This document shows positions 1-64,000 of a stretch of 64,000 nt of DNA, in pieces. The stretch's first letter is position 1. Each line of letters starts with the position of its first letter. Source of the DNA: the human T2T-CHM13v2.0 reference genome, Homo sapiens. Location: NCBI RefSeq assembly GCF_009914755.1, contig NC_060934.1; one strand, 5' to 3'. Under the pieces are notes generated by a model. The model was not told the origin of the DNA. It saw only the letters and a list, made by a program, of their open reading frames with translations, and did not search any database. The translations under genes were made by a program, and so were the position numbers.

Positions 1-132
1 TTTCTCTACCTTAGTAATTGTTTGAAAATTCTATAATAGAAAAAAACCTCTAAGAGCATAATAAAACTAAATACCCACTGATATGCCCCAAAGTGCTGAG
101 TTTACAGTAAATACTAGATCAGTATTTAATAA

Positions 133-456
<324 letters not shown>

Positions 457-716
457 TAATCATTGAGAATAATTCATGTGCTTTATCAAAAACACCTTAT
501 TATTCCATTAAACTTACTGAGTAGAACAAAAATGATCATAAAGATGTTTCAAAGAATATGTTCCAATTTAACTGGCTAAAAAAATTTGTGTATATATTCG
601 TTATTACCAAATGTGGGATTGGCATCAAAATGTGGATGATCAAAAATAATTTCTTAAACAGATTATTCTGTGTTGTGTGTAATGATAGAAGAATTCCTTC
701 ATTTATTTTTCCCGAA

Positions 717-838
717 TTAAGATGAGCAACCAAGTCTGAGATCTTTAGCCCAGGAAGGAGTAGGTGAGGCATAGCCTGCTTTCTTGGCTGTCGAATGCTT
801 CTCAAAAGGATGCTGAAGAACTTGCTGGTAAGATGCAC
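717..838 (-). pseudogene. Duplicated SelO-like terminal exon VHL-[-1]-QQVLQHPFEKHSTAKKAGYASPTPSWAKDLRLGCSS*
   Basis: Aligns by eye to 29023-29145; 122 nt (1-nt deletion); ccag| acceptor retained. Confidence 0.9.
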
Positions 839-2658
839 CTGGTAAGCAATGTGGGCAGATAAATATAGCTTATAATTACTCAGGACCCTGATGACTTTCT
901 ACATTTCTAAATGGCAAGGTCAATTTTAAATGTTTAAAAATATTTATACTTTGGGAAGCAGAGGCAGGCAGATCACTGGAGGTCAGGAGTTGGAGACCAG
1001 CCTGACCAACATTGCGAAACCTTGTCTTTATTAAAAACACAAAAATTAGCCGGGCATGGCGGCATCTGCCTGTACTCCCAGCTACTTGGGAGTTTGATGC
1101 AGGAGAATGGCTTGAAACTGAATGTGGAGGATGCAGCGAGCCGAGATCACCACACTATACTCCAGCCTGGGCAACAAAGCTAGATTGTCTCAAATCGAAC
1201 AAACAACAATAAAAGTTCATACATTTTCTTTTATGAAAAATCTCAACTCTAGTTGTTACTTAGAATTGCTATTATTCCACAGAAATTCCTTAAGTACTAT
1301 TTTTGTACTAAACTAAGAGAAGGAATATGTACACTGTCATGGAGAGTACAAATATATCCCCATCATTTTAAGATCCCTTTACAGCATGAAGAGAATTCTA
1401 ATTTTCTAAAATATTTAGCAAAAAAAAGAATGTCAGTGATTTGCAATCTTTCCAAATGAAGGGCATGAATTCCAGCTCATGCTGCTTCCTCACTGGGAAT
1501 TTGGCTGTATAGTAATGAACTGAGGCATCAATGACACACTTCTTTCAACAATAAATCTGAGAACTGAAATGTTTATTTTCCGTGATTTTGCTATTTCTTG
1601 GGGCTTATGAAGGAAACGCTTAGTCAGAATAGAGAGGGTGGATGACAATACCATGAAATTAAAGGTGAGAGGTGAAGTAGAACATTTTATTGTATCACTA
1701 GTATTTTAAATATAAAGATTGCATCTTCATGAATACGGGGCTTTTGGAGCCCATCTTAGCACTTCTCCCCAGGTACGTTCAATACATATCATTTTATTGA
1801 AGTTGCTTGTATACCTATCAGTCTCACCTACTAGGTAAACGGCTCCTCTAGTTGATTCTTACATTTCTCTACTGCATCTTGCCTTGAGTCGATTCTAAAG
1901 ACATGTTTGATGAAAGAAGTTAAATACCAGTCACACGTGAAAAGGGCTGCATCTAGAAAGCTGCTCTATCAACGAAATCATTAAAAAATATGATGTACTC
2001 AGTGTAGGAATTTTAGGAAACTTCCCTATTATACTTGCTAGTTTGAATGAATATGTGTGTTATTTCCAAAAACATATAAATTGAATATATAATTATTAAG
2101 TGTGTATGTATATATACATATATATATACATGATATATTTATGTTAACATCACAGAGTAGACTTAACTCATGGCAAAGTTTTTTTCAAGCACCTGCAGAA
2201 ATCTGTCTTCTTTCCAGTTTCGAAAACCTTCACAAGCCATGGTGGAAAGAGGATCCTTTGGATCCCAGAGAGTGCATGAAGCACGTTGGGTTACAGTAAT
2301 TTTAAAATAGCTCATAGTCATAATTCACAATGAGGAAAGCTGAAAGTTGCTGGAAGCTATCAATGAATGAAAGGTGGGGCAGGGCAGCTGTGGGGGCGGG
2401 GCCTTGTGAGCCAGTGCCTGGACTCCCCCATCACAAATGGAAGGGCGGCACGTGGAGGGAACTCAAGGCCTGATTGGTTCCTCCTAAGCAGGAGGCGATC
2501 TAGTTGGCAGGGCAACCGGCCTTCAGTTAGTGCCTTCAGTGGGTGCCTTCCGTTGGTGGCATTTGGTTGCCTTTCCCGGGGAGAGGTGGCAGGTGCTCAG
2601 CTCTGCAGGCGTGGGGGCAAGGAAGGACCAAGCAGCCCGAGAAGAGCAGAGGTGCCCC

Positions 2659-3001
2659 ATGGGGACCACGATGACTTGTCACATGTGCACCAAAGCCAGC
2701 CCAAGGCAGGGCCTGTGCAGGGCTTCTGCGGAGCCCTCCTGAGGCTCTAACATCTATGAGTGGGCAGCCAGCATAGGCGCAGGCCCCTGCAGAGAGGAAC
2801 AGAGACGCCAGGAACACGCTGTCGCCCAATGCCAGCCCCAAGCGGGGCCTGCTCTGGGTGCAGTGTTGGGAGCAGTCCTGCAGCTCTGAGATCCATTAGT
2901 TGGAGGTGGGAGAAGTGCCAGATTCCACTGATTTGGAACCTGCCCAGTCTGATTCCGGAGCCGTGACTTACAGCATATTGGCTACCAGAAGACACCCAAA
3001 G
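2659..3001 (+). pseudogene. Degenerate cyclin-Y-like (CCNYL-type) coding exon 1, cassette A1
   Basis: MGTTMTCHMCTKASPRQGLCRASAEPS* resembles recalled CCNYL1 MGNTLTCCVSPNASPKLGRRAGSAELYC; ends QHIGYQKTPK G|GTAGGG vs QHISDREMPE D. Confidence 0.75.
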
Positions 3002-5417
3002 GTAGGGAGGAGACAGTTCGCTTTCCTATCCCCGGCCCCAAGCAGGAGGACTTGCTCTGACTCGACTCCCCACCCCTTCCTCTTTCCCTGTTGCATCCAG
3101 CCGATTACTTTCCCTTGCCCTGTCCAAATGCCCACCTCTGGGCCCTCTTCTTTTCCTAGGTTGGCCAAAAACAAAGTTTTCAAAATACAAAATGGATGCT
3201 AAGATTTCATTACGGTAGACGAAATGTCTGACAGCTCTTGTATTTAAACGTAAGTAGCCACACTGGGACTCCCAATTTCATATCTTGAGTTCTAGAACAG
3301 AGCTCTCTCTCCTAAAGTAATGGCTGAGGGTCAGATGTACTCTTCTTGATTCTAATAATAAGAAATGATGTTTTGTAGAGACAGGGTCTCACTGTGTTGC
3401 CCAGGCTGGTCTCAAACCCCGGGCCTCAAGTGATTCACCCACGTTGGCCTCCCACTTCGTTGGGATGACAGGCAAGAACCACCACACCAGGCCTTGATAG
3501 GTGCTCCTGCTTTGTGTGTTTTGGCTGGTCTTCCTGCGCAGCTGTCAGTAAGATGCTCCTGCAGCATAGTTCCAAATCTTTTTGCAATAATTCAGTGGAT
3601 GCTGTCATTTTTTACATGGAATAGCCACTTTGTCGCAGAGAAGCTGGACAATTCACACTTGGTAACATACAGCTTAGCAAATTTCATTTCTTGATCAACA
3701 AGTTAAAAGGTGATGCTTGTGGTCTAAATACGCAGATTCCTAATCATCCCCAAGAAAAAGGGAACCATTGCAAGGCAACCTGGGAGGGAGTTTAGGATTG
3801 TTCTGAGGCAGTGCCGGCCATTGAAATTCACACACAAGGGGATAGAAAAGACAATCCACATGTCCTAATCCCTCCATGTTCTGGTTATAACTTGGTCCTC
3901 CTTAAACTGCACTATTTTTGGCCTCAGAGAAAACTGAATTTGAATACCAGTTCCATCACTCTTTATGATGTGATGGTGAATGTGTTTTTAACTCATCTGA
4001 GCCTCAGTTTGCTCATCTATAGAAGATGTGACTGTTATAAGGCTTCCATAAGGTTAGTGTGTAAAACCATGGCAAAATGCTTGTAATTTAAAAGAGAGGT
4101 TTGTTATGAGGCTTCTATAAGGCAAGTGTGTAAAAATCTGGACACAATGTCTACAATTTTGTAAATGTTCAATATGTGGAGAAGGAGGATTATCTTTCAT
4201 TTAATATTTAGGGCAATTTTATAAAATTGGAGATCTCATATTTTTGAGATAATCAAACCAAGGATTAGAAAGACTAAATAAAGCACAATAGTCACAAAGC
4301 AGTTCACAATACATTTACTGGGTAATTTCTAGTTAAAAGTAGCAATGATTGTCACACTGAAAATCTCATATTTTGTAGTGGTTTCCTCTTACATAAGCTC
4401 TCGCTTTGTTGAAAGGATAGATTCTAAGCTGCTCTATCAAAGTGATCATTAGAAAAATGTGACATACTTAGTGTGTAAATTATAGAAAATTTCTTGTTAG
4501 TCTTGTTAATTTGATAGAACATGTGTGTTGTTTTCAAAAATGTAAATCAAATGTATGTGCATTGAATATATATATGAATATGTGAAATATGACTTGACAT
4601 TATAGGGTAGGCTTAGCTCATGGCAATGTTTTTTTTGTGAAAGTACCTGCAGAAATCTCTCTTATTTCTAGTTTGTTAATGTTTCAGAGATTATGGGGGA
4701 AAGGGGATTCTATGAATCCCTGACACTGCATGAAGCAGTTTTGGTTTCAGTAATTTTAGTATCATTCATTGTAAGGTGATGATTCCTAGGAACTTCTTCA
4801 CAGTGAGAAACCTGAAAGTTCCTAGCAGCCAGCAATGAATGCAAGCGGGGGCAGGGCCACTGGCAGTGAGGGGCCTTGTGAGCCATGTGCCTGTGTTCTC
4901 AAGTTCCAGGGTTCTGGGGATGCATGCAGGGGATTCTGGACCTGATTGTTTCCTCTGAACCAGGATGCATTCTGGTTGGCAGGGCAACTGGCCTTCACTT
5001 GGTGGCCTTCAGTGGGTGCCCTCATTGGTTGCCTTCAGTTAGTGCCCTCAGTTGGCACCCTCAGTTGTTTCTCTTCAGTCTGTGGTCCGCAGTTGGTGGT
5101 CTTCAGTTGTTGGGCAGTGGTGAAAGGAGGATGAATCCATTTGTGCTCTCTCCTCCCCCAGACACAGCTCTCAGGCTTGTTGCATCCGGACCCTTCTAAA
5201 ATAAACCAGACAGGTTGGCAAGTTTTTTTTTTAGCAGACAAGTCAGCTCAGGGTACAGGGGTGATGCAAGGTGCGGGCTGCTAGTGCAGTGCCGCCCCAT
5301 GGCCCAGGGCTGCCCGTGCCAGCCATACGTTTGCCGGGAAGAGGTGATAGGTGTTGAGCTCTGTAGACTTGGGGGCAAGCGAAGGCCCAAGCAGCCCGAG
5401 AAGAGCAGAGGTGCCCC

Positions 5418-5769
5418 ATGGGGACCACACTGAACTGTCACATGTGCACCAAAGCCAGCCCCAGTCAGGGCCGGCACAAGCGTTCTGCAGAGCCAGCCTG
5501 AGGTTCTGATGTCTACGAGTATGCAGACAGCGAAGGTGCAGGCCGCGATATATAGGAGCAGAGGCACCCTGAACACGCTGTCCCCCAATGCCAGCTACAA
5601 GTGGATCCAGCTAAGAGTGCGGAGGGAGAAGCCGTCCTGCAGCTCTGAGATCCACGAAGTAGAGGTGGTAGTAGCACCGGACCCCACTGCTTTGGAGCCT
5701 GCCCAATCGAATTTGGGAGCCAGCGAGGTTCCTGACTGCAGCACATTGGCCACCAGAAGACACACAAAG
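5418..5769 (+). pseudogene. Degenerate CCNYL-type coding exon 1, cassette B1
   Basis: MGTTLNCHMCTKASPSQGRHKRSAEPA*GSDVYE; then NTLSPNAS...CSSEIHEV...ALEPAQSNLGASE..LQHIGHQKTHK, donor AG|GTAGGG. Confidence 0.8.
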
Positions 5770-7668
5770 GTAGGGAGGCTTCGGATACCACTTAAGTTTA
5801 GGAACTCCTCTGGTTGCTGCTGGCCCAAAGTTCCCCCAGAGGCATTCAAGGCCTGGGGCTCCTGCCTCCTGCCCCTAGTTTGCTATCCTAAGCCCAGGCC
5901 TCAAGCAGGAGGACTGGCTCTGCCTCACCTCCCCACCCCTTCTTTTTTCCCTGCTGTGTGCAGCCAGTTTCTTTCCTCCTACCTACCCCAATGCCCAGTT
6001 CTGGGCACTCCACTTCTTCCCCTAGGCTGTCTGAAAACCACATTTTTAGGATACAAAATGTATGCTATAGATTTCATTGCTGTAGAGGAAATGTCTGACA
6101 GCTGTTGTATTTAAACTTAAGTAGCCACACTGGGACTCATAATTTCATATCTTGAGTTCTAGACCAGAGCCCTCTCTCCTAAAGCAATGTCAGAGGGTCA
6201 GAGGTAATCTTCTTGATTCTAATAATAATAAATGATTTTTTGTACAGACAGGGTTTCACTGTGTTGCCCAGGCTTGTCTCAAACTCCTGGCCTCAACTCA
6301 TCCACCCATCTTGGCCTCCCACTTTGCTGGCATGATAAGCAGGAACCACCACACCTGGCCTTTGGAGGTGCTCTAGCTTTGTGTGTTTTGGCTAATCTTC
6401 CTGCACAGCTGTCAGTAAGATGCTCCTGCAGTATGGTTCCAAACCTTTCTACACAATCCTGTGATATTTTTACATGGAAGAGCCTTTTGTTTACTGCAGA
6501 GAAGCTAGACAATTCACAGTTAGTAACCTAAGGCCTAGAAAATTTTGTTTCTTGATCAAAACAACTGTTTATAGATGCTTGTGGTCCAAAGATGCAGATT
6601 CCTAATCATAAAAAAGAAGAAGTGATGTCCACTGCAGGCAACCAGGGAGGGAGTTTAGGATTGTTCTGAGGCCGTGAAAGCCATTGAAATTCACCCATAA
6701 GAAGGCAGAGCAAGGGAATCCACATGTCTTGATCCCTCCATGTGGAGGGTATAATTGGGTCTTCATGAAGGTGCACCACCTTTGGGGTCAGAGAGAATTG
6801 GATTTGAATCCCAGTTCCAACACTCACTACAAAGTGATGGTGAATGAGTTTTTAAATCCTCTGAGCCTCAGTTTGCTCATCTGTAAAAGAAGTGATTCTT
6901 ATGAGGCTTGTATTAGTTTAGTGTGTAAAAATCTGGGAATAATGCCTGTAATTTAAAAGACAGGTTGTTATGAGGCTTCAATAAGGTAAGTGTGTAAAAA
7001 TCTGGACACAATGCCTTTAATTTTGTAATTGTACAATATATGAAGGTGGAGGATTATTTTTCTCTCCTTTTATTTTTAGAACAAGTTTATACAATTGGCA
7101 TTATTCCTATTTTTAAGATAATCAAAGGACCAACAAGTTGAAATAAATCACCATACTCACAAAGCAGTTCACAATATATTTACTGGGTAATTGCTACTTA
7201 AAAGTAGCAATGATGATCACATTGAAAATCTTGTATTACGTGGTGGTTTTCTCTTCCATGAGCCTCTTCATTTGTGGAAACCATAGAGTCTAAGTTGCTC
7301 TATAAAAGTGTTCATTAGAAAAATGTGATGCACTTAGTGTATAAATTTTAGAAAATTTCCACTGTTAGTCTTGTTAATTTGATTGAATATGTGCGTTTTG
7401 GATTATGAATGTGAATATGTATTGATATATGAAATAAGACTTGACATCATACAGTAATCTCAGCTCATGGCAATGTTTTCTTCTGAAAACACCTGCTGAA
7501 ATCTGTATTATTTCTAGTTTCCAAAAAAAATCAGTCACGACGGGGCCAAGGGGATGTTTGAATGTCAGATACTGCATGAGGCACATTAGTGTACAGTAAT
7601 TTGCGCATAATTCATATTCATAATTCACAGTGAGGAAATCTGAAAGTTGCTACCAGCTACTAATAAAT

Positions 7669-7925
7669 GGAAGGTGGGGCGGGCTGCTGTGGGGATGGGG
7701 CCGCTGTGGGGGCGGGGCTGCCGTGGGGGCGGGGTCGCTGTGGGGGCGGGGCCTTGTGAGCCAGTGCTTGGACTTCCACGTCATAAACGGAAGGGCGGTG
7801 CGTGGAGGGAACTCAAGGCCTGATTGGTTCCTCCTAAGCAGGATGCGATCTGGTTGGCAGGGCAACCGGCCTTCAGTTAGTGCCTTCAGTGGGTGCTTTC
7901 AGTTGGTGGCATTCGGTTGCCTTTC
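7669..7925 (+). promoter_or_regulatory. Candidate promoter of cassette A2: GC-box repeats, CRE-like CACGTCA, inverted CCAAT, RFX X-box, MYB-type sites
   Basis: Repeated gggggcgggg units at 7669-7753; tgATTGG ~7821-7827; GTTGGCAGGGCAAC at 7853-7866; CAGTTA/CAGTTG/CGGTTG downstream. Confidence 0.6.
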
Positions 7926-8008
7926 CTGAGGAGAGGTGGCAGGTGCTCAGCTCTGCAGGTGTCGGGGCAAGGAAGGACCAAGCGACCTGAGAAGAGCAGA
8001 GGTGCCCC

Positions 8009-8335
8009 ATGGGGACCACGCTGACTTGTCGCATGTGCACCAAGGCCAGCCCCACTCAGGGCCCTCACAGGGCTTCTGCAGAGCCGTCCTGAGGCTCTGA
8101 CATCTATGAGTCGGCGGCCAGCAGAGGCGCAGGCCCCAGCACAGAGGAGCAGAGGCACCCGGAACAAGCTGTCCCTTAATGCCACCCCAAGCGGGGCCAG
8201 CTCAGGATGCGGTGTTTGGAGCAGTCCTGCAGCTCTGCGATCCACGAGGTGGTGGTGGGAGTAGCGCCAGAGTCCACTGCTTTGGAGCCTGCCCCGTCTG
8301 ATTCAGGAGTCATGACGACCAGAAGACGCCAAAAG
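8009..8335 (+). pseudogene. Degenerate CCNYL-type coding exon 1, cassette A2
   Basis: MGTTLTCRMCTKASPTQGPHRASAEPS*GSDIYESAA (cf. CCNYL1 ..YCASDIYEAV); donor AAG|GTAGGG at 8335/8336. Confidence 0.8.
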
Positions 8336-10860
8336 GTAGGGAGACTACAGATACCGCTTGGCCTTAGGAGCTCCTTTGGCAGTTGCTCACCCATGGTTCC
8401 CCCCAGAGGCACCCACAGCCTAGGGCTCCTCCCTCCTGCCTCTAGTTTGCTTTCCTAGGCCCAGGCCCCAAGCAGGAGGACTTGCTCTGATTCCACTCCC
8501 CATCCATTCTTCTTTCCCTGTTGCATCCAGCTGGTTACTTTCCCTTGCCCTGTCCAAATGCCCACTTCTGGGCCCTCTTCTTCTTTTCTTAGGCTGGTCA
8601 AAACTAAGACTTCAGATTACAAAATGTATGCTACAGATTTCATTACGGTAGAGGAAATATGCGACAGCTCTTGTATTTAAACTTAAGTAGCCACATTGGG
8701 ACTCCCAATTTCATATTTTTCGTTGTAGAGCAGAGCTCTCTCTCCTAAAGTAATGGCTGAGGGTTAGAGGTACGCTTCTTCATTCTAATAATAAAAAATG
8801 ATTTCTCATAGAGACAGGGTCTCACTGTGTTGCCCAGGCTGGTCTCAAACCCCTGGCCTCAAGTGATTCACTCACGTTGGCCTCCCGCTTTGTTGGGATG
8901 ACAGGCAAGAACCACCACACCTGGCCTTGGGAGCTGCTCCTGCTTTGTGTGTTTTGGCTGGTCTTCCTGCACAGCTGTCAGTAAGATGCTCCTGCAGCAT
9001 AGTTCCAAATCTTTCTGCACAAATTTAGTGGATGATGTGATTTTTTACATGGAATAGCCCCTTTATTTATTGCAGAGAAGCTGGACAATTCACACTTAGT
9101 AACATATGGCCTAGCAAATTTCATTTCGTGATCACCACACCTGTTAAAAGGTGATGCTTGTGGTCTAAATATGCAGATTCCTCATCATCCTCAAGGAAAA
9201 GGGAACCACTGCAAGAAAACCTGGGAGGGAGTTTAGGATTGTCCTGAGGCAGTGCAAGCCACTGAAATTCACACACAAGGGGTTAGAAAAGAGAATCCAC
9301 ATGTTCTCATCTCTCCATGTTCTGGGTATAACTTGGTCCTCCTTAAATTGCACCATTTTTGGCGTTAGAGAAAACTGGATTTGAATACCACTTCCATCAC
9401 TCTTTATGATGTGATGGTGAATGTGTTTTTAACTCATCTGAGCCTCAGTTTGCTCATCTATAGAAGATGTGATTGTTGTAAGGCTTCCATAAGGTAAGTG
9501 TGTAAAAACCATGGCAAAATGCTTGTAATTTAAAAGAGAGGGTTATTATGAGGCTTCTATAAGGTAAGTGTGTAAAAGTCTGGACAAAATGTCTACTATT
9601 TTGTAAGTGTTCAATATGTGGATAAAGTGGATTATCTTTCTCTCCTTTTTAGACCACAAATTTTTAGACCAAGTTTATAAAATTAGGGATACTCCTATTT
9701 CTTAGACAATCAAACAAATGATCAGAAAGACTAGATAAATCACCATAGTCACAAAGCAGTTCACAATGCATTTACTGGGTAATTTCTAGTTAACAGTAGC
9801 AATGATGATCACATTGAAAATCTTGTATTTTGTGGTGGTTTTCTGTTACGTAAGCCTCTTGCTTTGTTGAAACCATAGATTCTAAGCTGCTTTGTCAAAG
9901 TGATCATTAGAAAAATGTGATGTAGTGTGTAAATGTTAGAAAATTTCTCCTGTTAGTCTTGTTAATTTGATTGAACATGTGTGTCATTTTCAAAAATGTA
10001 AATCAAATATATGTGAATGGGATATATATGTATACATATGAAATATAACTTGAATTAGAGAGTAGGCTTAGCTCATGGCAATGTTTTTTCTGAAAGCACC
10101 TGCAGAAATCTCTCTTATTTCTAGTTTGTTGATGTTTCAGAGATTATGGAGAAATGGCGGTTCTATGAATCTCAGACACTGCATGAGGCAGATTTGGTTT
10201 CAGTAATTTTAGCATCATTCATTGTAAGGTGATGATCCCTAGGAACTTCATCACAGTGAGAAACCTGAAAGGTCCTAGCAGCCAGCATGAATGAAAGGTG
10301 GGGCGGGGCTGCTGGCAGGGCAGGGCCTTGTGAGCCATATGCCTGTGCTCTCAAGTTCCAGGATTGTGGGGATGCATGCAGGGGATTCTGGACCTGATTG
10401 TTTCCTCTGAACCAGGATGTGGTCTGGTTGGCAGGGCAACTGGCCTTCACTTGGTGGCCTTCAGTGGATGCCCACATTGGTTGCCTTCGGTTAGTGCACT
10501 CAGTTGGTACCCTCAGTTGTTTCTCTTCAGTTGGTGGTCTTCAATTGTTGGGCAGTGGCAGAAGGAGGATGAATCCGTTTGTGCTCTCTCCTCCCCCAGT
10601 CACAGCTCTCAGGCTTGTTGCCCCCAGGCCCTCCTAAAATAAACCAGAGATGTTGGCAGGTTTTTCTTAGCAGACTAATCAGCTCAGGATATGGGGGTGA
10701 GGCAGGGTGTAGGGTGCAGGTTGCTAGCACAGTGCCGCCCCATGGCCCAGGGCTGCCTGTGCCAGACATGCCTTTGCAAGGAAGAGGCAATAGTTGTTGA
10801 GCTCTGCAGACTTGGGGGCAAGCGAAGGTCCAAGCTGCCTGAGAAGAGCAGGGGTGCCCC

Positions 10861-11211
10861 ATGGGGACCACACTGAACTGTCACAAGTGCACCAAAGTCA
10901 GCCCCAGTCAGGGCTGGCAGAAGGGTTCTGCAGAGCCAGCCTGTGGCTCTGATGTCTACCAGTGTGCAGACAGAGAAGGCGCAGGCTGTGATATACAGGA
11001 GCAGAGGAGCCCTGAACACGCTGTCCCCCAATACCAGCCACAAGCGGGGCTATCTCAGGGTGCGGTGGGTGAAGCCGTCCTGCAGCTCTGCGATCCATGA
11101 GGTGGAGGTGGCAGTACTACCAGACTCCACTGCTTTGGAGCCTGCCCAGTCGAATTTGGGATCCAGTGACAGACCTGACAGCAGTACATTGGCAACCAGA
11201 AGATACCCCAG
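10861..11211 (+). pseudogene. Degenerate CCNYL-type coding exon 1, cassette B2 (79-aa ORF from the ancestral ATG)
   Basis: MGTTLNCHKCTKVSPSQGWQKGSAEPACGSDVYQ...; donor CAG|GTAGGG at 11211/11212. Confidence 0.8.
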
Positions 11212-12669
11212 GTAGGGTGGCAACGGATACTGCTTAACTTGAGAAGAGCCTCAGTTTTCTCATCTATATAAGATGTGATTGCTATGAAGCTTCCATAAGG
11301 TAAGTGTGTAAAAACCATGGCAAAATGCTTGTAACTTAAAACAGAGTGTTTCTATGAGGCTTCTATAAGGTGAGTGTGCAAAAATCTGGACACAATACCT
11401 ATAATTGTTTAAGTGTTCAGTATGTGGAGAAGGAGGATTATTTTTTCTCATCTAATTTTTAGAGCGAGTTCATAAGATTGGTGATACTCATATATCTTAG
11501 ACAATCAAACCAATAATCAGAAAGAATAAATAGATCACCAGCGTCACAAAGCAGTTCACAATGCATTCACTGGGTAATTTTTAGTTGAAAGTAGAAATGA
11601 TGATCACATTGAAAATTTTGTATTATGTTGTGGTTTTCTCTTACATAATCCTCTTGGTGTCTTGGTGTTATGAAACCACAGATTCTAAATTGCTCTACAA
11701 AGTGATCATTAGAAAAATCTGATGTACTTAGTGTTTAAATGTTAGAAAATTTCTTGTTAGTCTTCTCAATTTGATTGAACATGTGTGTTATTTTCAAAAA
11801 TGTAAATGGGACATATGTGGATTTGTTATATATGTGTATATATGAAATATTACTTGATATTATAGAGTAGGCTTAGCTCATGGCAAAGTTTTTTTCTGAA
11901 AGCACCTGCAGAAATCTCTCTTATTTCTAGTTTGTTAATATTTCAGAGATTATGGGGGAAAGGGGGTTTTATGAATCCCAGACATTGCGTGAAGCAGATT
12001 TGGTTTCAGTAATTTTAGCATCATTCATTGTAAGGTGATGATCCCTAGGAATTTCTTCACAGTGAGAAACCTGAAGGTTCCTAGCATGCAGCAATGAATG
12101 AAAGGTGGGGCGGGGCCACTGGCATGGTGGGGCCTTGTGAGCCATGTGTCTGTGCTCTCAAGTTCCAAGTCTGTAGGGATGCATGCAGGGGATTCTGGAC
12201 CTGATTGTTTACTATGAACCAGGATGCGGTCTGGTTGGCAGGGCAACTGGCCTTCACTTGGTGGCCTTCAGTGGGTGCCCTCATTGGTTGCCTTCGGTTA
12301 GTGCCCTCAGTTGGTACCCTCAGTTGTTTCTCTTCAGGTGGTGGTCCTCAGTTGGTGGTCTTCAGTTGTTGGGCAGTGATGGAAGGAGGATGAATCTGTG
12401 CTCTCTCCTGCCCCAGTCACAGCTCTCAGGCTTGTTGCATCCAGGCCTTTCTAAAATAAACTGGACAGGTTGGCAGGATTTTTTAGCAGACAAGTCAGCT
12501 CAGAGTATGGGGGTGATATGGGGTGCATGCTGCTAGCGCAGTGCCACCCCGTGGCCCAGGACTGCTTGTGCTAGCAATGCTTTTGCCAGCAAGAGACGAT
12601 AGGTGTTGAGCTCTGCACACTTGGGGGCAACCAAAGGCCCAAGCTGCCCAAGAAGAGCAAGAGTGCCCC

Positions 12670-13020
12670 ATGGGGACCACATTGAACTGTCGCATGTGCA
12701 CCAAAGCCAGCCCCAGTCAGGGCCGGCACAAGGGTTGTGCAGAGCCAGCCTGTGGCTCTGACGTCTATGAGTGTGCAGACAGCGCAGACGCAGCCCGCAA
12801 TATACAGGAGCAGAGTTGCCCTGAACACGCTGTCCCACAATGCCAACCACAAATGGGGCCAGCTAAGGGTGTGGTGGGAGAAGCCATCCTGCAGCTCTGA
12901 GATCCACAAAGTGGAGATAGCAGTAGCACCAACTCCACTGCTTTGGAGGCTGCCCAGTCGAATTTGGGAGCCAGCGAGGGACCTGACAGCAGCACATTGG
13001 ACACCAGAAGACACCCAAAG
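12670..13020 (+). pseudogene. Degenerate CCNYL-type coding exon 1, cassette B3 (76-aa ORF from the ancestral ATG)
   Basis: MGTTLNCRMCTKASPSQGRHKGCAEPACGSDVYE...; ends QHIGHQKTPK G|GTAGGG at 13020/13021. Confidence 0.8.
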
Positions 13021-14281
13021 GTAGGGAGGTGGCAGATACTGCTTAAGTTCAGGAGCTCCTCTGGCCGTTGCTGACCCAAAATTCCCCCAGAGGCATCCAC
13101 AGCCTGGGGCTCCTTCCTCCTGCCTGGAGTTTGCTTTCCTATGCCCAGGCCCCAAGCAGGAGGACTGGCTCTGCCTCGAGTCCTCACCCCTTCTTCTTTC
13201 CCTGCTGTGTCCAGCTGGTTTCTTACTTTCCTCCTACCTACCCCAATGCTCAGTTCTGTTTCCTCTTCTTCTTCCCCCAGGCTGGCTGAAAACTAAGTTT
13301 CAAAATACAAAATGCATGCTACAGATTTCATTGCTGTAGACGAAATATCTGACAGCTTTTCTATTTAAACTCTGGTTGTTCTCTTCATTTCTTTAAACAT
13401 TAGAATAATTAAGCCTCATAATAGATGTGCCTTTGTAACTTGAAAGTATGACCCTCAATTTTCACAATTAAAAAAATTTAATTTTTCTTTTCATAAATTT
13501 TTGGCACAGGTAGTATTTAGTTATTGAGTAACTCCTTTAGTGGAGATTTGTGAGATTTTGTTGCACCCATCACCCAAGCAGTACACATGGAATCCAATTT
13601 GTAGTCTCTTATCTTTCTCCCCCTTCCCGCGGTTTTCCCCTGAGTATCATTCTTTTTTTTTGAGACTGAGTCTTATTCTGTCACCCAGGCTGGAATGCTA
13701 CGTCGCGATGTCAGCTCGCTGCAACCCTTGCTTCCTGAGTTCATGTGATCCTCCTGCTTCAGCCTCCCAAGTAGCTGGGATTAGAGGTGTGGGTCACGAC
13801 GCCCGACTAAATTTTTTGTATTTTTAGTAGTGACTGGCTTGCACCAAATTGGCCAGTCTGTTCTCGAACTCCTGACCTCAAGTGATCTGCCTGTCTTGGC
13901 CTCCCCTCAGGCAGGGATTACAGGAATCAGCCACCAGAACCCAGCCAAACTTTCCCCTTTTTTGTTTTTTTTTTTTTTTTCTAATTTCCTGAAGTCATTC
14001 TTTGAGTTGTCATGTAGATTAATGGGTTTCTCAAACTACTAGAAAACTAGTTGAAGAAATAAACAGGCAGTTTGTGAATATTAAACAGGACAGTGGTGCT
14101 GAGCACGGCTAAAGCATCTCTGCATTCACAGGGAGAGGAGCGGAAGACCTTCTGGTGTGGGCTGGGCAGCAATTCACTTGAAGGAGAAACAGCCCGGGTG
14201 TGGAGAGGCGGCCATCCTTGGCGGGATCCTTTCTAAGGAGCCGAGAAATCAACGTAGAGCTTCCTCTATCTGATTCTCTAA

Positions 14282-14781
<500 letters not shown>

Positions 14782-15294
14782 TGAGCCACCACCCCCAGCC
14801 CAATATATTCTTTGTTAAGGACAATGTTCAAAAGTTGTTCCTGTACTCAGCACGGTATGAAACTAGATAAATACATTTTTGGGAAATCAACAATGGAGAA
14901 TTTTTTTGAAAGAAAATTGATTTTCAAGGTTTATTCTTCAATTATCAAAAGCTTTTCAAAAGTAAAACATACTATTCCTCTCCACAATCCCAGTTAATCC
15001 AGACCCTTCTTGGTGGGCTTTATCAAATACCCTACTCACCTTCCTGAATCTTTTGCTGAATCTCACATAAAGTTTTGTCACAGAACCTCAGCTTTTTCAT
15101 AAGGTTTTGTGTACCACGTCATGCCTGTAAATTGTTTTCTCTGCTTTGTTTTTATTTTTATTTTTTTGTAAGAAGTAGCTAGGAAGTATCTTTCTTTGCT
15201 TTATAGATGTAAGCTGCTTTGTATTTTCAGGTTAACTTTCTAGAATGTTGAAAATTCCTTGTTCACTCATCTTTTCTCACTTCCTCCCTCTCAG

Positions 15295-15398
15295 GACCTA
15301 TAAATGGCACCACCCAGCCCAATGGACAGATGCCCCAGGCTGCAGATTCTGTCAGTGCTGTTCTCGAAGAGGCCCAGGCACATGCTGAAACATGGAAG
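15295..15398 (+). pseudogene. Duplicated penultimate exon of APBB1IP (RIAM)
   Basis: ctctcag| acceptor, AAG|gtaaaa donor; (G)PINGTTQPNGQMPQAADSVSAVLEEAQAHAETWK vs recalled RIAM GPKTGTTQPNGQIPQATHSVSAVLQEAQRHAETSK. Confidence 0.88.
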
Positions 15399-15519
15399 GT
15401 AAAACCAGCAAGCAGCTGGCATACATTCCACCCAGCCGTCCCCCAGGAGAATTGCTTGAGCTCCGGAGTTCCAGACCAACCTGGGCAACAGAACAAGGGC
15501 TCATCTCTACTAGAAATCA

Positions 15520-15669
<150 letters not shown>

Positions 15670-16835
15670 TCATAAAAAAAGAAAAAAAGATAAAAATGGA
15701 TTGAATTTTCTATTTTCCCCATTAATGTTCTACGTATATCCCCAGGGTGATGGAGGAGAAAATACATTGTAAAATAATAGCCAATAGGTATGACATCCTC
15801 CATAACATTTTTTCAACCGAATAGATCAATGAGGATTCACTTAAATCTATCTTAAAATCATAGCTAATAATCATGATTTAGTTACTAATCTAATTCAAAA
15901 CCTCTCAGTTGACTGTATAAATTCTGTTGAATATTTCTCATGTGTGATTCAAAACAACCTTAAATAACTGTGACAATAGCATATCACCCAGCTAGGACAG
16001 GCAGGGTGCTTCACTTTAGCAGTTTTTCACTTCTTTCACCCCTTCATGTTGTCCATCAGTCAGTCATGAAAACAACTAAATCTTGGTATTTATTGAACTT
16101 CTTATAATTTTGACAACCACTGCAGGCCTGTAAAAGTTGTATTTCTTTAATGTTCTCATTATCTTCTCAAGCCTGCGCTTCTCACGCAATGTACTTTCAG
16201 CTGTTATTATTTTCATTATTTCCATAATGCCAATCGAAGGAAAGCATTTAAAAATGCTGAAAGAAATAAAAGAATCCCAGAATAGAAATCACTTAACTAT
16301 ATGTGAACATCAATACCCAAGCTGCCTGTTCAGAAATTTTTTAAAAAGGAAAAAGTACATTGCCAGTTAATTAGCTTATCATGCTAAGTAAATAAACTAA
16401 ATAAAATAGAAACTAAGTCAGAAGGCACTTCGTTAGAAAAAAAATCTTCCAAATTTAATCTTCAGTGGTAACAGGCTATTAAGCAGAGGAAGAAATAAAC
16501 TGGAGCCCTGATGAAATGTAAATTGGAATGATAATTATCACTAAAACAGAGGGATTCAATCCAGCTGCCTGGGGATGTTTCATTATATAAATACAAATTA
16601 TTATTATCTATGCCAGTATTGGCAGAGGAAGGGCTATGTCTCTATTAGACTTTAGCCAAATTTGGCATTCTGGTTTCTACCAGTAGCACGCTGGTGATTT
16701 TTCTTTTCAGAACTCATATAAGTATCTCATTTGATCTCATCACGATCTGAGACACAGGTCATAATAGGGACTACAGGGCTCATTTTATACCCGGTGAACC
16801 AGCCAACTTTCATGCAGTTGAGAAAAAGTAAACTG

Positions 16836-17477
<642 letters not shown>

Positions 17478-17798
17478 CTATTCCAGAGCAAAGATGAGCT
17501 CATGAACAACCAGGGTTCTCAGTGACTGAGGGACGGGGGCCCCCCAGGCGGCAGACAGAGACCTCACATATCTATGGCATGGTCTTGTCCACTGGGGCTC
17601 TTTTGTCAAGAATAAAGAATGCTACTCAGGAGACTGAGGCGGGAGGATCGCTCAGGAGGTCGAGGTTGTGGTGAGCCCAGATCGTGCCATGCACTCAGCC
17701 TGGGTGACAGAGTGAGACCCTGTCCCCGTTAATTAATAACAATAAATTAAAATTTCAAAAACTTTAAAATAATAAATGCTGCTGTCGCTTGGTTGCAG

Positions 17799-18135
17799 GA
17801 TAAGAAGCCAGCCCTCGGGAACCACCAGGAGCCAGGAGCACCCCCGGCCCCCCAAGGCCCCAAGTCCAGCCTGCCCCACCCCCTCCGGTGCAGAGGTCCT
17901 GTGACACCAGTGGCAGCCCCGCCACACCCCCCAAGGCCAAGGGCACAGGCAGCGTGGTCTTCCCCGCCCCGCCCGACTACTTCCTGCCGCCACAGCCACC
18001 AATGCCGCCCCTGGAGTACCCAGAGCTCCCGCTGCCGTCCCCGGACTTCATGGAGACCCCCCTGGACTTCGTGCTCCCTCCCCTCGCTGTCGCCAAGAGG
18101 CCTCCTATGCCCCACCCCCCCCAACAGGCACGAAG
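17799..18135 (+). pseudogene. Duplicated, truncated terminal (proline-rich) exon of APBB1IP (RIAM)
   Basis: ttgcag| acceptor; DKKPALGNHQEP..PKSSLP-[frameshift ~17878]-VQRSCDTSGSPATPPKAKGTG..PELPLPSPDFMETPLDFV..AVAKRPP matches the recalled RIAM C-terminus with an internal deletion; AATAAA at 18161-18166. Confidence 0.9.
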
Positions 18136-18422
18136 CATCAATGTTCACAAGCAGCAAATGAATAAAAGTTAAACGTTCTTCCTACTGCATTTCTATAAGG
18201 ATTATTGGGTCAGTCGATCTTGAGGTCAACACTATAATTAAAACTAGCTTTCACCATCCCATGCCTTCTTAAGTCTTGGTGACCTTAGATTTTCAGCTCT
18301 ACCTCTGCGACCTTCAGAATTTTCAGGAAAATAGAGGAAAACGAGAAAACATGACAATCTCTTTCTCTGAGATTCCTGTTGCTTGATTGCTTGGAGCCCT
18401 GGACACAGGCTGTTTTGGTTTC

Positions 18423-18425
<3 letters not shown>

Positions 18426-18453
<28 letters not shown>

Positions 18454-18736
18454 GAGAGGGAGTCTTGCTCTGTTGCCCAAGCTGGAGTGCAGTGGCGCGA
18501 TCTCGGCTCACTGCAAGCTCCTTCTCCTGGGTTCACGCCATTCTTCTGCCTCAGCCTCCCAAGTAGCTGAGACTACAGGCGCCCGCCACCACGCCCGGCT
18601 AATTTTTTCTATTTTTAGTAGAGACGGGGTTTCACCGTGTTAGCCAGGATGTGGTCTCGATCTCCTGAGCTCGTGATCCACCCGCCTCGGCCTCCCAAAG
18701 TGCTGGGATTACAGGCATGAGCCACCACGACCGGCC
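18426..18736 (-). mobile_element. AluY
   Basis: Long poly-T, cactgcaagctcc, gttcacgccattc, accgtgttagccaggat; many CpGs retained. Confidence 0.88.
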
Positions 18737-19057
18737 TGGTTTTGCTTTTTTAATGCTTGAATAACAGTAATTTTAAAAATAGTTATTCAGATAGTTTTTG
18801 AATTCTCTATTATTACAGTGCTGTAAGTACCCTGTAAATAAGAATGTAGGGCCAGGTAAAAGCAATCTTACTGATGTATATTTCAATCTGGAATGTTTTC
18901 CCTCAGGGATACATTTAATGCCCAGTTTATCCTAGGCTCTTTTTACCTATATCTCTTCTCTTTCAAATTGGCTTCGGATGGGCTAAAAGGCTATTTTCTT
19001 AAAATTAAGGAAGGTAATTAATGGTATGTTTTAATATTTGGGGAAAAGTAAGCTGTA

Positions 19058-19537
19058 GATCATGCTGTCTCAACCCACGGGCTCCCGTGGCCCAGGACAA
19101 CTTTGAATGCTGCCCAACAAATATTAAAACATTATAAGCTCTTTGTAGGGCGCGGTGACTCACACTTGTAATCCCAGCACTATTGGGAGGCCAAGGCTGG
19201 CAGATCACTTGAGGTCAGGAGTTTGAGACCAGCTTGGCCAACATGGCAAAACCCTATCTGTACTAAAAATACAAAAATTAGCCAAGTGCGGTGACGCATG
19301 CCTGTAATCCCAGCAACTCCAGAGGCTGAGGAGGAGAATCCTTTGAACCCAGGAGGTGGAGGCTGCAGTGAGCTGAGATCTTGCTACTGCACTCAATCCT
19401 GGACGACAGGGCAAGACTCTCTCTTTAAAAAATTATGAGATCTTTTTGCAATTTTTTTTTTTTAGCTGATCAGCTATTGCTAGTGTTAGTGCATCATATG
19501 TGTGTCCCAGGGAAGCTAAAAGATTGGACACCCCTTC
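19058..19537 (-). mobile_element. MER30-like hAT DNA transposon interrupted by a plus-strand Alu (~19146-19430)
   Basis: cccagggaagctaaaagattggacacccc terminus, ttagctgatcagctattgctagtgttagt, ggcccaggacaactttgaatgc; taaaacatta/taaaaaatta flank the Alu. Confidence 0.75.
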
Positions 19538-21006
19538 AGGCTAAATGGAAATTTAAAATGAAGCAAATTTAGTTTTAAAACCAAAATATTTACTAACTAA
19601 AACTGGCAATGTGTTCTTAATTTTTTTAAGCATATGCTTGAAATAGGATAGAAGGTAAATTTGCTTCACATTAAATTTTATCTCAGGAACAGTAACTCTC
19701 CAGTTTTAGTATATCATGTTCTTTTGATGTCAGATACAGTAATAATACGGCTTTTCTTTTTACAAAAATTTTTAAAATTTTGTTTTACTTTAAGTTCCAG
19801 GATACATATGCAGAATGTGCAGATTTGTTACATAGGTAAACGTGTGCCATGGTGGCTTGCTGAACCTATCAACCCATCACCTAAATACGAGGCCCAGCAT
19901 GTGTTAGCTATTTGTCCTGATGCTCTCCCTCCCCTCAACCCCCCACAACAGGCCCCAGTGTATGTTGTTCCCCTCTTTGTGTCCATGTGAAAGACACAGC
20001 TTTTCTGATACCTGACTACATAATGGTCTTTATGCAGATCTCTGGGACAATACAGGAAAGGTTCAGCGAAGAGAGCTATGAAAGTTGTCAGAATCAAAGT
20101 GGAGTCACTCATGTTAAGAAAACGCCGACAAATAGAACCAGGCAAGTCCATGAATAGAGGGTTCTCATGACAATCGTCAACCCTGTGATTTTCACTCAAG
20201 TGGAACACAATCTTTGGTGTCTGGCTGTGAGGTCTTTACAAGTACCAGCTATACCTGAGTGGGGTTATTTAGATTGACCCTGAAAATGCAGCAAACTTTA
20301 TTCCTTTATGAAAATTTTAGTGAGATACTGGAGGTGAGGGGAGCGCAAAAGCTGGGGTGAAATTGGACGTTAGAGAGGAAGTGCAAGGATAATAATATAT
20401 TACGAACAGTGTATAATTAATAATATAGGGCAGTAATACTACACCACAGCTTATGAAAACTCCATAATTTCTTTTATAATGCTGCCACTGGGGCAAAGAC
20501 CCATGTAATAGGCCAACTGCAACAAAAACCACAGGGTTTGGAAGAGTTTACAGAAAATATGATTTAACCCGCCACATGATAGAATATGAACTTAGATTTT
20601 ACAGTAGGTCCTCAAAGAGGAGAATGAACATTTAAGCCACATTTTGTTTGATCATAGGAATCTTGGCTGGTATGATACTGAAATGATCCAAGTCCATGAT
20701 AATTGAGCCTTTGAAGTGTGCTTGAGACTTATGGCTTGATGTCTGATCCATTTTTACTGGTGGTTTATGTGTGCTTGGGTACAATGTACTATACATGTTC
20801 CTTAGAACAAGCTTGTTAAGCATGTTCCACAAATCTTCTGCCTGCAGCCTGTTACCTGGTCTGTTGCATCCATCAATTACTAAGAAGGATGTTTTAAAAT
20901 CTTCTGAGGGCAGATTTGTCAATATCTTTTCATTGTTCTGGTGAACTGTGCCTTATATATTCTGACATGGTTAATTATTAAGTGTAAACAAAAATTATGT
21001 ATGTGA

Positions 21007-21546
<540 letters not shown>

Positions 21547-21749
21547 TGAGCCACCACGAATGGCCTCTTCTTATGACTCTTACTGTGATTATATATTTGT
21601 ATTTGTTTTTAACATCTTATTTTGCACTTCCTATTACCCTGGATTTTTCTGGGGTTTTTATCTTCCTTTCTTGTCTGCTTCACGTGATTAGGATTTTTCT
21701 CTTACTCCCCTTTTTAAGCTTCTTGTTGAAAAGTTATATACTGTTTCTA

Positions 21750-22039
21750 TTCTTTTAATGGCTAGTTATAATGATAATATCTATACTCAATAATGTCCCA
21801 AGTTGAACAACTTTAACCTAGGAAACACATGGAGTTTGGCACACTTTGGTTTCAAACACACACACACACACATACACACATTATTGCCTAGTAGTTGAGT
21901 TATGGCTAACTTCTTTTTTTCCTAAAGTATCTTTATTTCTTTTAATGGCTAGTTATAATGATAATATCCATATTCAATAAAGTCCCAAGTTAAACAACTT
22001 TAACCTAGGAAATACATGGACTTTGGAATACTTTGGTTT

Positions 22040-22085
<46 letters not shown>

Positions 22086-22137
22086 TGCCTAGTAGTTGAG
22101 TTATAGCTGACTTCTTTTTTTCCTAGAGTATCTTTAT
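21750..22137 (+). repeat. Two-copy ~190-200 bp tandem duplication, each copy with a (CA)n tract
   Basis: 21750-21936 and 21937-22137 both start ttcttttaatggctagttataatgataatatc and end agtatctttat. Confidence 0.95.
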
Positions 22138-22669
22138 TTTACCTCATTCTTCAAAGATGGTTTCAACGGATGTAAAATTTCAACTGACAGTAAAAACTCT
22201 CAGCTTTTTGAGGAAATTGTCCCCACTGTCTTCTCCCTTTCACTGTTGCTGTTGAGAAGTCAGCTGTCAAATTATTATTTCTATTAGGTCATCTCTTTGT
22301 TTCCCCTCTGCATGATTTTAAGACCTTTTCTTCGTCTTTGGTGCACACAGTAGGTATAACTGTGGGTTTCTTTTTGCTTAAGTTGCCTGATATTTTACTG
22401 AGGTTTCTGAATCTAGAATATCTGTCTTTCACTATTCCAGAAAAATGTAATTTATATTGTTTTCAAACATTGCCTCTCCTTATTCGCTTCTTCTAAAATT
22501 CTAATGAAATATATGTTAGATCTTCTAGCACTAGCCTCCGTATCTCTTAATTGTGTATATTTTCCATTTCTTTATCAATTCCGGTTATATTAATCAGACA
22601 TTAACTCCTATTCACTAATTCTTTTCTTCAGCACAATCTAATCTATGTTAAAGCCATCCATTTTTGGTT

Positions 22670-25215
22670 TCTGTTTTTTGAAATAGACTTCATGATTTAG
22701 AGCAATATTAGATTCACAGCAAAATTGAGCAAAAAGTATTGGGAGTTCCCATTTGTCCCCTGTCCCCATACATGCACAGCCTCCTCCACTACCAAAATGC
22801 TACCAAAATCGTACTGAAACAATTGAGGAACCTACATTGACACATCATTAGTACCCAAAGTCCACAGTTTACTGCAGGTTTACTCTTGATGTTGCACAAT
22901 CTATGGGTTTTCAGAAATGTACAATGATATGTATCCACCATTATAGAATCATATAGATTAGTTTCACTGTCCTAAAAATCCTGTGTTCTGCCTATTAATC
23001 TCTCCCTCCCCTTTAAACCCTGGAAACCACTGGTCTTTTTTACTGTCTCCATAATTATACCATTTCCAAAATATATAGTTAGAATCACCATATGTAGCCA
23101 TTTCTAATTGATTTCTTTTCCTTAATAATATGCATTTATGGTTCCTCCATGTCTCATTTTCTGTTCCTATAGCAGAATACTTGGGTAGTTTATTTTAAAA
23201 AGAGATGCTTTGGATCATGCTTCTGGAGCCTGGGAAGTCCAAAGAGCATGGTGCCAGTGTCTGGGGAAGGCCCACTGACTGCATCATATCATGGCAGATA
23301 AGCGGAAGGAGAAGTGGCTGCATGCAAAAGGGGGACAAACCAGGAGAGGCAACCTTGCTTATAACAACCCAATCTCGTGGGAACTAATGCATTCCCATGA
23401 GAACTAACCCCGTAGCACCTGAAAGAAATTAATCCATCTTAATGACTCTTAAAGCACCTCCCACCACTGCCACCTTGGGGACCAAGCCTAAACATGAGTT
23501 TTGGAAGGGCCAATCCATAGTCAAACCACAGCACTCCATTATCTTTTCGTGGCTTGATAATTCATTTCTTCTTAACTTTTTTTTTTTGAGATGGGGTCTC
23601 ACTCTTATCATCCAGGTTGGAATGCAGTGGCGTGATCTTGGCTTCATTTCTTCTTATCACTGAATAATATTCCATTGTCTGGATGGACCATAGTTCATTT
23701 ATTCATTCCCCTATTGCAGGACATCTTAGTTGCCACCAAATTTTAGCAATTATGGATAAAGCTGCTGGAAACTTGTGTGCAGACACTTCTGTGAATATCA
23801 GTTTTCAACTCACTTAGGTAAATAGGAGTGCAATTGCAGGATCATATGGAAAAAGTGTGTTTAGCTGTGTAAGAAACTGACAACCTGTCTTCTAAAAAGT
23901 GGCTATTTCATTTTGCTTTCCCTCCAAGAATAAATGAGAATTCTTATTGATCCCCATCCTTGTCATTGTTTGGTATTGTCAGTGTTTTGTATTTAAGCAT
24001 TTGAATAGGTAGGTAGTGGTATCAGTTTTAATTTGCTATTTCCTAATGACATATGATGTTGAGCAATTTTTACATATGCTTATTAGCCATCTGTACATCT
24101 TCTTTGGTGAGGTGTGTGTTCAGATCTTTTGTCAATTTTTTAACTGGGTTATTCCTTTTCTTATTGTTGCTTTAAGAGTTCTTCGTATATTTTGGTAACA
24201 GTACTTTATCAGATATGTCTTTCACAGATGTTTTTCCCCAGTCTGTGGCTTGTCTTCTAATTCTCTTGACTGTGCATTACACAGAAGTTTTTAATTTGAA
24301 TGAGGTCCAGCTTATCAATTACTTTTTTCATGGATCATGCCATTGGCGGTGTTGTATTTAAAAAGTCATTGCCATGCCCAAGGTTATCTAGCTTTTCTCC
24401 TATATTCTAGAAATTTTATAATTTTGTGTGTTACATTTAGGTCTATGATCCATTTTCAGCTAAATTTGGGGGAAGATGTAAGATCTGTGTCTAGATTTTT
24501 GATTTTGCTTACGGATATTAAGTTGTTCCAGTGCCATTTGTTGAAAAGACTATCTTTTCCTCATTGTATTGCCTTTGCCCCTTTGTCAAATATTTGTATA
24601 GGTCTATTTTGGGATTTTCTATTCTGTTCCATTGGTCTATTCATCTATTCTTTTGCCACTACCACACTGTCTTCATTGCTGTAGCTTTCTTGCAAATCTT
24701 GAAATTGGGTAGTGTTACCCCCCTGATTTTCTTCTTTTCTAATACTGCGTTGTCTGTTCTTGTTTTTTTTTGTTTTTGTTTTTGTTTTTGTTTTTTTTTG
24801 GTTTTTGTTTTTGTTTTAGCCTCTCCATAGAAACTTTGGAATCAATTTGTCAATATCCAAGTGATATATTTCTGGGATTTTGATGGGGATTGCATTGAAT
24901 CTAGAGAGAAAGTTGGGAAGAACTGACATTTTGTTAATGCTAGGCCTCCCTATCCATGGACATGGAATATCTCTCTATTTATTTAGTCCTTCTTTGATTT
25001 CTTTAATCAAAATTTTGTAGTTTTCCTCATAGATCTTTTATATATTTTGTTAGATTTATACCTAATTATTTCACTGGTGGTGGGAATGTTTACATAAATG
25101 GCATTGTGTTTTTAATTTCAAATTCCAATTGCTCACTGTTTGTGTGCAGGAGAGCAACTGCAATGGATTTTTCTATACTAATCCTGTATACGGCATCCTT
25201 GCTATAACTGCTTAT
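22670..25215 (-). mobile_element. Old L1 (L1M) 3' portion, antisense, with a nested MST-type MaLR LTR at 23150-23533
   Basis: Typical antisense L1 ORF2/3'UTR sequence (ccatttgttgaaaagact, gggattgcattgaatct); LTR bounded TG..CA with ctcca target-site duplication (23145-23149, 23534-23538). Confidence 0.8.
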
Positions 25216-25764
25216 TACTTCCAGGAGTTTTTTGGTCAGTTATCCTGGTGGCCTCCTGAAGAGTCCTCCTCTAGACCCAGGGTTAAGGATGTGCATTATT
25301 TTCCTCCCCATACATAAGACTATCAAAGGTAAGGTAGGGGAAAGTGCAAGGCAACAGCTCCCTGCAGTGTTCTCCACTCCACATCCTTTCATATTGTTAA
25401 AGCAGGTGAGGAGAATTAATATTTGTGGAGCAGGTTCTCAGATATTTGCTATGAAAACCTACATATGGTGATTTAGACTTTCACAGCTATTATATCTTGA
25501 GAGTCTGATGAAACTTTAATTTTAACCTATTGTTCAATCAGTATAGTTTCTATTAGAAAAATTCATAGGAGAAAAAACAACTATTTCAATAAACATCAAA
25601 AAGGCTCTTGATAAAATTCAACACCACTCCTTGTTAAAAAAAATTTAAAACTTCATAAGAAACTAGCAATTGAGGAAGATGTTTCTATATTGATAAAAGT
25701 TATTAGAAACCTACAGCAAAAGGCATATTTAATAACAAAGCATGAATAGAAATGTCATTTATTT

Positions 25765-26360
25765 TTATGGTACCCAGGATTTGTTTTAATCAGTATGATA
25801 AGACACATGAACACAGAAATGAGTGTCATGAGGGAAGTACTTTATTTTGCTACTCAGGGTTCCCTAGGAGCTGTAGGCACCTCACACCACAAGAGGCAAA
25901 ACAGGGAAACATCAAGGTCAGTCAGGAGGTAGAGGGGACGGGGGAAAGCACGAGCAAGACTCTTTACTGTACTTTCCACAGGAAGGAACAAGCAAGGCAG
26001 GGCAACCAGTCTTAGGATTGGCTAGTTTGAATAATTTCATGGTATCTTGGGGAGGAGAGGCTGTCCCTAGTTGTCTGCTACCTGGCCCTGAGGCAATTAG
26101 GGCAGGCGGATAGTGGCCTGGGACATGAGAGTGATAAAGAAGGATAAAGATAGATAAAGAAGAATAGAGGGTGATAAAGAAAGGATAAAGAATGGGGTAT
26201 GAGCTCTGGATTGGTTGGTTTATATATGAAGACATACATGCAGGCAAGTTGCTTACGTCCAGGAATTAGCTTATCCTGAGAGGGGCAGTCCCTCCACGGA
26301 CAACAAAGCCCTGGATGTCAAAGCATCGAATTCAGAAAATAAGAGACATGACTAATACAC
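25765..26360. mobile_element. ERVL-type solo LTR (MER74-like), flanked by plus-strand old L1 fragments
   Basis: ggattggctagtttgaataattt, gctgtccctagttgtctg, acctggccctg motifs recalled from this LTR group; subfamily uncertain. Confidence 0.5.
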
Positions 26361-27254
26361 CATTAAAGTCAATATTATCATTAATATTATTCGACATTAT
26401 CCTGAAGTCTCTAGCCAATACATACAACAACAAAAAAAATAGGATGAACAACTATTTGAATGAAAAAGACAGACTTTTAAATTCTCAGATGGTGTATCTA
26501 CTTAATACTTTAATAAAGTCAACCTTTAATTATAGAAACCAAAAACTGTCCTATATACTATATACCAGTGATGCTCAATTATAAAATGTAGTATAAAAAG
26601 TGATTCTAGACTACATGTCTAGAATTGATAGACAATTTCACAGTCTATACAAGGAATGATGTAAATGTTTATTGCAGATAAAAAAGAAAACATCAGGAAG
26701 GTAAGAGGTACAGGCCATCGCCCCTCTACCTAGTTCCAATAAGCATGATTGAATTAAATGACATGAGTTCCCCAACATGGTTCTAATTTCAGTTATCATG
26801 GTATTTTACCTGTAATTATATAAAGTATAAACTTCTTGTTAGTTCTTCAGTCCACAAATCACAGCCTAAATAACAGATGAATCATGATCAGTGACCCATC
26901 ACTTCTTTCAAAGTATGTTGTTGCCAATCACTGCATATTTGTTACTGAGTTCATACAGAGAGCAAAGCATGTTATTGTCTTGCCTCCTTGTCTCCCAGCG
27001 AGAAGCCCACATGACATTTTACAAAAAGGAATAATCAAAAGTGGAAATTAATCAACAGGGCTAAAACTGCAACAGAAAAAAAAGTGATAACAGTGAAATT
27101 CAAATAGAACATAAATGTAGTTATAGAAGAAATAGTGGCAATTCACCAAGGCAGATGTTTGCTCTGTATTTCAAGTATTTTTGCCAAATAAATCCTTTCT
27201 GAAACTGACTGAAGCTCTATATTTACAGAAATACAGGGGGCAGAGAAATGTGTT

Positions 27255-28019
27255 GTGCTAGGCTGTTTTTCTGTTCCTATAAAAAAATATGGGAGGCTGG
27301 GTAATTCATAAAGAAAAGAGGTTTAATTGGCTGAGTTCTGCAGGCTTTACAGGGAACGTGGTGCTGGCATCTGCTCAGCTTTTGAGGAGGCCTCAGGAGG
27401 CTTCCAGACATGGCAGAAGGCATAGCAGGAGCAGGCTTCTCACATGGAGAGGGTGGGAGCAAGAGAGCAAGTGAGGGGAGGTGCCACACACTTTCAAACA
27501 ACAGATCTCCTAAGAACCCACTCTATCAGGAGGACAGCATCAAGTTATGATGAATCTGTCCCCATGACCCAAACACCTCCCACCAGGCCCCACCTCCAAC
27601 ATTGGGGATTACATCTCAACATGAGTACGTTAGTCCAATTTCACATTGCTGTAAAGAAACTACCTGAGACTGGGTAATTTAGAAAGGAAGGTTTAATTGA
27701 CTCACAGTTATGCATGGCTGGAGAGGCCTCAGGAAACTTAGAATCATAACAGAGGGTGAAGGAGAAGCAAGGCACATCTTACATGGCAGGAGGAGAGACA
27801 GAGAGCAAAGGGGAAATGCCAGACCCTTATCAAACAACCAGATCTTGTGAGAACTCTCTATCACAAGAACAGCATGGGGGAATGGCCCCCATGATCCAGT
27901 CACCTCCCACCAAGTCCCTCCATCCACACATGGGGGTCGAAATTCAAGATGAGATTTGGGTGGGGACATAGAGCCAAACCATATCAATGAGATTTGGAGC
28001 ATACATTCAAATTATATCA
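27255..28019 (-). mobile_element. MST-type MaLR solo LTR with a THE1-type LTR nested at 27626-27986
   Basis: Two MaLR bodies (ctgggtaatt..aagaggtttaattg); inner one flanked by atgag at 27621-27625 and 27987-27991. Confidence 0.85.
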
Positions 28020-29022
28020 CAGGTTTAATAAATACCACGAAATGCAATCCGAAAAATGCAGAGTGTCAAAATACTACAAGATAAATAATCTGGTTTCTTC
28101 AATCAAAACAAAATAAACCAAAAGAGTGCAAGTGAAAAAAGATGTAGGTGACACACGTAGGTGATATACTCAAAGATATCAAAGGAAACAAGACATATTT
28201 TCATCTAATTTTAATGTATAGTCCTTATTTGGATCCCAGTTAAAATAACTATAAAATAAAGAAGATGATAATAATTTACAAGACAATAGGGAAACCTTGA
28301 AAACTGACTGGATATTTAATTTTATACATTAGGAAGTTATTGCTAATTTGTCCTAAGGTCATATGGTGTCAGGGTCTGTTTGTGTTTTAAGTCATTAATA
28401 TTTAGAGAGGCATACAGAAATATTTGTAGAGGAAACTATGTCTCCATTTTCCAAAACATAATTGAGGACATGTAAATTATATCTCAATTAAGGCAATAAC
28501 AAGGAATATGAGGGAAGTGTGTGGAGGTGTAAATGAAGTGAAATTGGCCATGTATTGATTACTAATAAGCTGATTAAATGGTAAACCAGGTTCATTAAAC
28601 TATTAAAATTTTATCTACCTTAGTAAATGTTTGAAAATTCTATAATACGGAAAAAAACTCTAGTAGCATAATAAAACTAAATACTTACTGATGTATTCCA
28701 AACTGCTGAGTTTACAGCAAATACTAGATAAATATGTAATAATCCATTTTGATAACAACTGTCATAAGATAATCAATGAAAATAACTCATGTGGTTTATC
28801 AAAAACACCTTATTGTTCCATTAAAGTTACTGATTAGAACAAAAATGATCATGATGTTTCAAAGAATAAGTTCCAATTTAACTGGCTAAAAATATTTGCA
28901 TATATAATCATTATTTTCAAATGTGGGATTGCCATCAAAATGTGGATGATCAGAATTTATTAAATAGATTATATTATGTTGTGCTTAATGATAGAAGAAC
29001 TCCTTAATTTATTTTCCCCAAA

Positions 29023-29145
29023 TTAAGATAAGCAACTAAGTCTGAGATCTTTAGCCCAGGAAGGAGTAGGTAAGGTGTAGCCTGCTTTCTCGGCTGCCGA
29101 ATGCTTCTGGAAAGGATGCTGAAGAACTTGCTGGAGAAGATGCAC
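29023..29145 (-). pseudogene. SelO-like terminal coding exon VHLLQQVLQHPFQKHSAAEKAGYTLPTPSWAKDLRLSCLS*
   Basis: tactag| acceptor, 41 codons ending TAA; LxxPF...PxWA...SCSS-like tail with TGC (Cys), not TGA (Sec); minus-strand AATAAA at 29008-29013 and 28956-28961. Confidence 0.92.
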
Positions 29146-31411
29146 CTAGTAAACAATGCGAGCAGGTAAATGTAGATTAGAATTACTCAGGACCCTGATG
29201 AATTTCTCCATTTCTAAATGGCAAGGTCAATTTAAAATGTTTAAAAATGTTTATACTTTGGGAGGCCGAGGCAGGCAGATCACTGGAGGTCAGGAGTTGG
29301 AGACCAGCCTGGCCAACATGGTGAAACCCCGTCTCAACAAAAATTACACAAATTTGCCAGACGTTGTGGCACACATCTGTACTCCCAGCTACTCGGGAAG
29401 CTGAAGCAGGAGAAACGCTTGAACCTGGGAGGCAGTGGTTTCAGTGAGCCGGGATTGTGCCACTGCACTCCAGCCTGGGTGACAGAGCTAGACTCCTTCT
29501 CAAAGAAAACAACAACAACATCAACAAAAAAAAAGTTTATACATTTTATGCTTTATGGAAAACCTCAACTCTAGTTGTTACTTGGAGTTTCTATTATTCC
29601 ACAGAAAGTTCCTTAAGAGTACTTTCTAACTTTTTGTACTAAACTAAGTGAATGAAAATGTATATTTTAATCTTAATATCCCTGTACAGCATTTAGGCAA
29701 TTGTAATTTTCTAAAATATTTACAGAAATAAAAGGATGTCAATGATTTAGTCTTTCCAAATGAAGGCCATGAATTCCAGCTCATGCTGCTTCTTACTGGG
29801 AATTTGGCCCCATGGTAATAAACTGAGGCACTGAAAAACACACCTCTTTCCACAATCAATCTGATATCAAAATGTATATTTTCAGTGCTTTTGCTATTTC
29901 TTGGGTATTACGAAGGAAATGCTTAGCTATCATAGAAAAGGTGGGTGATTATTTATACTAAGAAATTAAAGGTGGGAGTTCAAGTAGAACATATTATTGT
30001 GTCACTAGTATTTTAAATATGAAGATTGCATCATCATAAATACAGGGCTTTGGAGCCAATCTTAGCACTTCTCCCTGGGTACTTTCTATACACTTCTTTT
30101 TTTAAAAGTTGGCTGTATACCTATTGGTCTCACCTACCTACTAGTTTAAGAGCCCCTCTAATTAATCAGCAACTTGCATTGAATGGATTCTCAAGAAATG
30201 TTTGAGGAAAGAAGATAAATACCAGTTCCATGTGTAAAGGATTGCATGTAGAAAGGTTTGACAAAATGTTGTTCTTCTCCTGCATGAGAAGTTGACATTT
30301 AGTTACCTTTCTGGTTCTGTTTCCCTGGTATCCTGATAAGGCGGTAGGTCAACTCTATCACCATACAGCATTGCCCACAAAGGACAAGTAACTTCTGGAC
30401 TGGAAGAACTGCAAATACCTGATAGGATGCGTTGGGCCTTCCTAAGCATGGTGACTCCTACCATGAGGCAGGTCTCTTGTGAGGATCTGGAAATTATGCC
30501 TATGGAGTTCTTACAAGAGACACTGCTTTCTGCAGAGCCTGAAGCTTCTAAGACAGGGCTGCCCTGCACGGTCACAGTGGGACTCTCAGATCCTTGCACC
30601 TGAGTGAAGCTGCCGTGCCTTACCGCTGGTGTGGACTGCTCCAAGTTCCCCTGCACACGGAGAACCTGGTGCTGCCCTGTCGGGAAGCTTTGTTCCTGTG
30701 CTCTGTCTCTCTCAGCTGGCTGGGGCCAGGTGTGTGGCCTGTGATAGTCGTTTGAATCTGAATGTTTACTGGACCCTAAGAAAACACCTCCACCCACCCT
30801 GCCCCAGAGGCGCTGCCTCATTACTCATATATAATTTTGAGGAAGGGATGGAAAGAAGCGGGGGGATAAAAGATATAGAAGAAAGGAGGCACAGGCCAAC
30901 AAAACAGCTTACTGAACACCGTGTAGTTTCCCCTGTGGAGACAAATTTATCTAATGATAAATGTTGAGGGATCTCCCTTCTCTTTGTTTCTCCTTCATAT
31001 CATAAAAAGATTCTATTTAAAAATATTATGTTTTCTGAAATGAAAACCTAGAATTGTCAGGCTAATTAAACTACTGAGATAAAAAGCTAATACAAGCTCC
31101 AAATTAGAAAGAGCAAAATGGTTTCTCTCTCATGCCAACTCTGATCAGTGGCTGATGATGTCAGGGCATGCTGTGATGAGAATGGTTCTGAGGCTATGAC
31201 CGGTTTGAGACAGAAAGAGGGTCATGACTATCAATAAAGTACCCTCCGGGCATGGGACAGGAGAGTGGCAGCATGAGAGCCAGGGCCATTCCTGTTGTAA
31301 AAAATACATAACGTGCAATGCATTTTTAAACAGCTAATGATGAAATATTTGAGGCAGAAAACATATACAGAATAACATTATGGACACCTGTGTATCCTCC
31401 ATTCAACTTCA

Positions 31412-31777
<366 letters not shown>

Positions 31778-32318
31778 CTATGATTATGCCACTGCCCTCC
31801 ACTCTGGGTGACAGAGTGAGACCCCATGTCTAAAAATTTTCATTTTAATTGTGAGAGTCATTGATGCTAATACATGTAGCTCTAGTTTATTCGTCTTCAT
31901 TGCTGTCAGGATTAAAGTGGACCCAGGTTGGTAGTACCATGGATCCATGCCCGAAAGGAGCAAATGCTACTGCCCTCTGGAGACATATACCCTCAAATTC
32001 CATTTCACTAGATTTCAAACAGAGACTAAAATCCACAATTCCAAAACACAAACAATAAACAGCAGAATCAGACCCTTGAAGGGTTAAATAATGTATATGT
32101 GTGTGTTTTAAAATAAGTATTTAAAAATGTTTATAAAGCATAAATAGAAAATATGAGAAAATAATTCAACTGATAAACCAAAGAGAGACCAAGCAGGGAG
32201 AAATCTAGGAAGCTGGTGTTGGCAATGGTATAATTTAGCATGTCTGCAAACAAGTGTCTTCAAAATATAATAGATTTTTAATTAATAAAAATGAACTGAG
32301 AGAAGTCAACCATCTTAG

Positions 32319-32398
32319 GTCTGAGAAATCATTCCTTTCTGCTTTCTGCACTGCAGATTCTGCCATCCAGTTCCTCAGCACATACCTAGGGTTAACAG
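32319..32398 (-). pseudogene. SelO-like exon (T)VNPRYVLRNWMAESAVQKAERNDFSD
   Basis: tttaag| acceptor; hallmark NPxYVLRNWxA; donor reads GAC|ctaaga (GT lost). Confidence 0.93.
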
Positions 32399-33351
32399 CT
32401 TAAACAAGGGGCGGGAGAGAGCACATCTGGAAACAGCAAATTAATAAACTACAAACAACAACTATAAATGAAGTCAACACAGGCCATATGAAATCACCAC
32501 TATATTTGAAAACCTTTAAGAAGTTTGCTGGAAGGGTCAAAAGAGAACACGTTATCACTATCAGTCCATTTTAATTATTTATAAACAATGTACAGCATTT
32601 ATTAACTTTTGGTGCAGAAAAAACCTTTTGTGAGCATTTTCATGAATGTTATGTTTTATTTTTCTTTTCTTTCATCACTAATTTGTTTTTTCTTTCATCA
32701 TTTTCAGTTCAGTAAGCATTTTATAAAGCCAATGTAGTTAATTCATCTGAATTGGGCCCTGCAGCCTAAGTGGAGAGGAGGAAACAAAACAAAACAGTTG
32801 CTGCTTTTAAGGCACAGAATTAAGGTCTGACGCAGTAGAACTGCTTAATGCTGATGCTGCCTGAGAGCAAACAGGAAAGGTCTCATGCAATTAAAAACCT
32901 TTATAAATTTGTATTTTTGACAATAACCATATATTTTTTCCTATTAAAAATCTTATAAAAACGACATATTTTAAAAAATTCCAGGAATTACATCTTCATT
33001 TGAGATGAGCCTTTTGCAAGATGATTTATCAACTGGTCAGGGAGGGGAGATGCTGTCCTGAATGGTACAACAGAAATTCTGAGAGGACTGCGGACCCCAG
33101 TTACATGACTCTCATCTGAAGTTCCCATTACTTGAATGGACTACATATTCCATCTCACCTTGGTATTGAAGGTCTGCCGCCATGATACGTAATCTAAAAA
33201 TGAAGTGCCCTGTGATGCAGTAATTCTACTTCTCCTGGAACATAGTCTAAGGAAACAAATGTAAACATTAAAAAGCATTATTTAAATTAAGGTAAAACTA
33301 GAAACAACTGGATACTTAATAAGTAAAACATATACTTTCAAATAAATATTA

Positions 33352-33807
<456 letters not shown>

Positions 33808-33931
33808 TCACGCGATTCTGGTCCCTTAGCCTCCTGAGTAGCTAGGATTACAGATGTGCACCACCACGCCGGGCTAATTTTTGTATTTTTCACAGAGATG
33901 GGGTTTCACCATGTTGGCCAGGCTGGTCTCA

Positions 33932-34354
<423 letters not shown>

Positions 34355-34629
34355 CTAAAAGTATACCATAGTATAATTATTATCCTACTACATTTTCCCC
34401 TAATCAATAGACACAGAAAATAGAGGTTTAAGTCTACTCAAAAGTGAATCAAAAAGTGAATAGTCATTGTGTTTGGGTGATGGGAATAAGAGGGATCTTT
34501 TAAAATTCTTTCCATGTTTGCATATTTCAAGTTAAAAAAATTCATACAGGCCAGGGGCAGTGGCTCATGCCTGTAATCCCAGCACTTTGGGAGGCCGAGG
34601 CAGGCGGATAACCTGAGGTCGAGAGTTCA

Positions 34630-34980
<351 letters not shown>

Positions 34981-35311
34981 TCATCCAGTTAAAAATTGTG
35001 GCAAATTTGACAAACACTATATAAAAACTTGGCAATAAAATACTGTTGAAATACATTAGGAATTGCAGGTGTAAGTCTAAGCACTTTGAATCAAATTGTA
35101 AAAATATAAACTACTTGGAAATCAGCACATTCTAGGTCTGTATATAAGATTCTTTGAGGCATTATCTAATTCTGTACATTTTTATCCAGTTCGAAATTTT
35201 CTGTTTGTATGTCTTTTGGCAATAAAATTTTAAGCAGTGGTTAAGGAAGACTATGTCCAAACAAAAGTTCAACCAAAGTTCCACATAATATGTTAATCAC
35301 TGATGCACTAG

Positions 35312-35485
<174 letters not shown>

Positions 35486-36345
35486 TGACCAGCTAATTTT
35501 TTTGTATTTTTAGTAGAGATGGAATTTCGGCATGTTGGCCAGGCTGGTCTCAAACTCCTGGCCTCATGTGATCCGCCTGCCTCGGCTTCCCAAAGTGCTG
35601 AAATTACAGGCATGAGCCACCTTGCCCAGTTGATCATAGGCTTTTTTTTTTTTTTTTGAGACTGAGTCTCTCTCTCTCTTGCCCAGGCTAGAGTGCAGTG
35701 GCGTAATCTTGGCTCACTGCAACCTCCGCCTTCTGGGTTCAAGTGATTCTTCTGCCTCGGCCTCCTAAGTAGCTGGGACTACAGGTGCGCGCTACCATGC
35801 TCAGCTAATTTTTGTATTTTCAGTAGATGCGGGGTTTCGCCATGTTGGTAAGGCTGGTCTCCAGCTGCTGACCTCAGGTGTCCTCCCGCCTTGGCCTCCC
35901 AAAGTGCTGGGATTACAGGCATGAGCCACTACACCTGGCCTGATCACAGGCTTTTTAATGGTGGGAATCAAATTCATCTTTGTGGCTTTAGCTTTAACAA
36001 TTTGACTATGCAAAGATACACATAATAGGGACTTGGTATGTGTTTGCTAAATAACTCAATTTAGTGCTGGGAAAAGAATTACAGCCAACCTAATTTTATT
36101 GCAGATACAGATATTTCAGGGCTTAAAAAATTCTCCTTTGCAATATGAACCCAATCACACAATGCTAGAGCTACCTAGGGTAACATACTTAAATACATGG
36201 AAATATTTCATTTTGGGACATCAGCTGTTTTCTCATAGGAGCCTGATGATCTTATTCTTTCCAAAGAAACTATAGAAATGTAGGCCAGGCACAGTGGCTC
36301 ATGCCTGTAATCCCAGCACTTTGGGAGGCCAAGGCGGGCAGATCA

Positions 36346-36612
<267 letters not shown>

Positions 36613-36892
36613 CTATCAATCTTTATAGTTACAGAGCTAAACACCATACAAAACATCATCTTCTTGAAATACAAAATCAACAATGCCTGTCCCGAGTATC
36701 ATAGTAAATCAAATGCATTACTTCTTCTTCTTCTTTTTTTTTTGAGATGAAGTTTCACTCTTGTGGCCCAGGCTGGGTACAATGACGTGATCTCGGCTCA
36801 CTGAAACCTCCACCTCCCGGGTTCAAGCAATTCTCCTGCCTCAGCCTCCCAAGTAGCCGGGATTACAGACACCTGCCACCAAGCCCAGCTAA

Positions 36893-37085
<193 letters not shown>

Positions 37086-37671
37086 TAGTAGAGATGGGGT
37101 TTCACCATGTTGACCAGGCTGGTCTCAAACTCCTGACCTCAGCTGATCCGCCTGCCTCAGCCTCCCAAACTGCTGGGATTACAGGCGTGAGCCACCATGC
37201 CCGGCCGTGATGCATTTCTTAAATGTAGTTTTAACTATTCTGGGATGGGCACTGTGTAGCATGAAAAAGAAATGACCAATGCCTACTGGTGGTTTATGAT
37301 CTTCCTTAGAGTTATTTGGAGGTGTAAGAATAATAAATATTGAGCATTTAAAAAATATTTCTAAGACCTGTAAAACACTCATCTTTGATGTTCCCATTGC
37401 TTGCAACTAGAGCATTTCTAAAAATTTTTAATAGCAAATCTTCCCCAATCTACTCCTGAGTTTTTAAAACATGTTTTGGAACTATGTAAAACATATATAT
37501 AGTTTTATGTAAATAAATATAAATATGGTATATATATGTATGTTGTATGTATATAAATATATATATATATTTTAATCTTCTGGTTTCTAAAAAACATATC
37601 CATCCCAGTGTTTGCAATATGACAAGGATATTTAATGCACTCCATAATAATACAATAGCTGGTATTTATAG

Positions 37672-37831
<160 letters not shown>

Positions 37832-39135
37832 TAGCTGGGATTACAGGCGCGCACCACCACGCCCAGCTAATTTTTGTATTTTTAGTAGAGACAGGGTTTC
37901 ACCACGTTGGTCAGGCTTGTCTCAAACTCCTGACCTGGTGATCCACTCCCCTCGGCCTCCCAAAGTGCTGGAATTACAGGCGCGAGCCAGCCAACCACTA
38001 TCTTATTGAGTCTGTGCAACAACCCATTATACATATGCACTGTATAGTATTAATGAGGGCATAAAAGTTAGGACAGGTTAAGTGGATAAAAATGTTTTAA
38101 AATTGGACTTCTGTGATTGCACAATTTCTTTAGTAAAAAAAAATTATATACTTGAATGAACTTTATGGTATGTAAATTATATGTCAATAAAGCTGTTAAA
38201 AATTACACACCAGAGAGAAAGAAAGAAGTGGGGCATCAAGTGACAGGCTTACTGTCATCTAGGAAATGTTTGGTCAACCAGAACTCAGGCATAGCTGGTC
38301 TAACTCTGGACCAGCACAGCCAGCTGGTTACTCCAGAGAAAGGAGCTACATGGAAATAAAAAGATTCCATGAGGGAAACGAGGATCAGACTTTACTCAGC
38401 TGTCTCCTGCTTAGATGTTTATTTCTTCATGTCTGTATAATTCTTTAACTCCACATCCCGGCTATACATTGTTACATAAACATGTGCAATCAATATTTTA
38501 TATATTTCCATTTACAGATCAATTAAATATATAAGAATATATGGAAGTGTACGTTTAAAAAGTAAATGAACTATCATTATAAACTCTTATTATACCATTG
38601 TTCTTCATGGAAATTGATTTCTTCCCTTCTTTGAGAGCACATAGTTTAGCATTTACTATTTCTCTAAAATCACAGAAGCAAAGCTGCAGCCATGAACCCA
38701 CTTCATTTCTTTCATTTTGCCATTTCATCCAATCTATCCTAACCAAGTAAATCCAAATACTAAGGACTGCCACCACATGGCATTTAAAAATATTTTAGAC
38801 TTCTTTCTCTCAACTGCTGGGACTATTCACATTCTGAGCTGGCCTGGAAGTTCTGTATGATTGCCCAAACGGACATAAATGGCTGGCAAGGAAATGAACG
38901 CCAAAGAGCTCACCCACTTCACTGTAAGAACTAAACTTGCTTTTATGTCTACAATAATGTCCCGAGTTCAAGAAGCAATTTCATTCCCTAACCTAATGTG
39001 GAATGTTAGTGTCATCCTTCTTTCATGGACAGAAACCAGCCACCCCGATACACACACATACTCTCTATACAAGTCCTAAGGCAGAAGCACTCAAAGGCTC
39101 AGATCCTTCTGCCTTAACTTCTTTGATCTTGCTAG

Positions 39136-39330
<195 letters not shown>

Positions 39331-39872
39331 TGACACGACTCCCAACTAATTTTTAAATTTTTTATAGAGAGAGGCATCCCCCTATGTTGCCCAGGCTAGT
39401 CTTGAACCCCTGCGCTCAAGCAATCCTCCCGCCTCAGGCTCCAAATTGCTGGGATTATAGGCATGAGCCACCACGCCCAGCCCTGTTTTTTCCCTTCTCC
39501 AAGCCAAGTGTGAAGTCAACACAGTAAACTGAAAATTAAGGCTAGGTATAGTGGCTCACACTCGCAATCCCAACATTTTGGAGATGGAAGTAGAAGAACG
39601 GCTTGAGCTTAGGAATTCGAGGCCAGCCTGGGCAACATAGTGAGACCTCATCTCTACTAAAAGTACAAAAAATTTAGCCAGGCATAGTGGCACATGCCTG
39701 TAGTCCCAGCTACTCAAGAGGCTGAGATGAGAGGATCACTTGGGCCTGGGAGGTCAAGGCCCTCCCAGTGAAGTGATTTCACCACTGCACTCCAACCTGG
39801 AAAACAGAGTGAAACTCTCTCAAAAAACAAAAAAAAAAAAAAAAAAAAAGGAAAAGAAAATCAATACATAGA

Positions 39873-39968
39873 AGTGATTGATTTTTACAGCTTTAATTTA
39901 CTGTATGAGTATTACGGCCCAGTGATTGATTTCTACAGCTCTAATTTACTGTATGAGCATTATGGCCC
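39873..39968 (+). repeat. 48-bp two-copy tandem duplication
   Basis: agtgattgattt(t/c)tacagct(t/c)taatttactgtatgag(t/c)atta(c/t)ggccc x2. Confidence 0.95.
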
Positions 39969-40119
39969 AGGCTATAACAAGATGCTTTGTACATACATTG
40001 CTCACATTATAAGATCCTTGCAAGGCCGGGCGCAGTGGCTCATGCCTGTAATCCCAGCAATTTGGGAGGCCGAGGCGGGCAGATCACCTGAGGTCAGCAG
40101 TTTGAGACCAGCCTAGTCA

Positions 40120-40395
<276 letters not shown>

Positions 40396-40787
40396 TCAGA
40401 TCATACAGCTAAAAACTGGCAGAGGTGAGATTTTCCGCCAGATTCCAAAACCCATGTTCTTTCCACCATATGCCACACCACCTTCCTTCTCGGTCCACCA
40501 TCTTTTAAGTTAATAGTATTTTAACATTACTATGCAAATTTACTGAAAGCAGAGTAGTCATACTCCAAGCTTAAAGCCATTGGCTAAAATTAGAAAGTTT
40601 AACTCAACTAAAATATACCCACCTAGAAAATCCTAGTTAAGGCCGGGCGCGGTGGCGGGTGCCTGTAGTCACGGCTACTCCAGAGGCTGAAGCAGGAGAA
40701 TGCCGTGAACACGGGAGGCGGAGCTTGCAGTGAGCCAAGAACACGTCACTGCACTCCAGCCTGGGCGACAGAGCAAGACTCCGTCTC

Positions 40788-40947
40788 AAGAAAGAAAGAG
40801 AGAGAGAGAGAGAAAGAAGGGAAGGAGGGAGGGAGGAAGGGAAGGAAGGAAGGAGGGAGGGAGGGAGGGAGGGAGGGAGGGAAGGAAGGAAGGAAGGAAG
40901 GAAGGAAGGAAGGAAGGAAGGAAGGAAGGAAGGAAGGAAGGAAGGAA
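40788..40947 (+). repeat. Polypurine microsatellite (GA)n/(GGGA)n/(GGAA)n derived from an Alu tail
   Basis: Directly follows an Alu right arm; aaaatcctagtt repeated at ~40627 and ~40946. Confidence 0.92.
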
Positions 40948-41068
40948 AATCCTAGTTTAAAACAAAGCAACTCAGCCTCAAAACCATAAGTCATCGCTTT
41001 TGGTTTTCAAAAACCATTGCTTTTATGTGATAATCCTTAAAGTTGAGAACATCAAAAGGATTACTTAC

Positions 41069-41112
41069 TTGTCATTCTTTTTCTTCCTTCAGAATCTGAG
41101 TCATTCATGTTA
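41069..41112 (-). pseudogene. SelO-like exon NMNDSDSEGRKRMT
   Basis: gttag| acceptor, CAA|gtaagt donor, 44 nt; RxxxM motif that precedes NP in SelO; phase-compatible with the next exon. Confidence 0.8.
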
Positions 41113-43747
41113 CTAACACTGAATAAAACAAAAGACAAAATTAACTACTTGTCTCCTCAAACTATATCTTTTCTTCAAATAGGAGGGAATTCTTTCACAA
41201 GACAAATAATGAGAAAAACACATTAAAAAATCACATTGGTTTGAAAGGAAGACAGAAAATACTGTTTGACTAAACAATGTATAAAATACCACTGTGTTTA
41301 GTTTTTTAGGCAATACCAAACCTTCTTTTTTATTAACCAAAAAACATCTTGGCCCAGTGTGGTGGCTCTCGCCTGTAATCCCAGCACGTTGGGAGGCCAA
41401 GGTGGCTGGATCTCTTGAGCCCAGGATTTGAGACCAGCCTGGGTAATGTGGCAAAACCCTGTTTCTACAAAACAAAATTCAAAACTAAGCCAGGCGTGGT
41501 GGCATGCACCCGTAGTCCCAGCTACTCAGGAGGCTGAAGTGGGAGGATCCCTTGAGCCTAGGAGGTGGAGGTTGCAGTGACCTGCTACACTCCAGTCTGG
41601 GCAACAGAGCCAGACCTTGCCTCAAAAGAAAAAAAAAAATCTTGGCTGGGCACATGGCTCATGCCTGTAATCTCAGTACTTTGGAGGCAAAGCGGGGAGG
41701 ATCGCTGGATCCCAGGAGTTTGAGGCCAGGCTGGGCAGCATAGCAAGACCTCATCTCTACAAAAAATTTTTAAAAAAATTAGGCAGCCATGGAGGTGCAC
41801 ACCTGTTTTCTTTCCCTCTGTAGCACTTATCTCCTAATACTCGATATAACTTATTTGTTTTGTTAACTTGTCTCTCCTACCAGAAGTAAGCATCATGCAG
41901 AATCAATTATTTTTCCTGTTTTTTTTTTTTCTTCACTGTGCCCTTAGCACTTAGAACAGTGTCTGGCACACACTGAGCACCTAAGTACTCAATAAATATT
42001 TGTTGAATGAATTAACTCTGCAGGGAGAAGCAGGTACAAAAGTGATGGAGACAAGGGTAGGAGCAAGATGGCTTAATGAATATCATTTTATATCACTTTG
42101 ATTTTGAACTATGTGACTGTAGTACCAATATATTTTTAAATTAAGAAAATCACAGATGGAATGTAAAATTTTTATCTGTACTGAAACAATATTTTTGCTA
42201 CCAGGGTTAATCAAATCACTCTATGCCTTGACTTCCATCCGGAATCTTGTTGTACTGCTGTACTGAAAACAGGCTCAATTTTAGATTGGAGGAGTTGGAG
42301 GAGAGGAAAGGTAGGAAGAGAAATATATTTTGTCTTCTAGCAAATACATTAGAGACACAGAAATGATTAAAATGTGGTCCCTGGCCTCCAGGAGCTCAAT
42401 GTCTAGTAGTAGAATCAATCAATATTTAACATTTGATATAATGCTAATGTACTCAGAATATCATTCACACTTATTCATATGCATACCTATGATATTTCAA
42501 TTTGAGCAATTATAAACATTGCAAATTTTTCTATTTATTATTTATTGCTGCATAATAAAGGCCACCATGTTCCTTTTTCTCTTCAGTCCAAATTCAGAAT
42601 AAGAGACCATGCAGTAGATAGACAGAGATTAAAATATCATCTTACTACTGATAAAAGCTAGCCTGGAGAATATGGCTCAGGCGGAAGATAAAGAGGCACG
42701 GTGATATGTTACATGCAAATGAATATCAATCATCTGTTGGAGTAAAATAAAAACTGCACTAACAGTTATGCAAAGATTCAGAGAATATATCAGAATATAT
42801 CACCTATCTACCCTGTTTGGGCAAAACACTTAAGAAAGTAATCAAGACAGAGACTTGAAGATGGAACCATGAGAAAAGGACGGTAGTAAGCAGAGAAATG
42901 ACTCCAAGTGGGAGATGGGGGAGTGTCAAATACAAAGACACTTTAAACAGAACAGATACACTTCAAGGGAAAACCAAATAATCTAAAATTCAAAATATTA
43001 AACTATCTTAGCAAAATCTAGCAGCTACGTAACTAGATACAAAACAAAAACATTCTAAAGGTCTCATCTTATTGGGATGAAGGGGAAAGCAATGGACAGA
43101 TAGAATCTTAGGAAAAATATCTAAAAACTGGTTTTCCCATAAAAGTGACAAAAAAAGAAGATAACTGAATGGAATTGCAGAAGTGTTTTTCAGTCAAGTT
43201 TCCAAATCAACACGGGGTGGGGTGTCAGGGAGAAGAATGAATTTCAAATCAGAAAAAGATAAGAAAGTCTGGGGGAGGCCAACAGTAAAATAAAGATGAA
43301 GCACAATGTCAGATAGAAGGAATAAATCACATATATCAGTTGTTATAATAAATGTGATCAGCCTACGTACTTCTGTTAAGAGAGAAACTATCACATTGAA
43401 TCAAAATCTGACTATACATTGTTTTTACAGGAAGAACACTTTAAAACAAATAAAGATAGGTAGATAAAGGTAAAAGATAACGTGAGATTCAAGGTAAACT
43501 CAACCAAAAGAAAGCATGAATGGCAATATTAATGTCAGGTGAATTGAAATCAACAGTTATAAGTATATATCAAAATAAATGGAATCATTGTTAAGATAAA
43601 AGCTATTTTTTGAAGAAAATATAAGTAGAAAATCTGTATGTACCAATAATACATAGCAAAATATGTAAATTTCAAACAATTAGAAAAAAACTTGGATATA
43701 AATATAATTAAAGTAGGAGCTTTTAATACACATCTCTTAAGAATCTA

Positions 43748-44083
<336 letters not shown>

Positions 44084-44581
44084 TCATAAATGACTTGAAT
44101 AATGTAATCAGTACACTCAATTTGATATATTAAAACTTCTCACTACACAATACATGTTTTTACATATAATCACCAAACACATCCAAAAATGTTTTATGTT
44201 GGGCCACAAAGACACCTTAACACATTTTGAATAGCAGAGTTTTATCAAACGTACTCTTCAGTCATAAAAACACAGACAAAATAATTCCAACTACTTAGAA
44301 ATTAAGAAATACAGTGATTAAAAAAAGAAATACAGTGATAAATAACTCTTGGATTCAACAGGAAATAAACAGATTTCACAGCATCTAAAAAGCAGTAAGC
44401 AAGAAAAAAACTATACCCCAGTAGCCATGGACAAAAAAGCCCAAACTGAACTAGAAAAAATATACAGCACTAAATAATAAGAGAGTATTTTAGGTGTTAG
44501 TTTCTTAGTTTTCAAGAAAAATAATCATTATACAAATATGTTTTCACACAGATTTTATCAGTAGATTAAGGATTTACTCAC

Positions 44582-44711
44582 AGCTGCTTTTGCCTAGGGT
44601 CCAGCAATGGGTTTAGAGCTTGTAACAACTTGTTAAAATTAAACATCCTAATATTGGCCTGATTTCCTATTTTATATCTTCTTTCATTCTCAGATGTGTT
44701 TTGTACCAAAT
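44582..44711 (-). pseudogene. SelO-like exon (D)LVQNTSENERRYKIGNQANIRMFNFNKLLQALNPLLDPRQKQ(L)
   Basis: 130 nt, open; GCT|gtgagt donor; the in-frame acceptor is a weak GAG with a competing TAG 2 nt upstream; matches SelO NxSDxxxRYxxxNQ. Confidence 0.9.
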
Positions 44712-44736
44712 CTCTATTTAAAATAAAACATTATAG

Positions 44737-44946
<210 letters not shown>

Positions 44947-44958
44947 TAATTTTTTTAA

Positions 44959-45093
<135 letters not shown>

Positions 45094-45919
45094 TAATTAT
45101 AATAAATAGCTTCTTTCTTTGTTTTTAAGCTTATAGTTGAACATATGAATCTGTAGTTGTTATATAAAAATCTTTCTGACATTAAGTTGAAGTTAATAGA
45201 ATACACTAAAAGCTTTTAAAACATGAACATTTGTCTAACGGAGAAATCTTTTTCTATCCTATAAGAATTTCCAGTCTATCACATACGGCTTCAATCTCCT
45301 ACTCAAGTAGCATGTCCTCCGCAACACCTCTGATCTCTCCAGTGCCAATACTGGATTTCTGTTACCTCCATTTCATATATTAGTGGAGTGAGAGGTTAAG
45401 TAACTTTTCCAAAGGCACAGAGCTATTAAGGGTCAGATGCTGAACTCAAAATCTCACCTGTCTGACAACGTGTTTCCTGGTATACCTCATGCCATCTTCT
45501 CTAGTATGTATTGGATTTTAATTTGGATTTTTTTTTTAAAGACAGGATCTCACTTGGTCACCTAGGCTGGAGTGCAATGGCACCACTGTAACTCACTGCA
45601 GCCTCGAACTCCTAATCTAAAGAGGTCCTCCTGCCTTGGCCTCCCAAAGTGCTGGGATTACAGGTGCTCGCCAGCATGCCCGGCCCTTATAATATGTATT
45701 CTCTGAGGACAGAAACCATGAAGAGTTCATCTTTGTATCACTTAATGGCACCCAGAAGATCTGGTAGGCATATAAAAATGACCATTTTATAAATGAACCC
45801 AATTCTTTCTACTACCCCGTCACTGTGTTATCTATAACAGTTTACCTGAGATAACTTGTGATGATATTTTTAGTGAAATAAAGTGTGTATGTATGCACAC
45901 ATATGCAAATTGTACATAC

Positions 45920-46003
45920 CGGGATTACAGGCTTCCATAAAGCCAAACGGACCTTAGTCAATTGTAATGGATAACAAACTGAAGTTATCAGTATTACAAA
46001 CAC
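45920..46003 (-). pseudogene. SelO-like catalytic exon (G)VCNTDNFSLLSITID*GPFGFMEACNP
   Basis: ttttag| acceptor, CCG|gtatgt donor, 84 nt; GVxNTDN and DYGPFGF motifs with TAA at 45954-45956 replacing Tyr. Confidence 0.95.
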
Positions 46004-46718
46004 CTAAAACAACAAAAAAAATTCCAAAACATGATTATAAAATATTTTTCTTTTACCTTCATTAAATTATCCAGAATAGAAAAGGTTATGGAAATGCCAT
46101 GTGTTTTAGAGATGAAACAAAATGACGTTATCAATTGAAAGTTTAATAGGTTAACATCAAATAGCTTACAATGTTCCAACTATATTTTAAAATTACATTT
46201 AGCCTTTTGTTTCATAATCCCTTCCCTCAGGTTTCAAATACTATAGTAATAATAGGCCAAGAAATAGAACTTCCTCTTTTATTTCTCCTCAGTTCCTAGC
46301 AGTTGTTTAAAAATATATATTACTTAAAATGGACTTGAGACTAGTGGAGGAATAAGATTAATTTTAGGAGGTTGTGAAAAGTGGAAAAAATAAAAATACA
46401 AGTCATTTTTAGGACAGTAGGAGAATGGGTAGCCATCTTTTTATTGCTGGAGACATTTGTACATCATAGAAAAAAGTCCAGAAAAATTAATAATAAAATG
46501 GTTAACAGTGATTACCTTAGAGAATGAAACTCTAGTCACTTCTGTATATTGTAAATTATTTACCATAAGCATGTAGTAATTTATTAAAAATTTAAAAATT
46601 GCTTTAAAGAGATACATACTCACATGCATAATGTTACAGGTAACATCATCCTGATCTGTTCAAAACCATTTTAAACATGAAAAACATCTTTCTCTGTCAT
46701 TAAAAACCAACTTGTAGA

Positions 46719-47263
46719 CAGTAGCCCCCCCTTATCTGCAGAGGATGTGTACCAACACCCCCAGGGGAATGACTGAAACCACAGATAGTACCAAACTCTC
46801 TATATACTATGATTTTTCCTATACATACCTATGATAAAGTTTAATTTATAAATTAGGTACAGTAACAGATTAACAACAATAATAATAAAATAGAACAATT
46901 ATAAAAACATGCCAGCATCACTACTCTTGCACTTTGGGACCATTATTAACTAAAATCAAGGTAACTTGAACACAAGCACTGAGTCCTGCAATGGTCCATA
47001 GAACTACTCAGCTACAAGTGACTCATGGGATGAAGTGACTCATGGCCAGGGAGTGGCTCCAGCATGGATAAACTGGACAGAGAGAGAATTCACATCCCAG
47101 ACGAGACGGAGCAAGACTTCATCATGCTACTCAGAATAGTGAGCACTTTAAACTTATGAATTGCTTATTTCTGGAATTTTGCATTTAATATTTTTAGACC
47201 ATGGTTGACCACGCGGAAGTGAAATTGTGGAAAGTGAGAATGCAGATAAGGGGGAAACTTCTG
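46719..47263. mobile_element. MER44-like (Tigger7-derived) DNA transposon
   Basis: Terminal inverted repeats cagtagcccccccttatctgc / gcagataagggggaaacttctg; characteristic ctatgataaagtttaatttataaattagg core. Confidence 0.8.
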
Positions 47264-47383
47264 TATTACAAATGCTAAGAAGCTCATCAACAGGAATTTT
47301 TTAAATTTACAAAAAAGGAAGCCTTCCACTTCAACAAATTCTACTTTCTCATCAGATGAATGAAATATCAGTAGATAACTTAC

Positions 47384-47457
47384 CACGAGCAAAAACTAAC
47401 AGACTTCCACAAGACAATAAGTTGTGCTGTCTCAGACACAACAATAGAAAAAAAATC
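47384..47457 (-). pseudogene. SelO-like exon DFFSIVVSETAQLIVLWKSVSF-[+1 frameshift]-AR(G)
   Basis: ttttag| acceptor, GTG|gtaagt donor; 74 nt where 73 keeps frame; extra T in the run at 47391-47395; family motif WxxVGFxH is degraded. Confidence 0.88.
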
Positions 47458-48224
47458 CTAAAATGAAATTTAGAGATTTCTCAGGTTTTTAGCAATGTAT
47501 GCTCTTTTAGGATCCTCCGATAAGTCACAGGAAGCATATAGGAAAACTTCAAAGGTGGGTCAAAAGATGACTAAAAGAGTGGAAATTAGTAGTTGTAAGA
47601 AAAATAGAGAAAAGTAAAATTATTCATCCAGAAATAATACATAAAAGACTTAGATACAGTATCATGATCAAGCTTCTCCATGGCAAATAACCAACGTAAA
47701 ATCAACAGAATTCAGTACAAGGGAGTTAAGTTTCAGCAATGTGAGTTATTAAACTTCGAATGTGTCACCAAGAAAAATAATGGAATTCCCTTCTCAGTGA
47801 CTGTTAAAATAATGGAAAAGCTTTAAGAAGATCAAAAAATTTCCACAAGAATAGAAAAACACATTTTACTATTATGTATTTTATTTACTTTAGAACTGCT
47901 GCAATAGAAATATTGACATATCTAATGTGTGACGAAAGAATGTATGTGACCAAGTTATAAATGCTGCTCAAAAAATAACGTGTACTGTCAGGATGTAGGA
48001 ACACCTGCTCTTTTTTTCTAGGCATCTTTTAAACAAAATAACTGCCATGTCTATGCCTTGTTTAAGAAGTGGTGCATCTTAACTTCCTGTAACAAAATGT
48101 TCAAATGGCTCTGCACTTCCTTTGCTAGCTTTAGTGTTTTAAATTCTAAGCTTCAATCTCTAGTGTTGGCAGGCCAACGAGAAAAAACAGAGAATTGTCT
48201 TTTCTCTTTAAATGCTTACCACGT

Positions 48225-48840
48225 GGGATTGTAAATTAGGTCAGCCATGTGGAAAGCAGTTCGGAGATTTCTCCAAGAACAAAACATAACTACTGTTCAA
48301 CCCGGCAATCCCATTACTGGGTATATATCCAAAAGAAAACAAATCATTCTATCAAAAACACACGTGCCCTCATATGTTCATCACAGCACTATTCACAATA
48401 GCAAAGACATGGAATCAAGTTAGTGCCTATCAACTGTGGATTGGATAAAGAAAATGTGGTACATATAAATCATGGAATACTATATAGCCATAAAAAGAAT
48501 GAAACCATGTCCTTTGCAGCAACATAGGTGTAGCTGTAGGCCATTATCCTAAACGAATTAATACAGGAACAGAAAACCAAATACTACATATTCTCACTTA
48601 TAAGAGTGAGCTAAACATTAGGTACTCCTGGACATAAAGATAGCACTAATAGATACTAGTGACCTCTGGGGAGGAGAAAGGTTGAAAAACGATTTGGTAC
48701 TTTACTCAATACCTTGGTGAGGGGATCAGTCGTACCCCAAACCTCAGGGTTATGCAATATACCCACGTAATAAACCTGCATATTTCCCCGGAATCTAAAA
48801 TAAAAGTTGCGATTATAAAAAAATAAACAAACAAATAAAT
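48225..48840 (+). mobile_element. 5'-truncated primate L1 (3' end) with 15-bp target-site duplication
   Basis: gcaatcccattactgggtatatatcc, gcactattcacaatagcaaagac, A-rich tail; aaat(g/a)cttaccacgt at 48210-48224 and 48841-48855. Confidence 0.9.
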
Positions 48841-48850
48841 AAATACTTAC

Positions 48851-48920
48851 CACGTATCTATTAGGTTCTTTGACATCCATCGAGGGATAATGTTCCGGTA
48901 TGATGAAGTCTAATAATCCC
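48851..48920 (-). pseudogene. SelO-like exon (R)GLLDFIIPEHYPSMDVKEPNRYV
   Basis: ctccag| acceptor, GTG|gtaagt donor, 70 nt; phase-compatible with both neighbouring exons. Confidence 0.88.
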
Positions 48921-50929
48921 CTGGAGATAAAAAGGACGTAGCATCAGTGTCCCTCAGAACACAGTATCCAATATCCAAGTACCTAAATCCCTCAACATCT
49001 ATGAATTCATTAGATCAGGCTCAAGATGTTAAAACTTGAAGAATAAGGTTTTACTACCAAAACAGCCAAAAAGTAATATTTCTTCAATCCCAATCGAAAA
49101 TCAAAATATGTTTCTAAGATCATATGAGGTTCTACATTATTATGTTTCAAATTTGATTAGTTCAATAAACATCCATTGAGTACCTGCTATACCTACTATA
49201 TGTAAAGCCCTGGGCAAGTGCTAGGAAAAAGAATGGTAAGACCCAGAACCCAGACCTCAAAGAGTACATGCTCTACTAGGGAAGAAGAACATATGAAGAA
49301 ATCATGATGTTACATTATAATAAATGCAATACCAGAATTATATAAAATGAACAGTGATAACAGAGCAGAGAATGATTATTTGTGGTAGGTCATTTAAGGC
49401 TTCACACATGAGGTGACAAAAAATTGGCAAATGTCTGAGGTTAAAATATTTAAAGTTGTACCAGGATTCAGCAAACATGTAATAAATAAAATATATAAAC
49501 TGCACATGTATCATATTTTCTATTCCCATTTTAACCAACTATTCTAGTTACCTGCCTAACCACTAGTATGGACTGCACCGAATAAGAGGAAATCTGGAAG
49601 CAAATTTCAGCTGTAGATATGATTTGGAAATTACTAAAACCCAGTTAAAATAGTAAGTGTAGATTAGCATTTGTCTAATATCTATCTATGTCTCATATGT
49701 ATATACACACACCATACACTGTATATGAGAGTATGTCATATTAGCCAGTGGAAGTATGTCAAGGATGAAGTGCTTAATGATATGCATTAAATGCTAGAGA
49801 GATCCGTGAACTATAACTGAAACATGACCACTAGATGGAGCAATTTCAGTGACATGGTGTGAATCCAGGCAGAACTGACCCAGAAAGCAAATGGTAGTTA
49901 GAAATAATGCCTCGTGAAAGTAGACAACTCTCCACCAGCCAGGATGACCAGAAGTTCAGTAAATGTTGCCGAGGTAAGAGACAGAGCAGCTGTGACAAGT
50001 GCGATGACTTCTTTGCTCTTATACATTTCCTTCATGTTTTTGCATATTCTTCCTGGTCCAAATCTGTATTTACTATGCTGAAAACTATAATATAGGATCC
50101 ATATTCTAAATGATCCTAGTTTGTGTAAGGCATTTTTTCTTAAGTATTTCCAACTTTTAAAAACTGTATTAACTCAACAAATGGAAAAAGAACTCCTCCT
50201 AAAGAAGACTTTTTGTTTGAAGGAACATCTTGCTAAGTCGGCTTGAGGAAGACGGGATTTTGTAAGCACAGATGCCAGCAGGTACCAAGATCTTGGAAAA
50301 TGATGGAAGCCACACTACATGACCCAAGGGGAAGAATTTATTGCTTTTGCTCTTTTGAAAAAAAATCCCTCCTCCATCTTCCCCACAGAAATCTTCAGCA
50401 AGACGCTCTCTGTTCTTAAAGACGTTGTGTACATTTGGTTTGCTGTTTGTGTTCATCCTTTCGATGGGGCTGAGTTTCACATCTGGGTCAGCCCAGTGTG
50501 AAATAGGTACTATCACACATATCAAAGCTGGAGTCCAGGTAGAGAGGAGACACAAGACAGAGGATACACCCGGGGAATCCCAGGAATTGGGAAGAGAGCT
50601 TTGGATTTCCAGAAGCTGCAGAATTGAGCAATTTGAGTCACTTCCCCCACCTCCCTAGTGTGTGAGTGGTATGGAGACCCTCACTGGTAACTGGGGTGCA
50701 TCCTACATTATAAGTTTTTTGAGAAACGGGACTATTGGGTTGTATACTTCTTTTATTAATCTCCTAAAAAACCTACATGGTGCTTAGCACAATAGGAAAT
50801 TTTACAAATATTTATTTGAAATATTGCATTTTATTTATAAGAAAATGGAAAATACTTAACTTCACAGCACATAAATAAGCATTTTTTCCAACTGTCTTGT
50901 ACAATTTTTTTAAATGTAATTTCTTATTC

Positions 50930-51420
50930 AGACTTAAAAAAGAAGAAAATGTTGCCATTTGCAACAACATGGATGAAGCTCAAGGACATTATGTTAAAGT
51001 GAAATAAGCCAGACACAGAAAGACAAATACTGCATAATCTCACTTATACGGAAAACCTAAAAAAGTCCAACTCATAGAAATAGAGAGTGGAATGGTGGTG
51101 ACCAGGGGTCAGTGAGGTAGGGGATATGGGGAGATGTTGTTCAAAGGACACGAAGTTGCAGTTATAAGATGAATAAGTCCTGAAGACCAAATGGATAGAC
51201 TATAGTGGATAATAACACCTTGTACCTTTGAAATTTGCTAAGAGAGCAGATCTTAAGTATTCTCACCACAAAAAAGTAACTATATGAGGTAATGCATACG
51301 TTAATTAGCTTCATTGTGGTAATCATTTCAAAACGTATACATATGTCAAAACATCACCTTGTACATCTTAAATGTACACAATTTTTGTCAATTATACCTG
51401 CGTAAAGCTGGGGAAAAATA
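50930..51420 (+). mobile_element. L1MA/L1MB-type 3' end
   Basis: ccatttgcaacaacatggatgaa..gacattatg, gaaataagccagacacagaaagacaaatactgca, 3'UTR ending aaagctggggaaaaa. Confidence 0.8.
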
Positions 51421-51524
51421 GTCACTTTCATAGCTTAAAAAATGCAATTTCCTTGAATTCTTGGTAATCAATCATAGACTTACAAAATAAAACAAGCAAA
51501 CAAACAAAAATGTAATTTTCTAAC

Positions 51525-51612
51525 CTCAGTATCTCTAGTTCACCATAATGAGCCAAAATTTCTAATGATCCAGTTCTGAACCATGATCCTGCAGCATGCA
51601 GCACTACTGCAC
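51525..51612 (-). pseudogene. SelO-like exon (G)[28 protein letters not shown](R)
   Basis: ctttaag| acceptor, GAG|gttaga donor, 88 nt (phase 1 to 2); matches SelO AVVxRxAxSxxRxGSxE. Confidence 0.9.
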
Positions 51613-51930
51613 CTTAAAGAGAAACATTTGGCTAGGCGTGGTGGCTCAGGCCTGTAATCCCAGCACTTTGGGAGGCCGAGACGGGCGGATCACAAGGTCA
51701 AGAGATCGAGACCATCCTGGCTAACATGGTGAAACCCCGTCTCTACTAAAAATACAAAAAAAAAAAAAAAAAAAAATTAGCCAGGCATGGTGGGGGGGGT
51801 GCCTGTGGACCCAGCTACTCAGGAGGCTGAGGAGGGAGAATGGCATGAACCTTGGAGGCGGAGCTTGCAGTGAGCCAAGATCACGCCACTGCATTCCAGC
51901 CTGGGCGACAGAGCTACACTCCATCTCAAA

Positions 51931-51965
<35 letters not shown>

Positions 51966-54386
51966 AACAAAACAAAAAAAGAAACATTTATTGGCCAGGT
52001 GCAGTGGCTCACGCCTGTAATCGCAGCACTTTGGGAGGCCAAGGCAGATATATAACAAGTTCAGGAGTTTGAGACCAGCTTGGCCAAAATAGTGAAATCC
52101 CATCTCTACCAAAAATACAAAAAAAAAAAAAAAAAAAAAAAAAAATTAGCTGGGTGTGGTGGTGAGCGCCTGTAATCCCAGCTACTCATGAGGCTGTGGC
52201 AGGAGAATCACTTGAACTCAGGAAGGCTGAGGTTGCAGTGAGCCGAGATCATGCCACTGCACTCCAACTTAGACAACAAGAGTGAGATTCCATCTCAAAA
52301 AAAAAATTTATTATAGCATAAAACTCTATTAGGCTATAGGAATACGGCAAAATATCTTTCCTTAAAAATTATTTTAATAAAAAATAATATATTCTCTGAA
52401 TTTATCAGAAAAATAACCAATTTCATCCATAAAGGATCAAGAGTATTTCTTTATTCCTTAAAGAATGAATCAGAATGTCCAGAACCACACTTTTACAGCC
52501 AGCAAGCCTCTAATCTAGCTAAAGGCTGAGAGAGCGAGCTGCGGGGCTCCAAACTCTTGATTTCCCACTTGTCTCATCAATAGTGACCTTTTCCCTGTAC
52601 TTGATCCTGAATCAGGGAATGAATTATTTTGCATAGGTCTTTAACATAAATACAATCAGTAAATAGAACTCATGTTTCTTTCTCATAAGGAATGCTGTAC
52701 TTACAGGTGTTTAGATGTCAAGATGAATTCCACACCAGGGTGATAGCCCCTGCCCTGTGGCTGCTGTCCTTCAATAGACTCCCACACTCACTACCTCTGG
52801 GCCTTTGTTGATGCTATTCTCCCCTCTGCCACACAACCCAATCCCTGTCCTCCCCCTACTGAAATCTTAGCTAACCTTCTACTCAAGATCGATTTCCTCT
52901 TCCTCCATAAAGATAACCTGATCCATCTCTCTTTAACTGACCTCTGATTTTTTATAGTTTATTTGTTCCATGTGTTTAAGTATTTTTTCTTTAAAGACTG
53001 TGATTTTCTTGGGACCAGGGACTATGACATACTTATTACTCCCAGGCTGGGCATGGTGGTTGATACCTGTAATCCCAACACTGTGGGAGACCAAGGCGGG
53101 AAGACTGCTTGAGCCCGGAGTTCAAGGCCAGCCTGGGCAATATAGCAAGACCTCATCTCTACATTAATTAATTAATTACTTAAAGAAATACTTATTACTC
53201 CTGGACCCCTTAAAGTGTGGTCCAATGGCAGGCACAGAAAATGGCCAATAAGTAGTTTTGGGGTTGGCTGGACCATTCATATAGACAGGACTCATCCACA
53301 GTACTAATCTGGATATTTATTTTCATGTGTCTTTTTTTGAGCAATAAAATGTAGTCACTTTGAAAAAGCATATAAGCTTAATCTATTATTCTAAATGTTT
53401 ACTTCATGAACAGCCACTGAATCACATTCCTCAATATTAACACTGAAAGACACAGGGGGTTCTAGTCTAACCTCATTTTATTTTATTTTATTTTATTTTA
53501 TTTTATTTTATTTTATTTTATTTTATTTTATTTTATTTTTTGAGACAGAGTCTTACTCTCCTGACCAGGTTGGAGGGCAGTGGCATGATCGTAGCTCACT
53601 GCAGCCTTGATCTCCAGGCTCAAGGGATCCTCCCACCTCAGCCTCCCACGTAGCTGGGACTACAAGTATGCACTACCACGTCTAGCTAATTATTTTTCTA
53701 ATTTTTTTTTTTTTTTGGTAGAGACAGGGTCTCCCTATGTTGCCTAGCCTGATCTCAAACTCCTGGGCTCAAGTAATCCTCCCACTTTGGCCTCCCAAAG
53801 TGCTAGGATTACAGGCATGAGCTACCGTGCCCAGCCTAACTTCATTTTAGATGGCAAAAATGAGGGGCAGATTGTTTAAGTGACTTGCCCAAGTCACAAA
53901 GTGAGTTCCTGCAGGGCCAGCTCTAGGTTTCACATATTCTTTTTTCCTATCTAGCACTACTCTCACTGTACCACAGTGGCTCCTGGGCAAATGTTAGGAT
54001 AAAAGCACAATGGAAGTATCTCTGCATATGTGAAGATCTAGAGATGAAAATTCTACTATTGTCCTAATAGAAGTAATACTGGAGACAATTTAAGCCATTA
54101 AGATTGTGGCTTGGAATTCAGATAAACTGAATATACATGTCACAGCCACAAAAGTTAGTAGTGTTATTTATACCAGTCATACCAATAGTCTGTGACAGGA
54201 ATGTCATATCCAATCAGCAAAAGCAAAAAGACCTACACAGTTATAGACCCACATGTAATAGTATCATTTCATCCAGATGAAATTAGAGAGAGAGAAAGAG
54301 ATGCTGTAGAAATAAATAACCCATAATTTCTTTAAGCATGAATATTTGGGGGGAATTTTTTAAATGGAAATCTTATAAAAACACAC

Positions 54387-54745
54387 TGCTATGGTCTGAC
54401 AGTATTCATCCCCCTAAAACTCCTATGTTGATACCTGGTCACCAAAGTGATGGTATTAGAAAATAGGGTCTTTAGGAGGTGACTAGGTCATGAGGGCTCC
54501 GTCCTCATGAATGGGGTTCGTGTCCTTATAAAAGAGGCCCCAGAGAGCTGCCTTCGCTTCCGCCATGTGAGGATGAAGTGAGAAGGCGCCATCTATGAAG
54601 CAGAGAACCCTCAAAAGATACCACATCTGTGGGTGCTTTGATCTTGGACTTCCTGAACTCCAGAACTGGGAGCAATAAACTTCTGTTGTTTATAAATTAC
54701 CCAGTCCAAGGCATTTTGTTATAGCAGCCTGAATGGAGTAGGACA
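54387..54745 (+). mobile_element. MLT1A-type MaLR solo LTR
   Basis: tgctatggtctga...ttataaaagaggccccagagagc...gatcttggacttcc...ttgttatagcagcctgaatgga...aca. Confidence 0.85.
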
Positions 54746-54819
54746 CATATTATGCATAAAGTATAATAAGTATGAAATGTGTGCTTGGTAAATCACTGAA
54801 CATTGGCAAGGGTCTGACC

Positions 54820-55600
54820 CATGACAGCCATAAAAAGGAACAAGATCATGTCCTTTGCAGGGACATGGATGGAGTTGGAAGCCATTACCTTTAGCAAACT
54901 AACACGGGAACAGAAAACCAAACACTGCATCTTCTCAGTTATAAGTTGCAGCTGACTGAGAACACATGGATACGCCAGGGGGAACAACACACACTGGGCA
55001 CCTGTGATTGAGGGGAAGGAGAGCATCAGCAAGAATAGCTAATGGATGCTGAGCTCAATAACTGGGTGATGGGGGCTGGGCTCAGTGGCTCATGCCCATT
55101 ATCCTAGCACTTTGGGAGGCCAAGGCAGGCAGATCACTTGAGGTCAGGAGTTCAAAATCAGCCTGCCCAATATGGTGAAACCCCGTCTCTACTGAAAATA
55201 CAAAAAAAAAAAAATTATCCTGGCGTTGTGGCGTGCACCTGTAATCCCAGCTACTTGAGAGTTCAAGATAAGCCTGGGCAACATGGCGAAACCCTGTCTC
55301 TACAAAAATTAGCCAGGCGTGGTGACAAGTGCCTGTGGTCCCAGCCAATTGGGTGGCTAAAGCAGGAGGATCGCTTGAACCCAGGAGGCAGAGGTTGCAG
55401 CGAGTGGAGATCGTGCCACTGCACTCCAGCATGGGTGACAGAGCAAACCTCCATCTCAAAATAAATACATTAAATAAATAAATAAATAACTGGGTGATGG
55501 GATGATCTGTGCAGTAAACCACCATGGCACACGTTTACCCATGTAACAAAACTGCACATCCTGCACATGTACCCCTGAACTTAAAAGATGAAAAGAAAAA
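54820..55600 (+). mobile_element. L1PA/PB 3' fragment interrupted by a composite Alu (~55074-55484)
   Basis: catgtcctttgcagggacatggatggag..., ccaccatggcacacgttta; aataactgggtgatggg duplicated on both sides of the Alu. Confidence 0.85.
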
Positions 55601-56790
55601 TAAATTGATGTTCAAGTTTGTCACAGGTGACCCTTAAAGTCCTCCTAATGGCTTGACTACTTTGTCTTTTAGTCTACAGGACTTTGAAGAAGGAAGGAAA
55701 TAACTAACCCAGCAAACCAGAACCTGATGCTATAATAATTGTAATAGTTAACATGTTAAGCACTTTACATGTATTTCCTAATTTAATCCTACACCAACCC
55801 TACGATACTTTACTATTTGTCTTAAAATTTGTTCCTGAGCAAACCAGCATCACCAAAAAGCCCCCAAACCACCAGAGAGTGTTAATCTTATCTAGCTTAC
55901 AGGAAAGTCACAGTCACAACAATTGGTCCTATGTTCCCATTTCTGTTTTTAATTAGTCAGATACCATACCCTGAATTTGTTGCTTAATTTCTTGCTTAAC
56001 ATCTTGCTTAATTTCCAGAATGTTCCTTAATTCCTTCCTGATTTCTGCAGCACAAATAACACCCCCAAGGAATCTTGATTTACTCCCATTCTAGTAGTTG
56101 TACATTGTTCTATGGCTATCTTGATATAATTATAATCTATTTCTCCTTCTTTTTATCTGTTTTATATTAATTTATTTTTTGAGACAGGGTCTCACTCTGT
56201 CACCCTGGCTGCAGTGTGGTGGCACAACTTTGGCTCACTGAAACCTCTGCCTCCCAGTCTCAAGCGATCCTCCCTCTTTAGCCACCCAACTGGCTGGGAC
56301 CACAGGCACGTGTCACCATGCCTGGCTAATTTTTGTAGAGAAGGGTTTCACCATGTTGCCCAGGCTGATCTTGAACTCCTAGGCTCAAGCAATCTGCCTG
56401 CCTCGGCCTCCCAAAGTGCTGGGATTATAGGTGTGAGCGACTGCACCGGGCTTGTCCTTTTATATTGACACATTGTACTACTTCATTTTGCCAAAAATGC
56501 CAAAAGTGCACTGAATGAGTTCTCTAGCAATAATCCACAGAAATTTTATATTTATGCTGCCCCAGTATTCTCAATTCCATTCAAAGAATTAGACTCTAGC
56601 TTTAGCACAGCAAGAAATCACATCAGCTAATCTATAAACATCTTCTGATGGCATATTCCTTTAGACACATCTTGTTGAACTCCCAATGCACTAATTTAAA
56701 ACTTAATGCAAAATAATTTCTTTAGTAGGACAGCATTTCCATCAAATAATTCTATTTGCATAAGGGAAGTTATGATGTTGCTACTCTGAC

Positions 56791-56919
56791 CTGGTTGCCC
56801 CCATATCGGTGAGCCAGTGGAACGGATCCAAACACTGTCTTTTCGCCACTTACAAGGTGGATAAAATCATCTGTTTCTGAAACAGATAAATCAAGGTCCA
56901 AAATATTTTCTAGAACTTC
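56791..56919 (-). pseudogene. SelO-like exon EVLENILDLDLSVSETDDFIHLVSGEKTVFGSVPLAHRYGGNQ
   Basis: cctcag| acceptor, CAG|gtcaga donor, 129 nt, open; ends in the SelO PxAxxYxGHQ motif with H>N. Confidence 0.92.
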
Positions 56920-57684
56920 CTGAGGCAGGAAAAACAAATTTACAAACCGATGTCATCTTTCACTTTTTTGGGTTTTTTTTGTTTTGTTTTTTTTGAGACA
57001 CAGGCTCACTCAGTTACCCAGGCTGGAGTGCAGAGGCACAATCATGGCTCACTGCAGCTTTAACCTCCTGGGCTCAAGTGATCCTCCCGCTTTGGCCTCC
57101 TAAAGTGCTATGATTACAGGATGGAGCTAGGGCACCCGGACTAATAATTTTTAAGAATGAGACTTAATGGAAGAAAATTCAAAGAATAAACCTCTTCTGA
57201 AAATATATTATTAATTTTTTTTCATAAGAGATGTACCATACTGTCTATGTTTATGCTATTTGGGAAAAATTAGTTCTACTAGATGGTTCTAAAATTTTTA
57301 TGGCTTTCTTATGATGCATGGTAAAACAATATTTTTCCTAGGACAAATTCATTTAAGAAACTACAAAAAAAGTCCTATTTTTAGCCCAAATTCATTTATG
57401 TCATGGGAGAAAAATTTAGAATTAGAGACCATTAGATAAAGGATATGTAAGATAACAATTTAACTCATTTTCCTCTTTTTCACAAAAGCATATTTTTCTT
57501 GTAAGACAACTTTAAGTTGAAACTGAGTAAGTATCAGTGTGATTTATAAGAATGACATCTCCAAGTATTTGAATTTTAAACACAGTCATTTATAATTAGA
57601 CTAATAATATTAACTCTAAAAAATTATTTTAAACAAATATTTTAGTGAGTTAAGTATTTGTGTTGTGAAAAACTAATGCCTAAC

Positions 57685-57803
57685 CTTTGAAACTGCTACA
57701 AGACGTACTCTTGATTTGAAAGGAGTTCAGAAAAAGATACATAAAATACAGTTTTCCACTTTATGAACATAATTTTCTTTAACAGGATCAACAGGCAACA
57801 TAG
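57685..57803 (-). pseudogene. SelO-like exon (A)MLPVDPVKENYVHKVENCILCIFF*TPFKSRVRLVAVSK
   Basis: ttttatcag| acceptor, AAG|gttagg donor, 119 nt (phase 1 to 0); in-frame TGA at 57727-57729 where the family has the PTP motif. Confidence 0.88.
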
Positions 57804-58080
57804 CTGATAAAATAAAACATCCTTCTTAATGTTCTCATTTGTTGCATATACAGCACTAATATCCCTTAGAAAGTCTATGGTTCTTCAAGAAACTCAAGTC
57901 ACTATTTTCTTCATGCTTTGTTATTTAAAGGCTACTTTGTAATTTCAACACAATCTAGCCAACATTCATTTAGGTCAGTATATCATGGAACTGTTCAAGA
58001 GCCTAGGAAATGGAAAAGGTTTAAAACAGGAAGACACATACCCTGTCTTCAAAGATCTTCACTTTTGGAAGGCATATCAG

Positions 58081-58130
<50 letters not shown>

Positions 58131-58137
58131 TTTTTGA

Positions 58138-58296
<159 letters not shown>

Positions 58297-61200
58297 TAGT
58301 AAGGATGGGGTTTCATCATGTTGGTCAGGCTGGTCTCAAACTCCTGACCTCAGGTGATCTGCTCACCTCGGCCTCCCAAAGTGCTGGGATTACAGGCATG
58401 AGCCACCGCGCCCAGCCAACAAATATATATTTTTAAATGGAGGTGAGCTGCATTACAGAATTACAAGTATAGTACTAGTTAATTCAATGGAACCAAAATC
58501 CATTAGGCACACAATCACATGCATTCTGCCCTTTGGAAACACAATTAGCTAAAGGAAACAGGTAGACAAGAGACATAAATACCTTAAGACCAGGCAATAC
58601 ATGGCTTACTAGATGCACAAAACTGCTGTAGATCCCACATATGATAGCTGCCCGCCCACAAAGCTAAAAGTTTAGAAATTGCCTCTGCAGAAACAAACTA
58701 TGTCTCATAAAGTCCATACACTGAAACACATTTACCATATTTTAAAAGCTGTAGAGGAAAAGAAAGCTTTGAACACACTTTAGATTCGCAGAACATATTT
58801 ACTCTTATTTTATAAATAACACCTAAAATCGTCATGTTTTTCCAATCCAAAGCAATTAAAACAAAAAAAAAATAGAAGACAGTAGGTGTATTAATAAAAC
58901 TATAAGACTAAGGGACAAAAAAACTTGTTTCTGGATACAGATTTATTGTCAAAATGTGTCACCAAATTATTTAATAAACATAATAGGAATCCAATTAATA
59001 GCCTAGCAGGATTTTTTTGAAGAAATAGACAATCTTAGTGTGCAAATCTGAAAAAATAAACGATAAATTTTTTAAGAGAAACAAGTTTGCTTATATTAAA
59101 AATTAAAAGAATACAGTAACAAAAAATATTGCTATTCTAAAAATAGATGTAAAGATCAGTGGAACTCAATAAAAAGTGCAGAAACAACCAAAAGCTGTAA
59201 AAGAATTTCCTATACAGTGAAAATAACATTTCAAATCACTGGAGACAGGTAGCATTAGGATAATTTGCTCCACTGTCTGGAGTAACACCAATTTATTCCA
59301 TCCAGGCTTAAGTGAACTAAGTATCAGTTACAACAGCAAGTTTCTATCTTATTCAAATCAGTAATAAAAGCAGGCTAATATGGGCCATATGGGCCACTTT
59401 TAGCCCTTTATATGTTCCCTTAAGTCCATGATGTATTATAAGGTAGCATCCTGGGGGAATAAATGTGTACTCAATCAAAAAGTGGCAGATTTTAGCATTC
59501 ACACCAGAAAACCAGACAATATGATTATAAGTGGAAGAACCAACAGTATATTTTCTGCTTTTGTGGGAGAGCCTCTGAGTGGAATGAACTAGATTATATA
59601 ATTAACACAATCTCCTTTATGATGCTCTAACATTGGTAGGGCAGGGGCAGCATATCACATTCCATTAGTAGTTATCATTTTGTACCACTCGATGCACGTC
59701 CCGGTAAGACAGCTGCTGGTCAATAGATGTGATCACCAGCCATGGAACAAAAAAGGCTATTTCAGGCATATTAAACCCTCACCCATGTGATGCTTTAACA
59801 AGCTAATGAGTCATAGACTAAAAACCCCAGAGAAAATTCCAAAAGCATACTAACCCCTTCTCTTAAGATCTCAGGAAAATCAGTACTGGCAACTTTAAAT
59901 TCTTTAGAATTCCGTTTTGCATAAGACTATGAAATCCACAAAAACTAACAACAAACAAAAGGTTAGTGAAACTAATCTTTCACTGCAAATGTTTGAACCT
60001 TTTCTCTCAATAAATGTGCTTACCAGAGTAAGATAATTTGGATAATTCATTGATCATTTATTTAGTAAAATCAGGATGAGATGTTTTACACAGTACTGTA
60101 AATCAAGACACAGTAATACATAGGATTATTTATTTATTTATTTGGAGACAGTGTCCCACTCTTTCATCCACACTGGTATGCAGTGGCATGATCACAACTC
60201 ACTGCAGCCTCGAACTCTCGAACTTCTGGGCTCAAGCAAATTTCCCCACCTCAGGCTCCTGAGTAGCTAGGGCTACAGTCACACACCACCACGCCTGGCT
60301 AATTTTATTTTTTGTAGAGACAGGGTCTTGCTTATGTCGCCTAGGCTGTTCTTGACATCCCGACCTCAAGCAATCCTGCCACGTCGGCCTCCCAAAGTGC
60401 TGTGATAACAGGCATGACCCACTGTGTCTGGCCTGGTACTATATTTACAATCTCTTTGGCTATAAAACCTGTTCCTATTGTAGATATTATGTTTTAAACA
60501 GTATCATCAATATGGCAAGAAAATGTCTTGGAGGGTACCTAACACTCCAACCTCAAAACGACAACCTTGATCGCTTTCAGTTACACATAGGCCATTTTGA
60601 TCCATCTGTACTGGCTCTTTTCATTTGTCTAAGGGCAGCAAAATAGACTAAAGTTGTTTTCAGACTGCACAAGAGAAGTCTGTTCTTTAGCACTTACCTG
60701 CATAACTCAGATAGTGTTTTTAACTTCCTCAACTCATGCTTGGCCTAGTTGGGTCAAAAGAACTACTTGTGAATTCCGTATGTCCAATTGGTAGGTTACT
60801 GTTTTTTCTCAAGAGTTTAGCTATACAGTAATGTTGGAAGTCTTGAGGAACTTCAGCTGCTGTCCCTACTTAGCCTTGCAATACTACGGCATCTTTTCTT
60901 CTTTTTCTTTTTTTTAAAGACGGAGTCTCACTTTGTCACCTAGGCCGAAGTGCAGTGGCACAATCTCGGCTCACTGCAACCTCTGCCTCCCAGGTTCAAG
61001 TGATTCTCTTGCCTCAGCCTCCTAAGTAGTTGGGATTACAGAACATGCACCACCATGCCCAACTAATTTTTAAATATTTAGTAGAGACGGGTTTCACCAT
61101 GTTGGCCAGGCTGGTCTCAAACTCCTGACCTCAAGTGATCCACCTGCCTCGGCCTCCCACAGTGCTGGGATTACAGGCTGAGCCACTGTGCCCCCGACCT

Positions 61201-62199
61201 ACAGCATCTTTTTAAGAGCAATGTTTTCTGTTTTAATGTGGCCAAGCAATCTCTAAACGAACATGGTCTGACAAAATTGTGTAGTGACATACTTGACAAC
61301 TGGGTGAGCTTGAGTGTGATACTTATTTGACCATACGGTATTTCCTCTATATGTTTCCTTATCTTTATATACAAAAAAGGGCAAATGATAATGTCTTAGT
61401 CATAGGATCAAGTACAACCCAAGTGCTTACTGCTACACTCTACTTGGCAAATTCCACCTTATGAATGTTTCTTAATATATAAACCTAATCTAAACCAAGA
61501 TAAGCTACAGGTGCATATTAACAATCTTTACTCATAAAGTTTTGCATATTTTTACATACTATTCTTCAAGATGGAAAAAACACCATCAAACTGGCTTATT
61601 TTCATAGATGTCTTTATATAGTCTATGATGTCTTCATTCCATAAAAAATCCACACGATTAAATATGAAATTAATGTACCCAGCTATGAGGCTACCGCATT
61701 CTTTAACCCAAGAACAAGAAAATACATGAATCAGAGAACTGCAATTACCTACTTGCTGGTCTATTTCCTCATTAGAGTGAATTTTTTGAGGACTAAATTG
61801 CATTTCTCTATCTCTAATGCTTACCCCCTATCTCACTGGCTCTGTGTGTTTGAGTGCATGCGCTGAATGTTTATATCACTTAATTTCTGTTCGGAACACG
61901 CTGTCTCTTAGCACCAGTAGATCTGGCCTTAGAGCTAAGGAAAGAAGGCCTTTCTAACCCATAAGGGGTACTAATCCTGTACAGACTCCAATATCTCCCG
62001 GGCTGGGTACACGCAGGTTCACACCCAGGTGTGAGCAAGATTGCCAAACTATACCTATAAGGCGTTTGGAGGAGAGAGTCCAAAAGTCACGAGACCCGGC
62101 TAATTTAGCTACTATTTCACAACAACCCTGATCGTGGTCGGACTTGTTTCTAGGAAGATGCGATGGGCTGGAACTTCCTTCAAGAACAGATTGCAAAAG

Positions 62200-63200
62200 G
62201 CAGCCGACCAGGGCGTGTCAGGTCACTGCCAAGGGAAGCAGCAGCGGAAACCGTCGCCTCCGGCTTAGGCTGCGGAGCGGGAACCCCATTCTCTGAGTTA
62301 TGTTTCTGCCTAAACACGCAGAACAAAAGAGTTCGTGGCTGCAAGGGTGGCGCGCGGTAGTATTTCTTGCTAATAAAAGGTCCCCACAGGGACATTTTTG
62401 CTATGACTGCAGGCGTGGCCAGTCTCCCTGCACAGCTTCCGGGAAGAGGTGGGGATAGGAGGCTCGCCCCGGGGAAGGTCACGCTCGGGGTCCCCAGACC
62501 AGGTCTCCGCACGCCCCTGCCCCGTCGCCTCCCGGGAGCGGCTGCAGTCCCCGTTGGCTGCAGACGGGCAGACACCCGAAGTGTCCGCGCCGGCAGCCGG
62601 ACCGCAAGCGAGGAAGAGCGAACCGCGCTCCCGGGCCTGGCCGAAGCGCTTCCTGTGCCAGGTTTCCGGCTCCGGGTCCCGGGAGGAGGATCGCGGGCCA
62701 GAGGCGGAGCCGCCGCCCTGCCGCGACTTTCAGACTCCGACCATGGCCTCGCGCTGGTGGCGGTGGCGGCGCGGCTGCTCCTGGAAGCCGGCGGCGCGGA
62801 GCCCCGGGCCCGGCTCCCCCGGCCGTGCGGGACCGTTGGGGCCGAGCGCCGCTGCCGAAGTCCGCGCGCAGGTGAGGTTGGGAGGCGCGCGCCCGGCGGG
62901 GCTCAGAGGTCACGGCTCCAATGACAGCAGTGGGCGGAATGAATGGGAGCGGGGAGCACGTGCGTCGCGACGCGGGGGCGCGCGGGGTAGCTCCGGGGTA
63001 GCTCCGGGGTGGGACTCCGGAGCTGAGGGGTGCCCGCGGTGGGACGGAGCCGCGCGTTGGACTGAAGTAGGGGCGCCCTACACGGGGTTGCAGAAAGCGG
63101 TGTCCTGGGGACCCCGGGAGCGTTTTGGGGGGTGGAGAAAGCGGTGGGATCCGTGTCCTGGGGGAAGCGCAGGAGCGATCAGATTGACCGCTGCTATATG
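62200..63200. promoter_or_regulatory. CpG island / PDSS1 promoter, possibly shared (divergent) with the SelO-like pseudogene
   Basis: Abrupt rise in GC and CpG density; ETS-like CCGGAA/TTCCGG and GGGCGG elements around exon 1; boundaries approximate. Confidence 0.85.
62743..62871 (+). CDS. PDSS1: PDSS1 coding exon 1 (decaprenyl-diphosphate synthase subunit 1, N-terminal mitochondrial-targeting-like segment); gene continues beyond the window
   Basis: Kozak accATGG at 62743; translates MASRWWRWRRGCSWKPAARSPGPGSPGRAGPLGPSAAAEVRAQ (129 nt), then donor CAG|GTGAGG; matches the recalled human PDSS1 N-terminus; lies in a CpG island. Confidence 0.95.
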
Positions 63201-64000
63201 GACAAGGTTAATTAAGCCTGGAGAGCGACTGCAGCTATTTACTTTGGAGTTAGAGGAAGACAGATCTTGCCTGAAATTTTAGAGCCAAAGTGCTCAGAGC
63301 TCTCTCCGAGAAACGGAGGATCGAATCGGCCTCGGAATAGTCCGAAAAGGTCTTGTGGAGAATGCAGGGCTGGTGCTAGGGTGGACCGGACCTTAGTTGT
63401 CCAGCAGTGGCTTCGGGAGGAGAGCACACCTGGATGGGGCTGGAATGACACTGGAAGGAGAAAGGCCCGAGGCCGTCAGGAGGAGAGAAACCCTGGAGTC
63501 ATCTAAAGTCAGAATCTCAGTGATAGCCCATTCTTTCAGGGTCTCCTCTGCTGCCTTTGGGTTCCGATCTCCTTTTTCTCCCTTTCTGGTCAGTTTAGCC
63601 CCTGTAAATGGACACTGTGAGCCCTTCTGCACTTTGTAATGATTCTCAGTGTGCCATGGGGTAGGCCCATGCTATTAGCATAACCGTGCAAAATCTATGG
63701 ACTCACTGTTACTTAAGTTTATTTGAATTTAGTACTCTTTTAATTCAGATTTGGTATACTTTATGTGTCCGTGTTCTCATCAAACATCATTTCCCAGTAT
63801 GAAGTATATAACACTTATAAATATCTACTTTGTACCAAAGTAGATGCGTATCACAAATTATCCAAAACAAGGCTTGGGCCAGGCGCAGTGGCTCACACCT
63901 GTAATCCCAGCACTTTGGGAGGCTGAGGTGGGAGAATCGGTTGAGGCCAGGAGTTTGGGACCAGCCTAGGCAACATAGCAAGACTCTGTCTCTATAAAAA

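What the first reader, a model, noticed from the sequence alone, without database searches (positions are those of the whole stretch)
2503..12372. Invariant RFX X-box plus MYB-site arrays in all five cassettes: a spermatocyte-type promoter code
Seen: GTTGGCAGGGCAAC is identical at 2503-2516, 4975-4988, 7853-7866, 10427-10440 and 12234-12247, although A and B units differ clearly around it. It overlaps CAAC(C/T)G and is followed by ~11-13 bp repeats of cc(t/c)tCAGTT(g/a)gt, more numerous in B units (e.g. 5000-5112). Knowledge: this resembles the RFX palindrome, and CAGTTR/CCGTTR is the MYB site; RFX2 and A-MYB (MYBL1) drive pachytene/spermatid transcription, including pachytene piRNA precursors. 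Inference: promoter function was retained while coding capacity decayed. TCAGTT may alternatively act as repeated initiator elements.
Basis: partly seen in the sequence, partly recalled or inferred. Interest (0 to 1): 0.7.

Follow-up and report, generated by a model that had tools for sequence, protein, structure and literature searches.

The report
Copied cyclin-Y-like promoter behind FAM238 lncRNAs
The five repeats are broken tandem copies of the front end (promoter and first exon) of a primate duplicate of the sperm-cell gene CCNYL1; they carry an inherited RFX-type site that likely helps switch on the FAM238 non-coding RNAs in sperm-forming cells, but the site shows no clear sign of being protected today and the MYB-like repeats are no better conserved than the DNA around them.

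Summary
The 14-mer is exact at all five places and is one mismatch from the RFX consensus. But 62% of aligned columns are invariant, two longer invariant runs exist, and a run of 14 or more arises in 37% of shuffles.

The real finding is the origin. Each unit is a 5′ fragment (upstream DNA, promoter, exon 1, start of intron 1) of the chr16 CCNYL1B/CCNYL3 branch of CCNYL1 duplicates. At least 37 copies lie on ten chromosomes; 19 keep the exact box.

The box never changed on the deep branches (0 vs 5.4 expected, P 0.003) but mutates near background among later copies (8 vs 12.1, P 0.19). The MYB core likely arose by one CpG change (CAGTCG to CAGTTG), then tandem slippage; its cores are no more conserved than the rest of the array. 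The units richest in MYB motifs lack the CCAAT box and annotated starts. The locus is absent from a human piRNA-gene list.

Verdict: an inherited, likely germ-cell promoter module, not a demonstrably selected RFX+MYB code. Binding is untested.

The parts
1958..3249 (+). Unit 1 (A type), cut on the left at the junction with SELENOOLP-derived DNA
3250..6116 (+). Unit 2 (B type), full tandem unit: upstream DNA, promoter, full 5' UTR, exon 1, start of intron 1
6117..8682 (+). Unit 3 (A type); carries the annotated FAM238B start at 7847
   Evidence: annotation
8683..11245 (+). Unit 4 (B type), cut about 35 bp into intron 1
11246..13448 (+). Unit 5 (B type), left-truncated; the only unit whose intron homology to the chr16 gene runs on past the tandem junction
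2503..2516 (.). X-box-like site, unit 1 (one mismatch to RFX consensus)
4975..4988 (.). X-box-like site, unit 2
7853..7866 (.). X-box-like site, unit 3, 6 bp after the annotated FAM238B start
   Evidence: annotation
10427..10440 (.). X-box-like site, unit 4
12234..12247 (.). X-box-like site, unit 5
2519..2558 (+). 13-bp array, about 3 copies, 2 MYB-consensus matches
4989..5113 (+). 13-14-bp array, about 9 copies, 5 MYB-consensus matches
7869..7908 (+). 13-bp array, about 3 copies, 2 MYB-consensus matches
10441..10551 (+). 13-14-bp array, 3 MYB-consensus matches (below the TRF threshold; read from the alignment)
12248..12372 (+). 13-14-bp array, about 9 copies, 4 MYB-consensus matches
2473..2477 (-). 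CCAAT box, intact in unit 1; also intact in unit 3 (7823-7827); changed to ATTGT in the 3 B units
2362..2379 (+). AATGAATGAAAGGTGGGG element: the only other stretch unchanged on the deep branches; factor unknown
2659..3001 (+). Broken CCNYL1B-type exon 1 coding part, unit 1; first stop at codon 28; donor used by LOC105376461
5418..5769 (+). Broken exon 1 coding part, unit 2; first stop at codon 28; donor used by LOC105376461
8009..8335 (+). Broken exon 1 coding part, unit 3; first stop at codon 28
10861..11211 (+). Broken exon 1 coding part, unit 4; first stop at codon 80
12670..13020 (+). Broken exon 1 coding part, unit 5; first stop at codon 77; donor ends FAM238B exon 1
430..1960 (+). Left flank: 80% copy of the SELENOOLP last exon and intron (28748-30255); supplies the acceptor for the divergent RNA LOC102724202

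Best explanation
The five cassettes are tandem, non-coding copies of the promoter, exon 1 and first stretch of intron 1 of a CCNYL1B/CCNYL3-type duplicate of CCNYL1, and the two A-type copies likely still act as germ-cell promoters for the FAM238-type lncRNAs through an inherited CCAAT box plus RFX site. Shown: origin, unit structure, broken frames, reuse of the old exon-1 donor by annotated RNAs. Inferred: (1) the site grew out of a weaker X-box-like sequence in the parent promoter and was kept under selection while the ancestral CCNYL1B-type gene and its earliest copies were useful; (2) a single CpG deamination made one MYB core, which slippage multiplied; (3) after amplification both motifs drift near background rate; (4) an RFX factor (RFX2 by expression stage) would bind at the start site in spermatocytes and round spermatids, and the RNAs are probably by-products. 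Odds: origin about 0.97; germ-cell RFX-assisted activity of A units about 0.6.
For: Exon translation hits chr2:208,186,098, whose intact exon is 99% identical to gorilla CCNYL1. Orangutan 'CCNYL1B' and macaque 'CCNYL3' proteins align with window exons (E down to 2e-14) and at 84-94% with chr16:39.10 Mb. That chr16 locus aligns in order along upstream DNA, promoter, exon and intron of the units; cassettes plus chr16 copies form one clade, support 100/99. Deep-branch changes in the box 0 vs 5.4 expected, P 0.003; only one other stretch is as invariant. All 9 relatives outside this clade read CAGTC at the array seed (4 keep CAGTCGG, 1 has CAGTCAG), both chr16 copies read CAGTTGG once; CpG o/e 0.89 in the parent, 0.16-0.48 in the units. 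Annotated starts (2440, 7847, antisense 2408) sit at A units, which keep CCAAT. Mouse Ccnyl1 is high in meiotic cells and round spermatids (PMC4549061); RFX2 sites cluster at start sites (PMC4498915). An intronless chr16:23.78 Mb copy implies germ-line transcription of the family.
Against: No binding or accessibility data were reachable. Ccnyl1 is not in the four readable supplements of the mouse RFX2 paper. The one human germ-cell dataset puts all three aliases in a cluster its text calls spermatogonia-preferring (PMC4750114); the text's directions contradict its own staining legends, so the direction is unresolved. The deep-branch test was chosen after seeing the motif. A chr22:32.62 Mb relative has a perfect 13-bp X-box at the same place, so the site may be ancestral rather than improved in this branch. 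With chr16 included and the five window copies left out the box is still mildly conserved (8 vs 15.5-15.9, P 0.03-0.04).
Confidence: 0.6

Rival explanations
1. One reading: a selected RFX + A-MYB promoter code in all five units, kept while coding capacity decayed, driving pachytene (piRNA-precursor-like) transcription.
For: Box exact in 5 of 5 window units (0 changes vs 5.7 expected per window) and 11 of 15 chr10 copies; 2-6 MYB-consensus matches per unit against 0.11 per 100 bp background; clustered MYB sites overlapping RFX half-sites work in the mouse Rfx2 promoter (PMC2797782); FAM238B has a 5.2-kb first exon.
Against: Within A and B clades 8 changes vs 12.1 expected, P 0.19; dispersed copies 3 vs 2.2-2.6. 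MYB cores 0.37 changes per column vs 0.35 for the rest of the array in 10 B copies. MYB-rich B units lost CCAAT (10 of 10) and have no annotated start. No human piRNA gene on chr10 before 29.08 Mb in the hg19 list. Over 90% of A-MYB targets are not RFX2 targets.
Confidence: 0.15
2. The motifs are inert today: invariance reflects shared descent and possibly gene conversion, and the RNAs come from GC/CCAAT boxes in permissive testis chromatin with no RFX or MYB input.
For: Invariant runs of this length are expected in the five-unit alignment; several later changes hit consensus positions of the box; LINC03028 starts divergently from a FAM238A-cluster A unit whose box is damaged (annotation).
Against: Zero change across deep branches, including two chr16 copies 18-24% diverged at non-CpG sites; site lies at the annotated start (7847 vs 7853).
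Confidence: 0.18
3. The array works as repeated initiator elements (TTCAGT), spreading start sites, rather than as MYB sites.
For: 3-9 matches per unit to the initiator pattern BBCABW (pattern recalled); the seed unit in the parent matches this pattern but not MYB.
Against: The pattern is short and common (2.9 per 100 bp on both strands); annotated starts lie upstream of the arrays.
Confidence: 0.07

Closest known systems
CCNYL1 (cyclin Y-like 1) and its primate duplicate CCNYL1B/CCNYL3
   Same: Promoter layout, 5' UTR, exon-1 coding start and exon-1 donor are homologous.
   Different: Only the 5' 2.2-2.9 kb is copied; no cyclin box in the window (macaque CCNYL1 hits only with residues 1-42); frames broken; tandem amplification; array expanded from one unit; CpG island decayed.
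RFX X-box promoters of spermiogenesis genes (RFX2 targets, PMC4498915)
   Same: 14-bp inverted repeat at a start site, one mismatch from consensus.
   Different: Binding untested; no measurable recent constraint; drives non-coding RNAs.
A-MYB-driven pachytene piRNA genes (PMC7782496, PMC9808571)
   Same: MYB-consensus matches near a start; long first exon; divergent transcripts.
   Different: Not in the human piRNA-gene table read; MYB cores not conserved above their neighbours.
Pseudogene- and segmental-duplication-derived lncRNAs with a copied promoter (general class; recalled)
   Same: Partial gene duplicate keeps promoter and first donor and captures neighbouring exons.
   Different: The same module also begins a protein-coding gene, DRICH1, and recurs in dozens of places.

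Membership tests
CCNYL1-derived duplicates (CCNYL1B branch) | Homology of exon 1 to CCNYL1/CCNYL1B protein | tested here: met
CCNYL1-derived duplicates (CCNYL1B branch) | Colinear promoter, upstream and intron homology; grouping with chr16 copies | tested here: met
   (100/99)
Functional cyclin Y-like gene | Open frame with cyclin box | tested here: not met
   stops at codons 28, 28, 28, 80, 77; no cyclin-box hit in the window
RFX X-box | Match to GTNRCC(N0-3)RGYAAC | tested here: met
   one mismatch, one perfect half-site; 14 other such sites in the window
RFX X-box | Conserved above background | tested here: inconclusive
   yes on deep branches (P 0.003), not among later copies (P 0.19)
RFX X-box | Bound by an RFX protein in germ cells | not testable with these tools
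   no human testis ChIP or CUT&RUN data reachable
A-MYB target promoter | YAAC(G/T)G matches near the start | tested here: met
   2, 6, 2, 4, 5 per unit
A-MYB target promoter | Cores conserved above flanks | tested here: not met
   0.37 vs 0.35 changes per column, 10 B copies
A-MYB target promoter | A-MYB occupancy | not testable with these tools
   primary human dataset paper not held; no rows in readable supplements
Pachytene piRNA gene | Listed among human piRNA-producing loci | tested here: not met
   first chr10 row of the hg19 table is at 29.08 Mb; the locus lies near 26.9 Mb in hg19 (recalled); names absent
Pachytene piRNA gene | Small RNAs map to the locus | not testable with these tools
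   no small-RNA reads available

The most novel reading that the evidence does not exclude
The CCNYL1 5' module is an unrecognised primate promoter-and-first-exon donor: copied to more than 50 places, it hands germ-cell expression to new lncRNAs (FAM238A/B/C and divergent partners, chr4/9/20/acrocentric copies) and a shared N-terminus to new protein genes such as DRICH1, while its branches tune the promoter in traceable steps (RFX site sharpened or lost, MYB site born by CpG decay and multiplied by slippage). The 37 allelic-like copies would be a natural mutagenesis series for RFX/MYB/CCAAT logic in human spermatogenesis.
Probability: 0.3. Interest if true: 0.65.

Novelty: new member of a known kind. 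Interest (0 to 1): 0.4.

Why it matters
It gives the FAM238 lncRNAs an origin and a reason to be transcribed, and warns that motif identity across paralogues with 62% invariant columns is weak evidence of selection. It also shows a step-by-step route by which testis transcription-factor motifs can appear in a duplicated promoter. The many copies with natural motif variants make the RFX/MYB/CCAAT question directly testable with existing human testis data.

Tried and rejected
Pfam and PDB searches with window ORFs found nothing credible (one sub-threshold BcsO hit dismissed). The direct homologue search returned only 2 near-identical read-through translations; the HMMER library gave 18 unnamed hits, not opened. 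PDB search with the chr2 exon ranked cyclin Y first but weakly (E 0.074). Pfam copy here lacks the N-terminal family listed as PF27989. I first read the X-box as gained de novo in this branch; dropped after the chr22:32.62 Mb relative showed a perfect 13-bp box and the parent a two-mismatch one. Coding function rejected. piRNA-gene status not found. Literature: ten searches showed no listing that links FAM238/LINC00202/LINC00264 or DRICH1 to CCNYL1; two duplication papers had no mention in main text. Subscription papers and gene databases were not searched, so the link may be recorded there. The right flank (13450-27000) gave only short repeat-type matches to the SELENOOLP region.

Full report
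OBSERVATION. The 14-mer is exact at the five stated places; one more site with one mismatch lies at 48165; chance expectation is 0.5. The five units fall into two classes: A (U1, U3; 82% alike) and B (U2, U4, U5; 88-89%), 75-77% between classes. In that alignment 596 of 960 ungapped columns are invariant and the box is only the third-longest invariant run (18, 15, 14, 13 bp). Shuffling columns gives at least one run of 14 or more in 37% of 5000 trials; three such runs, as observed, in 0.9%. So identity in five copies alone does not single out the box. It has one mismatch to the RFX consensus GTNRCC(N0-3)RGYAAC (consensus from a passage of PMC5752003; test); 19 sites in the window meet that standard. 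Matches to the MYB consensus YAAC(G/T)G (passage of PMC2797782) number 2, 6, 2, 4, 5; the overlapping one counts only in B units.

WHAT THE UNITS ARE. The ATG exon of U5, searched against the human genome, hit 51 places, among them chr2:208,186,098 (weak, E 0.02). That place holds an intact exon 99% identical to gorilla cyclin-Y-like protein 1. The same search returned orangutan 'CCNYL1B' and macaque 'Cyclin Y like 3'; these align with the window exons at E down to 2e-14 and with chr16:39.10 Mb at 84-94% (output cut, so later rows were not seen). A 3.2-kb stretch of that chr16 locus aligns in order with upstream DNA, promoter, exon 1 and intron 1 of the units. In a tree of 13 relatives (3 of the 5 units, B type, because A units lack most of the 5' UTR) cassettes and the two chr16 copies form one clade, 100/99. 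Intron homology ends at the same point in U1-U3 (3249, 6116, 8682), which is the tandem junction, and runs on only in U5. All five frames stop early, and macaque CCNYL1 hits the window only with residues 1-42. Annotated RNAs reuse the old exon-1 donor at 3001, 5769 and 13020. Left of U1 lies an 80% copy of the SELENOOLP last exon and intron, whose acceptor is used by the divergent LOC102724202.

THE FAMILY. A DNA search scored 40 of 60 candidates; from those loci I recovered 37 promoter-bearing copies plus the parent: 15 on chr10 in three clusters, 20 on chr4, 9, 13, 14, 15, 20, 21, 22, and 2 on chr16. One further chr20 copy seen and several partial copies were not fetched, so 37 is a lower bound. 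The box is exact in 19 of 37; these are 19 of the 29 exact matches in the genome (control 2).

IS THE BOX CONSTRAINED? On the 37-copy tree it needs 8 changes against 17.3 expected from non-CpG columns (P 0.02). Leaving out the five window copies, which were chosen for invariance: 8 vs 12.8-13.9 without chr16 (P 0.09-0.14), 8 vs 15.5-15.9 with chr16 (P 0.03-0.04); the 20 dispersed copies alone show 3 vs 2.2-2.6. Splitting by branch: 0 vs 5.4 on the links between A, B and chr16 (P 0.003; 7 of 636 overlapping windows, from two stretches, are as low), 8 vs 12.1 inside the A and B clades (P 0.19). Reading: constrained early, not demonstrably since. The test is post hoc, parsimony undercounts, and gene conversion was not modelled.

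HISTORY OF THE MOTIFS. The parent has a two-mismatch 13-bp box at the same position and one array seed reading CAGTCGG; a chr22:32.62 Mb relative has a perfect 13-bp box; others have decayed or deleted it. The site is therefore inherited in some form; its direction of change needs an outgroup I could not fetch. All 9 relatives outside the clade read CAGTC at the seed (CAGTCGG 4, CAGTCAG 1, CAGTCTG 4); both chr16 copies read CAGTTGG once; cassettes have about 3-9 units or more. With CpG o/e falling from 0.89 to 0.16-0.48, CpG deamination followed by slippage is the simplest inference. In 10 B copies the five MYB cores change at 0.37 per column, the rest of the array at 0.35, the next 55 bp at 0.31, exon 1 at 0.55. 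Most dispersed copies keep 0-1 core. All 10 B copies have lost CCAAT; 24 of 25 A copies and both chr16 copies keep it. Annotated starts in the window sit at A units.

EXPRESSION EVIDENCE. Mouse Ccnyl1 is negligible in spermatogonia and rises from meiotic cells to round spermatids (passages of PMC4549061). RFX2 sites cluster at start sites, and over 90% of A-MYB targets are not RFX2 targets (passages of PMC4498915); Ccnyl1 is absent from its four readable supplements. PMC4750114 (passages, sections 6 and 35 part 1) lists LINC00202-1, LINC00202-2 and LINC00264 (FAM238 aliases, recalled) together in cluster 9 of sorted human germ cells. Its text calls that cluster spermatogonia-preferring, which is against my reading; but the same text describes clusters 1 and 4 opposite to its own staining legends, so the direction may be reversed. 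The supplement was unreadable. In the human piRNA-gene table of PMC7782496 (file 6, parts 1, 7, 8 and a search) no chr10 row precedes 29.08 Mb. PMC11615739, PMC9808571 and PMC9812935 supplements (searches only; one table cut, one file unsearched) and PMC6461890 main text had no FAM238 or CCNYL rows. PMC13720281 and PMC11926405 passages added nothing. An intronless chr16:23.78 Mb copy implies germ-line transcription of the family, although it begins about 350 bp upstream of the box, inside an Alu-like repeat.

MECHANISM. Shown: origin, structure, loss of coding, reuse of donors, motif matches. Inferred: a CCNYL1B-type promoter with CCAAT, GC box and RFX site was duplicated as a 5' fragment, amplified in tandem beside a SELENOOLP fragment, and the cluster copied three times on chr10 (flanks 91-92% alike) and dispersed further; A units would still fire in both directions in spermatocytes and spermatids with RFX help; B units lie inside the transcript and their arrays are probably passengers. 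Confidence 0.6 overall; rivals are a selected RFX+A-MYB code (0.15), inert motifs (0.18) and initiator arrays (0.07).

WIDER CONTEXT. The parent promoter and exon match 56 pieces genome-wide (40 candidates scored). One, chr22:24.08 Mb, is the first exon of human DRICH1. The chr10q11 and chr10:74.57 Mb copies look like AGAP4-11 starts and chr10:43.33 Mb like CCNYL2 (names recalled, untested). No paper listing in ten searches made this link (see Tried and rejected).

VERDICT. Observation partly confirmed, interpretation partly supported. A new member of a known kind (lncRNA promoter from a partial gene duplicate), with a traceable motif history. Interest 0.4.

Noticed in passing
window 1-140 and 430-1960 vs 28610-30255: The left flank is an 80-86% copy of the SELENOOLP last exon and intron, interrupted by a later Alu-like insertion; LOC102724202 exon 627-838 uses the copied acceptor. 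The same flank sits beside the other two chr10 clusters.
   Followed up: partly
window 3249/3250: The annotated donor of LOC105376461 exon 2 falls exactly on the tandem junction; U2 and U3 have T instead of G there, so this donor is new to U1.
   Followed up: yes
window 2362-2379 and equivalents: AATGAATGAAAGGTGGGG, 133 bp upstream of the box, is the most conserved stretch in the family (1 change in one 14-column window across 32 copies outside the window). Factor unknown.
   Followed up: partly
L072 (G000:C22:24078850-24079800): Human DRICH1 begins with the CCNYL1-type first exon and promoter.
   Followed up: yes
L075 and chr10:46.5-50.8 Mb hits: About ten chr10q copies of the CCNYL1 promoter/exon with the CCAAT and X-box region deleted in those fetched; recalled as AGAP4-11 starts, not verified.
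   Followed up: partly
L073 (G000:C22:32622700-32623700): Relative with a perfect 13-bp RFX consensus at the homologous position.
   Followed up: partly
L063 (G000:C16:23775500-23777300): Intronless CCNYL1B-type copy that still carries about 350 bp upstream of the X-box, starting inside an Alu-like repeat.
   Followed up: partly
L062 (G000:C16:39097300-39099300): The human chr16 gene has frameshifts in exon 1 relative to the open orangutan and macaque proteins.
   Followed up: partly
L066 (G000:C1:226653200-226655200): Tandem array of many diverged copies of the CCNYL N-terminal coding repeat, partly open in frame.
   Followed up: no
window 7676-7753: 17-bp GC-box repeat expanded to 4.6 copies upstream of the FAM238B start, only in U3.
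   Followed up: no
genome-wide: Ten exact matches to the 14-mer lie outside the family (chr4, 5, 6, 9, 11) against 2 for the reversed control; not examined.
   Followed up: no
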